A stretch of DNA of 64,000 nt from an uncultured delta proteobacterium (lineage in GTDB: Bacteria > Myxococcota_A > Polyangia > Polyangiales > Polyangiaceae), in assembly GCA_963782055.1 (NCBI GenBank), contig CAWAIF010000003.1:768001-832000 (forward strand), given 5' to 3'. The notes below the pieces were generated by a model. It searched no databases and was not told the origin of the DNA. It saw only the letters and a program-made list of their open reading frames with translations. Shown here piece by piece: positions 1 to 64,000 of the stretch. Position numbers and translations under genes: made by a program. Within the stretch, counting starts at the first letter, position 1. Each line of letters begins with the position of its first letter.

Positions 1-300
1 GAGATGTCAAGCGGCGCCGTGGCGGTCCCCGGCGCTTCGTGCGCACCTGCGAGCACACCGGCGCACTCATTTTCAGGGGGATTGGGGATCGAGCACCCCC
101 CTTCCGCGTAAGAACCCAAGGAGAGGATGGCGGCGGTGTTCCAGAAGCTCAGGCGTTCCACGCAGCCGTCCTTTTTCGGGAACTTTTGTTCGAGCGGTCT
201 GTCCTCTCCTCTGTCCGGTCGAGCTGGCATGGGGAGCGGACCTCACGAGGAACTGAAGGCACGGGCCCCGGCGCTGTGCCATTCTTGGGGAGCCATCTGA

Positions 301-810
301 ATGGACCTGCGTGCCCTGAACGTCGTGCTCGTGCTCATCATCGGCGGCCTGTTCCTCGCGAGCGGCACGCAGCGCGAGAGGTCCGTCCTGGCCGCAGGTC
401 ACGAGGCAGAAGTGAGCGCCCTCGAGAACACCTACGCCGCCCACCCCGACGCGGCCTCGCTCAAGGATCTCGCCCAGTCCTACATGGACGCGAACGCCCC
501 CGGCCTGGCGGTCAACGCCATCGAGTCGGCGCCGCCCGCCCTCCAGGGCGACGCGCGCGTCGAGCACGCCTACGCCCGCGCCCTGCTGGACTCCGGCCGC
601 GCCAACGACGCCCTCGTCGCCGAGCGCAAGGTGCTGGCCTCCTGCGCGACGGACGGGTGCGACACCTGGCTCCTCGCCTCCGCCACCCGCCGGGCGGATA
701 TCCTGGCCGAGCTGGTGCAGCTCGGGATCGAAGACGCGCAGGCTCACCCCGAGGCCAGCGCCCTCGCCTATCACGCCGCCACTCGCGAAGCTCGTCTGGC
801 CATCCAGTGA
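301..810 (+). CDS. Hypothetical exported/membrane-anchored helical (TPR-like) protein, 169 aa
   Basis: GC3-biased ORF; GGGAG upstream; hydrophobic N-terminus; Ala/Leu helical pattern; stop overlaps the next GTG (GTGA). Confidence 0.7.
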   Translation: MDLRALNVVLVLIIGGLFLASGTQRERSVLAAGHEAEVSALENTYAAHPDAASLKDLAQSYMDANAPGLAVNAIESAPPALQGDARVEHAYARALLDSGRANDALVAERKVLASCATDGCDTWLLASATRRADILAELVQLGIEDAQAHPEASALAYHAATREARLAIQ

Positions 811-1631
811 GATCGCCGAGGGTCATCCTCGGCCTGCTGCTGCTCGCGACGGTGGGGTGTGCCCTGCACGAGCACAAGATGGCGGTGCGCCCGGCGGCCA
901 ACGCCATCCCGGACGAGACGGACCCTCAGCGGTACTTCAACCCGCCTTTCCAGCTCGCCGTGCCGGAGGACGCCATCGTGCGGATCGTCGGCCCGGTGAC
1001 CACCTGCTCCGGCACCCTCATCGACGAGGACCTGGTGCTCACCGCGCACCACTGCGTGGTGAAGCTCACCGCCGACGAGCACTACACACGGACCACCCTC
1101 CCGCCGAGCCAGATGCAGGTGGAGCTCGGCGGCGATTACCTGCCGTGGGGCACCGTCGCGGTGCGCGAGATCGTCACCCCGCCCTGCGGGGAGTCGGGCG
1201 GCGCGGGCGATCTGGCGGTGCTGGTGCTCGACCACAAGCTGATCGGCATCGTCCCCTACACGGTGCGGCTGGACCAGGCGCCGCTGCGCGGGCAGACGGT
1301 GGACCCGGCGGGCTTCGGCCGGTGCGCGCTCTCCGCCGATGGCATCCACCGTGAGGTGCGCGCCGGCGGCCGCATCCGCGCTCTCACCAAGGACACCATC
1401 GGCGTCGTCGCCTCGGTGTGTCCGGGCGACTCCGGCGGCCCGGTCTTCCTGCGCGGCAGCCACGAGATCGTCGGCGTCGTCAGCCTGAGCGCGATGGACG
1501 GCGACGAACACACGCGCAGCCCCTCGATCATGGCGCGCGTGGACGCCTTCCGGTCGCTCTTCGCCGAGGCGCGCCTCATCGCCGACGGCCAGAACAAGGC
1601 CGAGCTCCCGCCGCTCTCCTGCAACAGGTAA
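807..1631 (+). CDS. Trypsin-like S1 serine protease, lipoprotein
   Basis: GTG start overlapping the upstream stop; lipobox LATVGC; motifs CSGTLI..LTAHHC, DLAVL, GDSGGP (His/Asp/Ser triad). Confidence 0.88.
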   Translation: MRSPRVILGLLLLATVGCALHEHKMAVRPAANAIPDETDPQRYFNPPFQLAVPEDAIVRIVGPVTTCSGTLIDEDLVLTAHHCVVKLTADEHYTRTTLPPSQMQVELGGDYLPWGTVAVREIVTPPCGESGGAGDLAVLVLDHKLIGIVPYTVRLDQAPLRGQTVDPAGFGRCALSADGIHREVRAGGRIRALTKDTIGVVASVCPGDSGGPVFLRGSHEIVGVVSLSAMDGDEHTRSPSIMARVDAFRSLFAEARLIADGQNKAELPPLSCNR

Positions 1632-1709
1632 AACGCGAGCCCCCGGCCCCGCATCCATCCTTTTGGGGTATGAACTCCCCTCCCGGATCGTTCGGGGAGC
1701 GAGGGCAAG

Positions 1710-3542
<1,833 letters not shown>

Positions 3543-3547
3543 GTCGC

Positions 3548-3991
3548 CTAGCGGACGGCGGAGTCCAGCAGGATGGTCACCGGACCATCGTTGACGGCGT
3601 CCACCATCATGTGCGCGGCGAAGCGGCCGGTCTCCACGCGCACCTGCGCGCGCGCGTCGCGCACGAAGGCCTCGTAGGCGGCCTCCGCCTCGGCGGGCGG
3701 CATCGCCGCGTCGAAGCTGGGGCGCTTGCCGCGACGCAGATCGCCGTAGAGGGTGAACTGGCTGACGACCAGGAGAGCGCCGGCGACGTCGACCACGCTG
3801 CGGTCCATCTTGCCCTGGTCGTTCGGGAAGATGCGCATCCCGAGCACCTTGCCGACCATCCAGGCGCGCTCGGCGTCGCCGTCGCCCTTTCCCACGCCGA
3901 GGTAGACGAGCAGGCCCCTCTCGATGACGCCGGTCTCGTCGCCGTCCACCGTCACGCGCGCGCGCGACACACGCTGGACGACCGCCCTCAC
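3548..3991 (-). CDS. dtd: D-aminoacyl-tRNA deacylase
   Basis: MRAVVQRV, SQFTL, RPSF, NDGPVT motifs. Confidence 0.96.
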   Translation of the reverse strand: MRAVVQRVSRARVTVDGDETGVIERGLLVYLGVGKGDGDAERAWMVGKVLGMRIFPNDQGKMDRSVVDVAGALLVVSQFTLYGDLRRGKRPSFDAAMPPAEAEAAYEAFVRDARAQVRVETGRFAAHMMVDAVNDGPVTILLDSAVR

Positions 3992-4025
3992 GCCTGTTCA
4001 CCCCGGGGCGGCACGCGCCGCCCCG

Positions 4026-4050
4026 CCCCGAGAAACGCGGCTTCTCGGGG
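4026..4050. terminator. Intergenic hairpin, possible terminator
   Basis: CCCCGAGAA-N7-TTCTCGGGG, perfect 9-bp stem between the Cys-rich gene and dtd; no clear U-tract. Confidence 0.35.
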
Positions 4051-4111
4051 CCCCCACCCCACGCGGGCGCGACTTCGTCGCGCGACTTCGACGCGTGAGC
4101 AGCTCACGATC

Positions 4112-4522
4112 TCACCCGAGCTCCCGCGCCAGCTTCGCGGTGACGGCGAAGTACGTCTGGCGATCGTACGGCTCGTTCAGGATGTGGAAGTCCTTGCGGG
4201 CGAGGCCCACGCACCCGAAGGCGTAGTTGCACCCGCTGCAGCCGACGCAGCGGACGAGGTACGCGCTCTGCGTGCAGCGCTCGCAGTCCTCGCAGTGCGA
4301 ACAGCTCATGCAGCCGCGGCAGCCGGCGCAGTGCGAGCACTCGGTGCAGTCGTCACACCGGGTGCAGTAGTGGCAGCGGGCGATCTGCTTGCAGTCTGCA
4401 CAGAACGTGCAGTCCTGCGCGCGCTCGCACCGCTCGCAGCCGATGCAGCCGTGGCTCTCCACCCCCCGCCCGGCGGACGACAGGAGCTTGCGAAAAGCGG
4501 CCTCGAACTCGCTTCGGGTCAT
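4112..4522 (-). CDS. Cys-rich xxC-repeat protein (family often labelled 'caib/baif family protein')
   Basis: 22 Cys, mostly every third residue, ending in CNYAFGCVGL..K.FHILN..Y; start taken at MTRSEF. Confidence 0.8.
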   Translation of the reverse strand: MTRSEFEAAFRKLLSSAGRGVESHGCIGCERCERAQDCTFCADCKQIARCHYCTRCDDCTECSHCAGCRGCMSCSHCEDCERCTQSAYLVRCVGCSGCNYAFGCVGLARKDFHILNEPYDRQTYFAVTAKLARELG

Positions 4523-4607
4523 GGGTTCCGGAGGGTGCCAGCCCCCCGGGCGGCGCGAAAACACAAAAAGTTGGCCCGGGTATGTCGATGTAGGCATTTG
4601 TGGGGTC

Positions 4608-5708
4608 ATGAAGGCCGCAACTCCCCCCGCCCTCTTGATTGGCTCCCTCCTGATCGCCTCCACCGCGCTCGCGAAGCCGGCGGAGCACGCGCACAGGTCC
4701 AGGCACCACCATCGCCACCACACGACCGCCATGCACACGACGCAGGTGCACTCCAAGGACGACTCCCGACCCGGGCGCGCCGACCTGCCGCCGCTCGTGT
4801 CCCATCACGCCGGCGCCGCGCACTCCCACGTCGCCGAGCACCGCGACGCGCACGAGGGCTCTGCGAAGGACGCGGACCACGACGCCTCACCCTCTCGCGA
4901 CCGGAAGAAGGACGGGAAGAAGAAGACGTCTGCGCCGGCGAGGGAGGTCGGGCATCACGCCAAGGCCCACGGCAAGCACCACCACAAGAAGAAGGCGAAG
5001 CCGAAGCCGCCCTGCCTGCGCGATCCCATCACCCTGACGCGCGGGATCGAGCAGGAGCGCTTCTCGCTGACGAAGTGCGACGGCGCGGTCGCGCCACTGG
5101 CGGTGGACCACATCTCCATGCTCGCGCGCCCCGGCAGCATGCTGCGGCCGGACAGGAGCTTCGCCCAGCTGGCGAAGAAGCAGGGGCCGTTCCTCGCGCC
5201 GGGGATCAAGCGGATGAACCCGGGGCTGCCGGTGCGCCTGCAGGCGGTCGTCGACCACTTCGCCAGGAAGGGCAAGCCGGTGACGCTGCACCTCATCTCC
5301 GGCTACCGCCCGCAGAGCCACGGCAGCTACCACGCCAAGGCGAGCGCCATGGACTTCAACATGGAGGGTGTCAGCAACGAGGCGCTGGTCGCCTTCTGCA
5401 AGACGCTCGACGACACCGGGTGCGGCTACTACCCCAACTCCACGTTCATCCACATGGACGTGAGGCCGACGGGCACCGGTCACGTGGCGTGGATCGACGC
5501 GAGCGGCCCGGGCGAGCGGCCTCACTACGTGGCGTCGTGGCCGCCGCCGCCGGAGCCCAAGCCGACGGAGCTGGGCGACCGGCTCGCCAAGATCCTGCCG
5601 GGCGTGCCTGTCGACTCGCATCCCGCCGAGGTGATGGGCGGCGCCGTCCCGCCGCCTCCCGCCGCCCCGCTCCCGGGCGACGTCGAAGGTCTAGAGACCG
5701 CCCTCTGA
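4608..5708 (+). CDS. YcbK/DUF882 (peptidase M15-type) protein with His-rich N-terminal region, copy 1
   Basis: Signal peptide; ISGYRP..SYHAKASAMDF..GYYPNSTFIHMDVR motifs. Confidence 0.85.
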   Translation: MKAATPPALLIGSLLIASTALAKPAEHAHRSRHHHRHHTTAMHTTQVHSKDDSRPGRADLPPLVSHHAGAAHSHVAEHRDAHEGSAKDADHDASPSRDRKKDGKKKTSAPAREVGHHAKAHGKHHHKKKAKPKPPCLRDPITLTRGIEQERFSLTKCDGAVAPLAVDHISMLARPGSMLRPDRSFAQLAKKQGPFLAPGIKRMNPGLPVRLQAVVDHFARKGKPVTLHLISGYRPQSHGSYHAKASAMDFNMEGVSNEALVAFCKTLDDTGCGYYPNSTFIHMDVRPTGTGHVAWIDASGPGERPHYVASWPPPPEPKPTELGDRLAKILPGVPVDSHPAEVMGGAVPPPPAAPLPGDVEGLETAL

Positions 5709-5794
5709 CCCCTCCCCATCCCCCCCTCTCCACGAAGTGGAGAGGGGGTTGGGGGGTGAGGGGGTTGGGGGGTGAGGCGGTTGGGGGGGTGAGG
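5709..5794. repeat. REP-like palindrome plus 3 tandem ~16-bp G-rich units
   Basis: CCCCCTCTCCAC-GAA-GTGGAGAGGGGG hairpin (5722-5748), then GGTTGGGGGGTGAGG x3, between convergent genes. Confidence 0.75.
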
Positions 5795-6262
5795 TCACGT
5801 GACGCCGGGCTTCTCCAGGAGAGCGGCGACAGCCTGGCGGACGTCGTCGACGTGACGGTCGATGAGGATCTCGTGGTGGAAGACGTGCCGCACGATGCCT
5901 CCGGCGTCGACGATGAAGGTGACGCGCTTGGGGACGGAGAAGAGCGGCCAGAGCACGCCGCAGCTCCGCGCGATGGTGCCGCCCTCGTCGCCGACGAGCG
6001 GGAAGGGGACGCCGGTCCACTCGGCGAACTCGCACTGCTTGTCGTGTGGATCGGGCGAGATGCCGATGACCTCCACGCCCATCTCGGCGAGGTCGGGGTA
6101 CTCGTCGCGGAAGCCCTTCGTCTCGCGGGTGCAGCCGGGGGTGAACGCCTTCGGAAAGAAGTAGACGACGAAGGGGCGGCCCCGCAGCTCGGCCGTGGAG
6201 ATGGTGCGACCCTCGGTGGTGCGCGCCTTGAATGCTGGGATGGGGTCGCCGATTCGAATCAA
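5795..6262 (-). CDS. bcp: Peroxiredoxin (BCP/PrxQ family), copy 1
   Basis: YFFPKAFTPGCTRE peroxidatic motif; TTG start with GGAG upstream. Confidence 0.88.
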   Translation of the reverse strand: MIRIGDPIPAFKARTTEGRTISTAELRGRPFVVYFFPKAFTPGCTRETKGFRDEYPDLAEMGVEVIGISPDPHDKQCEFAEWTGVPFPLVGDEGGTIARSCGVLWPLFSVPKRVTFIVDAGGIVRHVFHHEILIDRHVDDVRQAVAALLEKPGVT

Positions 6263-6390
6263 CGCTACTCCCGATGGATGCTCCGGACGGGCTCCCAGTT
6301 GCAGCCCGCGTGCTGCGCCTGGGCCCAAGGGATCCGGAGGTCCACCCCGCATTGTCGCTCGCCCGGCGGATTCCGGCCATAATGGTCTTC

Positions 6391-6897
6391 GTGACCGAGG
6401 CGAATCCGGACGCGGCCCCCGAGGATCAGGTCGAGCTGGCCGGCGCGCGACCCGACGAGACGGGGGCGCAACCCGCCGAGCCCGGCGCGCAGCCGGCCGA
6501 GAGTGGGACGTCGTCCGACGGCGAGGAGGAGGGCGCACTCGAGGAGCACGCCGAGGAGCCTGAGCCGTCCGGCGACGCCATCCTGGACGCCCTGTGGACC
6601 AAGACGCTCCAGAGCTGGGAGGACGACAAGCCCCACGCCGCGCTGCTGGAGTACGCGATTCGTCAGGAGCGGCTGCCCGACCTCGCCGGCCTCTACCGCG
6701 GCCTGCGCGACGACCCGCAGAGGGGCGAGCTGGCGAAGAAGAAGCTGGACGGCATCGTGGTGGCGGCCACCCAGATGCTCTTCGCGATGAAGACGCCGCG
6801 CCCCACCAAGACGCCCTTCTGGATGCTGGCGAGCGCCTTCGCGACGTGTGCCATCCTGCTCGGCTGGCTGGCGTACGCGATCCTCCGGCCTCAGTAG
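6391..6897 (+). CDS. Hypothetical protein with acidic N-terminus and C-terminal TM helix, copy 1
   Basis: Conserved with copy 2; GTG start 7 nt after a CATAAT conserved in both copies. Confidence 0.75.
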   Translation: MTEANPDAAPEDQVELAGARPDETGAQPAEPGAQPAESGTSSDGEEEGALEEHAEEPEPSGDAILDALWTKTLQSWEDDKPHAALLEYAIRQERLPDLAGLYRGLRDDPQRGELAKKKLDGIVVAATQMLFAMKTPRPTKTPFWMLASAFATCAILLGWLAYAILRPQ

Positions 6898-8534
6898 CCG
6901 GTGGACTTCGGCGCGGGGTCGTTGCTCTTGGTGATGCCGTGGGCGAGGACGTACGCCTCGAACTGCGTCGACTCCTGATCGAGCGCGTCGATCAGCGCGG
7001 CGACGGCGTCGACGGCCGCGTCGGCGGAGGCACCCTTCAGGTTGGCGGTGCGGTTCTGGGCGTCGTAGAGCTCGGCGCAGACGTAGTGGAAGATGTCCTG
7101 CTGCGCGCGCCAGTCGAGCTCGCTCTTGGGCACGATGCCGGAGAACGCCGACTCCACCGCGGCCACCAGCTCGGGGTGCTTGTCGCGCAGGTAGTCGGTC
7201 GCGAGGACCTTGAGCGTCGACATGTCGGGGTACTCCTGCATGTCGGCGCCGTTGTTGAGGACGTCGGCGTAGGACGGATCGCCCGGCCGGAGCTGGTTGC
7301 CCACGATGACCTGGCCGGTGATGGGGTCGCCGGCGGAGTCCTTCTGCCCGGGCCGCGCGAGGGCGCGGACGACCAGGCCGTAGAACTGCGCGCTCGTCAT
7401 GTTGTAGCCCCAGCCGAGGGTGGGCCAGCCGAAGGCCATGCCGCGGTAGTCCTCGATCGCCATGACGGCGTACCAGTCGGTGATCGCCGAGCGGCCCGTG
7501 GGCGAGAGCTGCGAGGCGCGCGCGGGGTCCGACTTCGCCAGCAGGTCCATCATGGTGCGGGCGTAGATCGCGTCGTCCGACGCGGGCATCGCGCCCATGT
7601 CCAGGAGCTGCCGGCCGAAGGTGCTGGCGAGGGGGCCGTGGAGCGGCGTCTGCATCGCGACCACGCCGATGCGCTCGGCGCGCGCCGGGCGGTCGGTGAT
7701 GAAGTACGCCATCGAGTCGCTGGTGATGGGCAGGCGCACCGAGCGTCCGGCGGCCGTCGAGAAGTACATGGAGAAGGTGGAGATGGCGAGGCCGGCAAGG
7801 CTCGGGTCCTTCAGGTTCGCCGTGATGGCGCTCGTGAACTTCTTCTCCTTCGTCAGCCGGTGCGGCGTCGTCCTGAGGTGGTCGACGGCGGTCACGATGC
7901 TCGCGAAGGCGGCGTTGCGCTCCGACCAGGTGCTGCCCTTGAGGTACTTGTACTGCCAGGAGCCGTGCTTGTAGAGCTCGCACGTGTGCAGCCACGCGCC
8001 GACCTTGCTCGCGTGGAAGATGGTGTACGACTCGCGGTCCTGCTGCGCCGCGGGCGCGAGCTCCTCCAGCAGGAAGGAGCGGAAGGGGCGATCGCCCGGG
8101 AGCTTCAGGGTGATCGGCTTCTTCGCGTAGTAGTCGCGCTTGAGGTGGATGGTGTGGCCAAAGGCCGTGCCCTCGATGACGTCGTCGCTCGGGTACCAGC
8201 TGTTGGCCTCGATCGCGAGGGAGCTGGATCCCTCGGTGAGGGTGTCGCCGCTGCGCGTGAGCGCGTGGTCGGAGCCGTCGACCAGGTCGAGGCGGATGCC
8301 CGCCGCGGGCCAGGACTCGATCATGGAGTCGCCCGTCTGCTTCTGACCGTCGACCGTGGTGATCCACAGGCCGTTCAGATCGTCGTCGCCGAGGGAGAGG
8401 CCCTCGTAGGTCTCGTCGGAGGTGTCCTCGGTGGTGGCGGCGCTGCAGCCGGTGAGGGCGGACTGCGCCAGCAGGGCGAGGGCGGGGAGCAGGAAGAGGC
8501 CGAGGTAGGGGCGATTTTTCACGGGGAAATCCAT
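6891..8534 (-). CDS. Hypothetical lipoprotein, 547 aa, copy 1
   Basis: Lipobox ALTGC; long GC3-biased ORF; mainly synonymous differences from copy 2. Confidence 0.85.
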   Translation of the reverse strand: MDFPVKNRPYLGLFLLPALALLAQSALTGCSAATTEDTSDETYEGLSLGDDDLNGLWITTVDGQKQTGDSMIESWPAAGIRLDLVDGSDHALTRSGDTLTEGSSSLAIEANSWYPSDDVIEGTAFGHTIHLKRDYYAKKPITLKLPGDRPFRSFLLEELAPAAQQDRESYTIFHASKVGAWLHTCELYKHGSWQYKYLKGSTWSERNAAFASIVTAVDHLRTTPHRLTKEKKFTSAITANLKDPSLAGLAISTFSMYFSTAAGRSVRLPITSDSMAYFITDRPARAERIGVVAMQTPLHGPLASTFGRQLLDMGAMPASDDAIYARTMMDLLAKSDPARASQLSPTGRSAITDWYAVMAIEDYRGMAFGWPTLGWGYNMTSAQFYGLVVRALARPGQKDSAGDPITGQVIVGNQLRPGDPSYADVLNNGADMQEYPDMSTLKVLATDYLRDKHPELVAAVESAFSGIVPKSELDWRAQQDIFHYVCAELYDAQNRTANLKGASADAAVDAVAALIDALDQESTQFEAYVLAHGITKSNDPAPKSTGY

Positions 8535-8571
8535 GGGAGGCGTGGTTGTACGGGGCAGACCTACATCACCT

Positions 8572-8602
8572 TCCCACCGGGGCGCAATGCCCTGGGTGGG
8601 AG
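8572..8602. terminator. Hairpin downstream of the amidohydrolase gene
   Basis: TCCCACCGGGGC..GCCCTGGGTGGGA inverted repeat; copy 2 has a different, shorter hairpin (CCTTCC..GGAAGG). Confidence 0.4.
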
Positions 8603-8613
8603 GGGGGCGGAGG

Positions 8614-10053
8614 CTAGTGGAACGCCCACTCGGGGGCGGCGTCGCAGGAGACGAGCGGGATGGTGGAGGCGACGCCGTCGCTGGCGAAGTCCTGCTGGAT
8701 GTCGGCGAGCGTCTCGCTGCCTCCGCTGATCGGGAGGTTGGTCTCGGTGTCGGCCAGGCTCTTGGGCGCGCCGCACGCGTCGATGGCGGTGTACGCGCGG
8801 TCGTCGCCGATGGCGGAGACGATGTCCGGCGCGCCGTAGAACGCCTGCCCGGAGACGGTGGTGAGCATCACGTCGGCGGGGCCGGCGTCGATGAGGGCGC
8901 GGTAGGGATGGGCGACGTCGCCGCGGACCACGACCAGGTCGGCGAAGAGCCCCTTGCGGATGGATCCGATCTTGTCGTCCATCGCGACGGTCTTCGCAGG
9001 GTTGATCGTCACCATGTCGACGAGCTGGCGGTCGGTGATGAGGCTGCCGAAGCGCTCGCGGTTGACGCGATCGGCGACCTTCAGCTCGCCCAGGACGTTG
9101 GCGCTGCCGGAGGGCGACCAGTCGGGGGCGATGGAGACGGTGATGCCGTCGGCGAGCGCGGTGGGGATGTCGGTCGTCTGCCCGTAGAGCGCCAGGTTGG
9201 AGAGGGGAGACCAGACGATCTTCATGCCGGCCTGACCCATCTTCGCGAGGCGCGGGGCGTCGAGGGCGGTGGCGTGGATGGCGACCACCTGCGGTTTGAC
9301 CAGGCCGATGTCCTCCAGGTGATCGAACTCGGCGCGGGAGGAGTCGTCGACGCCCTCGGCCAGGTGGATGAAGAAGGCCTTCGTCTTGCCGCTCTGGAAC
9401 TGGGCGTTCAGCTTGTCGGCGTCGGCCTGCTTGAGCGCGGTGACCGGGAGCACGTCCTGGCGGATCTCGTCCTTGCAGAAGTTCTTGTACTCCACGTTGC
9501 GCACCCACGAGCGGGTGCAGACCAGGTCGGCGGAGCCCTGGATGGTGGTGGTGCCGCCGGCGAGGGCGCGGAACTCGCCGTACTTCACCGCCTCGCACAT
9601 GTGGTGGGCCTTCTTGACTGCGTTGTATGGCGCCTTCACCGCGGCGGAGTACGCGCTGGCGCGCGCCCACTGGTAGCGGTCGCTCCAGCGCCGGCCGGAG
9701 TTCCAGAAGGGGATGAAGTCGTAGGCGACGTGGTTGTGGAGGTCGATGAGGCCCGGCGCGATGACGCCGCCGGTCTCGATGATCTTCGCGTCGGACGGGA
9801 CATCGGCGACGTCGGTCACCACGCCGGTGATGTGCTCGGCGGAGACGACGACGTACGCGGTCTCGGGGCCGTCGGGCAGCAGGGCGGTGCCGTGAAGGGC
9901 GTAGGTGGGGCCCGCGATGGCGGTGCAGCCGGTCTGGTAGGACGACGACGACTGCGAGTCATCGGCGGTGGTCTCGCCACCTGCCGACGAGCAGGCGGCC
10001 GACGCGAGGCACACCGCGGCCATCAGCGCGGCCGCGCGAACGAACGTACGCAT
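8614..10053 (-). CDS. Amidohydrolase-superfamily lipoprotein, copy 1
   Basis: PGLIDLHNH metal motif, HLAEG, IH, PDW, G.I..G..ADLVV; lipobox SAAC. Confidence 0.88.
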   Translation of the reverse strand: MRTFVRAAALMAAVCLASAACSSAGGETTADDSQSSSSYQTGCTAIAGPTYALHGTALLPDGPETAYVVVSAEHITGVVTDVADVPSDAKIIETGGVIAPGLIDLHNHVAYDFIPFWNSGRRWSDRYQWARASAYSAAVKAPYNAVKKAHHMCEAVKYGEFRALAGGTTTIQGSADLVCTRSWVRNVEYKNFCKDEIRQDVLPVTALKQADADKLNAQFQSGKTKAFFIHLAEGVDDSSRAEFDHLEDIGLVKPQVVAIHATALDAPRLAKMGQAGMKIVWSPLSNLALYGQTTDIPTALADGITVSIAPDWSPSGSANVLGELKVADRVNRERFGSLITDRQLVDMVTINPAKTVAMDDKIGSIRKGLFADLVVVRGDVAHPYRALIDAGPADVMLTTVSGQAFYGAPDIVSAIGDDRAYTAIDACGAPKSLADTETNLPISGGSETLADIQQDFASDGVASTIPLVSCDAAPEWAFH

Positions 10054-10199
10054 CGAGAAGCTCCTTCTTGGGGCGGAACGCGCCGCGCGCCCGGGACCCG
10101 GGGCGGTGCGTTCGTGGAAGTGGCGGCGCGTGTGGCCGCGATGGTTCCGATGTACGCGGCTGTCGTCGGGAAGTTTCCCTCCCGGTGCGCGAGGGGGCG

Positions 10200-10883
10200 C
10201 TACCGTCCTCGCGCCTTCCGACGTGGCGTGCCCGGCGTGACGCGTGGGCGTTCGCCGCTGACCGCTCTTGGTGCCTGCACTGCGCCGCCAGCCATGGCGA
10301 CGCACTCGCGCAAGAGCCGTGCGCTTGCGATGTCGAGGCTGCGGTCGCCGGTCTTCTGCACGAGGTTGTGCACGTGAGTGTCGAGGGTGAGGCGGGAGAT
10401 ACCCATCTCGGCTGCCAGCTCGGAACGCTCCACACCGAGCGCGCTGCGCTCGAGCAGCTGCCGCTCGCGTACGGTGAGCTGGTACTGGCGTGCCCAGCCG
10501 AGCGCCATCTCGAGGATCCCGGCATGCCTCTGCATCGCGCGCCGGGCGAACGCCACGACGTGCTCGGCTCGCGCAGGCTTGGGGAGATACTCAGCGTCCA
10601 GCTCGTAGGCGCGGCGAGCCACATCCGCTCCGTGCGACCCGGTCAGGACCAGAATGGGCATCGTGCGGCCGCGAGCCCGGACCTCCGCGACGAGCTCGAC
10701 ACCATCACCATCGGGGAGACCCGGATCGACGATCACGGCGCACCACGCGTCGTGGCCACCCAGCCGCCTGCGTCCGTCCCGCACAAGACGGCAGTGCGTG
10801 ACGCTACCGTAGGGCCGCAAGAGGCGCGTCAAGGCCGACACGACAAGACCGTCGTCCTCGACGAGGAGGAAGCCCGCACCCAT
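10200..10883 (-). CDS. Response regulator (REC + LuxR-type HTH), intact copy
   Basis: LLVEDD, VD..LPDGDG, ILVLTG, YLPKP receiver motifs; LT.RE..LL..IS..T+..H..NL..K HTH. Confidence 0.85.
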   Translation of the reverse strand: MGAGFLLVEDDGLVVSALTRLLRPYGSVTHCRLVRDGRRRLGGHDAWCAVIVDPGLPDGDGVELVAEVRARGRTMPILVLTGSHGADVARRAYELDAEYLPKPARAEHVVAFARRAMQRHAGILEMALGWARQYQLTVRERQLLERSALGVERSELAAEMGISRLTLDTHVHNLVQKTGDRSLDIASARLLRECVAMAGGAVQAPRAVSGERPRVTPGTPRRKARGR

Positions 10884-10889
10884 GAGGCA

Positions 10890-10919
10890 AGGTTACCCCC
10901 CCCCCGGGACGACCGTCCA
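10890..10919 (-). promoter_or_regulatory. Putative leaderless sigma70 promoter with a G10 tract in the spacer
   Basis: Minus strand TGGACG-N18 (including G10)-TAACCT-N6-ATG; the same in copy 2 (C10 at 21601-21610). Confidence 0.4.
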
Positions 10920-11084
10920 GTCCCGTCGCACAGGCCCCGCAGGGCAAGACGCGGCAGGCGCAGTGGTAGGGCGCCTGGTCGCTGTGCCACCCGCAGTGCT
11001 CCCATAGTCCACTTTCGGGATGGATGTATGAGAGGGCGCATCAAATACGCTGCAACCCGCCATCTGGTGCGTACCGGGCTTGGA

Positions 11085-11300
11085 CGGCGTGGTCGCAGTC
11101 GGCCACGGCCCCAAGACGGGATCGCAGCACTCTCCGACGTAGCCCCGGTCCGCCCCGCCCCGACCTTTGAGGCCGATCCATCTCCTTGGAAGGCGTCGTC
11201 GACGTTGCCGCCGCCTCGTCCCCAGATCCTTCCCCCCGCACGTGGCGGCAGTGAGCAGCAGCCCGCCGGCCGCCGCGGCGAGGAGGGAGAGGAGCAGGGA
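11085..11300 (-). pseudogene. Degenerate paralogue fragment of the adjacent Cys-rich lipoprotein
   Basis: Signal-like LLSLLAAAAGG..CGG and YVGECCDPVLGP shared with 11332-11793; frameshifted, no clear start. Confidence 0.6.
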
Positions 11301-11331
11301 TTTGGAGCGGCTTGCGCGCCTCCAGCTCGGG

Positions 11332-11793
11332 TCAGTGGCCCGGTCCGTAGCCGTCGCAGGTGACGCCTGGGTGCGCGTCACCGATGTTGGGGCAGCAATT
11401 GGTGGTGCCCACGGGGGGGCAACACGCCCAGACGGAGGGGTAAACAGCCACGTTCCATGCGCAGTGCGCGAGCCAGTGGGGACCGCCCTCCTCGTCTGGC
11501 GGCCAGAGCCCGCAGTAGATTCTTCGCCAGCCGCCATCGGCGTAGTAGGGCATGTGCGCGTCGTGATCGCAGTCGGCCACGGGCCCGAGGACGGGATCGC
11601 AGCACTCTCCGACGTAGGCGCCGTCGCCCCCGTCCGTCGAGGCCGCCCCGTCCCCGTGGAAGGCGGCGTCGACGTCGTCGCCGCCTTCCGCCCCGAAGAG
11701 CCGCCCCCCGCACGCGGCGACCGAGAGCAACGAGCCGGCGGCCGCCGCAGCCAGGAGGGAGACGAGCACGAGTCTGGAAGGTGTTGCATTCAT
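11332..11793 (-). CDS. Small Cys-rich lipoprotein, copy 1
   Basis: Lipobox VAAC; CC pairs; start adjacent to the upstream gene's stop. Confidence 0.7.
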   Translation of the reverse strand: MNATPSRLVLVSLLAAAAAGSLLSVAACGGRLFGAEGGDDVDAAFHGDGAASTDGGDGAYVGECCDPVLGPVADCDHDAHMPYYADGGWRRIYCGLWPPDEEGGPHWLAHCAWNVAVYPSVWACCPPVGTTNCCPNIGDAHPGVTCDGYGPGH

Positions 11794-11797
11794 CTCG

Positions 11798-12555
11798 TCA
11801 CGGAGGGGCGATGCTGGAGACGTGCATCACGCTGTGGCCGGAGGTCCAGTCGCCGCTGAAGTCGAGCCACCAGAGCCCGCCATTGGCCGAGATGGAGTTG
11901 TGCCGTCCGAGGACGTCCCAGTCGAAGCCGTTGTTGATGGGGACGCCCAGCAACGTAGCAGGCGCGGGTGGGACGGGCCAGATGCGGCCGAGGGACGGCC
12001 CCGAGAGGAAGCCCGGGTTTGCGACGGTGAACTGCGATGCAGTGACGCCGTACACCCCGCTCGGCTGGTTCTGGTGGGTGGAGTCCTCGATGGAGTCCAC
12101 CCACGCCAAGCCGACCGAGCCGGTGCCGTAGCCCGTCCAGAAGTGATCGGCGGCCAGCGCCGGCAGGAACTGATCCTGCGGAGGGTTGCCGGGCTGGGTG
12201 CTGTGGTCGGAGTGAAAGACGGGCACAGGTCCGATGTAACCGGGCGCCGAGGGGAAGGTGAAGGCGTTCGACTCGATGTAGGTGCCCGGGATGGGGCCGT
12301 AGGTGTGGTTCCACACGGCGACCGCGTCGATCACCGAGCTGGTGTTGTGGTCGAAGGCGAGCTGCGACCGCGCGTCGTTGACGTAGCTCGCGTCACCGGG
12401 GAAGAAGCCGACGCACGTGGGCCACGGATCGTTCGTGGCGTGGGAATCACCGAGTTCAGCGCCTCGGATGACGTGCTCACCGCCTCGTCGTCAACCGCGC
12501 ACGCCGCCAGCACCGCGGCCAGGGTGGCGATGGCCGCCAGACTCAGTCGTTTCAT
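11798..12555 (-). pseudogene. Deleted, frameshifted copy of the 579-aa BNR-repeat lipoprotein
   Basis: Matches 22497-24236 except for a 982-bp deletion at 12447-12448 (TC microhomology), which shifts the frame. Confidence 0.9.
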
Positions 12556-12712
12556 GCGAACCTCCTTCGGCCCGACGTCGCAGCCGGAGCTCGCCAGTGC
12601 CTGGCCCGCCACCGACTGCCTGCCTCGCCGTGCACCAACGACGCTACGCGGATCCCGTCATTCGTAAATACAAGCGAGCTTGTATGTTACCGATGGGGAA
12701 GCGATCTACAGA

Positions 12713-13930
12713 CTAGCGTGTACTCGACTTGGTGCCGCCGGTGACGCCGACGACGAGGAGCGCGGCCAGGAACGCGGCGGCGCCGGCGGCGACGCCCTGC
12801 ACGACGGCGTAGGGCACGAGCGTCAGGTGCGGCTCGCCGTGCAGGGCGTAGCCGGCGAAGGCGGCGGCGAGCGACACGACGACCGCGGTGAGCCACGGGC
12901 GGAAGCGGTACATGAGCAGCGCGGGCACGAAGCCGATGAGCGCGGCGACGGCGGGGTAGACCAGCTCGAGGTGCGTGCCGAAGACGGGCAGCGGGCCGCT
13001 CCGGGCGAGGAGCTTCGCGCCCTCGGCGGCGAGCTTGGCGGCGCCCAGGCCGGCGCCGACGAAGAGGATCATGTAGCCGAAGGCGGTGAGCCCGGCGCGC
13101 GTGGTGAACCGGCTGGGCGCGGGCGCCTTCTTCTTCGCCGGCGCCTTCCTCGCGGCGGGCTTCGCCCGCGCCTCCTCCCCCTCGGGCGCGTCCGCCTCCG
13201 CCTCGTCGGCGCGCGCCGCGGTCGCCTTGCCGCGCGCGCCGGGCGCGGGCATCGGCCCGGACGTCGACGGCGGCGCGTCGCCCACCGTCATCACCATCGG
13301 CGGCGGCGTGCCGGAGGGCACCACCTCCGAGATGGACGGGCGCGTCTTCAGCCCCTGCCCGTGCGCGCGCGCGCGTCGCAGGTAGAGCTCGCGCTCCTCG
13401 GTGGACACGGTGGGATCGTCGGCGAGGAGGACGGCGTGGCGCACGCTCCCCATCTCGGCGAGGGCGCGCGCGTACCCCGGGCTGTCCGGCGCGTCGGTCA
13501 CCCCCGCGCTGCGCGCCGCGCTGCGGTACCACACGTCGGCCTTGTCGGCGTCGGCGCCGTAGTGCACGCCCAGCTCGTAGAGGTTGGCCAGGTAGACCTT
13601 CGCCTCGACGAAGCCGCCGTCGGCCGCGGCGCGCAGGTGCGCGGCGCCCTCCTTCAGGTCCTGCGGGACGACGCCGCCCGCCAGGTGGAAGAGCGCCAGC
13701 GCGTACTCCGCCTCCGGGCTGCCCAGCTTGGCCGCCGTCGCGTACGTCTCGTAGCACCGCCGCAGGTCCTTCGGCTGGCCGTGCAGGCCGCCGCGGAAGG
13801 CCCTGGCGAGGAGCAGCAGACCCTCGACGTCGCCGGCGCGCTCCAGGTCCTCGCGCGTGCCGAGCTCGACTTCCCCCTCTTCCTCGGGGAGGTCTTCCTC
13901 TTGCTCGCCTTCAGGACGCCGGGCCGCCAT
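12713..13930 (-). CDS. Sel1-repeat protein with C-terminal multi-TM domain, copy 1
   Basis: A.Y.LA..H..G.VVPQDLKEG...LRAAA.GG..EA...LA.LY..G Sel1 repeats; about 4 hydrophobic helices. Confidence 0.85.
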   Translation of the reverse strand: MAARRPEGEQEEDLPEEEGEVELGTREDLERAGDVEGLLLLARAFRGGLHGQPKDLRRCYETYATAAKLGSPEAEYALALFHLAGGVVPQDLKEGAAHLRAAADGGFVEAKVYLANLYELGVHYGADADKADVWYRSAARSAGVTDAPDSPGYARALAEMGSVRHAVLLADDPTVSTEERELYLRRARAHGQGLKTRPSISEVVPSGTPPPMVMTVGDAPPSTSGPMPAPGARGKATAARADEAEADAPEGEEARAKPAARKAPAKKKAPAPSRFTTRAGLTAFGYMILFVGAGLGAAKLAAEGAKLLARSGPLPVFGTHLELVYPAVAALIGFVPALLMYRFRPWLTAVVVSLAAAFAGYALHGEPHLTLVPYAVVQGVAAGAAAFLAALLVVGVTGGTKSSTR

Positions 13931-15632
13931 GGGCTCTCTCCACCTCGGCGAGCACCGCCAGCAGCCGGCGGGTGCGCGGCTCGTCGGCGGGAGGCCTGGG
14001 GGAGCTGCCGCGGTTCTTCAGGTAGAACTCGCCCAGGTGCTCGGCCCAGGTGCGGTACTTGCGGCGGCCGGCGAAGATGATCTCCACGTCCGCCGCGGGG
14101 GTGGACTCGTCGGCGTCGAAGTCGACGTTGCTCCAGTCGATGGCGTCGCCCGGCTGGCCGGGTCGGCCGATCTCTTCGGCGTAGCTGAGACGCACCGGCG
14201 GCGCGGGCGTGGTGCGCTCGCCGTCGACCAGCAGGCCCACCATCGCGTCGGTCACCTTCACCTGCAGGATGCGAGCGACCAGGCGGAAGCTCACCGTGCT
14301 GCGTGAGAAGTACGGGTAGATGGCGGCGCCCACGATGGGCAGCACCTGCCGGGAGGTGCACACCTCCCGCACGAAGCCGTCCACCATCGCCTGCGGGAGG
14401 GCGAGGTCGGACTCGCGGAGTCGCTCGCTCGCCGTCTGCATCCACCACTTGAGGGTGTGCACCAGCACGCGCTTGACCTTGTCGCTCGCCTTGATCGACA
14501 TGGGCGCCACCTGCGACCACGCCCGGCGCACCTCGTCCTCCAGGGCGTCCTCGTCGGCCACGAAGCGGCGCACCAGGTCGCCGAAGACGGCGCCGCTCGC
14601 CCGGCGTCGCATCTCGCGGTCGACCGCCTCCACCAGCGCGCGCGCGCTCGCCTCGATGCGCTCGCGCTCCTCCGCCTCGTCCTTCGAGGGCGTGAGGGCG
14701 CGCAGCACGCTGACCAGCTCGCCGTGGATGGCCCTCGCCTCCGCCTCCAGCTCGCGGGCCTTCACGTCGTCCTGCATCTTGTCGCGCAGGGCGGTGCAGA
14801 GGAGGGGCACGCCGCTGCGCGGCAGGCCGTCGTCGCTGGTGCCCTCGACGGCCGCCCACTTCGCCTCGAACCGGGCGATGTGTCGCTGCACGGCGCGCGA
14901 CTGCATGTAGCCGGTCTTCACCACGTCGTAGTCGGGGTCGGTGGGCTTGAGCGTCGTCATCTGGTCCGCGTAGGGGTTGCGGACCCAGAACATGTTGGCG
15001 AAGGGGCGGCTCTTGGCCCCCCAGTTGTAGAGCCAGGAGGACGCGCCGCGCGCCCAGAACTCGACGCACGCCTCCTGCACGCGCGAGTCCCAGCGATCAC
15101 GCGCGTTGTCGCTCCGCAGCGCGCTCAGGCTCATGTCGTACTTGGTCAGCGCGACGAAGAGGCTGGGGCGCTCCACGTCGCCGGCGAGCGTGGGGGTGGG
15201 GGAGCCGTGGCGGATGCGCAGCCAGCTCTCCACCTGCGACTGCATCTGGATCGCCTCCGGCTTCGTCGGGCCGGGCGAGCAGAGCACCAGCGCGGTGATC
15301 TCCCGGTCGAGGGAGAACTGCTCGAAGAGGTAGGTGAGCTTGCCGCGCTTGTAGACCTCGATGGCGTTGTCCATCTGGCCGGTGGACAGCTCCGCCTGGC
15401 CGAAGCCGTTGATGCCCTTGAGGGCGCGGCCGCCGGGGAAGTCGAGCAGATCGCACATCTCCAGCAGGGAGCCCTTCGCGCGGGCGAGCTGCAGGCGGAT
15501 CTCGGCGATGAGGCCGGCGAGGACGCCGGGGGCGATCTGCGACTCGCGCGCGCCGCCGGCGGGGCGCACGCGCATCATGCCGCCGCCCTTGCCCATCGCG
15601 TTGAGGCAGGCGGCGTCGATGATGGTGGTCAT
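13911..15632 (-). pseudogene. N-terminally truncated SrfC-like GTPase (C-terminal ~570 aa); frame still open
   Basis: Matches the C-terminal two-thirds of 25555-28086; cut at the duplication junction; lacks the Walker A; in-frame ATG at 15632. Confidence 0.85.
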
Positions 15633-16716
15633 GAAGGTCGCATCCCTCACCGCCCTCCTCATCGGCTCGCTCCTCGTCGCCTCCACCGCCCTCGCCAGGC
15701 CGGCGGAGCACGCGCACAAGACCCGGCGGCACCGCCATCACGCGACCGCCATGCACACCACCCAGGTCCACTCCAAGGACGACTCCACCCCCGGTCGCGT
15801 CGACGCGCCGCCGCTCCAGCTGCGCGGGACGTCGCGTCACCACGCCGCGGTGCACGAGGAAGGGGCCGACCGCCAGGACGCCCACGCCGACGGCCGGAGC
15901 GCGCCGGCGCGCGAGACGAAGAAGGATGGGAAGAAGTCGGGCCCGGCGACCGAGCTGGTGCACGGCAAGCACTCGGTCAAGCACCACGGCAAGCACCGGA
16001 AGGCGAAGCCCAAGCCGCCGTGCCTGCGCGATCCCATCACCCTGACGCGCGGGATCGAGGAGGAGCGCTTCTCCCTCACCGAGTGCAGCGGCGCGATCGC
16101 GCCCCTGGCGGTGGACCACATCTCCATGCTCGCGCGACCCGGCAGCATGCTGCGCCCGGACAGGACGTTCGCGGAGCTGGCCAAGCAGAAGGGGCCCTTC
16201 CTCGCGCCGGGCATCAAGCGGGTGAACCCGGGGCTCGCGCTGCGCCTGCAGCAGGTCGTCGACCACTTCGCAAAGAAGGGCAAGCCGGTGCGGCTGCACC
16301 TCATCTCCGGCTATCGCCCGCAGAGCCACGGCAGCTACCACGCCAAGGCGAGCGCGATGGACTTCAACATGGAGGGCGTGACCAACGAGGCGCTGGTGGC
16401 GTTCTGCAAGACGCTCCAGGACACCGGCTGCGGCTACTACCCCAACTCCACCTTCATCCACATGGACGTGCGGCCGGGAGGCACCGGGCACGTCGCCTGG
16501 ATCGACGCGAGCGGCCCGGGCGAGAAGCCGCACTACGTGGCGGCGTGGCCGCCGCCGCCGGAGCCGAAGCCGACGGAGCTGGACGACCGGCTCGCCAAGA
16601 TCCTCCCGGGCGTCCCGGTGGACGCGCACCCCGCCGAGGTGATGGGCGGAGGCACGCCGCCGCCCCCCGCGCCTCCGATGCCGGGCGACGTCGACAGCGA
16701 CGAGACGACGCTCTGA
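15631..16716 (+). CDS. YcbK/DUF882 (peptidase M15-type) protein, copy 2
   Basis: Same motifs as copy 1; ATG lies 6 nt from the junction, so the native upstream region is absent. Confidence 0.85.
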   Translation: MKVASLTALLIGSLLVASTALARPAEHAHKTRRHRHHATAMHTTQVHSKDDSTPGRVDAPPLQLRGTSRHHAAVHEEGADRQDAHADGRSAPARETKKDGKKSGPATELVHGKHSVKHHGKHRKAKPKPPCLRDPITLTRGIEEERFSLTECSGAIAPLAVDHISMLARPGSMLRPDRTFAELAKQKGPFLAPGIKRVNPGLALRLQQVVDHFAKKGKPVRLHLISGYRPQSHGSYHAKASAMDFNMEGVTNEALVAFCKTLQDTGCGYYPNSTFIHMDVRPGGTGHVAWIDASGPGEKPHYVAAWPPPPEPKPTELDDRLAKILPGVPVDAHPAEVMGGGTPPPPAPPMPGDVDSDETTL

Positions 16717-16790
16717 GCTCACCCCCTCTGACCTCACCCCCCGGCCCCCTCTCCCTACGACGGAGAGGGGGAGAAGAAGAGGGAGGCGTC
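16717..16790. repeat. REP-like palindrome, opposite orientation to the copy-1 element
   Basis: CTCACCCCC x2, then CCCCCTCTCC-N7-GGAGAGGGGG (16745-16771). Confidence 0.7.
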
Positions 16791-16803
16791 GCCCGGCGAT
16801 CGT

Positions 16804-17256
16804 CTACTCGAGCAGGGTGGCGACGGCCTGGCGGACGTCGTCGACGTGGCGGTCGATGAGGATCTCGTGGTGGAAGACGTGGCGCACGATGCCGCCGGCG
16901 TCGACGATGAGGGTGACGCGCTTGGGCACCGAGAAGAGCGGCCAGAGCACGCCGCAGCTGCGCGCGATGGCGCCGCCCTCGTCGCCCACCAGGGGGAACG
17001 GCACGCCCGCCCACTCGGCGAACTCGCACTGCTTGTCGTGCGGGTCGGGGGAGATGCCGATGACCTCCACGCCCATCTCGGCGAGCTCGGGGTACTCGTC
17101 CCGGAAGCCCTTCGTCTCGCGGGTGCAGCCGGGGGTGAAGGCCCTGGGGAAGAAGTAGATGACGAAGAGGCGGCCCCGCAGCTCGGCCGTGGAGATCATC
17201 CGGCCCTCGGTCGTGCGGGCGGTGAATGCTGGGATGGGGTCGCCGATTCTGATCAA
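16804..17256 (-). CDS. bcp: Peroxiredoxin (BCP/PrxQ family), copy 2
   Basis: YFFPRAFTPGCTRE; TTG start preceded by GGAGGAG. Confidence 0.88.
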   Translation of the reverse strand: MIRIGDPIPAFTARTTEGRMISTAELRGRLFVIYFFPRAFTPGCTRETKGFRDEYPELAEMGVEVIGISPDPHDKQCEFAEWAGVPFPLVGDEGGAIARSCGVLWPLFSVPKRVTLIVDAGGIVRHVFHHEILIDRHVDDVRQAVATLLE

Positions 17257-17383
17257 CGCTCCTCCGATGGATGCTCCGGACGGGCTGCCAGTTGCAGCGG
17301 AGCTCGTGCGGACGCGGGCCAGGCGCCCGGAGACCGATCCTGGATTGTCGCTCGCCCGGAGGATTCCGGCCATAATGTCCTGC

Positions 17384-17812
17384 GTGAGCGAGGCGAATCC
17401 GGACGCGGCCACCGGGGATGAGGTCCAGGGCGAGGAGGTCGAGGAGTCGGCTGCCGCCACGCCGGCCGGGGAGCCCGGGCCCACCGGCGACGCCATCCTG
17501 GACGCGCTCTGGGCCAAGGCGCTGGAGGACTGGGGGGACGACAAGCCCCACGCCTCGCTGCTCGAGTACGCGATGCGTCAGGAGCGGCTGCCCGACCTGG
17601 CCGGCCTCTACCGCACCGTGCGCGACGATCCGGAGAAGGGCGAGCTGGCGAGGAAGAAGCTGGACGGCATCGTGGTGGCGGCCACGCAGATGCTCTTCGC
17701 GATGAAGACGCCGCGCCCCACCAAGACGCCCTTCTGGATGCTGGCCAGCGCCTTCGCGACCTGCGCCATCCTGCTCGGCTGGCTGGCGTACGCGATCCTC
17801 CGGCCTCAGTAG
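17384..17812 (+). CDS. Hypothetical protein with C-terminal TM helix, copy 2 (shorter acidic N-terminus)
   Basis: Homologous to 6391-6897; CATAAT-N7-GTG. Confidence 0.75.
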   Translation: MSEANPDAATGDEVQGEEVEESAAATPAGEPGPTGDAILDALWAKALEDWGDDKPHASLLEYAMRQERLPDLAGLYRTVRDDPEKGELARKKLDGIVVAATQMLFAMKTPRPTKTPFWMLASAFATCAILLGWLAYAILRPQ

Positions 17813-19449
17813 CCCGTCGACTTCGGCGCGGGGTCGTTGCTCCTGGTGATGCCGTGGGCGAGGATGTACGCCTCGAACTGCGCCGACTCCTGGTCGAGCG
17901 CGTCGACGAGCGCGCTGACGGCGGCGACCGCCGCGTCCGCCGAGGCGCCCTTCAGGTTCGCGGTGCGGTTCTGCGCGTCGTAGAGCTCGCCGCACACGTA
18001 GTGGAAGACGTCTTGCTGCGCGCGCCAGTCGAGCTCGCTCTTCGGGACGACGCCGGCGAACGCCGACTCCACCGCCGCCACCAGCTCGGGGTGGGTCTCG
18101 CGCAGGTAGTCGGTCGCGAGCACCTTGAGCGTCGACATGTCGGGGTACTCCTGCATGTCGGCGCCGTTGTTGAGGACGTCGGCGTAGGAGGGGTCGCCCG
18201 GCCGGAGCTGGTTGCCCACGATGACCTGGCCGGTGACGGGGTTGCCCGCGGAGTCCTTCTGGCCGGGCCGCGCGAGGGCGCGGACGACCAGGCCGTAGAA
18301 CTGCGCGCTGGTCATGTTGTAGCCCCAGCCCAGGGTGGGCCAGCCGAAGGCCATCCCGCGGTAGTCCTCGATCGCCATCACCGCGTACCAGTCGGTGATC
18401 GCGGAGCGGCCCGTCGGGGAGAGCTGCGAGGCGCGCGCGGGGTCGGACTTCACCAGCAGGTCCATCATCGCGCGCGCGTAGAGGGGATCGTCCGACGCGG
18501 GCATCGCGCCCATGTCGAGGAGCTGGCGGCCGAAGGTGCTGGCGAGCGGGCCGTGGAGCGGCGTCTGCATCGCGACGACGCCGATGCGCTCGGCGCGCGC
18601 GGGGCGGTCGGTGATGAAGTACGCCATCGCGTCGCTGGTGATGGGCAGGCGCACCGAGCGGCCGGCGGCGGTGGAGAAGTACATGGAGAAGGTGGAGATG
18701 GCGAGGCCGGCGAGGCTCGGGTCCTTGAGGTTCGCCGTGATGGCGCTCGTGAACTTCTTCTCCTTGGTCAGCCGGTGCGGCGTGGTCTTGAGGTGATCCA
18801 CCGCGGTGACGATGCTGGCGAAGCTCGCGTTGCGCTCCGCCCAGGTGCTCCCCTTGAGGTACTTGTACTGCCACAATCCGTGCTTGTAGAGCTCGCAGGT
18901 GTGCAGCCACGCGCCGACGCTGCTCGCGTGGAAGATGGTGTAGGACTCGCGGTCCTGCTGCGCGGCGGGGGCGAGCTCCTCCAGGAGGAAGGAGCGGAAG
19001 GGGCGGTCGCCCGGCAGCTTCAGCGTGATGGGCTTCTTCGCGGCGTAGTCGCGCTTCAGGTACACCGCGTGGCCGAAGGCGGTGCCCTCGATGACGTCGT
19101 CGCTCGCGTACCACTTGTTCGCCTCGATCGCGAGGGAGCTCGATCCCTCGGTGAGGGTGTCCGCGCTGCGGGTGAGCGTGTGGGCCGAGCCGTCGACGAG
19201 GTCGAGCCGGATGCCGGCCGCGGGCCAGGACTCGATCATGGAGTCGCCGGTCTGCTTCTGGCCGTCGATCGTGGTGACCCACAGGCCGTTGAGATCGTCG
19301 TCGCCGAGGGAGAGGCCCTCGTAGGTCTCGTCGGAGGTGTCCTCGGCGGCGCCGGCGCTGCAGCCGGTGACGGCCGACTGCGCCAGCAGGGCGAGGGCGG
19401 GGAGGAGGAGGAGGCCAAGGCGGGGGCGATTCTTGAAGTGGAGGTCCAT
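17806..19449 (-). CDS. Hypothetical lipoprotein, 547 aa, copy 2
   Basis: Lipobox AVTGC; homologous to 6891-8534. Confidence 0.85.
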   Translation of the reverse strand: MDLHFKNRPRLGLLLLPALALLAQSAVTGCSAGAAEDTSDETYEGLSLGDDDLNGLWVTTIDGQKQTGDSMIESWPAAGIRLDLVDGSAHTLTRSADTLTEGSSSLAIEANKWYASDDVIEGTAFGHAVYLKRDYAAKKPITLKLPGDRPFRSFLLEELAPAAQQDRESYTIFHASSVGAWLHTCELYKHGLWQYKYLKGSTWAERNASFASIVTAVDHLKTTPHRLTKEKKFTSAITANLKDPSLAGLAISTFSMYFSTAAGRSVRLPITSDAMAYFITDRPARAERIGVVAMQTPLHGPLASTFGRQLLDMGAMPASDDPLYARAMMDLLVKSDPARASQLSPTGRSAITDWYAVMAIEDYRGMAFGWPTLGWGYNMTSAQFYGLVVRALARPGQKDSAGNPVTGQVIVGNQLRPGDPSYADVLNNGADMQEYPDMSTLKVLATDYLRETHPELVAAVESAFAGVVPKSELDWRAQQDVFHYVCGELYDAQNRTANLKGASADAAVAAVSALVDALDQESAQFEAYILAHGITRSNDPAPKSTGY

Positions 19450-19501
19450 GAGGAGCGTCCTTGTACGAGGGAGGCCTACCGGTCCTTCCCAGGCTGGAAG
19501 G

Positions 19502-20941
19502 TCAATGAAAGGCCCACTCGGGGGCCGCGTCGCACGAGACGAGCGGGATGGTGGAGGCGACGCCGTCGTTCACGAAGTCCTGCTGGATGTCGGCGAGCGT
19601 CTCGCTGCCGCCGCTGATCGGGAGGGTGGTCTCGGTGTCGGCCAGGCTCTTCGCCTCGCCGCACGCGTCGACGGTCGTGTAGGCGCGGTCGTCGCCGATG
19701 GCGGCGACGAGGTCCGGCGCGCCGTAGAACGCCTGGCCGGACACGGTGGTGAGCATCACGTCGGCGGGGCCGGCGTCGATGAGGGCGCGGTAGGGGTGCG
19801 TCACGTCCCCGCGCACGACGACGAGGTCGGCGAAGAGGCCCTTGCGGATGGATCCGATCTTGTCGTCCATCGCCACCGTCTTCGCGGGGTTGATGGTCAC
19901 CATGTTGACGAGCTGCCGGTCGGTGATGAGGCCGGCGAAGCGCTCGCGGTTGACGCGGTCGGCGACCTTCAGCTCCGCGAGGACGTTGGCGCTGCCGGAG
20001 GGCGACCAGTCGGGGGCAATGGAGACGGTGATGCCGTCGGCGAGGGCGGTGGGGATGTCGGTCGTCTGCCCGTAGAGCGCCAGGTTGGAGAGGGGCGACC
20101 AGACGATCTTCATGCCGGCCTGGCCCATCTTCGCGAGGCGCGGGGCGTCGAGGGCCGTCGCGTGGATGGCCACCACCTGCGGTTTGACCAGGCCGATCTG
20201 CTCGAGGTAGTCGAACTCGGCGCGGGAGGAGTCGTCGGTGCCCTCGGCGAGGTGGATGAAGAACGCCTTGGTCTTCCCGTTCGCGAACTGCGCGTTGAGC
20301 GCGTCGGCGTCCGATTGCTTCAGCGCCGTCACGGGCAGGACGTCCTGGCGGATCTCGTCCTTGCAGAAGTTCTTGAACTCCACGTTGCGCACCCACGAGC
20401 GCGTGCAGGTGAGATCCGCCGACCCCTGGATGGTGGTGGTGCCGCCGGCGAGGGCGCGGAACTCGCCGTACTTCACCGCCTCGCACATGTGGTGGGCCTT
20501 CTTGACTGCGTTGTATGGCGCCTTCACCGCGGCGGAGTACGCGCTGGCGCGCGCCCACTGGTAGCGGTCGCTCCAGCGCCGGCCGGAGTTCCAGAAGGGG
20601 ATGAAGTCGTAGGCGACGTGGTTGTGGAGGTCGATGAGGCCCGGCGCGATGACGCCGCCGGTCTCGATGATCTTCGCGTCGGACGGGACATCGGCGACGT
20701 CGGTCACCACGCCGGTGATGTGCTCGGCGGAGACGACGACGTACGCGGTCTCGGGGCCGTCGGGCAGCAGGGCGGTGCCGTGAAGGGCGTAGGTGGGGCC
20801 CGCGATGGCGGTGCAGCCGGTCTGGTAGGACGACGACGACTGCGAGTCATCGGCGGTGGTCTCGCCACCTGCCGACGAGCAGGCGGCCGACGCGAGGCAC
20901 ACCGCGGCCATCAGCGCGGCCGCGCGAACGAACGTACGCAT
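19502..20941 (-). CDS. Amidohydrolase-superfamily lipoprotein, copy 2
   Basis: Same motifs; 5' part identical to copy 1, 3' part diverged. Confidence 0.88.
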   Translation of the reverse strand: MRTFVRAAALMAAVCLASAACSSAGGETTADDSQSSSSYQTGCTAIAGPTYALHGTALLPDGPETAYVVVSAEHITGVVTDVADVPSDAKIIETGGVIAPGLIDLHNHVAYDFIPFWNSGRRWSDRYQWARASAYSAAVKAPYNAVKKAHHMCEAVKYGEFRALAGGTTTIQGSADLTCTRSWVRNVEFKNFCKDEIRQDVLPVTALKQSDADALNAQFANGKTKAFFIHLAEGTDDSSRAEFDYLEQIGLVKPQVVAIHATALDAPRLAKMGQAGMKIVWSPLSNLALYGQTTDIPTALADGITVSIAPDWSPSGSANVLAELKVADRVNRERFAGLITDRQLVNMVTINPAKTVAMDDKIGSIRKGLFADLVVVRGDVTHPYRALIDAGPADVMLTTVSGQAFYGAPDLVAAIGDDRAYTTVDACGEAKSLADTETTLPISGGSETLADIQQDFVNDGVASTIPLVSCDAAPEWAFH

Positions 20942-21087
20942 CGAGAAGCTCCTTCTTGGGGCGGAACGCGCCGCGCGCCCGGGACCCGGGGCGGTGCGTT
21001 CGTGGAAGTGGCGGCGCGTGTGGCCGCGATGGTTCCGATGTACGCGGCTGTCGTCGGGAAGTTTCCCTCCCGGTGCGCGAGGGGGCG

Positions 21088-21588
21088 CTACCGTCCTCGC
21101 GCCTTCCGACGTGGCGTGCCCGGCGTGACGCGTGGGCGTTCGCCGCTGACCGCTCTTGGTGCCTGCACTGCGCCGCCAGCCATGGCGACGCACTCGCGCA
21201 AGAGCCGTGCGCTTGCGATGTCGAGGCTGCGGTCGCCGGTCTTCTGCACGAGGTTGTGCACGTGAGTGTCGAGGGTGAGGCGGGAGATACCCATCTCGGC
21301 TGCCATCTCGGAACGATCCACACCGAGCGCGCTGCGCTCGAGCAGCTGCCGCTCGCGTACCGTGAGCTGGTACTGGCGTGCCCACCCGAGCGCCATCTCG
21401 AGGATCCCGGCACCATCGGGGAGACCCGGATCGACGATCACGGCGCACCACGCGTCGTGGCCACCCAGCCGCCTGCGTCCGTCCCGCACAAGACGGCAGT
21501 GCGTGACGCTACCGTAGGGCCGCAAGAGGCGCGTCAAGGCCGACACGACAAGACCGTCGTCCTCGACGAGGAGGAAGCCCGCACCCAT
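21088..21588 (-). pseudogene. Response regulator with an in-frame 61-aa deletion in the receiver domain
   Basis: 183 bp (10525-10707 of copy 1) missing at 21412/21413, CA microhomology; the Thr and Lys-Pro receiver motifs are lost, the HTH is intact. Confidence 0.85.
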
Positions 21589-21789
21589 GAGGCAAGGTTA
21601 CCCCCCCCCCGGGACGACCGTCCAGTCCCGTCGCACAGGCCCCGCAGGGCAAGACGCGGCAGGCGCAGTGGTAGGGCGCCTGGTCGCTGTGCCACCCGCA
21701 GTGCTCCCATAGTCCACTTTCGGGATGGATGTATGAGAGGGCGCATCAAATACGCTGCAACCCGCCATCTGGTGCGTACCGGGCTTGGA

Positions 21790-22005
21790 CGGCGTGGTCG
21801 CAGTCGGCCACGGCCCCAAGACGGGATCGCAGCACTCTCCGACGTAGCCCCGGTCCGCCCCGCCCCGACCTTTGAGGCCGATCCATCTCCTTGGAAGGCG
21901 TCGTCGACGTTGCCGCCGCCTCGTCCCCAGATCCTTCCCCCCGCACGTGGCGGCAGTGAGCAGCAGCCCGCCGGCCGCCGCGGCGAGGAGGGAGAGGAGC
22001 AGGGA
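21790..22005 (-). pseudogene. Degenerate Cys-rich lipoprotein paralogue fragment, copy 2
   Basis: Near-identical to 11085-11300. Confidence 0.6.
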
Positions 22006-22036
22006 TCTGGAGCGGCTTGCGCGCCTCCAGCTCGGG

Positions 22037-22492
22037 TCAGTGGCCCGGTCCGTAGCCGTCGCAGGTGACGCCTGGGTGCGCGTCACCGATGTTGGGGCAG
22101 CAACTGGTGGTGCCCACGGGGGGGCAACACGCCCAGACGGAGGGGTAAACAGCCACGTCCCATGCGCAGTGCGCGAGCCAGTGGGGACCGCCCTCCTCGT
22201 CTGGCGGCCAGAGCCCGCAGTAGATTCTTCGCCAGCCGCCATCGGCGTAGTAGGGCATGTGCGCGTCGTGATCGCAGTCGGCCACGGGCCCGAGGACGGG
22301 ATCGCAGCACTCTCCGACGTAGGCGCCGTCGCCCCCGTCCGTCGACCCGTCCCCGTGGAGGGCGGCGTCGACGTCGTCGCCGCCTTCCGCCCCGAAGAGC
22401 CGCCCCCCGCACGCGGCGACCGAGAGCAACGAGCCGGCGGCCGCCGCAGCCAGGAGGGAGACGAGCACGAGTCTGGAAGGTGTTGCATTCAT
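22037..22492 (-). CDS. Small Cys-rich lipoprotein, copy 2
   Basis: Homologous to 11332-11793, with a 6-bp deletion and a few substitutions. Confidence 0.7.
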   Translation of the reverse strand: MNATPSRLVLVSLLAAAAAGSLLSVAACGGRLFGAEGGDDVDAALHGDGSTDGGDGAYVGECCDPVLGPVADCDHDAHMPYYADGGWRRIYCGLWPPDEEGGPHWLAHCAWDVAVYPSVWACCPPVGTTSCCPNIGDAHPGVTCDGYGPGH

Positions 22493-22496
22493 CTCG

Positions 22497-24236
22497 TCAC
22501 GGAGGGGCGATGCTGGAGACGTGCATCACGCTGTGGCCGGAGGTCCAGTCGCCGCTGAAGTCGAGCCACCAGAGCCCGCCATTGGCCGAGATGGAGTTGT
22601 GCCGTCCGAGGACGTCCCAGTCGAAGCCGTTGTTGATGGGGACGCCCAGCAACGTAGCAGGCGCGGGTGGGACGGGCCAGATGCGGCCGAGGGACGGCCC
22701 CGAGAGGAAGCCCGGGTTTGCGACGGTGAACTGCGATGCAGTGACGCCGTACACCCCGCTCGGCTGGTTCTGGTGGGTGGAGTCCTCGATGGAGTCCACC
22801 CACGCCAAGCCGACCGAGCCGGTGCCGTAGCCCGTCCAGAAGTGATCGGCGGCCAGCGCCGGCAGGAACTGATCCTGCGGAGGGTTGCCGGGCTGGGTGC
22901 TGTGGTCGGAGTGAAAGACGGGCACAGGTCCGATGTAACCGGGCGCCGAGGGGAAGGTGAAGGCGTTCGACTCGATGTAGGTGCCCGGGATGGGGCCGTA
23001 GGTGTGGTTCCACACGGCGACCGCGTCGATCACCGAGCTGGTGTTGTGGTCGAAGGCGAGCTGCGACCGCGCGTCGTTGACGTAGCTCGCGTCACCGGGG
23101 AAGAAGCCGACGCACGTGGGCCACGGATCGTTCGTGGCGTGGGAATCGGGGAGCTGGTACCAGTGCAGGCCGTAGTCGTAGCTGACGGCCCCCTTCCATC
23201 GCTGGTTGAGCAGCACCTGTCCGCCGGTGGTGCAGTCGACGTGCAGCGTATCCTGGCCCCCCGTGTCGGTCGCGTTGACCGCAGGCCACTGCACCATCAC
23301 GAAGGGATTTCTCGATGGCGGGTTCTGCACCAGCCCGGAGACGATGCTCATGTTGTAGATGGTGCCGGTGAAGATGGGCCCTCCGGTGGAGTAGTAGGCC
23401 TGCTGGGCGAGGTCGATGTCGCGGGGTTCCGTGACCAGCGACCAGGCACCGGTCACCGGGTCCTGGGCGTAGCTGACGATCTGGAACCAGCGGTGACCGC
23501 CGAACGTCCAGGTCACGAAGATGTCGTTCGTTCCGGTGTCGTGGTGGTAGAAGTAGACGCCGTTGTTGCGGTCGGGGAGGTACGAGGCTGCCGCCGCCAG
23601 ATCGTCCAGCCCGATCTGGCCGGCGGATGTACCGGCGTCGTCCGTGGGGACGAGGTGCGGATCGTGCCACGTGACGCCACCGTCGGTGGACAGCACGATC
23701 GCCACGTACTTGTACTCGCAGGGGCACGCCCCGGGGATGCCGGCGCCCCGCCCCACCTGCGCGAGCAGCGCGATGGTGTTGGACTGGTCGGGATCACCGA
23801 CCGGGAGGAGGACGGGCTCCTTGCTGTACACCATCTCGTCGTTCGGATGGAGCTCGGTCCAGCGTGGGGGCGTCCCGGTGATGGCCGTCGTGAGCTCGAC
23901 GGCGGCCCCGCCGTTGTTCACGCTCACCGGGTTGAACCCGCACTGGTTCCCGACGAGGATGCGGACGGGCTGGTCGTTGGTGTGGGTCGACTCCTCCTCC
24001 CAGGCGGTGGTCGTCCGGAAGCCCTGGGGACACGTGGAGTCAGCGACCGTGATGGTCGACGACGTGGCAAAGTGGTTTTGTCCGCCGCCCGAGCCGAAGC
24101 CCGGGACGTTGGTGTACGTCGAGGCTGTCACCGAGTTCAGCGCCTCGGATGACGTGCTCACCGCCTCGTCGTCAACCGCGCACGCCGCCAGCACCGCGGC
24201 CAGGGTGGCGATGGCCGCCAGACTCAGTCGTTTCAT
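22497..24236 (-). CDS. Lipoprotein with Asp-box/BNR repeats (beta-propeller, sialidase-like fold), 579 aa
   Basis: AAGGAGG RBS; lipobox LAAC; STDGGVTW and SYDYGLHW Asp-boxes. Confidence 0.8.
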   Translation of the reverse strand: MKRLSLAAIATLAAVLAACAVDDEAVSTSSEALNSVTASTYTNVPGFGSGGGQNHFATSSTITVADSTCPQGFRTTTAWEEESTHTNDQPVRILVGNQCGFNPVSVNNGGAAVELTTAITGTPPRWTELHPNDEMVYSKEPVLLPVGDPDQSNTIALLAQVGRGAGIPGACPCEYKYVAIVLSTDGGVTWHDPHLVPTDDAGTSAGQIGLDDLAAAASYLPDRNNGVYFYHHDTGTNDIFVTWTFGGHRWFQIVSYAQDPVTGAWSLVTEPRDIDLAQQAYYSTGGPIFTGTIYNMSIVSGLVQNPPSRNPFVMVQWPAVNATDTGGQDTLHVDCTTGGQVLLNQRWKGAVSYDYGLHWYQLPDSHATNDPWPTCVGFFPGDASYVNDARSQLAFDHNTSSVIDAVAVWNHTYGPIPGTYIESNAFTFPSAPGYIGPVPVFHSDHSTQPGNPPQDQFLPALAADHFWTGYGTGSVGLAWVDSIEDSTHQNQPSGVYGVTASQFTVANPGFLSGPSLGRIWPVPPAPATLLGVPINNGFDWDVLGRHNSISANGGLWWLDFSGDWTSGHSVMHVSSIAPP

Positions 24237-24392
24237 GCGAACCTCCTTCGCCCGACGTCGCAGCCGGAGCTCGCCAGTGCCTGGCCCGCCACCGACTGCC
24301 TGCCTCGCCGTGCACCAACGACGCTACGCGGATCCCGTCATTCGTAAATACAAGCGAGCTTGTATGTTACCGATGGGGAAGCGATCTACAGA

Positions 24393-25574
24393 CTAGCGTG
24401 TACTCGACTTGGTGCCGCCGGTGACGCCGACGAAGAGGAGCGCGGCCAGGAACGCCGCGGCGCCGGCGGCGACGCCCTGCACGACGGCGTACGGCACGAG
24501 CGTCAGGTGCGGCTCGCCGTGCAGGGCGTAGCCGGCGAAGGCGGCGGCGAGCGACACGACGACCGCGGTGAGCCACGGGCGGAAGCGGTACATGAGCAGC
24601 GCGGGCACGAAGCCGATGAGCGCGGCGACGGCGGGGTAGACCAGCTCGAGGTGCGTGCCGAAGACGGGCAGCGGGCCGCTCCGGGCGAGGAGCTTCGCGC
24701 CCTCGGCGGCGAGCTTGGCGGCGCCCAGGCCGGCGCCGACGAAGAGGACCATGTAGCCGAAGGCGGTGAGCCCAGCGCGCGTGGTGAAGCGGCTGGGCGC
24801 CTTCTTCTTCACAACACGCTTCGCCGGCGCCGCGGCCTCGTCCGCGGCGCCGGTGCGCGCCGCGGTCGCCTTGCCGCGCGGGCCGGGCGCGGGCATCGGT
24901 CCGGAGGTCGACGGCGGCGCGTCGCCCACCGCGACCACCATGGGTGGCGGCGTGCTGGAGGGCACCACCTCCGAGATGGACGGTCGTGTCTTGAGCCCCT
25001 GCCCGTGCGCGCGGGCGCGTCGCAGGTAGTGCTCGCGGTCCGCGGCGGACACCGCGGGATCGTCGGCGAGGAGCAGGGCATGCCTCACGCTCCCCATCTC
25101 GGCGAGGGCGCGCGCGTACTCCGGGCTCTCCGGTGCGTCGGTCACCCCCGCGCTGCGCGCGGCGCTGCGGTACCACACGTCGGCCTTGTCGGCGTCGGCG
25201 CCGTAGTGCACGCCCAGCTCGTAGAGGTTGGCGAGGTAGACCTTCGCCTCCACGAACCCGCCGTCGGCGGAGGCGCGCAGGTGCGCGGCGCCCTCCTTCA
25301 GGTCCTGCGGGACGACGCCGCCGGCGAGGTGGAAGAGGGCGAGGGCGTACTCCGCCTCCGGGCTGCCCAGCTTCGCCGCGGCGGCGTACGCCTCGTAGCA
25401 CCGGCGAAGGTCCTTCGGCTGGCCGTGCAGGCCGCCGCGGAAGGCCCTGGCGAGGAGCAGCAGACCCTCGACGTCGCCGGCGCGCTCCAGGTCCTCGCGC
25501 GTGCCGAGCTCGACTTCCCCCTCTGCCTCGGGGAGGTCTTCCTCTTGCTCGCCTTCAGGACGCGGGGCCGCCAT
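24393..25574 (-). CDS. Sel1-repeat protein with C-terminal multi-TM domain, copy 2
   Basis: Sel1 repeats; start overlaps the SrfC-like stop by 20 bp. Confidence 0.85.
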   Translation of the reverse strand: MAAPRPEGEQEEDLPEAEGEVELGTREDLERAGDVEGLLLLARAFRGGLHGQPKDLRRCYEAYAAAAKLGSPEAEYALALFHLAGGVVPQDLKEGAAHLRASADGGFVEAKVYLANLYELGVHYGADADKADVWYRSAARSAGVTDAPESPEYARALAEMGSVRHALLLADDPAVSAADREHYLRRARAHGQGLKTRPSISEVVPSSTPPPMVVAVGDAPPSTSGPMPAPGPRGKATAARTGAADEAAAPAKRVVKKKAPSRFTTRAGLTAFGYMVLFVGAGLGAAKLAAEGAKLLARSGPLPVFGTHLELVYPAVAALIGFVPALLMYRFRPWLTAVVVSLAAAFAGYALHGEPHLTLVPYAVVQGVAAGAAAFLAALLFVGVTGGTKSSTR

Positions 25575-28086
25575 GGGCTCTCTCCACCTCGGCGAGCACC
25601 GCCAGCAGCCGGCGGGTGCGCGGCTCGTCGGCGGGCGGCCTGGGGGAGCTGCCGCGGTTCTTCAGGTAGAACTCGCCCAGGTGCTCGGCCCAGGTGCGGT
25701 ACCTGCGCCGGCCCGCGAAGATGATCTCCACGTCCGCGGCGGGGGTGGACTCGTCGGCGTCGAAGTCGACGTTGCTCCAGTCGATGGCGTCGCCCGGCTG
25801 GCCGGGCCGGCCGAGCTCCTCGGCGTAGCTGAGCCGCACCGGCGGCGTCGGGGTGGCGCGCTCGCCCGTCTCCAGCAGGCCCACCATGGCGTCGGTGACC
25901 TTCACCTGCAGGATGCGCGCGACCAGACGGAAGCTCACCGTGCTGCGGGAGAAGTACGGGTAGATGGCGGTGCCCAGGATGGGCAGCACCTGCCGCGAGG
26001 TGCACACCTCCCGCACGAAGCCGTCCACCATCGCCTGGGGGAGCGCGAGGTCGGACTCGCGGATGCGCTCGCTCGCGGTCTGCATCCACCACTTGAGGGT
26101 GTGCACCAGCACGCGCTTGACCTTGTCGCTCGCCTTGATGGACATGGGCGCCACCTGCGACCACGCGCGGCGCACCTCGTCCTCCAGCTCGTCGTCGTCC
26201 GCCACGAAGCGGCGCACCAGATCGCCGAAGACGGCGCCGCTCGCCCGGCGGCGCATCTCGCGGTCGACCGCCTCCACCAGCTCGCGCGCGCTCGCCGCGA
26301 TGCGCTCGCGCTCCTCCGCCTCGTCGCGCGAGGGCGTGAGGGAGCGCAGCACGTTGACCAGCTCGCCGTGGATGGCCTTGCCCTCCGCCTCCAGCTCGCG
26401 GGCCTTCACGTCGTCCTGCATCTTGTCGCGCAGGGCGGTGCAGAGGAGGGGCACGCCGCTGCGCGGCAGGCCATCGTCGCCGGCGCCCTCCACCGCCGCC
26501 CACTTCGCCTCGAAGCGGGCGATGTGCCGCTGCACCGCGCGCGACTGCATGTAGCCGGTCTTGACCACGTCGTAGTCGGGCTCGGCCGGCTTCAGCGTCG
26601 TCATCTGGTCGGCGTAGGGGTTTCTGACCCAGAACATGTTGGCGAAGGGGCGGCTCTTGGCCCCCCAGTTGTAGAGCCACGACGAGGCGCCGCGCGCCCA
26701 GAACTCCACGCACGCCTCCTGCACGCGCGAGTCCCAGCGGTCGCGCGCGTTGTCGCTGCGCAGCGCGCCGAGGCTCATGTCGTACTTCGTCAGCGCGACG
26801 AAGAGGCTGGGTCGCTCCACGTCGCCGGCGAGGGTGGGGGTGGGGGAGCCGTGGCGGATGCGCAGCCAGCTCTCCACCTGCGACTGCATCTGGATGGCCT
26901 CCGGCTTCGTCGGACCGGGGGAGCAGAGGACCAGGGCGGTGATCTCGCGGTCCAGCGAGTACTGCTCGAAGAGGTAGGTGAGCTTGCCGCGCTTGTAGAC
27001 CTCGATGGCGTTGTCCATCTGGCCGGTGGACAGCTCCGCCTGGCCGAAGCCGTTGATGCCCTTGAGGGCGCGGCCGCCGGGGAAGTCGAGCAGATCGCAC
27101 ATCTCCAGCAGGGAGCCCTTCGCGCGGGCGAGCTGCAGGCGGATCTCGGCGATGAGGCCGGCGAGGACGCCGGGGGCGATCTGCGACTCGCGCGCGCCGC
27201 CGGCGGGGCGCACGCGCATCATGCCGCCGCCCTTGCCCATCGCGTTGAGGCAGGCGGCGTCGATGATGCTGGTGCCCTCGCTGGACGCGCGCACGTGCTC
27301 CAGACCGACCTCCACCACCTCGGCGTCGCCGACGGCCTCCAGGCCCTGGCAGAGCAGGCGCAGCACCTGATCGAGGTCCGGCGCGTGGCCGGGGCCGCCC
27401 CAGAGCAGGGAGAAGACGAGCTGCCAGCCGGCGACCGAGGCGATGTCCTTCTTCCACGCGTCGCTCTTGAGGGCCGTGCGGGCGCGGAGCTCGTTCAGGT
27501 AGGGGTGGCGGTCCTGGTACTTCTTGTTCAGGCCGTGCCAGACGGCGTCCCACGCGGCGCGGTAGGCGGGCGGGGCAGCCGCGCCGGAGAGGAGGCGCGC
27601 GTCGCGCAGGCACTTCTCCACGCGATCGCTGGCGATGCTGGGGGAGGTGCACTCGACGAGGAAGCCGGTGGCGAGCGACTCCAGCACGCCCTCGAGTGAG
27701 AGGAGCTGGCAGAGAAAACCGCTCTGCACCGGCTCCGCCGGGTCGTGAGTGGAGAAGCGGGTGACGACGCCGGTGGACTCCACGCCCTTGGCCGGGTTGA
27801 TCTCCTTCAGGAAGTCGATCTGCCGGCCGCCGCAGCGCACCTCCAGGGTGCCGAGCTCGTGGGAGAGGATGGCACCGACCAGGAAGGACTTGCCCGCCTG
27901 CGAAGGGCCGAAGAGGCCGAGCGCCTGCGGACGGCCGCTGGCGCGCGCGAGCTTGCGCACGCGCACCGAGAGATCGTGCAGGACGTGAGACTCCGCCTGG
28001 TGCTCGCCGTCGCCGCCGGGAAGCGCGAGCGCCTGGGCGGCGTCGGAGACGCCCTGAGAGAGTGCGTGAAGCGTGCTCGGGTCCAT
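25555..28086 (-). CDS. SrfC-like ('putative virulence factor') P-loop GTPase, dynamin-like motif set, 843 aa
   Basis: GLFGPSQAGKS (G1), NP..GVESTGVVTRFS (G2), LLDFPG (G3), KRGKLTYLFEQY, LTKYD (G4): the SrfC family pattern as I recall it. Confidence 0.8.
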   Translation of the reverse strand: MDPSTLHALSQGVSDAAQALALPGGDGEHQAESHVLHDLSVRVRKLARASGRPQALGLFGPSQAGKSFLVGAILSHELGTLEVRCGGRQIDFLKEINPAKGVESTGVVTRFSTHDPAEPVQSGFLCQLLSLEGVLESLATGFLVECTSPSIASDRVEKCLRDARLLSGAAAPPAYRAAWDAVWHGLNKKYQDRHPYLNELRARTALKSDAWKKDIASVAGWQLVFSLLWGGPGHAPDLDQVLRLLCQGLEAVGDAEVVEVGLEHVRASSEGTSIIDAACLNAMGKGGGMMRVRPAGGARESQIAPGVLAGLIAEIRLQLARAKGSLLEMCDLLDFPGGRALKGINGFGQAELSTGQMDNAIEVYKRGKLTYLFEQYSLDREITALVLCSPGPTKPEAIQMQSQVESWLRIRHGSPTPTLAGDVERPSLFVALTKYDMSLGALRSDNARDRWDSRVQEACVEFWARGASSWLYNWGAKSRPFANMFWVRNPYADQMTTLKPAEPDYDVVKTGYMQSRAVQRHIARFEAKWAAVEGAGDDGLPRSGVPLLCTALRDKMQDDVKARELEAEGKAIHGELVNVLRSLTPSRDEAEERERIAASARELVEAVDREMRRRASGAVFGDLVRRFVADDDELEDEVRRAWSQVAPMSIKASDKVKRVLVHTLKWWMQTASERIRESDLALPQAMVDGFVREVCTSRQVLPILGTAIYPYFSRSTVSFRLVARILQVKVTDAMVGLLETGERATPTPPVRLSYAEELGRPGQPGDAIDWSNVDFDADESTPAADVEIIFAGRRRYRTWAEHLGEFYLKNRGSSPRPPADEPRTRRLLAVLAEVERAHGGPAS

Positions 28087-28106
28087 CCGGCGCTCATCCT
28101 ACTGCA

Positions 28107-29327
28107 TCAGAAGGGGTGCCAGCCCCCCGCCTTGTCCATCCACTCGACGTGCACGCCCTGGAAGCTGCCGCCCGGCTTGAGCGTCACCACGTAGGTGTTG
28201 CCCGCGCCGCCGGGGGGCGTGGTGGCGGCCACCAGCGCCTGGCCCTGCGTGACCCTCCACCGCACGGCATCCGGTCGGAAGTGCGTGCGCGTCGGCGCCG
28301 CCGTCCCGGCGCCAATCCCGCCGCCCGTGACGACGACGGTGCCGGTCCCCATGCCGGTGCCGGTGCCCGTGCCCAGCTCGCCGCCGTCCCCCGCGGCCTC
28401 TCCGTCCCCCGCGGCCTCGGCATCGCCCCCGGCGGCGCCGTCGTCGCTGGCGTCTGCCGCCGCACCACCGTCACCCGCCATCGCCGCGGCGTCCGCGCTC
28501 GCCGCGCCATCGGCCGCGGCACCATCGGCGACGGCGCCGTCGGCGTGGGCCGCGCCGTCGGCGGCTGCCGCGTCGGCTGCCGGCTCCGGCGCGAGGCCTC
28601 CGCACGAGCGGAGCAGCCACGCCAGGCCGATGAGCACCGCCATCGCGAAGAGACCGGAGAGGATCCAGAGCCACCACGGCAGGATCTTCTTCTCCCCGTG
28701 CTCCGGCGGCTTCTCCTCTTCCTTCTGCTCCTCTTCTTCCTTCTTCTCCTCCGCCCGCTTCTCTTGCGGGGGGACGGCGGCGGTCTCCGTCGCGGGAGCG
28801 GCGGCAGCAACGGCGGCGGCGGCCGCGGCTGCAGCGGCCGTCTCGGCGCTGCCGAGCTTCGTCCAGTCGACCCAGCCGAAGACACGCACCTCCTGCCCGG
28901 CGAGGGTGCGCGGCGAGGCCCCCCAGTGGATGGCGAGGACCTTCTTCTGCACGGGATCGAAGTAGTAGTGCTCCTCCTCGTTCTCCGCCGCGGAGCCCGG
29001 CTGCAGGCCGGCGGGGAAGGTGAGGGCGTCCTTGAACTTGCGGTAGCCGGAGTCCTCCCGCCCGAGCTCCTCGGCGGTGCGCTCCAGGCACTTGACGAAG
29101 TCGCCCACCGCCGCCTCGACCTCGGCCGGGTGCTGCGCGCGGGCGTCGCGGAGCGGAACGAGTCCTTCCAGGTCCCAGATCACGCGGGAGGGGAGGCTGT
29201 CGGCCCCTTCGGTCTCGGGGACGAGGAGGCGACCGTCGAAGAACTGCGGCTGGTTGAGGTCCGGCGCGAGCTTCCAGATGGAGACGCCGCCGACGAGGTT
29301 GGGAAGCCAGGTCGCCTTGTCGTTCAC
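28107..29327 (-). CDS. SrfA-like single-pass membrane protein, 406 aa
   Basis: N-domain ending ALTFP..YY..VLAIHWG, charged linker, WWLWIL..WLLRSC TM, Ala/Asp/Gly linker; directly upstream of the SrfC-like gene. Confidence 0.6.
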   Translation of the reverse strand: MNDKATWLPNLVGGVSIWKLAPDLNQPQFFDGRLLVPETEGADSLPSRVIWDLEGLVPLRDARAQHPAEVEAAVGDFVKCLERTAEELGREDSGYRKFKDALTFPAGLQPGSAAENEEEHYYFDPVQKKVLAIHWGASPRTLAGQEVRVFGWVDWTKLGSAETAAAAAAAAAVAAAAPATETAAVPPQEKRAEEKKEEEEQKEEEKPPEHGEKKILPWWLWILSGLFAMAVLIGLAWLLRSCGGLAPEPAADAAAADGAAHADGAVADGAAADGAASADAAAMAGDGGAAADASDDGAAGGDAEAAGDGEAAGDGGELGTGTGTGMGTGTVVVTGGGIGAGTAAPTRTHFRPDAVRWRVTQGQALVAATTPPGGAGNTYVVTLKPGGSFQGVHVEWMDKAGGWHPF

Positions 29328-29995
29328 GTTCGCACCAGCGCGCGCGAGCGCACCATCCCGGTGGCGGTGATCCGGCAGAGGAAGCTCTTCGGCACGACGG
29401 CCTTGGACTTCGGGTCGGAACCGGGCTCGCGCTCGTGGAGCTGGGAGTCGAACACCTGGGTGTGGTCCACGCTCTCCAGGCGCAGGCGCGGGAGCTCGCT
29501 GGACATGAGGGTGGCGAGGAGCGGGGCGATCACCGCGACGTTGGCGCGGTCGGCGTTGCGGTCCTCTGCGAAGGCGTAAAAGAGGCGGCTGGAGGCCAGG
29601 CCCACCTGCATGCGCAGGTCTTCGTCGATGGGGGCGCGGAAGAAGAAGTTGAGGGCGGCCGCCAGGGTGAAGCCGGCGTCCTCGTCGAGCTGCTCGGCGA
29701 GCTCGCCGAAGAAGAGGCGGAGGGGGAAGGCCTTGTCCGCCGGTCGCGCGCCGAGGATGTCGTCGCCGAGGATGTCGCCCAGCACGAGCCGGGAGAGGAC
29801 GGAGTCGGTCAGGCGGCTGGCGCTTCGTGGCGCCGCGGGCACCGCGGAGAGGCGCTCCGGCGAGCCGGTGGCGACGGTGGGGGCGGGCGTGTCGACGCGG
29901 CCGAGGCGCGCGTCGACCGCTGCACGGAGGGTGTCCTTGTCGGTGGAAGCGACGAGGGCGTCGAGGACTGCGCCGAGGAGGTCAGGGCGGCTCAC
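29324..29995 (-). CDS. Hypothetical protein with a GrpE-like C-terminal beta-domain, 223 aa
   Basis: GTGA overlap with the SrfA-like gene; C-terminus VFDSQLHE..V...F......VRSRALV resembles GrpE FDPxxHE..RxAxV. Confidence 0.6.
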   Translation of the reverse strand: MSRPDLLGAVLDALVASTDKDTLRAAVDARLGRVDTPAPTVATGSPERLSAVPAAPRSASRLTDSVLSRLVLGDILGDDILGARPADKAFPLRLFFGELAEQLDEDAGFTLAAALNFFFRAPIDEDLRMQVGLASSRLFYAFAEDRNADRANVAVIAPLLATLMSSELPRLRLESVDHTQVFDSQLHEREPGSDPKSKAVVPKSFLCRITATGMVRSRALVRT

Positions 29996-30061
29996 GGGCT
30001 GATATTCACCCGGAGCGCGAGGGGGATCCAGCGAAAGGGGTGGGGCGGGGTGGAGCGGCCG

Positions 30062-30616
30062 TCATCTAGCCGGCGGACGCGCCGGGAACGGCTTCATCAC
30101 GCGATCGACCACGCCCCGGACGCGCGCGTCATCGGGCTTCTGCGGGTCGATCTCGGTGGTCGCGGCGCCGTGCCAGACCTGACCCCCGGTCCTGTCCAGG
30201 ACGTCGATGACGATGCCGCCTTCGACCGCGCTGCGCGTCTCGTCTCCATCCCCCCCGCGCGCCGTCACGCGCCACGAGCGCCCCACGACGGTCTCCACGT
30301 CTCGCCGGCCCGCCGAGCACAGGATGACCAGCTCGCCCTGACCCGGCGGCGCGAGCACGTAGCCCTTCTGCTCGAGCGCCTGCGTGATGGACGCCTTCAT
30401 CAGGTCGATGACGTGAGCGGAGCGCGGTGACTGCGGGTAGTCGCTGAGCGCGCGCTGGTGGTAGGCCGAGGCTCCCGTCGTGGGCGCGAAGGAGAACGTG
30501 CGGTAGTGCACGATCGGCGCGGTCTCGAGCGAGGTCGTTTGAACATCGGTCGGCGGCGCGCACGCCGCGCCTCCCAGCGCGAGCAGACCGGCGAGGACGG
30601 AGACGACCGGCTTCAT
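30062..30616 (-). CDS. DUF4136-family lipoprotein
   Basis: Lipobox GAAC; YRTFSF, I.QAL..KGY, EGGIVIDVLD...VWHG, FP C-terminus. Confidence 0.8.
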   Translation of the reverse strand: MKPVVSVLAGLLALGGAACAPPTDVQTTSLETAPIVHYRTFSFAPTTGASAYHQRALSDYPQSPRSAHVIDLMKASITQALEQKGYVLAPPGQGELVILCSAGRRDVETVVGRSWRVTARGGDGDETRSAVEGGIVIDVLDRTGGQVWHGAATTEIDPQKPDDARVRGVVDRVMKPFPARPPAR

Positions 30617-30708
30617 GCGATGACCGGCTGCATCCGTCATGCCGCGGCGCCGCAGGACGTCCCGACCGCGCGCTCGTGGCACCGGCACACGAAAAGAACG
30701 GCGGCCGC

Positions 30709-30736
30709 GCACGAGACGCACGAGACGCACGAGACG
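30709..30736. repeat. 9-bp tandem repeat (GCACGAGAC)x3
   Basis: Read directly in the divergent intergenic region. Confidence 0.85.
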
Positions 30737-30928
30737 TGAAGACCGGCGATTGCGGCACCGGACTTCTGCGCGATGCAAGGCGTGCTCACGTCGCGCACGC
30801 GCCGCGGCGCTACGCGTCTCTCGCTCGTCGCTGCCTCCTCCGAAATGTCGATGGACCGCCTGTTGCTTGGGGGACCGCGACCGTCCGCACGCCGCGGCAA
30901 CAGTGCGAAAGGGACAGGGAGGTTCGAC

Positions 30929-33283
30929 ATGGCCATCAAAGAGTACAAGCCTGGAAGCGCGTTTCCCGGTGTGATCGGGCGGACCTTCGACGTCTCCAGC
31001 CCGGCGTGGCCCATGCCGCGGCGGGCGAAGGCGGGCGCGCCGAACGTGCTGTTTCTGGTGCTGGACGACACCGGCTTCGGACAGCTGGGCTGTTATGGAA
31101 GCCCCATCTCCACGCCGAACATCGACGCCCTCGCGAAGAACGGGCTGTTCTTCAACAACATGCACACGACCGCGCTCTGCTCGCCGACGCGCACGTGCAT
31201 CATCACCGGGCGCAACCACCACTCCAACGCGATGTCGTGCATCACCGAGGGCTCCACCGGATATCCCGGCGCCAACGGGTACATCCCCTTCGAGAACGGG
31301 TTCCTCTCCGAGATCCTCCTGGAGCACGGCTACAACACCTTCGCGCTCGGCAAGTGGCACCTGACGCCGGCGGATCAGCTGTCGGCGGCCGGCCCCTACG
31401 ACCGCTGGCCGCTCGGCCGGGGCTTCGAGCGCTACTACGGCTTCCTCGGCGGCGACACGCACCAGTACTACCCCGAGCTCGTCTACGACAACCACACCGT
31501 GGAGCCGGAGAAGACGCCCAAGGAGGGCTACCACCTGACCGTGGATCTGGTGGACAAGGCCATCGGCTTCATCGCCGACGCCAAGCAGATCGCTCCGGAC
31601 AAGCCCTTCTTCCTGTACTTCTGCCCCGGCGCCACGCACGCGCCGCACCACGTCCCCAAGGAGTGGGCCGACAGGTACAAGGGCAAGTTCGACGCCGGCT
31701 GGGACGCGTATCGCGAGAAGACCTTCGCGCGGCAGAAGGAGCTCGGCGTCGTCCCGAAGGACGCGGTGCTCTCGCGGCACGACCCGGACGTCCCCGACTG
31801 GGAGACGCTGTCGGCGGACGAGAAGAAGCTCTACGCGCGCATGATGGAGGTGTTCGCGGGCTTCCTCACCCACACCGACTTCCACGTCGGGCGGCTGTTC
31901 GAGTTCCTCAAGTCGATCGGCGAGTGGGAAAACACGCTGATCATGCTCATCTCCGACAACGGCGCGAGCTCCGAAGGCGGGCCCACGGGCTCGGTCAACG
32001 AGAACAAGTTCTTCAACAACATCCCCGACTCCCTGCAGGAGAACCTGCGGAAGATCGACGAGCTCGGCGGACCGTCGACGTTCAATCACTACGCCTGGGG
32101 GTGGACCTTCGCCGGGAACACGCCCTTCCGGCGCTGGAAGCGTGAGACCTACCGCGGCGGCGTCAGTGATCCGTTCATCGTCCACTGGCCGAAGGGCATC
32201 AAGGCGAAGGGCGAGCTGCGCACGCAGTACGCGCACGCGATCGACATGGTCCCGACGGTGCTCGAGCTGCTGGACATCGAAGCCCCGCAGTCCATCCGGG
32301 GCGTCACGCAGTCGCCCATCCAGGGACACAGCTTCGCCCAGGCGCTCGATGACGCGAAGACGCCCACGAAGCACCTCACCCAGTACTTCGAGATGATGGG
32401 GCACCGCGCCATCTACCACGAGGGATGGCGCGCGGTGTGCCCGTGGCCGGGGACGTCCTTCAAGGAATCCGGGATGTTCTTCGGCGCCCCGATCGACAAG
32501 GACAAGCTGGCCGAGCTCGATGCGAAGAGCTGGGAGCTGTATCACATCGACGAGGACTTCGCGGAGAACCACGACGTCGCCGCCAAGAACCGCCAGAAGC
32601 TGATCGAGATGATCGCGACATGGTACGTCGAGGCGGGCAAGTACGATGTCCTCCCCATCGACTCGCGAGGCACGCTCCGCTTCGCCGACCCGCGGCCGCA
32701 GCTCGCGACCGATCGCACCAGCTACACCTACTACCCCGGCACGCAGATGGTCCCCACCAACGCGGCGGCCAAGGTGCTCAATCGGCCCCACAGCATCACG
32801 GCCGACGTGGAGATCCCCGAGGGGGGAGCGGACGGCGTGCTGCTCTCTGCGGGAGACGTGCAGGGCGGCTTCTCGTTCTACGTGCAGCACGGCAAGCTGC
32901 AGTACGTCTACAGCTACGTCGGCAGCAGCTTCTCCCACGTCGTCGCGACGGTTCCCGTCCCGGAGGGGCGCCACAAGCTGCGCTTCGAGTTCGAGGTGAC
33001 CGGCAAGCCCGACATCCCCCACGGCAAGGGCGCGCCGGGGCGTGGCCTGCTCTACATCGACGGCAAGCTCGTCGGCCAGGGCGACATCCCGCTCACCATG
33101 CCGCTCTCCCTCGGGCTCGGCGGAGGCTTCGTCTGCGGTGCCGACAGCGGCTCGCCGGTCTGGACGGAGTACCAGCCGCCGTTCAAGTTCAGCGGCACGC
33201 TCCACAGCGTGACCGTCGACGTGAGCGGAGAGCTCATCGAGGACGCCGAGCACGCGATGAAGGTGATCCTCGCGCGGCAGTAG
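30929..33283 (+). CDS. Arylsulfatase (Cys-type, formylglycine-dependent) with a C-terminal beta domain
   Basis: GGAGG RBS; PNVL..VLDD, CSPTR..ITGR, GKWH, SDNG motifs. Confidence 0.93.
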   Translation: MAIKEYKPGSAFPGVIGRTFDVSSPAWPMPRRAKAGAPNVLFLVLDDTGFGQLGCYGSPISTPNIDALAKNGLFFNNMHTTALCSPTRTCIITGRNHHSNAMSCITEGSTGYPGANGYIPFENGFLSEILLEHGYNTFALGKWHLTPADQLSAAGPYDRWPLGRGFERYYGFLGGDTHQYYPELVYDNHTVEPEKTPKEGYHLTVDLVDKAIGFIADAKQIAPDKPFFLYFCPGATHAPHHVPKEWADRYKGKFDAGWDAYREKTFARQKELGVVPKDAVLSRHDPDVPDWETLSADEKKLYARMMEVFAGFLTHTDFHVGRLFEFLKSIGEWENTLIMLISDNGASSEGGPTGSVNENKFFNNIPDSLQENLRKIDELGGPSTFNHYAWGWTFAGNTPFRRWKRETYRGGVSDPFIVHWPKGIKAKGELRTQYAHAIDMVPTVLELLDIEAPQSIRGVTQSPIQGHSFAQALDDAKTPTKHLTQYFEMMGHRAIYHEGWRAVCPWPGTSFKESGMFFGAPIDKDKLAELDAKSWELYHIDEDFAENHDVAAKNRQKLIEMIATWYVEAGKYDVLPIDSRGTLRFADPRPQLATDRTSYTYYPGTQMVPTNAAAKVLNRPHSITADVEIPEGGADGVLLSAGDVQGGFSFYVQHGKLQYVYSYVGSSFSHVVATVPVPEGRHKLRFEFEVTGKPDIPHGKGAPGRGLLYIDGKLVGQGDIPLTMPLSLGLGGGFVCGADSGSPVWTEYQPPFKFSGTLHSVTVDVSGELIEDAEHAMKVILARQ

Positions 33284-33597
33284 CGCGCGCGCAGCTCAGC
33301 GCACGCTCTCGCGCAGGTGAACCAGGGTCTGGTCCGCGTCGTCCACGCGGATCCTCCGAGCCTCCGGACGCGCGCGTCATGGTGTGGCCCGCACCGTCCG
33401 CGCCGCGAACGAACCCGCTGCGGGGCGCTCCGCTGCGGTCGGAATATTGGGCGCACCCGCCTCGCGCGTCGCGTCGATCCGCGGTGGTCAGGCGCTTGCA
33501 AGACGGACCGGCGCGCGATCGCGTTGGAGGGCAGCGAGGTGCAGGTTCTTCACCGGGCGACCAAGGCGTTCTGCTGGCGAGACGAAGGAGGTGCACC

Positions 33598-33732
33598 GTG
33601 AGCACGGTGGGTGACGCGACGAGGGGAGCGGTGAGCGTTCCGGGCGAGGAGCACCACGACGGCGCGACGCTCGCGGTCGTCTTGATGCTGCTGGGCGTCT
33701 TCGCCTTCACCGCCCCGGTGGCGTCGCTCTGA
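33598..33732 (+). CDS. Putative 44-aa single-TM peptide
   Basis: AAGGAGG 6 nt before the GTG; hydrophobic C-terminal half; ends 7 nt before the channel gene. Confidence 0.4.
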   Translation: MSTVGDATRGAVSVPGEEHHDGATLAVVLMLLGVFAFTAPVASL

Positions 33733-33739
33733 GGCGACC

Positions 33740-34864
33740 ATGGAAGAGAAGCCCACCGCGCGCGACGACACCAGAGACGTGATCACCCCGAGGGCCCGTC
33801 GCCTGGTCTCGGTGTGGACGCTGGCGATCGTGCTCCTGTACGCCGTCTCTGCCTTCTTCGGGGCGCGCACGCTCCGCGGCTACGAGGCCGAGACGGAGCA
33901 GGCGCGCCAGGACTTCCTTCAGGCCGCGACCATCGACAGCGCGCATGTGCCCGACGCGGCCGTGCTGGCGAAGGCCACCGAGGTGAGCGTCGGCATCTAT
34001 GTCAACGCCATCGGAGACGTCTCCACGCGGGACGGGACCTGGACGGAGGACTTCGACATCTGGTTCCGCTGGCAGAACTCCCCTGACGCCCCCATCGACC
34101 CGGGCGCCACCTTCCAGGTCGTCAACGGCGCGATCACGGAGCGGGACGAGGTCGTCTCCTACGCCACCGGAGCGGAGCGGTACGCGCGCTACCGGGTGAG
34201 GGCGCGGTTCACCAAGGCCTTCGACCCCGGGCGCTACCCCTTCGGCAACGATGCGCTGACGACACAGGTGGAGGACGGCGCTCACGGCGTGGACCGCGTG
34301 CGGTACGTAGCCGACGAGCAGAGCAGCGGGGTCAACCGTCGCGCGGTCCCGCGCGGCGTCGCCGTCACGCAGACCCTCGTCACCGTCAAGTACCTGGCTC
34401 ACGAGTCCACGCTGGGCGACCCGCGCGCCGGCGCGCCGAAGACCCACTCGCTGCTCGTCTTCGCGATGGTCGTGGCGCCCACGAGCAGCCAGCTGTACCT
34501 CAAGAACTTCCAGGCGCTCTTCGCCGCGATCGCCGTCACGTTCATCGTGTTCTTCATCAGGCCGATCCACGTGGACGCTCGCTTCGGACTGCCGGTGGGG
34601 GCCATCTTCACGGCCACCGCGAACAACCTCATGGTCGTGGGCAGCCTCCCGCCGACAGGGCGCTTCACGCTGGCGGCGATGGTCAACGCCGCGGGCCTGG
34701 CGACCATCTTCCTCACGCTGGTCGAGTCGGCCATCTCGCTGTACCTGCTGGACACGCTCGGCCGCGAGCGACTGTATCGATGGATCGACCGGTGCTCCTT
34801 CGTCGCGCTCCTGCTCGGCTACCTGTCGCTGAACGTCGTTCTGGTCTGGGCGGCCACGCGATGA
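33740..34864 (+). CDS. Prokaryotic Cys-less pentameric ligand-gated ion channel homologue
   Basis: V.VGIYV, DF.IWFRW, FD..RYPF Pro-loop, M1-M4 with RFGLPVGAIFT (M2) and LP.TG.FT (M2-M3 loop). Confidence 0.8.
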   Translation: MEEKPTARDDTRDVITPRARRLVSVWTLAIVLLYAVSAFFGARTLRGYEAETEQARQDFLQAATIDSAHVPDAAVLAKATEVSVGIYVNAIGDVSTRDGTWTEDFDIWFRWQNSPDAPIDPGATFQVVNGAITERDEVVSYATGAERYARYRVRARFTKAFDPGRYPFGNDALTTQVEDGAHGVDRVRYVADEQSSGVNRRAVPRGVAVTQTLVTVKYLAHESTLGDPRAGAPKTHSLLVFAMVVAPTSSQLYLKNFQALFAAIAVTFIVFFIRPIHVDARFGLPVGAIFTATANNLMVVGSLPPTGRFTLAAMVNAAGLATIFLTLVESAISLYLLDTLGRERLYRWIDRCSFVALLLGYLSLNVVLVWAATR

Positions 34865-35161
34865 CTCCTCGCCGCACGGGTGGTGTGCTCGTCGTGGCGT
34901 CGGTGCTCGCCCTCTGTTGCCCCGCGCGCGCCTCGGCGGGCCTCGTCGCAGAACGACGTGGAGCTCGTCGGCGGGGACCCTGGCGTTCGCGGGAGCGGGT
35001 TCTCGTTGGAGGGGCGATGGTGCTCGGCTCGGTGTTCGCCGCGCGACGCGTCGCGCTCTGGGCCCAGTGCGACGCCGTCTGGCCGCTCGGCGTGCCGGCG
35101 CCATGTCCGCCGGGCTTCGCCAGCGGACGGCGGCGCTCTGAGACTGCGGTCGAGCCGAACG

Positions 35162-36664
35162 TCAGTGCGCGACGAGCCGGGTGTCGCGGCCGAGGGCGTG
35201 GTCGAGGCGCACGCGGGCCGTACGCGCGTCGATGCGGGCGTTGAGCATCTGGAGGCGCGCGCGCGTGAGCTCGGTCTCGGCGTCGGTGAGGGTGGTGGAG
35301 GTCACGCGCCCGGCCTTGAACAGCTCGCGGGCGACGCGTACGGCCTCGTGCGCCGAGGTGAGCTGCTTCTCGGTGCTCTGGACGGAGAAGTCCGCCTCCT
35401 GCACGCCCTGGTAGGCCTGCGTGACCTCGATCGCGATCCCGTCGAGCAGGGTCTTCTTCTGGGCCTCGAGCGCCGCAGCGCGGCTCGACGCGTCGGCGCT
35501 GTTGGCGAGGGCGGTGGGGATGTCGTTCGGGCTCCACGTCAGGCGCGCGCCGGCGTCCCAGGTCGGAAACCACGTCTCGCTCTGCGGGAAGATGCGCTGG
35601 TTCGGGCTGGCGTACGTCGCGTCGCCGAAGGCGGAGAGCTGCGGGTACATCCCCGCCCGCTGGACGCGCGCCTGCGCCTTCACCGCCTCGATGTTGGCGT
35701 CGATGCTGTGGATCTCGAGGCGCGTGGAGTCGGCCTGCCCGATGAGCGCCGGCAGGTTGCCCTGCACCGGCGGGAGCGGGCGCGCGTCGATCGTCTCGCC
35801 CGACGTGAGCGTGACGCTGTCGGCGACGTGCATCGCGACGCGGAGCTGTTTGGCGGCGAGGTCGACGAAGTTCTGCGCCTGCACGACGGCGAGCTCGGCG
35901 CTGGAGACCGCGGTCTCCCCGCGCAGCACGTCGACCTGCGAGGCGTTGCCGACGGTGAACAGGTTCTTGGTGTCGGTGAGGTGCGTCTTCTGGTCCTGCA
36001 GCGCGAGCGTGGCGACGACGAGCGCGCCGCGGGCGCGTAGCCAGTTGTAGAATGCAACCTCCCCGTCGGACGCCGACTTGGCGCGCGCCGTGGCGACGTC
36101 GTAGCGCGCGGCGTCGCGCGCGTGGGTGGCGGCCGTGTAGTTCTCGTTGATGCGCAGGAAGTAGTCGGTGATGGGGACGACGAGCGTCGCCTGCAGCAGC
36201 CAGTTGTTGAAGACCAGGGGGAAGGCGAACGCCGAGGCGGGGATGGCGATCAGGGAGTTGGGGTCCACCTTGCATCCCGGAAGCCCCGCGTTCGGGGTGC
36301 ACGGCGCCGCCGACGCGACGAGCGATCCGCTGGTGCCCGCCGAGAAGACCGACGGCGGGGTGAACTCGCTGAGGCGCGTGTAGCTGAAGACGCCGGAGAG
36401 GCGCGGCAGGAAGGCGTACCAGGCGGCGTCGACGCGCGCCGCCGCGCCTCGCAGGGCCTCCTCCGCGGCCTTGGCCTGGTAGCTCGTCTTGCCGGCCGCG
36501 GTGCCGACCGCGGTGGCGGTGAGCCCTCCGGGCTCCGCCTTGAGCGCCTCGTTGAAGGCCTGGTCCTCTGCGGCGGCCGCCGACTGCGCGCCTTCCTGGG
36601 CGAAGGCACGGATGGGGAGGAGAAGCGCTGCGGCCATGCCGGCCATCAAGAGAGTGGTTCGCAT
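35162..36664 (-). CDS. TolC-family outer membrane efflux protein
   Basis: Signal peptide; two OEP repeats (FLPRLS, MYPQLS; F..G..S..DVL / FKAG..T...L.DA). Confidence 0.88.
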   Translation of the reverse strand: MRTTLLMAGMAAALLLPIRAFAQEGAQSAAAAEDQAFNEALKAEPGGLTATAVGTAAGKTSYQAKAAEEALRGAAARVDAAWYAFLPRLSGVFSYTRLSEFTPPSVFSAGTSGSLVASAAPCTPNAGLPGCKVDPNSLIAIPASAFAFPLVFNNWLLQATLVVPITDYFLRINENYTAATHARDAARYDVATARAKSASDGEVAFYNWLRARGALVVATLALQDQKTHLTDTKNLFTVGNASQVDVLRGETAVSSAELAVVQAQNFVDLAAKQLRVAMHVADSVTLTSGETIDARPLPPVQGNLPALIGQADSTRLEIHSIDANIEAVKAQARVQRAGMYPQLSAFGDATYASPNQRIFPQSETWFPTWDAGARLTWSPNDIPTALANSADASSRAAALEAQKKTLLDGIAIEVTQAYQGVQEADFSVQSTEKQLTSAHEAVRVARELFKAGRVTSTTLTDAETELTRARLQMLNARIDARTARVRLDHALGRDTRLVAH

Positions 36665-36977
36665 GAGGTCCTCGTCGGAGCGGCAACTTAGAGCCGATCG
36701 GTCGGGTGCACCACCGCCGTTGGATGCGCTTCAACAATTCTTCATCTCCCGCGTGCCGCTGTCTGAAAACCGACGGGCCGCCGGGTGGCTCGGCGGACGC
36801 GTGGCGCGGCGCGGGTGGGCCGACCGTCGCTCCCTCGAGCGGGTAGGGGGCAGTTCATGTGCGCGCTAACGATCTCGCGCGCGGCAGGGATTTCCCGGGG
36901 GACGGGACCCGCGAGGCTGGGGGGCCCGTGGCGGGGCGTCGCCGGCGCGCGCGCGCAGCGCCTCGCGAGGAGGGCCC

Positions 36978-37970
36978 CTACCAGACGGCGTCCTGATCCT
37001 CCGCCACGCCGAGCACGTCCTTCACCGTGACGCGCTCCTCGCCCAGCCGCACCGTCCCCGTCCACACCCCCGCCGGCTGCACGAACCGCGTGCGCACGAC
37101 GCCGAAGTTCTTGTTCTCCTCGTGCATCGCCCCGGGGTCGAAGCGCAGGTCCACCGCCTCGTCCGCGCTCGTCACGCGCCAGCCCGCGAGCGGCGCCTCC
37201 CGGTCGAAGTCGAAGCGCCCCTCCGCCAGCGGGTGCACCTCTCCGCGCCACCACGCGGCGCACTCGGCGTCGCCGGTGAAGCCCTGAACCAGGTTGAGGC
37301 CGAAGGGCTCGCCCGCCTCCGTCGTGCCGAGCGCGAAGGCCCATCGCCACGCGGTGCGCCGGCCGAGCAGGCCGTGCGTGTAGTCGTAGCCCCCCAGGCC
37401 CCCCTCCAGGTTCACCGTCCGTCCGCCCGCGCGCAGCGAGCCCGACGCCGCGAGCAGCAGCCGCTTCTCGGTCACGTTGACCACGCCCCCGCGCACCGGG
37501 GCGATCGCCGTGATGGACGGCGGGGCCTCCCGCGCGTCCAGACGGGCGTCCAGGTCGATCCCTGCGCTCATCCCGCGCACCGCGAAGACGCCCGCCTCGC
37601 GCGTCACCGTGATCTGCAGCGCGCGCGAGCGAAATTGCATTCTGCAACCATCCTGCGCGCCGTCGGAGACGCGCGCGGCGCGCGGGCCGCCCACCGCGTC
37701 GGCGTGCGCGAGCATCCGCCGCGTCTTGCGATCGTAGGCGAAGACGAACCCGTTGGACGCGTAGCCCAGGTTCACCACGCACGCCGCCACGTAGACGTCG
37801 CCGCTGGCGAGCCCCACGTAGACCCAGCGCTTGCGTCGCAGCGCGTTGGCGACCGCGCCGGAGAGGGGCGAGAGGTCGACGTGCGCGACGGCGCCACGGT
37901 ACGACCCGTAGCGGGGCGCCCCTGCGCCGTCGAGGACCGAAGCGGGTGCTTCCAGAAGGTCGCGGGCCAT
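36978..37970 (-). CDS. DUF2804-family protein
   Basis: RRKRW.Y, LGY, D.THG...R.T.WRWA, GLNL..GF...E...W, F.QP.G.W.G, G..ED..A.W. Confidence 0.8.
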   Translation of the reverse strand: MARDLLEAPASVLDGAGAPRYGSYRGAVAHVDLSPLSGAVANALRRKRWVYVGLASGDVYVAACVVNLGYASNGFVFAYDRKTRRMLAHADAVGGPRAARVSDGAQDGCRMQFRSRALQITVTREAGVFAVRGMSAGIDLDARLDAREAPPSITAIAPVRGGVVNVTEKRLLLAASGSLRAGGRTVNLEGGLGGYDYTHGLLGRRTAWRWAFALGTTEAGEPFGLNLVQGFTGDAECAAWWRGEVHPLAEGRFDFDREAPLAGWRVTSADEAVDLRFDPGAMHEENKNFGVVRTRFVQPAGVWTGTVRLGEERVTVKDVLGVAEDQDAVW

Positions 37971-37987
37971 GCCATGGTCAGCCTGGC

Positions 37988-38482
37988 ATGAGAAGGGCGG
38001 TGGTGGTCCTGGTCTTCGCGGTCGGCCTCGCTTGCGGCAAATCCAGCGCGCCGGAGGAGCCGCCGGCGCCCGCGCCCGTGGAGGCGGCGCCCGTGGCGAA
38101 GGGCAGGGTGGAGCTGGTGGACGCGCCGGAGGGCGACGTGCCCACGCTGGTGACCCAGGCGCGTGCCAGCGCCGAGTCGCGGCACCGCAAGCTGCTCGTG
38201 TACATCGGCGCGACCTGGTGCGAGCCGTGCCAGCGCTTTCACCACGCCGCGGAGAAGGGGGAGCTGGACGCCGAGTTCCCCGACCTCACCCTCCTCGTCT
38301 TCGACATGGACCGCGACGGCGTGCGCCTCGGGATGGCGGGCTACCAGCCCGAGTTCATCCCCTACTTCGGCATCCCCGACGCCCAGGGCAAGGCGACCGA
38401 CGAGGCGGTGATGGGATCCATCAAGGGCGCGGGCGCGGTCGGCGAGATCGTCCCGCACCTGCACCAGCTCCTCGGTGAGTGA
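37988..38482 (+). CDS. Thioredoxin-family lipoprotein
   Basis: Lipobox GLAC; GATWCEPC; IP cis-Pro motif. Confidence 0.85.
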   Translation: MRRAVVVLVFAVGLACGKSSAPEEPPAPAPVEAAPVAKGRVELVDAPEGDVPTLVTQARASAESRHRKLLVYIGATWCEPCQRFHHAAEKGELDAEFPDLTLLVFDMDRDGVRLGMAGYQPEFIPYFGIPDAQGKATDEAVMGSIKGAGAVGEIVPHLHQLLGE

Positions 38483-38501
38483 CACGCAACGGAGACAGGC
38501 G

Positions 38502-39536
38502 ATGCAGACCGAAGCCATGGTGATGAACAGGACGGGCGGGCCGGAGGTGCTGGAGCGCGCCACCATCGAGCTGCCCGAGCCCGGCCCGCGGGAGGTGCGC
38601 GTGCGCGTGCGCGCCGTCGCCCTCAACCACCTGGACCTCTGGACCCGGCGCGGCTTGCCCAACATCCGCTACGAGTTCCCTCACCGCCTGGGCGCGGACA
38701 TCGCCGGCGAGATCGAGGCGCTCGGCCCGGGCGCGCGCAACGCGACCGTCGGCCAGAAGGTGATGATCAACCCGGGCCTCTCCTGCGGCGTGTGCATGCG
38801 CTGCCTGGACGGCGACGACAACCTCTGCGCGAAGTACCGCATCTTCGGCGAGGGGACGCAGGGCGGCTACGCGCGGCAGATCAACGTGCCGGACACCAAC
38901 CTGCTGCCCATGCCGGAGGGTCTGTCCTTCGTGCAGGCCGCCGCCATCCCGCTCGTCTTCCTCACCGCGTGGCAGATGGTGGTGCGGCGCGGGGAGGTGA
39001 AGCCCGGGCAGACGGTGCTCGTGCAGGCGGCGGGGAGCGGCGTCTCCAGCGCGGCCATCCAGATCGCCCGCCTCTTCGGCGCGCGCGTCCTCGCCACCAC
39101 CAGCACCGAGGAGAAGGCGAAGCGGGCGAAGGCGCTCGGGGCCGACGAGGTCATCAACTACACCACGCACGACTTCGTCGCCGAGACGAAGAAGCTCACC
39201 GGCAAGCGCGGGGTGGACGTGGTGATCGAGCACGTCGGCGGCGACGTCTTCGTCAAGAGCATCCGCGCGGCGGCGTGGGGCGGGCGCGTGGTGACGTGCG
39301 GCGCGACCGCCGGCTTCACCCCCCAGATCGACCTCAGGCAGATCTTCTTCCGGCAGGTGCAGGTGCTCGGCTCCACGATGGGCCGCAAGGGGGATCTCTT
39401 CACCATCCTGGAGCACGTGAAGGCCGGGCGGCTCGCGGCGGTGGTGGACCGCACCTTCCCGCTCTGGGAGGCGGCGAAGGCGCACCAGCTGCTGGAGGAC
39501 CGGAAGGCGTTCGGCAAGGTCGTGCTGGAGGTGTGA
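38502..39536 (+). CDS. Zinc-binding (MDR) alcohol dehydrogenase/oxidoreductase
   Basis: ALNHLD, structural Zn CGVC..C..G..N.C, AAGSGV, GKVVL; GGAG RBS. Confidence 0.92.
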   Translation: MQTEAMVMNRTGGPEVLERATIELPEPGPREVRVRVRAVALNHLDLWTRRGLPNIRYEFPHRLGADIAGEIEALGPGARNATVGQKVMINPGLSCGVCMRCLDGDDNLCAKYRIFGEGTQGGYARQINVPDTNLLPMPEGLSFVQAAAIPLVFLTAWQMVVRRGEVKPGQTVLVQAAGSGVSSAAIQIARLFGARVLATTSTEEKAKRAKALGADEVINYTTHDFVAETKKLTGKRGVDVVIEHVGGDVFVKSIRAAAWGGRVVTCGATAGFTPQIDLRQIFFRQVQVLGSTMGRKGDLFTILEHVKAGRLAAVVDRTFPLWEAAKAHQLLEDRKAFGKVVLEV

Positions 39537-40721
39537 TGCGCTCTCTCCGCTCCCACTTCCGGCGCGCGATCCAGGCCGACCCGGAGCGCGTGCACCTCGC
39601 CGCGCACAGCCATCACCTCTGGCCGGACGCGAGCTTCGACGCGCACGTGGCGGCGTGGGAGGACGCCGCGCGCCTCGCTGACCGCAAGTGGGACAAGGTC
39701 TTCGGGGAGGTGTGGCCCGCGGCGCAGTCGCACGTGGCGCGCGCCCTGCGGCTGCCCGACCCGAAGACCGTCGCCTTCGCCCCCAACACCCACGAGCTGG
39801 CGATGCGCGTCCTCTCCGGGCTACGCGCCCCGACAGGTGAGCGGCCGCACCGCATCCTGACGACCGACGGGGAGTTTCACTCCTGGAAGCGGCAGCTCGC
39901 CCGGCTGGAGGAGGACGGGCTGGCGAAGGTCACGCGCGTGCCGGTCGAGCCCTTCGCCACCTTCACCGAGCGCTTCGCCGAGGCGGCGCGCGGCGATCTC
40001 GGATCTGGTCTACCTCAGCCAGGTCTTCTTCAACTCCGGCTTCGCGGTGGAGGACCTGGCGCGCATCGCCGGCGCGGCGCGCGCGGAGACGGTGGTGGTG
40101 GTGGACGGCTACCACGGCTTCTGGGCGGTGGACACCGACCTCTCGGCGATCGCCTCGCGCGTCTTCTACCTCGCCGGTGGCTACAAGTACGCGATGAGCG
40201 GCGAGGGCGCGTGCTTCGTCCACGCCCCGCCGGGGTGGCTGCCGCGCCCGCGCGACACGGGGTGGTTCGCCGACTTCTTCGCCCTCGCCGCCGCGCAGGG
40301 TGGCCCGGTGCCCTACGCGGCGGACGGGTCGCGCTTCTTGGGCGCGACCTTCGACCCGACGGCGCTCTACCGCTTCGTCGCGGTGATGGACTGGCTCGCG
40401 AAGGAAGGCGTGGACCCCGCCGCCGCGCACGCCCACGCCCACGCGATGCAGGCGCGCTTCCTCGCCGCGCTGCGCGTGCACCCGGGGCTGCCGGTGCGGG
40501 AGCAGGACCTGGTGGTCCCGCTCTCCGACGCACGCCGCGGCAACTTCCTCGCCTTCCGCACCCCCCGCGCGGGCGAGCTCCACGAGAAGCTGTATTCTGC
40601 AAATATCGTCACCGACGCCCGGGGCGACCGGCTCCGCTTCGGCTTCGGGGTCTACCACGACGAGGCCTCGGTGGACGCCGGGGCGGCGCGCGTGGCCGCC
40701 GTCCTCGCCCCGAAGGGGTGA
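39536..40721 (+). pseudogene. Class-V aminotransferase (kynureninase-like), frameshifted at ~40001
   Basis: HLAAHSHH, TTDGEFHS in one frame; DLVYLSQVFFNSG, VDGYH, GGYKY (PLP Lys) in the +1 frame; may be a sequencing error. Confidence 0.75.
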
Positions 40722-40733
40722 TACAGTGCGATC

Positions 40734-41873
<1,140 letters not shown>

Positions 41874-41877
41874 GGGC

Positions 41878-42576
41878 TCAGCCGCCGTCGAGCTTCCAGA
41901 GGGAGGTCTCGTCGACGAGGTAGCACCCCGCGTCGGCGTGGTCCGGAGTCTGGACGGTGACGGCGAGCGTACCGGAGGCGGTCGCCGTCCAGCGCACCCG
42001 CACGGGCTGATAGGTCGAGGAGATCGGCAATGACAAGCTGGAGATGCCGGACCCACCGGCGCCCATACCCGCCGTCACCGTGCCGATGCTGCTCGCGTCG
42101 GGGGCATCACGGACGCACGCGACGAACTCGTACGTCTCCCCCACTTTCACGGCGAGGTTCTGAACCTTCTGGTTGATCTGATCCAGGCCGCCGGTCGCGC
42201 ACACGCGGCACGCGACGCTGCCGGCGAGGGGCGCGCCGAAGTCCGCCGCCAGCGTCGATTGGTAGGCATTCCAGCCGCCGCACCCGGTCTCGAAGCCCGC
42301 GTTGGCGAGGGGGACGGGCGCGCCGAAGAGCGCCGCGCCGCAGGCATTCACGTTCGGCCCGGCGTCGGAGGCGTCGGCCGCGGACCCATCGGCCGTGGAC
42401 CCATCGGTCGCAGACCCGTCGGCCGCCAGCCCGTCGGATGGCGATCCGTCGGATGATGGCGACGCGTCCGCCCCGCTGCCCGCGTCGCCCCCCGTGAGCG
42501 CGGAGAGGTCGGTGATCACGGCGCATCCGGCGAGCGACCAGACGGCGGCGGAGCCCGCGATCACGACGAACCGCAT
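41878..42576 (-). CDS. Lipoprotein with a carbohydrate-binding-like (N.GFE) domain
   Basis: Lipobox LAGC; D/G/S/A linker; LANAGFETG..W..; terminal VD..SL. Confidence 0.65.
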   Translation of the reverse strand: MRFVVIAGSAAVWSLAGCAVITDLSALTGGDAGSGADASPSSDGSPSDGLAADGSATDGSTADGSAADASDAGPNVNACGAALFGAPVPLANAGFETGCGGWNAYQSTLAADFGAPLAGSVACRVCATGGLDQINQKVQNLAVKVGETYEFVACVRDAPDASSIGTVTAGMGAGGSGISSLSLPISSTYQPVRVRWTATASGTLAVTVQTPDHADAGCYLVDETSLWKLDGG

Positions 42577-42715
42577 CCCGGACCACGCTAGCACGAGTGA
42601 ACTCCGCGCGCGGAGTGAACCGTGGCGGGGGCGCCGGTCCGCTGTTGCCGCGCGAGCGAAACGCGGGCACGATCGCCCCGCGCTCGGGGGGCACGCGACG
42701 CATCACACATCCACG

Positions 42716-44632
42716 ATGAGGCCGTTCATGATCGCCCGCTCTCCGCGAAGACGATTCGCCGCGCTCGTGCTGTCCGTCTGCATGGGCATCGTCGGGCTGG
42801 GGCTCGTCCCTGGCTGCGACGGCGCGGACTCTCCCGGTGACCCCACGACAGCGGATGCAGGCTCGAGCTCGGCGGCCGACATCGTGAGCTTCACGATCAA
42901 CGGCTCCGCGGCGACGATCACGGGGACCGACATCACGCTCGTGCTCCCCGCCGGCACGGACCTGAAGGCGCTGGCCCCGACCATCGTCACCTCCCCCGGC
43001 GCCACCGTGAGCCCCGCCTCCGGCAGCCAGGTCGATTTCACCTCGCCGGTCAGCTTCACGGTGACGGCGGCGGACAACAAGACGTCGAAGGTCTACGTCG
43101 CGACCGTCACCGTCCCCGCGTACCTGCGAGCCTTCTACGTCTCCAACGACGGCGACGACTCCGCGTCCGGGACCACCCCCGCGACGGCGTGGAAGACCAT
43201 CGCGCACGTCAACGGGCTCACGACGCTGGCGCCCGGCGACGCCGTCCTCTTCGAGCGAGGAGGCACGTGGCGCGAGACCCTGGTCGTGCCGGCGTCGGGG
43301 GACGACACCAACGACATCACCTTCGGCAACTACGTGGGGAATCACGGGACCGCCAAGCCGAAGATCCTCGGCTCGGTTCAAGTGGCCGGCTGGACGGAGA
43401 CGAGCCCCAACAGCCACGTGTGGCAGTCCACCAACACCTTCCAGGACCCCAGCACGCAGCCGGCGATCGCGGACATCTTCTTCGACGCTGCGGGCGCCGT
43501 CACCTGGGGTATGTACGAGAGCGCCGGCACGAGCGCCCTGAAGGCGGAGTATCAGTGGACCTGGAGCGGGGGCTCCATCTACGTCTACGGAGCGAGCGAC
43601 CCGGGCAAGAAGTACACCGCCGTCGAGGTGCCGCAGAACAAGTACGGGTTCGACCTGAACAACGAGCAGCACCTGCACTTCGACGGGATCGACGTCTCGT
43701 ACACGCGATGGTCGGGGTACGGGTACAACAACTCGAAGTTCAGCCAGAACGAGCGATTCGGGCTGACCATCGAGAACGCCGAGATCTCCTACCTGGGCTC
43801 CTACATGGCCGTGAACGGCATCACCGACATCTCGATCGGCGACGTCGGCTACGGGACCGAGCTCGCCTACACGAACATGATCGTCCGCAACAACAAGATT
43901 CACGATTGCGGACGAAGGGGCCTCTCCTTTCACCTGTACGGGAACGGGTTCACCGCCAAGAACATCCTGATCGAGGGCAACGAGTTCTTCGACGGCTCCC
44001 ACACGACGGGGCCCGACTTCAGCGTGGGCACGGGCTACACGGCCAGCATCAGCGACGTGATCATCCGCAACAACCTGATCTACGAGAACCCGGGGAGAGC
44101 CGCCAACATCCACTCCGAGCTGATGTTCTTCCAGAATCGCGTGAGCTCGGCCACCCTCGGGAACGTGTCGATCTACAACAACGTCTTCAGGTTCGCGAAC
44201 GGCTACGGCATCTTGGCTGAGGGGGTTTTGGGCTCGCTGAAGATCTTCCACAACGTGTTTGACGGCTTCAACACCATCGGCACCGCGCAGATCAGCGTGC
44301 AGAACAACGGGCAGGACGCCCACGCGACGATCAAGGACAACGTGTTCTACTCGGCGAGCAAGAAGGGTACCGGCGTGGAGACGTACGGCGGCCAGAACGT
44401 CGCGTTGGTCGACAGCGCGTACAACGTCTTCTTCAACACCAAGTCCACCCTCGGGGCCGAAACGGGCAGCCTGACCGCCGACCCCATGTTCGTGGACCCG
44501 GCGACGTACGACTTTCACTTGCAGGCTGGCTCCCCGGCGATCAACGCGGGAACGGACGTCGGGATCGCCTCCGACCGCGACGGCAATCCACGCGTGGGCG
44601 CGCCGGACATCGGTGCGTACGAGTTCCAGTGA
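42716..44632 (+). CDS. Secreted lipoprotein: DUF5018-like Ig domain, right-handed beta-helix, choice-of-anchor-Q-like tail
   Basis: DFTSPV.FTVTAAD; FYVS.DGDD..SGT..A.W.TI; I.NN repeats; DFHLQAGSPAINAG..PDIGAYE; exact start uncertain. Confidence 0.8.
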   Translation: MRPFMIARSPRRRFAALVLSVCMGIVGLGLVPGCDGADSPGDPTTADAGSSSAADIVSFTINGSAATITGTDITLVLPAGTDLKALAPTIVTSPGATVSPASGSQVDFTSPVSFTVTAADNKTSKVYVATVTVPAYLRAFYVSNDGDDSASGTTPATAWKTIAHVNGLTTLAPGDAVLFERGGTWRETLVVPASGDDTNDITFGNYVGNHGTAKPKILGSVQVAGWTETSPNSHVWQSTNTFQDPSTQPAIADIFFDAAGAVTWGMYESAGTSALKAEYQWTWSGGSIYVYGASDPGKKYTAVEVPQNKYGFDLNNEQHLHFDGIDVSYTRWSGYGYNNSKFSQNERFGLTIENAEISYLGSYMAVNGITDISIGDVGYGTELAYTNMIVRNNKIHDCGRRGLSFHLYGNGFTAKNILIEGNEFFDGSHTTGPDFSVGTGYTASISDVIIRNNLIYENPGRAANIHSELMFFQNRVSSATLGNVSIYNNVFRFANGYGILAEGVLGSLKIFHNVFDGFNTIGTAQISVQNNGQDAHATIKDNVFYSASKKGTGVETYGGQNVALVDSAYNVFFNTKSTLGAETGSLTADPMFVDPATYDFHLQAGSPAINAGTDVGIASDRDGNPRVGAPDIGAYEFQ

Positions 44633-44669
44633 AGGGCGCGCGGCCAGGATGACGGACTGAGCGGCCGCT

Positions 44670-47135
44670 CTACCCCTCCAAGATCGCCGGATCCATCCCC
44701 GCCCGCCGCACCAACTCGGCCAGCCGCGTCTCGTCCACGCACGCCTGCGCGATCGCCGAGAGCGCGCGCAGGTGCTCCTCCGGCTGGTCCAGCGGGCTCA
44801 CGAGCAGCAGCACCACGTGCGCCGGGCGCTCCAGGTTGGGGAAGCGCACTCCCTCGCGCGAGAGGCCGAGGAAGAGCAGCGGGCGGTTCACGCCCTTCAC
44901 CCTCACGTGGGGCAGCACCACCCCCGGCTTGAGCTCCGGCGCGTCGTCGCGCAGGGCGAGCGTCAGCGCGGAGAGGATCCGCTCGCGTCGCGCCTCCGTC
45001 TCGTGCGGGTCGCTGGCGAGCAGCTCCCGCAGCGCGTCCTCGTACCCCGACGGCAGGTTCGCCACCACGCGCTCGGGGGTGAGGTAGGCGTCCAGGGAGC
45101 CCTCCTCCGCCGGCTCGGGCTGCCGCTCCTCGCCGGTGGGCTCGCCGGGGTAGACGAACATCAGCGGCACCGCGCTCGTCGCCCCGACGACCAGCCGGGC
45201 GAGCCGATCGAGCCGGGCGTTCCACGCGAGCGTGCCACGCCGCGCGTGCAGCAGCACGACGAGGTCGTCGCGGTGCACCAGGTATTCCAGGCGCTCGCGC
45301 AGCCCGCGCGACGTCACCGGGGGGAGAAACTCGGTCGGGACCGCGGGCTTCATCGCCCCCACGTCGCGCGCGATCGCCTTGCCGTCCTCGTCGATCACCA
45401 GGACGTTCATCTTCGCGTCGAGCTGGTGGGCGAGGCGGCGGATGGTGCGCATCGCCTCCGGGAAGCCGGGCCCGTGGTTGGCGAGCTGCGGCACGAGCAC
45501 CAGCACGCGGTTGACGGCGTTGAGCGCGCCCGGCAGACGCGCCACCACCAGCTGCACGCGCGTGCGCTCGAGGAGCTGGTCGAGCACGCTGCCGAAGACC
45601 GCCGACGGGGCGCCCGACCGGCTGTCCCACCCGAGGACCACGGTGGACGCGCGGCGCTCGGCGACGCCACGGGCGATGCCGCTCGCCACGTTGTGGTCCA
45701 CGCGGGTGACCGCGTGCACCGGCACCGACGCCCCCGACGCCCGCAGCACCGCGTGACCGAGCATGCGCTCGGCGCGCGCCACGCCCGCCTCGATGCCCTC
45801 GCCCTCGTCGCCCACCACCATCAGCGGCAGGAGCGGCTCGGTGGAGCCGGTGGGCCGGAGCAGGATGGCCAGGTCGACCAGCGCGTCGCGGCTGGTCGGG
45901 TTGGAGATGGGCACGATGATGCGCGTCGGCGCCTCCCCCGACGGCCTGGCGCGCTCCTCGCGCAGCGCCATCTCGCGCCCCCAGCGCGTCACGGCCCAGG
46001 GGCCCAGGCCGCACGTCACGATGATGATGACCACCACCGCGTCGACGGCGGGGAGGCCGAACAGGCCGAGGTCGTAGCCGACCAGGGCGATGGCCATCGT
46101 CGCTGCGGCGCGCGAGACCGAGAGGCCGAACATGACCCAGCCGTCCTCCGCCGGAAAGCGGAAGAGCTTCTGCGTGACGATCGCCGCGAGGCCCTTGGCC
46201 AGGATGACGCTGCCGGTGAGCGCCGCGATGGCGCGCCACGCCTCCTCGTGCACGAAGGCGCGCACGTCCACCAGCATGCCCACCGAGAGCAGGAAGAAGG
46301 GGACGAAGAGGGTCGTCGCGGCGAAGCGGATGCGGCTCATCAGCGCGCTCTGCTCCGGCACGAAGCGGTTGAGGGCGAAGCCGGCGAGCAGCGCGCCGAT
46401 GAGCGGCTCGATGCCGAGCACGTCGGCGCCGTAGGAGCAGGCGAAGAGCATCGCGAGGGCGAAGGCGAAGTCCAGCTCGCCGCCCGCGCCGAAGCGGCGG
46501 AAGAACCACCGCGCGAGGCGCGGCAGGCCGAGCAGGATGAGGGCGGCGTACGCGGGGAGCATTCCGGCGAGCCGTATCCAGAGGGCGATGCCCGCCCCTC
46601 CCTGCCGGATCCCGGCGACCACCGCGAGCACCAGGACGGCCAGGGTGTCGGTGATGAAGGTGCCGCCCAGGACGGTGGTGACCGCCGGCGTCTTCACGAT
46701 GCCGAGGCGGCTCGCGATGGGATACGCGACGAGGGTGTGCGAGGCGAACATGGCGCCGAGCAGCAGCGCGGCGTGCCACCCGTAGCCGAGGGCGAGGGAG
46801 ACGCCCCCGCCGATGACGAGCGGGAAGAAGAAGGACGTCAGGCCGAAGATCAGGCTCGGACGCCTGTGGCGGCGGAACTGCTCCATGTCCAGCTCGAGGC
46901 CGACCAGGAACATGAGGTAGAGCAGTCCGAGGGTGCCGAGGAGCTGGATGGCCTCGCCGCGCCGCAGCAGGTTGACGCCGTTCGGCCCGACGACCGCGCC
47001 GACCAGGATGAGGCCGATGAGGCCCGGCACGCGCATGCGCTCGAAGAACGTCGGCACGACGAGGAACACCGCCGTCGCGATGGCGAAGAAGAGCACCGGG
47101 TCGGTGGTCGGGAACGCGGGCAGGTGGAGGTGCAT
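44670..47135 (-). CDS. Cation:proton antiporter (CPA2) fused to USP-like and PTS EIIA domains
   Basis: About 12 TM with GLLYLMFLVGLE, GALLAG, VPFFLLSVG; IIVPISNP USP start; GVVLPH..F.G.S.EG+.F..HLRALS EIIA. Confidence 0.85.
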   Translation of the reverse strand: MHLHLPAFPTTDPVLFFAIATAVFLVVPTFFERMRVPGLIGLILVGAVVGPNGVNLLRRGEAIQLLGTLGLLYLMFLVGLELDMEQFRRHRRPSLIFGLTSFFFPLVIGGGVSLALGYGWHAALLLGAMFASHTLVAYPIASRLGIVKTPAVTTVLGGTFITDTLAVLVLAVVAGIRQGGAGIALWIRLAGMLPAYAALILLGLPRLARWFFRRFGAGGELDFAFALAMLFACSYGADVLGIEPLIGALLAGFALNRFVPEQSALMSRIRFAATTLFVPFFLLSVGMLVDVRAFVHEEAWRAIAALTGSVILAKGLAAIVTQKLFRFPAEDGWVMFGLSVSRAAATMAIALVGYDLGLFGLPAVDAVVVIIIVTCGLGPWAVTRWGREMALREERARPSGEAPTRIIVPISNPTSRDALVDLAILLRPTGSTEPLLPLMVVGDEGEGIEAGVARAERMLGHAVLRASGASVPVHAVTRVDHNVASGIARGVAERRASTVVLGWDSRSGAPSAVFGSVLDQLLERTRVQLVVARLPGALNAVNRVLVLVPQLANHGPGFPEAMRTIRRLAHQLDAKMNVLVIDEDGKAIARDVGAMKPAVPTEFLPPVTSRGLRERLEYLVHRDDLVVLLHARRGTLAWNARLDRLARLVVGATSAVPLMFVYPGEPTGEERQPEPAEEGSLDAYLTPERVVANLPSGYEDALRELLASDPHETEARRERILSALTLALRDDAPELKPGVVLPHVRVKGVNRPLLFLGLSREGVRFPNLERPAHVVLLLVSPLDQPEEHLRALSAIAQACVDETRLAELVRRAGMDPAILEG

Positions 47136-47234
47136 CGTCGGCGTGGAGCCGCGCAGCGCACGCGCGCCGCCTGGCGGATCGACGGATGGTTCACCGCGGG
47201 CGGCGGGATGTCGAGGAGATCAGGAGCGTCGGGG

Positions 47235-47468
47235 TCAGTGGGTGATGATCGGTGGCTTCACGAACGCGTCGACCGCGGCGTCGGTGCCGGGTGGCGGGAG
47301 CGCGGAGTCGAACGACGCATCGGGAACGCCCGTGGTGGCGTCGGGGGGGGCCACGTCCACGGCCGCGTCGTCGCCCCCGCCGGCGTCTCTGTCGACCACG
47401 GCGCCCCCGCAGCGCGAGGACGCGAGACCCGACAGGACGATGGCGGCAAACAACCTGTGACGCATCAT
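47235..47468 (-). CDS. Small putative lipoprotein, D/A/G-rich
   Basis: Start overlaps the ferritin-like stop; GGAG upstream; signal + CGG. Confidence 0.6.
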   Translation of the reverse strand: MMRHRLFAAIVLSGLASSRCGGAVVDRDAGGGDDAAVDVAPPDATTGVPDASFDSALPPPGTDAAVDAFVKPPIITH

Positions 47469-48169
47469 GCTCCAACCTCCGTCGCGCGCACTTGCTCGAG
47501 CGCCGCGCGAGCGCGCGACGTGTCGAGCCCGGCCTCGTCGAAGCCCGCCAGCACGAGCGTGCCGACCGCGTCGCAGGCGACGGCGCGCGTCTCGCCCAGC
47601 GAGAGCACGCCGTGCTCGTGCGCTCCCTCCGGGAGGACGTGGGCCTTTGGCCCCATCCAGACGCGGAGCGTGGCCCGGACCATGGTCGAAAGATAGGCGC
47701 CGACAATCGCGCGAAACGGCCGGAACGCGGGCGAGCCGACGAACGCCCACCCGGTGCGCGCGTGGAGGATCTCGTCGCCGAGCAGCTCCCGCAGCGCCGC
47801 GCGCGCGGCCGGCTCGACCGCCACGGCGTGCGACCGCTCGAGCCACGCGTTGGCCACCGTCTCGCTCATGCACGCGTGGCTCACGAGCGCGAGCGCCGCG
47901 CGCTCCTCGGGCGACACGCCTTCGAGACGGAGCTCCTCGCTCGACACCGCGCCCGGCCAGCGGGCGTCACCGCCGTGCCGCCGCGACATCTCGAGGCACA
48001 GGTTCGCATGCCGGAGCTCGTCGCCCGGCGCGCGCGCCAGCATCTCGAGGACCGAGGCCGGAAACCCTGCCGCGATCGCGTCGGTCACGAGGCGCGCCGA
48101 GTAGCTCGCGACGGCGAGCTCACTCTCCGCGCGCTCCTTCCAGTGGTTGGCGAGCCACACGGTACCCAT
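47465..48169 (-). CDS. Ferritin-like (di-iron) domain protein
   Basis: W..RA.SE, DELRHA, C.SET.A, DEILHAR.GW: paired ExxH motifs. Confidence 0.75.
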   Translation of the reverse strand: MGTVWLANHWKERAESELAVASYSARLVTDAIAAGFPASVLEMLARAPGDELRHANLCLEMSRRHGGDARWPGAVSSEELRLEGVSPEERAALALVSHACMSETVANAWLERSHAVAVEPAARAALRELLGDEILHARTGWAFVGSPAFRPFRAIVGAYLSTMVRATLRVWMGPKAHVLPEGAHEHGVLSLGETRAVACDAVGTLVLAGFDEAGLDTSRARAALEQVRATEVGA

Positions 48170-48260
48170 AGGGCGAGAGTGAACCCGATCGTCGAACGTG
48201 TCACTCCCCAGGCGTCACCTCGCGGTCATCACCACCGCGCCCTCGCCGCCGCTCTGCCGC

Positions 48261-48551
48261 TCAGCTCCTGGCGCTCTCGCCCGGCGTGTAGCCCGACCGG
48301 GAGATCAGGTAGTGCCCGGCGCGCAAGAGCGCGAGCGAGGCGACCGTGATGCCGAGAGTTGCCGCGAGGGTGAGCGCGAGGCCGGCGTGCTGAATGGACG
48401 ACCAGAACGAGCCGGCGACGATCGCCATGCCCACGGCGATGAAGCGCGTGAGGGTGGGCATGAGCTCGTCGTGAGCGCGAACGAGGCGGAGCGAGATCTC
48501 CCCGGTCACGATGCCAATGAGCACGTACGCGAAAATGGTGATGTCTCCCAT
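48261..48551 (-). CDS. Small membrane protein (3 TM)
   Basis: AGGAGG RBS; hydrophobic; sigma54-like promoter upstream. Confidence 0.65.
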   Translation of the reverse strand: MGDITIFAYVLIGIVTGEISLRLVRAHDELMPTLTRFIAVGMAIVAGSFWSSIQHAGLALTLAATLGITVASLALLRAGHYLISRSGYTPGESARS

Positions 48552-48612
48552 GCCGACCTCCTGATGGCCCTTCCGCCAGGGTCAGGCGGTTGGCGCGTGT
48601 CGCCGCAGGAAG

Positions 48613-48628
48613 TGCACGCCACGTGCCA
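48613..48628 (-). promoter_or_regulatory. Sigma54 (-24/-12) promoter
   Basis: TGGCACG-TGGC-GTGCA, GG-N10-GC, ~60 nt upstream of the 48551 start. Confidence 0.55.
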
Positions 48629-48813
48629 CGCCGGCGCTTCCGTCGGGAAACCGTGGAACCCGCGGCGGCCAGTCGAGCGCATGGCTGGCTCGCGGCAAAT
48701 CACCGCGCGCCTGGTGCACACCCGACGCACGCGCTGCGCGCGCGAGACCGGACGCGCACTCGCTTCGCCTGCATCGTCCGCGACGGCTTGCTCTCGCGCG
48801 CCGCGAGGAGCGG

Positions 48814-49077
48814 CTACGCCTTGCCGGCGGTGCTGGCGCGGTCGGCGGCCGAAAGCGCGAAGACCAGGACGTTCGCGAGCAGCAAGGTGCCCGCCGTCGC
48901 GGCGACGATGAGCATCCCGCTCCGACCGGTGGGCGTCTCGGTGTACGGGATCGGCTGAACGCCTTCGCTCGTCCGGACCCACGCCAGGAGGTCCGAAGCG
49001 AAGTCGAACACGACGAAGGTCAGCAGCGCCTGGTACGCGATGATCGACGCGAGGAGTACCTTGTAGCGAGCGGCCAT
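48814..49077 (-). CDS. Small membrane protein (2 TM)
   Basis: Two hydrophobic segments; start taken at MAARYK. Confidence 0.55.
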   Translation of the reverse strand: MAARYKVLLASIIAYQALLTFVVFDFASDLLAWVRTSEGVQPIPYTETPTGRSGMLIVAATAGTLLLANVLVFALSAADRASTAGKA

Positions 49078-49126
49078 GGATCGCCGGGTTAGCACGCCCT
49101 GCGCTCTGCGTGCTCGACCGGGTGGA

Positions 49127-50047
49127 TCAGGCGCCCAGAAAAGCCAGCGTCGCCTCCGCGAAGGCCTGCGTCGCATCCACGTGCATGAAGTGGGAGCCCC
49201 GCTCCACCCGCACGAACGGCGCGTCGGGAAACAGGGCGTGGAAGCGGTCGCCCACCACGGCCGGCACCATCGGATCCTTCGCTGCGTAGAGGAAGAGCAG
49301 GGGCACCGGGAACTTGCCGCCCAGGCCGCGGAGTGTCGCCTCGAAGTCGCGCATCGCGCGCACGTCCAGCGTCTGCCGGAGCATGCGCAGGAACGCCCTG
49401 CGCCCCTCCGGCGTGCGAAGCGGCTCGGCGTACTCGCGGTGCTCCTCGCGCGACTTGAGCGTCTCGTCGAAGTAGTGGACGTTCTTGTGGACCCAGCGCT
49501 CCGGATCGCGCGCGACGCGCGAGTCCACGACGCCGAGGGCGAAGGGCGCGAGGGCGAGCGCCCAGCGCAGCGCGGTCATGCGCGCCGTCGGCAGGCCGGG
49601 CGAGTGGACGTTCACCAGCTTGCTCATGCTGCCCGCGTCGAGGAGCGCGAGGCGCATGGCGAGGTAGCCGCCGAGCGAGTTGCCGACGACGGGCGCGCCC
49701 CGGATGCCCAGCGCGCTCATCGTCTCCCCGATGGACGTGGCCAGCGCGTCCGGTCCGTAGTCGGCGTCGGGCTTGCTGGAGCGCCCGGCGCCCACCAGAT
49801 CGGGCGCGTAGCAGGTGAAGTGCTCGCCCAGCGGCGCGAGGGCGTAGCGCCAGGAGTAGCTGGTGGTCATGAAACCGTGCACGAGCAAGAGCGGCGGGCC
49901 GCTCCCGTGCACGCGCACGTGCACGTCCACCTTGCCGAAGGGGGTGGAGTCGAAGCTCACCGTCTCGGCGCGCGCGGCGAAGTAGCCGTGCGGGAGCCGC
50001 GGCTCGTCGGGTACGTCCTCGAAGGCGAGCTGGTGGAAGGGGGTCAC
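49127..50047 (-). CDS. Alpha/beta-fold hydrolase
   Basis: LLVHGF, APDL.G.G.S, GNSLGG nucleophile, D and GSHF catalytic residues; GTGA overlap. Confidence 0.9.
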   Translation of the reverse strand: MTPFHQLAFEDVPDEPRLPHGYFAARAETVSFDSTPFGKVDVHVRVHGSGPPLLLVHGFMTTSYSWRYALAPLGEHFTCYAPDLVGAGRSSKPDADYGPDALATSIGETMSALGIRGAPVVGNSLGGYLAMRLALLDAGSMSKLVNVHSPGLPTARMTALRWALALAPFALGVVDSRVARDPERWVHKNVHYFDETLKSREEHREYAEPLRTPEGRRAFLRMLRQTLDVRAMRDFEATLRGLGGKFPVPLLFLYAAKDPMVPAVVGDRFHALFPDAPFVRVERGSHFMHVDATQAFAEATLAFLGA

Positions 50048-51228
50048 AGGATTCGCTTCAAGGTATCTGCAAGATGCACGTATTCTTCCCGCGCGTTGTA
50101 TGCCTGCGCGGAGACGCGCAGCACGCGCTTCGGCGGCGCGGGCCAGGGCACCACCGGCACCTCGATGCGGTGCTGCTCGAAGAGCACGTCCTGCAGCGGG
50201 TCGCCGTAGAGGGACCGCGCGGGCACCGTGGGGTCGCCGTCGGGCAGGCAGACCGCGGCGAGGGTGCCGATCATGGAGTCCGGGCAGGGCGGCCTCTGCC
50301 CGAGCGCCGCGCACAGGATGCCGCTCGCCTCCAGGGCGAGGGCGCGGTTCTTCTCCATCAGCTCCGGCCAGCCGCCGGGGTGGAGGGTGCCCAGGAAGTC
50401 TATCGCCGCCGGGATGCAGAGCTGCGGGGAGGGGTCGCTCGTGCCCGTCCAGTCCATCTCCAGCAGGAAGCGGCTGCGGTCCTCGCGCGGGGAGTTGGCG
50501 CCGTGGCTGATGACCAGCGGCCGGATCCCGTTGCGCCGGTCCTCGCGCACGTAGAGGAAGGCGGACCCCTTCGGCGTGCAGAGCCACTTGTGGCAGTTGG
50601 CAGTGTAGAAGGGCACGCCCAGCGCGCCGATGTCCAGCGGCACCATCCCCGGCGCGTGCGCGCCATCGACCAGCAGATCCACGCCGCGCGCATCCAGCTC
50701 TCGCGCGAGCCGCGCCAGGGGCATCACCATCCCGGTGGGGCTGGTGACGTGGTCCAGCAGGCAGAGGCGGGTGCGCGGGGTGACGGCCTCCATGACGGCC
50801 GCCACCACGGCGTCCTCCGAGGGGGCGGGGAAGGGGACGCGCGTCACCACCACCGTGGCGCCCGCGGCGGCGGCGACGAAGTCCAGCGCGTTCTTGCAGG
50901 CGTTGTACTCGTGGTCGGTGGTGAGCAGCTCGTCGCCGGCGGCGAAGCGCAGCGAGCGCAGCACGGTGTTCACCCCGGTCGTGGCGTTGGGGACGAAGGC
51001 GATGCCGCCGGGCTGGGCGCCGACGAAGCGGCCGAGGACCTCGCGCGCGGCGTCCAGGTGGCCCTCCAGCTCGCGCACGAAGAAGGTGACCGGCTCGGCC
51101 TCCATGCGCGCGCGCCACCGCGACTGCGCTTCCAGGACGGGGATGGGCGTCGCCCCGAACGACCCGTGGTTGAGGAAGGTGATGCTCGGGTCGAGCGTCC
51201 AGTGCGCCGCGAGGGGCGACCGGCTCAT
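50044..51228 (-). CDS. Class-V PLP enzyme (isopenicillin-N-epimerase / C-S lyase-like)
   Basis: FLNHGSFGA, NATTG, HVTSPT, VDGAH, NCHKWL..PKG. Confidence 0.9.
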   Translation of the reverse strand: MSRSPLAAHWTLDPSITFLNHGSFGATPIPVLEAQSRWRARMEAEPVTFFVRELEGHLDAAREVLGRFVGAQPGGIAFVPNATTGVNTVLRSLRFAAGDELLTTDHEYNACKNALDFVAAAAGATVVVTRVPFPAPSEDAVVAAVMEAVTPRTRLCLLDHVTSPTGMVMPLARLARELDARGVDLLVDGAHAPGMVPLDIGALGVPFYTANCHKWLCTPKGSAFLYVREDRRNGIRPLVISHGANSPREDRSRFLLEMDWTGTSDPSPQLCIPAAIDFLGTLHPGGWPELMEKNRALALEASGILCAALGQRPPCPDSMIGTLAAVCLPDGDPTVPARSLYGDPLQDVLFEQHRIEVPVVPWPAPPKRVLRVSAQAYNAREEYVHLADTLKRIL

Positions 51229-54017
51229 TTCTTCTTCTTCGGCGGCGGGCGGGGCTTCGGTGGCTTGAGACCCAGCGCGTCGCCTGCGGCGCGCACGTCG
51301 GGATCCACGAGGCCGGCCTCGTAGAGGGCCTTGACGTAATCCGCGCCGCGGTGGCGGTCCTTCATCGCGCCGAGCGCCATGGCGGCGATGATGCGCGCCG
51401 GGACGGGCGCGAGCTCCGGCGGCGGGTCGACGCTCGCCGTCTTGCCGCGCGCGTCCTCCACCTTGCCGGCGGAGGCGGACGCGTACGCGCCGAGCCACGC
51501 CTGCATCGGGCCGAGCACCAGCGGGTACTTGGCCAGCAGCGGCTTGACCTCGCGCGTCTGGTTGCGCGCCACGAGGACGAAGACGCGCTCGGCGAGCACG
51601 CGCGTGGTGACCGTGCCCTCCAGCGCGGTCTGGCTGAGCTTGTCGGCGTCGTCCAGCTTGCCGTCGAAGCGGGCGAGGCGCGAGAGGCGGAGCGCGCGCA
51701 GTGGCTTGTCTTCCGTCCCCTTCCACGACTCGGCGATCTTGTGGGCGGTGTCGAGGTCGCCGGTGTCCATCGCGGCGTCCATCGCGACGAAATCGCTCCA
51801 CGGCGCGTCGTCGCCCGCGATCTCCGTCAGCCTGTCGGCGTCCAGCTTCTCGCGACCGCTGAGTACGTCCTGCGCGGTGGTGAGCGAGGAGAGGAAGGGG
51901 AGCTTGCGCTCGTCGGCGGGCACCGCCTCCAGCGCGCCGCCCAGCGCCGTGGCGTCGATGCGCTCGTACGCGGCCGCGGCGCGCACCACGGCGACGTCGG
52001 GGGAGTTGGCGTCCAGGTCCTCGGTGGCCTTGAGGGCCTCGTCCAGGCGATCGGCGAGGAGGGCGACGCGCGCGGCGAGCACGCGCGCGGGCGGGTAGAC
52101 CGCGGAGAAGGCGACCGCGGCCAGCGCGGCCTTGCGGGCGAGCGCCTCGTCGCCGGTGGACAGGGCGATGGCGCCGAGCCAGGACGCGACCCCCGGGCCG
52201 TCGGCGACCGCGAGGCCCTTCTTCACCTCCGCCTTGGTGGTCTCGTAGTCGTGCTTGTCGGAGGCCTGCAGGGCGAGCAGCGCGTGCGGCACGACGCGGA
52301 GGCCCACCGGCAGGTCCTGCTCCTTCGTCGTGATGGCCTGCGCGATCTCCGGCGGTGGGTCCCCGCGCTCCGGGTCGCGCGCCCACGCGAGGCCGACGAG
52401 CGCCTGGCCCTCGACGCGGTTCGGCCACTTGGCGCGGAACGCCTTCGCGAGCTGCATGGCCTTCTGCGGATCCCCGTCGATGGCGGTCACGCGCGCGAGA
52501 CCGATCTGCGCGACGACCAGATCGGGGTCGAGCTTCGTCGCCGCCTCGTAGCGGCCGGCCGCGCGCGGATCGCCCGCGCGCTCCAGCGCGGCGCCGGTCA
52601 TCAGCTGGTACCAGGGATCCTTCTGCGCGGGGCCGTCCCACTTGGAGAGCAGGCCGGCGGCGCCGACGGTGTCGCCCTGGAAGAGGAAGGAGGCGATCTG
52701 CGCGAAGGCGATGAGCTCCTCCTTCACCTTCACGTCGTGCGCGCGCTTGATGCCCCCCTCGAAGGCCACGTCGCCGCCGCCGTTGAGCAGTCCGGTGAGC
52801 GCGCGCTCGCGCAGCCAGTCGACGGCGGCGCGGTCGGAGCGCGAGTCCAGCTCGAAGACGGAGGAGAACTCCTTCTCCACGTTGGGCAGCAGCGAGGCCT
52901 GCCCCTTGCGCATGTCGGTCTCGATGCTGCCGAGCGTGGCCTCCGCCTGGGTGTGCGCCTTCTCCCGCTGCTTCTGGACGTAGAAGAAGCCGCCGATGCC
53001 GCCGCCGACGAAGAGCATCGTCAGGGCGAGCAGGGGGAGGGTGCCGCGCCGCTTGGTCCGACCCGGGCGGTCCCAGTGGACCGGCATCGGCACGCCGGTG
53101 GGGTTCTCGAAGACGCCGGCGAGGGAGAGGGCATCGAGGACATCGCGCGCATCGGGCACCTCGGGGGAGGCGGCGGTGCGGAAGGGGGAGGGGGCGGGCG
53201 CGCCGTCGCGCGGGCCGAGGTCGACGGGGGCGGAGGGCATCTCCACCGCGGCCGCGGGCGAGGCGAGCGGGCGGAACTGCTCCTGCGTCTCGGCGTTGAC
53301 GGGGTACTTGCGCGCGTCGGGGACGAGCAGCGGCTCGCTCGCGGGCTTCGGCATCGGGGGCGGCGCCTTGGCCGCGAGAGGCGGAGGCAGGATCTCCGCG
53401 CCGGCGAGGGGGGGCGGGACCGACGGAGGCCGCGGGGGCGCCAGCGGCGGGGGGATGGTGGGCACCTTCGGCGGTGGCGGCAGCGACGCCGGCACGCTGC
53501 GTACGGCTGTCTCCTCGTCGCTGAAGGACTCCATGCGCGAGCGCGCGGGCGCCTCCAGCGGGGCGACGCGCGCCACCTCCGCCGCGACGGCGCGCGCCCC
53601 GGCCTTGGTCTGCGTCGCCCGGAAGACCTTGGCGCGCTCCATCCAGGTGCGGCTCTCCTCGTCGTTGACGCCGAACTGCAGCGCCCGCTCGAAGACCTTC
53701 TCCGCCCGCTCGGCGTCGCCGCGGCGCAGGAGCACCTCCCCGAGCACGCGGTAGATCATGCCCTCCCGGGGGGAGATCTTGCCGGCCGCCACCAGGATGC
53801 TCTGGGCGTCGCCGAGCTTCTGCGCGCTCATGTACATGCGCGCCACGGCGAGGAGCACCGGGACGTTGGAGGAGTACTTCGCCTGCGCGAAATCGGCCAC
53901 CTGCTGGACGAGAGTCGTCCGCACCGACCCGTGCAGTGCGTCGCACAAGGCGATGGTGGCGCCCGGGTCCTGGGACTTCTTCCAGCGCTGAGCGAGATCG
54001 TCGATCGAATCGGGCAT
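51225..54017 (-). CDS. TPR-repeat single-pass membrane protein with a Pro-rich linker, 930 aa
   Basis: N-terminal TPRs, Pro-rich segment, one TM, C-terminal helical repeats; ATGA overlap with the downstream gene. Confidence 0.8.
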   Translation of the reverse strand: MPDSIDDLAQRWKKSQDPGATIALCDALHGSVRTTLVQQVADFAQAKYSSNVPVLLAVARMYMSAQKLGDAQSILVAAGKISPREGMIYRVLGEVLLRRGDAERAEKVFERALQFGVNDEESRTWMERAKVFRATQTKAGARAVAAEVARVAPLEAPARSRMESFSDEETAVRSVPASLPPPPKVPTIPPPLAPPRPPSVPPPLAGAEILPPPLAAKAPPPMPKPASEPLLVPDARKYPVNAETQEQFRPLASPAAAVEMPSAPVDLGPRDGAPAPSPFRTAASPEVPDARDVLDALSLAGVFENPTGVPMPVHWDRPGRTKRRGTLPLLALTMLFVGGGIGGFFYVQKQREKAHTQAEATLGSIETDMRKGQASLLPNVEKEFSSVFELDSRSDRAAVDWLRERALTGLLNGGGDVAFEGGIKRAHDVKVKEELIAFAQIASFLFQGDTVGAAGLLSKWDGPAQKDPWYQLMTGAALERAGDPRAAGRYEAATKLDPDLVVAQIGLARVTAIDGDPQKAMQLAKAFRAKWPNRVEGQALVGLAWARDPERGDPPPEIAQAITTKEQDLPVGLRVVPHALLALQASDKHDYETTKAEVKKGLAVADGPGVASWLGAIALSTGDEALARKAALAAVAFSAVYPPARVLAARVALLADRLDEALKATEDLDANSPDVAVVRAAAAYERIDATALGGALEAVPADERKLPFLSSLTTAQDVLSGREKLDADRLTEIAGDDAPWSDFVAMDAAMDTGDLDTAHKIAESWKGTEDKPLRALRLSRLARFDGKLDDADKLSQTALEGTVTTRVLAERVFVLVARNQTREVKPLLAKYPLVLGPMQAWLGAYASASAGKVEDARGKTASVDPPPELAPVPARIIAAMALGAMKDRHRGADYVKALYEAGLVDPDVRAAGDALGLKPPKPRPPPKKKK

Positions 54018-54144
54018 CAGGGAAACGGACCGAACGATAGCAGGCAGAGTGGGGCGCTGGAACCGGGTATGCGCGCAAGTGCTGTTCGAGCTCGTCCTTG
54101 GAGGCGGCCTTTACCCCGGCCCTCCCGCGCGCTAGCACTAGGGC

Positions 54145-54612
54145 GTGGGCACGCGCTCGAAGTCGAAGGGCAAGGCCGCCAAGGCGTCCAGCGTCGCTGA
54201 GCTGCAGGGCATCCTCCGCGGCGCCGGTCTGCGCAGCACGGCGCCGCGTATTGCCGTGCTGCGGTACCTGCAGGCGGCCGCAGCCCCCGTCAGCCACCCC
54301 GAGATCTTCGAGGCGCTGGCCGGGGAGGGCTTCGACCGCGCCACTCTCTACCGCAACCTGATGGACCTCACCGACGCCGGCCTGGTGCGCCGCACCGACC
54401 TCGGCGACCACGTCTGGCGCTTCGAGCTGCGGGGCGAAGAGCAGGCGGGGCACGTCGTCGAGCACCCCCACTTCGTCTGCACCGACTGCGGCGAGGTGTC
54501 CTGCCTCCCCGGCGTGGCGGTCAAGATCGTCACGCACGGCGACGCGCCCGAGTCGGTGTCCTCGCAGCGGGTGGCGGTGCAGCTGAGCGGTCGTTGCAAC
54601 GCGTGTGCGTGA
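54145..54612 (+). CDS. Fur-family transcriptional regulator (Zur/Fur-like)
   Basis: GLRST.PR, ATLYRNL, HPHFVCTDCG, G.CNAC. Confidence 0.92.
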   Translation: MGTRSKSKGKAAKASSVAELQGILRGAGLRSTAPRIAVLRYLQAAAAPVSHPEIFEALAGEGFDRATLYRNLMDLTDAGLVRRTDLGDHVWRFELRGEEQAGHVVEHPHFVCTDCGEVSCLPGVAVKIVTHGDAPESVSSQRVAVQLSGRCNACA

Positions 54613-54671
54613 ACCGCCGAAGGTGAGCCTGTAGCCGTCCTCTCAGGGAGACGGTTGCCCGCGGGATGCTC

Positions 54672-54688
54672 TTCCAACGGAGTTGCGA
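54672..54688 (+). promoter_or_regulatory. Possible Fur/Zur-family operator
   Basis: CAAC-GGA-GTTG inverted repeat overlapping the receptor RBS. Confidence 0.35.
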
Positions 54689-57243
54689 TGACGCTAAGAG
54701 TGCAGCTCGTGAGGGCGCCGCTCCGTCATGCATGGCCGCTTGGACTCGCCCTGGCGCTCGCCGCGGGGCCCGCGCTGGCCCAGCCCGAGACCCGCGAGAT
54801 CACCCACCCGGTGGCGATCCACGCCGGCCCCGCGGTCTACCCGCCGGAGATGGTGTCCTCCGGGAAGCACGCCGACGTGGTGCTCTTCGTCACGCTGAAC
54901 GCGGAGGGCAAGATCCGCGACGTGAGCCTCGCCGAATCGGGCGGCCCCGCCTTCGACGAGGCGGCGATGGAGGCGGTGCGCAAGTGGACCTTCTCCCCGG
55001 CCACCGTGGACGGCAAGCCGGTGCCCGCGCGCATCAAGGTGCCCTTCCACTTCGCGCCGCCCGCGCCGCCATCCGCGCCCACGCCGGGGCCCGTCAAGCC
55101 GCCCCCCGTCAAGCCGCCGCCCGCCGCCAAGCAGCCGCCCGCGCCGGCGGAGGAGCTGCCCCCGCAGCCCATCGAGGAGGTGCACGTGCTCGGGCGCACG
55201 CATCTGCCCAAGCGCGGCGGCGGCGACTTCGACATGCCCATCGGCCACCTGGCCGCGGTGCCGCACCGGGACGCGGGCAAGATGCTCGAGAGCATCCCCG
55301 GGGTCTACGTCGGCAACGAGGGCGGCGAGGGCCACCCTTACCAGATCGTCATGCGAGGCTTCGACTCGCAGGAGGGCCTGGCGGTGGAGACGACGCTCGA
55401 CGGCATCCCGCTCAACGAGGTGGGCAACCCCCACGGCAACGGCCTGGTCGACGAGCACTTCATCATCCCCGAGCTCGTCATCAACCTGCGCGCGCTGGAG
55501 GGGCCGTTCGCGCCGCAGCAGGGCAACTTCGCCGTGGCCGGGTCGATCCTCTACGACGTCGGCCTGGAGCGCACCGGGCTGAACGTCTCCGGCACCTACG
55601 GGTCCTTCAACACGCGCCGGCTCCTGCTCACCTACCGGCCGCAGGGCTGCACCGACCGCACCTTCGGCGGCGTCGAGCTCTACGGCACCGACGGCTACGG
55701 ACAGAACCGCGCGGCCAACCGCGCCACCGCGATGGCCGGCTACGAGTGGCACATGGGCCGCTACGGCTACCTGCGCGTGCTCGGCACCTCGTACACCGCG
55801 CACTACCAGCAGGCTGGCGTGGTGCGGCGGGACGACGTGAACGCCGGCCGCGTCGGCTTCTTCGACACCTACGACCCGTCGCAGGGCGGCGACTCCACGC
55901 GGCACTCAGTAGGCATCACCTTCGGCGATCGCTTCGGCGCCACGCGCATCACCCAGTCGGCCTTCTTCACGTACCGCGAGTTCGGCCTGCGCGCCAACGA
56001 GACCGGCTTCGTCGAGGACGTGCAGCAGCCGTGGCAGTCGGCGCACGCGCAGCGCGGCGACCTGACCGACCAGCACGACACCACCTTCACCGTCGGCGGA
56101 CGCGGGGCCGCGCGCTACCGGTGGAAGGCGCTCGGCTCGCGCCAGGAGGTGGAGCTCGGCTATCTGGCGCGCTTCGACGCGGTGGACTCGCTGGTGCAGC
56201 GCGACCGCTTCGGGACCAACGTGCCGTACCTCACGGACTTCAGCCTGGCCTCGTCCATCAGCAACATCGGCGTCTACGTCGACGCCAACCTCAAGCCCAC
56301 GCGGTGGATCACCGTCCGGGGCGGTGCACGCGGGGAGCTGTACGACTACGTCGTGCGCGACCGGTGCGCGGTGCCGCAGCCGCCCGCGGGCGTGACCGGT
56401 CCGCCCGACACCGAGTGCTTCTCGGTGGACGAGCAGGGCTACCGCAACCCGCAGCAGACCACGTCGGAGCAGGCGGGGGCCTTCCTGCCACGCGGCACGG
56501 TCATGCTCGGACCGTGGCGGGGCTTCACCTTCAGCGGCAGCGTGGGCGCCGGGACGCGTAGCCTGGATCCCTTGTATATTGCACAGACCGCCGACGCCAC
56601 GCCGCCGGAGATCATCGCCTACGAGGGCGGCGTCAGCTACCAGCGGCCCATCGGCAGCGTCGACCTCACCGCGCGCTCGGTCTTCTTCGTCACGCACGTG
56701 GACAAGGACGTGCTCTTCGACCAGGCGGAGAACCGCATCACCGAATCGACGGCGACGACGCGGTCCGGGTGGACGGGCGCGGTGCGCGCGACGGGCGCCT
56801 TCTTCGACGTCTCCGCGAGCGCCACCTTCGCGCGCTCGACCTTCGACCTCGACCACACGCTCGTGCCCTACGTACCGCCGGCGCTCCTGCGTCTGGACGG
56901 CGCGCTCTTCCGCTCGCTCTTTCCCATCGCGCACCACCGGCTGGAGGGGCGCGTCGGCCTGGGCGTCTCCTACGCCGCGTCGCGCCCTCTGCCCGAGGAC
57001 ACCTGGTCGGATCCCGTCGGTCTGGTCGACCTCGGCGCGTCCCTCACCTGGCGCGGCTTCACGCTGAGCGGTCAGCTCACCAACCTGCTCGACACGCAGT
57101 ACAAGAGCAGCGAGGACACCTACGCCTCCGACTTCCACACGCAGGCGCAGCCCACCACCGCGCCGGCGCGCCACTTCGTGGCCGGCATGCCGCGGGCCAT
57201 CTTCGGAACGCTCAGCTACACCTTCGGCGGCGGACCGACCTGA
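54688..57243 (+). CDS. TonB-dependent receptor with an N-terminal TonB C-terminal domain
   Basis: Signal; YP..FDEAA.EAVRKW.F.PA TonB_C; plug RGFD..DGIPLN, GPF...QGNFAVAGS; barrel NLLD..Y, G.PR. Confidence 0.9.
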   Translation: MTLRVQLVRAPLRHAWPLGLALALAAGPALAQPETREITHPVAIHAGPAVYPPEMVSSGKHADVVLFVTLNAEGKIRDVSLAESGGPAFDEAAMEAVRKWTFSPATVDGKPVPARIKVPFHFAPPAPPSAPTPGPVKPPPVKPPPAAKQPPAPAEELPPQPIEEVHVLGRTHLPKRGGGDFDMPIGHLAAVPHRDAGKMLESIPGVYVGNEGGEGHPYQIVMRGFDSQEGLAVETTLDGIPLNEVGNPHGNGLVDEHFIIPELVINLRALEGPFAPQQGNFAVAGSILYDVGLERTGLNVSGTYGSFNTRRLLLTYRPQGCTDRTFGGVELYGTDGYGQNRAANRATAMAGYEWHMGRYGYLRVLGTSYTAHYQQAGVVRRDDVNAGRVGFFDTYDPSQGGDSTRHSVGITFGDRFGATRITQSAFFTYREFGLRANETGFVEDVQQPWQSAHAQRGDLTDQHDTTFTVGGRGAARYRWKALGSRQEVELGYLARFDAVDSLVQRDRFGTNVPYLTDFSLASSISNIGVYVDANLKPTRWITVRGGARGELYDYVVRDRCAVPQPPAGVTGPPDTECFSVDEQGYRNPQQTTSEQAGAFLPRGTVMLGPWRGFTFSGSVGAGTRSLDPLYIAQTADATPPEIIAYEGGVSYQRPIGSVDLTARSVFFVTHVDKDVLFDQAENRITESTATTRSGWTGAVRATGAFFDVSASATFARSTFDLDHTLVPYVPPALLRLDGALFRSLFPIAHHRLEGRVGLGVSYAASRPLPEDTWSDPVGLVDLGASLTWRGFTLSGQLTNLLDTQYKSSEDTYASDFHTQAQPTTAPARHFVAGMPRAIFGTLSYTFGGGPT

Positions 57244-57292
57244 CCGCGAGCGCGCCGGCGGCGTGATCGCAACGGACCCCTGACGTCCCGTC

Positions 57293-57490
57293 TCACTCGA
57301 CCTTCGTCTCCTGCCCGGCCTCCAGCGTGTAGCGCATCCACTCGGTGAGGGAGATGCGGCCCTTGCTCTTGCAGACGGGACACACGCCCTCCGGTCCCTC
57401 GCCGGTCCAGACGATGCCGTCGATGCAACGCGGCACCGGGCAAAGACGCGTGAGGTCGATGCGCGTGCTCGACTTGCGTTTGGTGATCAT
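57293..57490 (-). CDS. Small DnaJ-type zinc-finger protein, 65 aa
   Basis: CPVPRCIDG and CPVCKSKG pairs; sigma54 site just upstream supports this start. Confidence 0.6.
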   Translation of the reverse strand: MITKRKSSTRIDLTRLCPVPRCIDGIVWTGEGPEGVCPVCKSKGRISLTEWMRYTLEAGQETKVE

Positions 57491-57506
57491 GCGCCGCCCG
57501 TGGTCC

Positions 57507-57522
57507 AGCAACGTACGTGCCG
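57507..57522 (-). promoter_or_regulatory. Sigma54 (-24/-12) promoter
   Basis: CGGCACG-TACG-TTGCT, close to the consensus. Confidence 0.6.
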
Positions 57523-57619
57523 CCGTGGTGACACGGCGAGCAGGCCATGGCGTGCCGCGTCAACGTGACAAAATGCATCGGGCGGCTCGAGCGTCGTAGC
57601 GCTTTGCCACAAGCGCGCC

Positions 57620-58591
57620 TCACGCGGGCGCGCCGGGCAGGGGCACCGCGTCGAGGGGGACGACGCCCAGCTCCGCGCGCACCTGCTCCACCGGACGCGT
57701 CCACTCGGCGCGGAAGTCCCAGTCGGTCGAGATGTCCCTCTTGATCAGGGCGCCGCGCGCGTGATGGCGCACGAACCGGCGCACGTCGATTTGGTGCGCG
57801 ACGCCCGGGGCGAACGGGGAGATGCGCAGGCCGATCTGGAACTGGAGGGCGACGGTGAAGAGCCAGAAGAAGGGGTCCTCCCGCCGGAAGCCGGCCATGA
57901 AGGCCACCACCTCCGCCTCGCCCGTCGGCGTGATGGGGTAGCCGCCGAGGACGTGCAGCATGTCGTGCCAGACCCCGCGCTCGCCGATGCCGCCTCGCTC
58001 TCCGGGAAAGCCGAGGTCGTTGTGCACGACGAAGTCCCAGTAGGCGCGGCCGAGCGTCCCCTGCGCCAGCTTGCCCAGGTCGTTGTAGCGGCGCGCGAGC
58101 TCGGGGTCGGTCGCCAGCCCGAGCAGCGGGCCGAAGGTGCGATAGAGACCGCGCGCGCCCTCCTCGTGCGCCGTGCGCAGCAGCTCGTCGCGCGCGTAGC
58201 CCCTGCGCGTGAGGTCCCACTTCATCGCCTCGACGTGCCCGTGCGCGAGCTGCGTCAGGTTCTTCACGCGAGGGTCGGCCACCTGCAGCGCGCCGGCCAG
58301 CTCGCCCACCACCGTCGCTTCCACGTCGAGGACCTCGCCGTCGATCACCGCCATGAGAATGGCGGCCTGAACGACGTGCTCGCGCTCGGTCGCGTCCAGC
58401 CCCAGCGCCGCCAGCTCCGCGCCGCGCACCGGCGTCAGGGCGTCCAGGTCGGTGGAGAGCCCGAGGGCGTCGCGCGCCGTCTCTAGCAGCTCGCGCTCCT
58501 CGACGGTCACGTCGCCGTCGGCCACGCAGACGGTGTGCATCGCCCGCAGCAGCAGGGTGCCGTGATCCGCCGCCACGTCGAAGAGGAACAT
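57620..58591 (-). CDS. TerB-like N-domain fused to a Coq4-like C-domain
   Basis: V..ADG.V..EE and DGEV..E (TerB-like); GTLGRAY, HDMLHVLGGY..TP.GE (Coq4 HDxxH..E). Confidence 0.7.
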   Translation of the reverse strand: MFLFDVAADHGTLLLRAMHTVCVADGDVTVEERELLETARDALGLSTDLDALTPVRGAELAALGLDATEREHVVQAAILMAVIDGEVLDVEATVVGELAGALQVADPRVKNLTQLAHGHVEAMKWDLTRRGYARDELLRTAHEEGARGLYRTFGPLLGLATDPELARRYNDLGKLAQGTLGRAYWDFVVHNDLGFPGERGGIGERGVWHDMLHVLGGYPITPTGEAEVVAFMAGFRREDPFFWLFTVALQFQIGLRISPFAPGVAHQIDVRRFVRHHARGALIKRDISTDWDFRAEWTRPVEQVRAELGVVPLDAVPLPGAPA

Positions 58592-58692
58592 GCGCCGTAG
58601 GGTAGCTCTGCCGGACGCCCGAGAGAACGCCGCGATGCGCCGGCGGTGGTGGTAGGGCCCGGTGCCCCGCGCATCGGCTACACTGCGCGGCG

Positions 58693-60588
58693 ATGACGCT
58701 GCCGCCGGAGCTCGAGAAGACGGTGCGTGCGGGGATGGAGACCCTCTCCGACCTCGCCGCCACCATCGTCAAGAACCCGCGCGCCACCATCGTCCCGGTC
58801 GAGACCTCGCCCCGCAGCGGGCGCCGGGCCCTCGCCGCCCTGCGCGGCCTGAAGCGCGACCCGGCGTCGCTCCAGCTCGAGTCGGTGCTGGGGGAGGGCG
58901 GCATGGGCATCGTCCACCTCGCGCGGCAAGTGGCGCTGGACCGCCGCGTCGCCGTCAAGACGCTCCGCCCGCAGCACGTCAGCAGCGAGAACGTGGAGAG
59001 CCTGCTGGGCGAGGCGTGGCTCGCCGGATTGCTGGAGCACCCCAACGTGGTCCCTGTCTACGACCTGGGGCTGGACAAGAACGGCGTCCCGGTGCTGGTG
59101 ATGAAGCGCATCGAGGGGGATGCCTGGTGTGATCTGCTCGCCGACGACGCCGTCGCGCGGCGCCACGCGCTGGAGCGCGACCTGCTCGAGTTCCACGTCC
59201 AGGTGCTCATCCAGGTCTGCAACGCCGTGCACTTCGCGCACTCGCGCGGGGTGGTGCACCGCGATCTGAAGCCGGACAACGTGATGATCGGTCACTTCGG
59301 CGAGGTGTACGTCGTCGACTGGGGCATCGCCGCGGCGCCCGGGCCGGTGCGCCACATGGCGGGCACCCCGGCGTACATGGCGCCGGAGATGCTCGGCGCC
59401 TCCGCGAGCGACGAGGTCACCGCCCGCACCGATGTCTACCTGCTGGGCGCGGTGCTCTACGAGGTGCTCGCCCGTCGCACGCCGCACGCGCCCGGCGACA
59501 TGCGCGCCATCGTCTCGAGCATCCTGCTCTCCCAGCCGGACGTCCCCGCGGACGCCCCGGAGGAGCTCGCCGATCTGGTGCGCGCGTGCATGAGCCGCGA
59601 CCCGGCGAGCCGCCCCCAGAGCGCGCTCGAGGTCCGCAAGCTGCTGGAGCGGTTCGTCGAGCACCGCGGGTCCATGGCGCTCGCCGCGCAATCGGAGGAG
59701 CGCTTGCGGGAGCTGAGCGAGCTCCTGCACGCGGAGAAGAAGGACATGATGCGCCTGTACAACGCGTACGGCGAGTGCCGCTTCGGCTTCCGGCAGGCGC
59801 TGCGCTCCTGGCCGGAGAACGCGCGGGCGAAGGAGGGGCTGCGCGAGGCGGTGTCGGCGATGCTGCGCTTCGAGGCAGAGCAAGGGGACGCGCGCGCGGC
59901 GTCGCTCCTTCTCGCCGATCTCGACGAGAAGCACCCCGACCTCGAGGCGCTGGTGGAGGTCGCGCGCCGGCGCGCCGAGCAGGAGCAGAAGAAGATCGAG
60001 GAGCTCCGCGCGCTGGAGAAGCAGCTCGACCCGCGCACCGGGCGCCAGACACGCCTGGCGATGGGCTTGCTGCTCGCCGTCCTCTGGACCGTCGCGCCGC
60101 TCTTCGGGCCGTGGGTCGTGAGCACCCACCCGCGGTACGAGGGGATCATCAGCGTGCCGATGGCGCTGCTCTCGGTGCTCATCGTCGTCGTGGGGACGCT
60201 CACCCGGCCGCGCTCGACGCCGCTCAACCGACAGCTCAATCGTGTCCTCATCTTCTGCATGCTCACGCAGGCGGGCGGGCTGCTCGCCGCGCACTGGCTG
60301 GGCCTGCCCCCCCACGAGACCATCTTCGGCCTGCTCGCCCTCTGGTTCGTGTGCATGGGCGTCGTCGCCGCCACGGTGGACCGGCGCGTGGGCATCGCCG
60401 CCGGCGCGTACCTGGTGGCGCTCGGCCTCGCGCTGCGGTGGCCGGAGATCCGCTACACCTTCGTCGCCGCGGCGAACCTGGTGGTCGTCTTCACGGTGGC
60501 CTTCATCTGGTCGCGCCGTGGCACCGAGCTGGAGATGGAGGCACAGAAGCGGGCATCGAGTGCCCACTTCGCGCGGTTTCGACTATAG
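58693..60588 (+). CDS. Membrane Ser/Thr protein kinase
   Basis: LGEGGMG.V, VAVK, HRDLKPDN, DWG, GTPAYMAPE; several C-terminal TM helices. Confidence 0.93.
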   Translation: MTLPPELEKTVRAGMETLSDLAATIVKNPRATIVPVETSPRSGRRALAALRGLKRDPASLQLESVLGEGGMGIVHLARQVALDRRVAVKTLRPQHVSSENVESLLGEAWLAGLLEHPNVVPVYDLGLDKNGVPVLVMKRIEGDAWCDLLADDAVARRHALERDLLEFHVQVLIQVCNAVHFAHSRGVVHRDLKPDNVMIGHFGEVYVVDWGIAAAPGPVRHMAGTPAYMAPEMLGASASDEVTARTDVYLLGAVLYEVLARRTPHAPGDMRAIVSSILLSQPDVPADAPEELADLVRACMSRDPASRPQSALEVRKLLERFVEHRGSMALAAQSEERLRELSELLHAEKKDMMRLYNAYGECRFGFRQALRSWPENARAKEGLREAVSAMLRFEAEQGDARAASLLLADLDEKHPDLEALVEVARRRAEQEQKKIEELRALEKQLDPRTGRQTRLAMGLLLAVLWTVAPLFGPWVVSTHPRYEGIISVPMALLSVLIVVVGTLTRPRSTPLNRQLNRVLIFCMLTQAGGLLAAHWLGLPPHETIFGLLALWFVCMGVVAATVDRRVGIAAGAYLVALGLALRWPEIRYTFVAAANLVVVFTVAFIWSRRGTELEMEAQKRASSAHFARFRL

Positions 60589-60595
60589 GTCGCGC

Positions 60596-62704
60596 ATGCG
60601 CAAGCTCGCCCTCGTCCTCGCCCTCGCCACCGCCTGCGGCGGCGGCACCCCCACGCCGGTCCCGCCCGTCACCTCCGCCCGGCCGGTCGTGGGCGCGGTC
60701 AAGGCGCCCGAGGGGCCGCCGCGGGAGGACGCCGGCCTCGTCCCGCGCAGCGTCTTCTTCGGCAACCCCGACCGCGCGCGGGTGCGCATCAGCCCGGACG
60801 GCAAGGAGCTCTCCTTCCTGGCGAGCGAGGCGGGCGTGCTCAACGTCTTCGTCGCCCCCGCGGACGAGCCATCCAGGGCGAAGGCGATCACCCACGAGCC
60901 GAAGCGCAACCTGCGCATCTACGCGTGGGCGATGGACAGCAAGTCGGTGCTGTACCTGCAGGACAAGGAGGGCGACGAGAACTGGCGGCTGCACGCGGTG
61001 GACGTCGCCACGGGCAAGGACCGCGAGCTCGTCGGCATCGACGGCGTACAGGTGCAGCTCCAGGACCTGAGCCCGAAGCGCCCGCACGAGGTGGTCATCG
61101 GCCTGAACGATCGCGACCGCAAGGACCACGACCTGTACGTGCTGGACATCGCCTCCGGCAAGCGCACCCTGCTCCAGAAGAACGAGGGCTTCGAGGGCTT
61201 CGTCGTCGACGACGACTTCAAGGTGCGCTTCGGCCTGAAGCCGCGGAAGGACGGCGGCACCGACGTCATGGAGCCCGCCGGGACGAAGGCGAAGCCGGAC
61301 TGGAAGCCCTTCACCACCATCCCGATGGCGGACCACCTGACGACCGAGCTGGTGGACTTCGACAAGGCGGGCAAGACGCTCTACATGCTCGACAGCCGCG
61401 GGAGGAACACCTCCGCCCTCGTCTCGGTCGACCTGAAGACGAAGAAGAGCACCGTGCTGCTGGACGATGGCCAGGCGGACCTGGAGTCGCTCTTCATCCA
61501 GCCTGTGCAGAAGACGGTGCAGGCCGCGGAGGCCAACTACGAGCGCCGCCGCTGGCACGTCATCGACCCGGCGTTGCAGCCCGACTTCGACACCCTGCGC
61601 GCCGTGAGCGAGGGCGACATCGCCATCACCTCCCGCTCGCTGGACGACACGCGCTGGCTCGTCGCCTACGAGACCGAGGGCGCCACCCGCTACTACCGCT
61701 ACGACCGGCCGAAGGCGACGAAGGGAAAGACCAAGAAGAAGGAGGAGCGCAAGGCGACGTTCCTCTTCGTGAGCGACGACGCCCTGGCGAAGGTCAAGCT
61801 CGCCAAGATGCGCCCCGTCATCCTGAAGTCTCGCGACGGGATGGACCTGGTCAGCTACGTGACCCTCCCCGCGGGCACCGACCCCGACGGCGACGGCGTC
61901 CCGGCGAAGCCGCTGCCGACGGTGCTCTTCGTGCACGGCGGCCCGTGGGCGCGCGACGAGTGGGGCCCCAACCCGATGACGCAGTGGCTCGCCAGCCGCG
62001 GCTACGCGGTGCTGCAGGTCAACTACCGCGGGTCCACCGGCTTCGGGAAGGCCTTCGTCAACGCGGGCAACACCGAGTGGGCCGGCAAGATGCACGACGA
62101 CCTGGTCGACGCCGTCGCGTGGGCCAAGGCGCAGAAGATCGCCGACCCGGCGAAGGTGGCGATCCTGGGCGGCAGCTACGGCGGCTACGCGACGCTGGTG
62201 GGCCTCACCTTCACGCCGGACCTCTTCGCGTGCGGCGTGGACATCGTCGGGCCGTCCAACTTGCTCACGCTGCTGTCCACCATCCCTCCGTACTGGCACT
62301 CGGCGTTCGAGGACATGACCCGCCGCATCGGCGACCCCCGCACCGCCGCGGGCCGCAAGCTGCTGCTCGCGCGCTCTCCCCTCACCCGTGTCGACGCCAT
62401 CCGGAAGCCGCTGCTCATCGGCCAGGGGCGCAACGACCCGCGGGTCAAGCAGTCGGAGTCCGACCAGATCGTGCAGGCGATGCAGAAGCGGGGGATCCCG
62501 GTGACGTACGTCCTTTACCCCGACGAGGGTCACGGCTTCGCGCGCGCCGAGAACAAGCTCTCCTTCGACGCGGTGGCGGAGATCTTCCTCGCCCAGTGCC
62601 TGGGCGGCCCGTATCAGCCCATCGGAGACGACTTCAAGGGCTCGTCCATCACCGTCCCGGCCGGCAAGGACCGGATCTGGTCGCTGAGCAGGTCCCTCCC
62701 CTGA
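60596..62704 (+). CDS. S9-family (acylaminoacyl/dipeptidyl) peptidase, lipoprotein
   Basis: Lipobox LATAC; VHGGP, NYRGSTG, GGSYGG, NDPRV, DEGHGF. Confidence 0.93.
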   Translation: MRKLALVLALATACGGGTPTPVPPVTSARPVVGAVKAPEGPPREDAGLVPRSVFFGNPDRARVRISPDGKELSFLASEAGVLNVFVAPADEPSRAKAITHEPKRNLRIYAWAMDSKSVLYLQDKEGDENWRLHAVDVATGKDRELVGIDGVQVQLQDLSPKRPHEVVIGLNDRDRKDHDLYVLDIASGKRTLLQKNEGFEGFVVDDDFKVRFGLKPRKDGGTDVMEPAGTKAKPDWKPFTTIPMADHLTTELVDFDKAGKTLYMLDSRGRNTSALVSVDLKTKKSTVLLDDGQADLESLFIQPVQKTVQAAEANYERRRWHVIDPALQPDFDTLRAVSEGDIAITSRSLDDTRWLVAYETEGATRYYRYDRPKATKGKTKKKEERKATFLFVSDDALAKVKLAKMRPVILKSRDGMDLVSYVTLPAGTDPDGDGVPAKPLPTVLFVHGGPWARDEWGPNPMTQWLASRGYAVLQVNYRGSTGFGKAFVNAGNTEWAGKMHDDLVDAVAWAKAQKIADPAKVAILGGSYGGYATLVGLTFTPDLFACGVDIVGPSNLLTLLSTIPPYWHSAFEDMTRRIGDPRTAAGRKLLLARSPLTRVDAIRKPLLIGQGRNDPRVKQSESDQIVQAMQKRGIPVTYVLYPDEGHGFARAENKLSFDAVAEIFLAQCLGGPYQPIGDDFKGSSITVPAGKDRIWSLSRSLP

Positions 62705-62709
62705 TCCGC

Positions 62710-63600
62710 TCAGTTGGGCGGGACGTTGCAGTCGCAGCAGGTCTGGTTGGTGATCGTCGCCAGGGCCTTCTTCAGGGCGGGGCCGTCGCTCGCCTTGAAG
62801 TAGAGGGGGGTGGTGTAGCTCTGGATGTTCGCGCTTGCCTTGCAGCCGGCCGAGGTGCACGTGCACGAGCTGGCGAAGTTGGACGCGGTGTGGCCGGCGC
62901 ACGCCAGGTTGTTGAGGAGCACCGGGTCGTCGTCGCCGCCGAAGCCCACGACGAACGTCTTGATGCCCGCCTTCTCGAGCTGCTGCGCGATGCCGATGTC
63001 GTAGTCGCTCGTGTTGCACGAGCAGCACTCCCCGCCGTCGGTGACGAGCACCACGTACTGCGGCCGGTCGCCGGTCTTCGCGGCGGCGAGGGTGCTCAGC
63101 GCCGACTGGAGCGCCCCGCCGATGGGCGTGCCGTAGTCGAGCTGCGGGGACATCGTGGTGAGCGCGTTGCCGACGGCGGCGCTGGCCCCGAGCTTCATCG
63201 GGACGACGAGCTGGCTGGAGCAGGTGGCGCCGCCCACCTGCGGCAGCACCTCCAGGCCGAAGCGCACGCTGGTGTCGGTGGGCGGCTTGGTGATGGCCTC
63301 GATCGCCGAGATCGCCAGGTTGATGCGGCTGCCCTGGTTGGCGACCCCGAGGCTCATGCTGTCGCTCCGGTCGAGGATGATGAGCATGTCCGGCGGGTCG
63401 CACGACGGGCCCGCCTCCGCAGGGTGGACGTCGGGGCTGGCGTCGGGGAACTGGAAGTCGCCCGAGTCGCCCGCGCCCGCGCCCGCATCGGCGGCGGGGT
63501 CGGCCCCCGGACCGGGGTCGGAGGGCTGCGTGCTGGCGACGCACCCGGCGAGAAGGAACAGGGGAACGAAGGCGAAGGCGAAGCGGGGACGAGGGCTCAT
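62710..63600 (-). CDS. vWA-domain lipoprotein, Cys-rich
   Basis: Lipobox LAGC; MIDAS DRSDS, GTP, VTDG, VVGFG. Confidence 0.88.
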   Translation of the reverse strand: MSPRPRFAFAFVPLFLLAGCVASTQPSDPGPGADPAADAGAGAGDSGDFQFPDASPDVHPAEAGPSCDPPDMLIILDRSDSMSLGVANQGSRINLAISAIEAITKPPTDTSVRFGLEVLPQVGGATCSSQLVVPMKLGASAAVGNALTTMSPQLDYGTPIGGALQSALSTLAAAKTGDRPQYVVLVTDGGECCSCNTSDYDIGIAQQLEKAGIKTFVVGFGGDDDPVLLNNLACAGHTASNFASSCTCTSAGCKASANIQSYTTPLYFKASDGPALKKALATITNQTCCDCNVPPN

Positions 63601-63615
63601 GATGGCCCGAGGCAG

Positions 63616-63631
63616 TGCAGCGCTCGTGCCA
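63616..63631 (-). promoter_or_regulatory. Sigma54 (-24/-12) promoter
   Basis: TGGCACG-AGCG-CTGCA, 15 nt upstream of the vWA start. Confidence 0.55.
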
Positions 63632-63759
63632 CGGTCCGCCGCGCGCCGGAGGCCTGAAAAGACGGGCTCGGCGGTGGGCGGGAGGCGCACCCGGCCCGGT
63701 GCTCGCCCCTGGGGGCATTGCGGCCAGGGGTGGGGGAGGAGTGACCGCCTACCGGCGCG

Positions 63760-63999
63760 TCAGGGCCACTGGTCGGCGGCGAGCCCGTCGGTGCCGCCCG
63801 AGGCGCCGCCCGTTCCGCCGGTGCCGTGGAAGAGCAAGGGGTTGCCGTTGAGCGTCACGCTGCCGGCGCCGCCCTGCACGGCTGCGTACGACACGCCGCC
63901 GCCGCCGCCGCCGCCCTGTCCGCCGGTGCCACCGGTGCCGCCATTGCCACCCGCGGCGCCGCCGTCCAGCGTGTAGCCGCTGACCAGAGTCCCGCTACA
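63760..63999 (-). CDS. C-terminal fragment of a Gly-rich (GGxGG-repeat) protein running off the window
   Basis: Translates as ..GGNGGTGGTGGQGGGGGGGVSY..DQWP*. Confidence 0.65.
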   Translation of the reverse strand, partial: CSGTLVSGYTLDGGAAGGNGGTGGTGGQGGGGGGGVSYAAVQGGAGSVTLNGNPLLFHGTGGTGGASGGTDGLAADQWP

Positions 64000-64000
64000 G

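Follow-up and report, generated by a model that had tools for sequence, protein, structure and literature searches.

The genes for SrfB, the gene 1 product, an SrfA-like protein, SrfC and a Sel1-4TM protein almost certainly form a conserved five-gene myxobacterial variant of srfABC, whose members are inherited together, are split in this genome and have kept their ATPase and GTPase motifs intact. Four of the genes lie on the minus strand of the window, by which we mean the whole stretch of 64,000 nucleotides that was analysed. Gene 1 (29324..29995) encodes a protein of 223 residues and is followed by gene 2, the srfA-like gene (28107..29327), with 406 residues; neither product matched a Pfam family above the cut-off. 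The next gene, srfC (25555..28086), encodes 843 residues and was identified by PF10139 with an E-value of 4.3e-86, as had been proposed for this protein in a sequence-only reading of the same DNA. The last gene (24393..25574) encodes a Sel1-repeat/4TM protein of 393 residues, in which the Sel1 match was sub-threshold (E 7.9e-5). The ORF calls confirmed that the four genes are co-oriented and spaced as the sequence-only reading had described, with a 4-bp overlap, then a 20-bp gap and then a 20-bp overlap. The G+C content of the locus is that of the remaining window, and its nearest named relatives are Labilithrix and other Myxococcales/Polyangiaceae records.

The sequence-only reading had described this operon as being without SrfB, which holds in cis only. 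At the level of the system the statement fails, as the genome search for srfB that had been suggested as a check found one intact copy on the same contig. This fifth gene (contig C3:927626-930382) is on the strand opposite to the four-gene cluster and encodes 918 residues that match PF07520 with an E-value of 5.2e-124. Its distance to gene 1 is 130,225 nt.

The co-occurrence of the genes was followed in 301 genomes of the family with a completeness of 85% or more. Gene 1 occurred in 46 of them and srfC in exactly these 46, and srfB was found in 45 of these carriers and in none of the genomes outside. The srfA-like gene was present in all 46 carriers and in two further genomes as an orphan. In 41 of the 46 carriers, srfB was located directly upstream of gene 1 at a distance of at most 179 nt. 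The exceptions were this genome (G000) with 130 kb, G134 with 8 kb, and G166 and G191, where the two genes are on different contigs. In G311, an assembly of 550 contigs, srfB was not found and gene 1 lies about 400 nt from the contig end. All of these conservation counts are descriptive and carry no statistical test because kin genomes are not independent. The protein distances between the genes tracked each other with r values of 0.85-0.97, which are descriptive only as well. A conserved five-gene set in which SrfB and gene 1 co-occur shows that the earlier idea of SrfB being swapped for a GrpE-like protein was wrong.

Of 24 genomes that represent other families of the order, three contained the system. 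A sample of the phylum contained srfC in only 3 of 301 genomes, and all three were from this family. The system was not found in any of the six other genomes of this genome's own genus.

The order of the genes was conserved too. The five closest genomic loci all had the order srfB, gene 1, srfA-like, srfC and Sel1. In the 63 metagenome loci, a number that includes duplicates, srfB was found upstream of gene 1 in 43 of the 46 loci with at least 300 nt of upstream sequence; in L043 and L082, it was not directly upstream. The srfA-like gene followed gene 1 in all 51 loci with at least 300 nt of downstream sequence, and the order is therefore no chance arrangement. Of the 40 loci in which the sequence extended far enough, 37 had the Sel1 gene 3' of srfC, and tblastn detected it in two of the remaining three.

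The separation of srfB from the other genes was then dated by trees and junctions. In an unrooted FastTree tree of 46 SrfB rows, this genome was sister to G134 with a support of 0.98, and the corresponding tree of 38 SrfC rows gave the same pair with a support of 0.999. The new junctions of this genome, where srfB is followed by a lipoprotein gene and gene 1 is preceded by DUF2804, were also found in G134, G166 and G191; in this comparison, L020 and L083 count as one lineage. Because of the sisterhood with G134 and the common junctions, the distant srfB is regarded as the cognate copy. The split predates the divergence from the sister genus g72, to which this genome has an amino-acid identity of 55-69%. 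Since it is common to the sister genus, it is old and no assembly error. A misassembly and a recent single inversion in this genome were both rejected as the source of the split, as the same junctions recur in G134, G166 and G191; for the inversion, no repeat was found at the junctions. In this genome and in the sister genus, gene 1 stayed beside srfA-srfC and away from srfB. In G117 and G137, the operon is broken at other joints and every gene was kept, which brings the number of different split junctions across the lineages to three, with all genes retained.

The structure of SrfB was modelled with a pLDDT of 82 and a pTM of 0.81. When the model was searched with Foldseek, DnaK (4b9q) was the best structural match with an E-value of 3e-18. 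Residues 211-897 of SrfB aligned to residues 2-505 of DnaK (Z 21.8, rmsd 7.8, 435 residues), a span that takes in both the ATPase domain and the beta-domain for substrate binding. Restricted to the ATPase domain, the alignment had an rmsd of about 3.5; Z-scores for the actin/Hsp70 ATPase fold were 21-22. The sequence identity to DnaK was 12-16%. FtsA matched the ATPase core with a Z-score of 20 and had no match to the beta-domain. The residues D217/G219/N220, D470/E471, D512-G514-G515-G516-T517 and G709/R710 were invariant in all 46 SrfB rows, and the same motifs of the nucleotide site were present in five of five canonical SrfBs. Their roles were assigned from what is known of Hsp70. A helical lid was not present in the model, where the chain stops about 20 residues past the beta-domain, and the extra domain at about 28-203 gave no structural match. 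Searches of the PDB by sequence with SrfB, gene 1 and SrfC returned no solved relative; a match to SMC1 at an E-value of 0.005 was discarded as coiled-coil similarity. The model makes it very probable that SrfB consists of an Hsp70 nucleotide-binding domain and a substrate-binding beta-domain, is lidless and carries an extra N-terminal domain.

The GrpE label that had been given to gene 1 was examined by structure and by sequence. The gene 1 family is narrow, with 64 clusters at 50% identity, of which the last four are spurious or frameshifted. The model (pLDDT 87.6) showed a pair of short helices and a disordered linker, followed by a four-helix bundle and then a small C-terminal beta-domain. 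Foldseek returned GrpE at rank 1 (3a6m, E 0.06) and at rank 2 (E 0.69), both not significant. Five GrpE entries aligned to residues 123-223 with Z-scores of 3.0-4.5 and rmsd values of 4.1-5.1 over 88-93 residues, which could also reflect a common arrangement. In a wide structural search the best Z-score was 5.0 with no standout, and the E. coli GrpE was found at rank 22 with a Z-score of 4.5 among unrelated helical folds. The long N-terminal helix of GrpE was missing from the model. In the gene 1 consensus, an FDxxxHE motif and a terminal AxV match the GrpEs of the order. Look-ups in the atlas gave unnamed clusters; for gene 1, the nearest cluster with a name had GrpE on 34% of its members at a score of 0.79, which is a lead only.

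None of the profile comparisons supported this likeness. A local hhalign of gene 1 against the GrpE profile was not significant (P 1.9%), the global profile score of 3.4 was that of shuffled controls (3.0 +/- 2.8), and the Pfam family GrpE (PF01025) was matched by none of the 61 gene 1 members. A separate, ordinary GrpE is encoded in the same genome. Judged by sequence, gene 1 is not a member of the GrpE family, and what is left of the label is a weak structural likeness. The product of gene 1 is likely the partner of SrfB and not its substitute, because the SrfB model matches DnaK and because srfB co-occurs with gene 1 and adjoins it. Among the annotated proteins of five canonical srfABC loci, no homologue of gene 1 was found in any, and SrfB therefore does not require gene 1 in every case. 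Its shape and its usual place right after the gene for an Hsp70 fold suggest a GrpE-like working, and we see an even chance that gene 1 may act as a single-chain GrpE-type exchange factor for SrfB. When SrfB 206-918 and gene 1 were co-folded, three runs returned 0.00, 0.33 and 0.00 (median 0.00), which is uninformative either way.

Gene 2 was compared with the canonical SrfA proteins. It has an N-domain (residues 1-158), a linker, a TM segment at about 220-238, an Ala/Gly/Asp linker and a Cys-free C-domain (345-406). The predicted topology is a cytoplasmic N-domain, a linker, one TM and a small periplasmic tail. When the N-domain profile was aligned to four canonical SrfA N-domains, hhalign returned an E-value of 0.0019 with a P of 14%, and in the same comparison the top three of 32 control proteins all had an SrfA-type N-domain. 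The SrfA model NF040486 gave gene 2 a score of 15.5 bits versus a cut-off of 150, and this score came from the linker and the TM only. A four-Cys lipocalin C-domain with the FLNGxW motif was not detected, as in all 67 gene 2 rows the C-domain contains neither this motif nor a Cys; three of the four canonical SrfAs lack the motif too. Just after the TM, Cys242 is conserved in 66 of 67 rows. An internal lipobox at this position was considered and rejected, the residue at -2 being mostly K or R. The weak but specific match upholds the SrfA label of the sequence-only reading and suggests that gene 2 encodes a divergent SrfA-like single-pass membrane protein. In the accessible part of a bioRxiv preprint on the canonical system, SrfA is placed in the inner membrane, a kinase-like fold without catalytic function is ascribed to its N-domain, and an AF3 model of the trio presents it as a membrane-anchored platform that binds SrfB and then SrfC (10.64898/2026.09.18.752743). 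By analogy with this published model, the SrfA-like protein is probably a membrane platform for SrfB and SrfC.

In SrfC, the motifs GPSQAGKS (60-67), ESTG (103-106), DFP (334-336) and TKxD (433-436) did not vary in any of the 38 aligned homologues, and G337 was kept in at least 90%, showing that the GTPase motif set noted in the sequence-only reading is real. The G2 and G3 motifs are separated by a long insert of 220 residues, and the C-terminus is predicted to be helical. Among the canonical SrfCs, T109 (in VVTRF of the conserved segment ESTGVVTRF) was found in five of five and T105 in four of five, which makes T109 the better candidate for G2. The order of the motifs, including TKxD, which we take to be a dynamin-type G4, is that of a dynamin-like protein of the same genome, where G4 reads TKWD. 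The P-loop profile matched best to the two dynamin-like proteins of the genome (E 2e-4), and two other GTPases gave only modestly weaker E-values of 1e-3 to 4e-3. For the region from G3 to G4, no significant profile match was observed. Dynamin_N (PF00350) was matched by none of the 38 SrfC members, nor is SrfC among the four matches in the genome, and a hydrophobic segment was not found in SrfC. Bacterial dynamin-like genes are usually paired, according to the available text of PMC6104087, and srfC is single here. On balance, the motifs favour SrfC being a dynamin-like oligomerising GTPase.

The Sel1/TM partner postulated by the sequence-only reading was supported in its membrane part. The 393-residue protein has four hydrophobic segments (267-285, 311-329, 333-351 and 364-382), which all follow the Sel1 region, whereas the Sel1 match itself stays under the Pfam cut-off.

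With true SrfB and SrfC members that carry the canonical motifs, and with a single-pass SrfA-like protein that has a related N-domain, the system resembles the srfABC of Salmonella, Xenorhabdus and Haemophilus (PF07520, PF10139, NF040486). It differs in the gene order, which is A-B-C in the canonical case and B-gene 1-A-C-Sel1 in the myxobacteria, and in the short Cys-free C-domain of gene 2 in place of the four-Cys lipocalin described for canonical SrfA in the accessible text of 10.64898/2026.09.18.752743. Gene 1 and the Sel1-4TM gene are two added conserved genes, and the sequence-only reading was right in taking the locus for an srfABC relative. A Lol-like ABC/vWA cassette was not found here, and srfB is unlinked in this clade. 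The system thus belongs to srfABC by its SrfB and SrfC, and its gene order, the two added genes and the replaced C-domain of SrfA set it apart.

The likeness to DnaK-DnaJ-GrpE lies in the alignment of the SrfB model to DnaK 2-505 and in the C-terminal 100 residues of gene 1, whose predicted arrangement weakly resembles the GrpE head. Unlike in that system, SrfB has an extra N-domain and large inserts and is without a lid, gene 1 is without the long GrpE helix or PF01025, and none of the genes observed in the operon encodes a J-domain. With the bacterial dynamin-like proteins DynA, BDLP1, Cj-DLP1/2 and IniA, SrfC shares the order of P-loop, DxxG and TKxD and the long C-terminal region, but it is encoded by a single gene, contains the 220-residue insert and lacks a Dynamin_N match and a hydrophobic segment.

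Membrane remodelling, which the sequence-only reading had put forward for the four-gene module, is a reasonable guess. As a tentative reading, with slightly less than even odds for the whole chain, the five genes might form a membrane-anchored GTPase machine that is coupled to an Hsp70 cycle. The SrfA-like and the Sel1-4TM proteins would be inner-membrane proteins to which SrfC and SrfB are recruited. SrfC would assemble there and bend or seal the membrane at the cost of GTP. SrfB would grip the SrfC assembly and remodel it or take it apart with ATP, and the gene 1 product would reset SrfB via ADP release. Bacterial dynamin-like proteins have been tied to membrane repair and vesiculation in the accessible part of PMC6104087. 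It is similarly tentative that the Sel1-4TM protein may be a second membrane adaptor and that the system may serve to repair the membrane or to form vesicles when the envelope is under stress.

Other functions were weighed against this membrane-anchored machine with the help of the flanking genes, for which 110 ORFs were picked at 25 loci and 14 were removed because they run antisense to core genes. In a trans-envelope sensing switch, the SrfA-like protein would detect a signal in the periplasm, which the two NTPases would pass on to a cytoplasmic target without membrane bending. The receptor-like topology of gene 2, the kinase-like, non-catalytic N-domain fold described for SrfA in the accessible text of 10.64898/2026.09.18.752743 and the missing membrane-inserting segment of SrfC are consistent with such a switch. 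It is nevertheless unlikely, as no recurrent output gene for a regulator, nuclease or kinase was found among the 96 remaining flanking proteins from the 25 loci, and the predicted substrate-binding domain of SrfB suggests protein remodelling. The patchy spread, with 46 of 301 family genomes and none of the six other genomes of the genus, would also agree with an anti-phage or anti-predator defence that acts at the membrane; BREX genes lie beside one canonical locus and a hipA toxin-antitoxin pair beside 1 of the 25 loci. However, the four proteins have no PADLOC model except for a weak match of 45 residues, and PADLOC found only three generic Ser/Thr kinases and one sigma-54 activator among the 96 flanking proteins, so that the anti-phage idea of the sequence-only reading gained nothing from the neighbouring genes. 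The annotated flanks were mostly housekeeping or metabolic. The genes were kept despite three split junctions, and this, together with the correlated protein distances (r 0.85-0.97, descriptive), fits vertical inheritance and makes a defence improbable.

Myxobacteria are predators, which would suit an exported tripartite toxin directed against prey or competitors. Such a toxin has been reported for Xenorhabdus, where the SrfABC of X. stockiae was cytotoxic to cell lines from insects and from mammals according to the accessible part of PMC6950479. We consider this quite improbable here, since gene 2 is membrane-anchored and shows the four-Cys lipocalin domain in none of 67 rows, the Lol-like ABC/vWA cassette of some canonical loci was not found among the flanks of the 25 loci, and the candidate exchange factor and the 4-TM partner suggest a machine that resides in the cytoplasm. 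That the locus is a decaying remnant, in the words of the sequence-only reading just a broken srfABC, is suggested by the distant srfB, the linkage of which in five of the five closest loci is an outcome that this reading had named as refuting it, by the six other genomes of the genus in which the system was not found and by a truncated srfC copy nearby. This is very improbable, however, because the five genes are full-length and retained, their invariant motifs are intact, and the split is common to genus g72 and older than the divergence from it. The replacement of SrfB by the GrpE-like protein in a four-gene module would explain why no srfB lies within 130 kb in this genome and none directly upstream in L043 and L082. 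It is refuted for this genome, which has srfB, and is scarcely credible in general with both genes in 45 of 46 carriers, adjacent in 41, and with gene 1 near a contig end in G311, the lone miss.

The srfABC genes occur widely and carry the annotation of a virulence factor. That a set of five genes is inherited vertically in myxobacteria, which are free-living, speaks for a basic role in the envelope. A 2025 review states that SrfB and SrfC have been assigned no function (PMC11942329), and no description of SrfB as Hsp70-like, of SrfC as dynamin-like or of the myxobacterial variant came up in searches of the open-access literature. The reading of SrfB as an Hsp70 without a lid, for which there is a candidate exchange factor, opens its function to direct biochemical tests. 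It is a rather unlikely extension that srfABC as such would be a dedicated bacterial Hsp70-plus-dynamin machine for membrane trafficking, with the full cycle in the myxobacterial lineage, where a lidless Hsp70 (SrfB), a single-chain GrpE-type exchange factor, a pseudokinase membrane anchor and a Sel1 membrane adaptor would build and uncoat a GTPase scaffold. If true, the machine would be a prokaryotic counterpart to what Hsc70 and dynamin do when vesicles form.

The window also contains an 11-kb tandem duplication, the right end of which is the 3' end of the four-gene operon. Its left copy includes a second, full-length Sel1/TM gene (12713..13930, minus strand). The second srfC copy (13911..15632, minus strand) is 5'-truncated, matches from codon 274 and is without the P-loop; it sits at the duplication junction and outside the working operon. 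Among the short pieces from two DNA sequencing runs, none spans the duplication junction. Since the identity between the copies is mosaic and the divergence looks selected, the duplication is likely a strain chimera or the result of recombination with a sister strain.

The window carries about 7 kb (30062-36900) between the GrpE-shaped gene 1 and a DUF2804 gene, and this stretch contains genes for a DUF4136 lipoprotein, a sulfatase, a membrane protein and a TolC-like protein. In G134, G166 and G191, the relatives that share the new junctions of the source genome G000, the DUF2804 gene is located immediately before gene 1. At the distant srfB of G000, the following gene encodes a Cys-rich predicted lipoprotein (G000:C3:930409-931062). 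This gene was observed after srfB only in G000, G134, G166 and G191 and is a marker of the split clade. The operon was also broken independently at other junctions in two further genomes. In G117 (L134, contig C3), srfB-gene 1, srfA and srfC are separated by about 5 and 11 kb, and in G137 (L135, contig C12) 7.5 kb lie between srfC-Sel1 and srfA. Despite these splits, no gene was lost in either genome.

The 3' end of srfC (25555-28086) lies in a tandem duplication of 11 kb, in which window positions 4601-15629 correspond to 15623-27273 and the junction interrupts srfC at codon 274. The identity of the two copies is mosaic and ranges from 79 to 100% in bins of 400 nt. In the srfC part common to both copies, 55 synonymous and 24 non-synonymous codon differences were counted, suggesting that the copies diverged as working alleles. 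Such a divergence in turn suggests either that the assembly joined two strains into a chimera or that recombination with a sister strain took place. The copies also differ in two other genes: about 980 nt of the gene for a 579-residue lipoprotein are missing from the left copy (12447-12448 versus 23147-24128), and the LuxR-type regulator has 166 residues in the right copy (21588-21088) versus 227 in the left.

Immediately after its TM helix, the SrfA-like gene 2 protein has a cysteine, Cys242, that is conserved in 66 of the 67 homologues. Three of four canonical SrfAs (L129:4510, L130:4362, L131:4427) likewise have a cysteine directly behind the TM helix. At Cys242 a standard lipobox was considered and rejected, as the residue at position -2 is mostly K or R.

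A full-length srfA-like gene without the remaining system genes was found in two genomes (G258:C69 and G326:C1), and an additional paralogue of the N-domain in six (G076, G081, G137, G169, G193 and G208). In some alphaproteobacterial srfABC loci (L129:2615, L131:3501), the SrfA-type N-domain is encoded a second time, by a gene located upstream of srfA. Away from the operon, G000 has two ordinary dynamin-like genes (G000:C3:2894906 and 3179878). On a Rahnella plasmid, hscC, encoding an Hsp70, and a J-domain gene are found 3 kb downstream of the canonical srfABC (L133:14108-16370), a proximity that may be due to chance.
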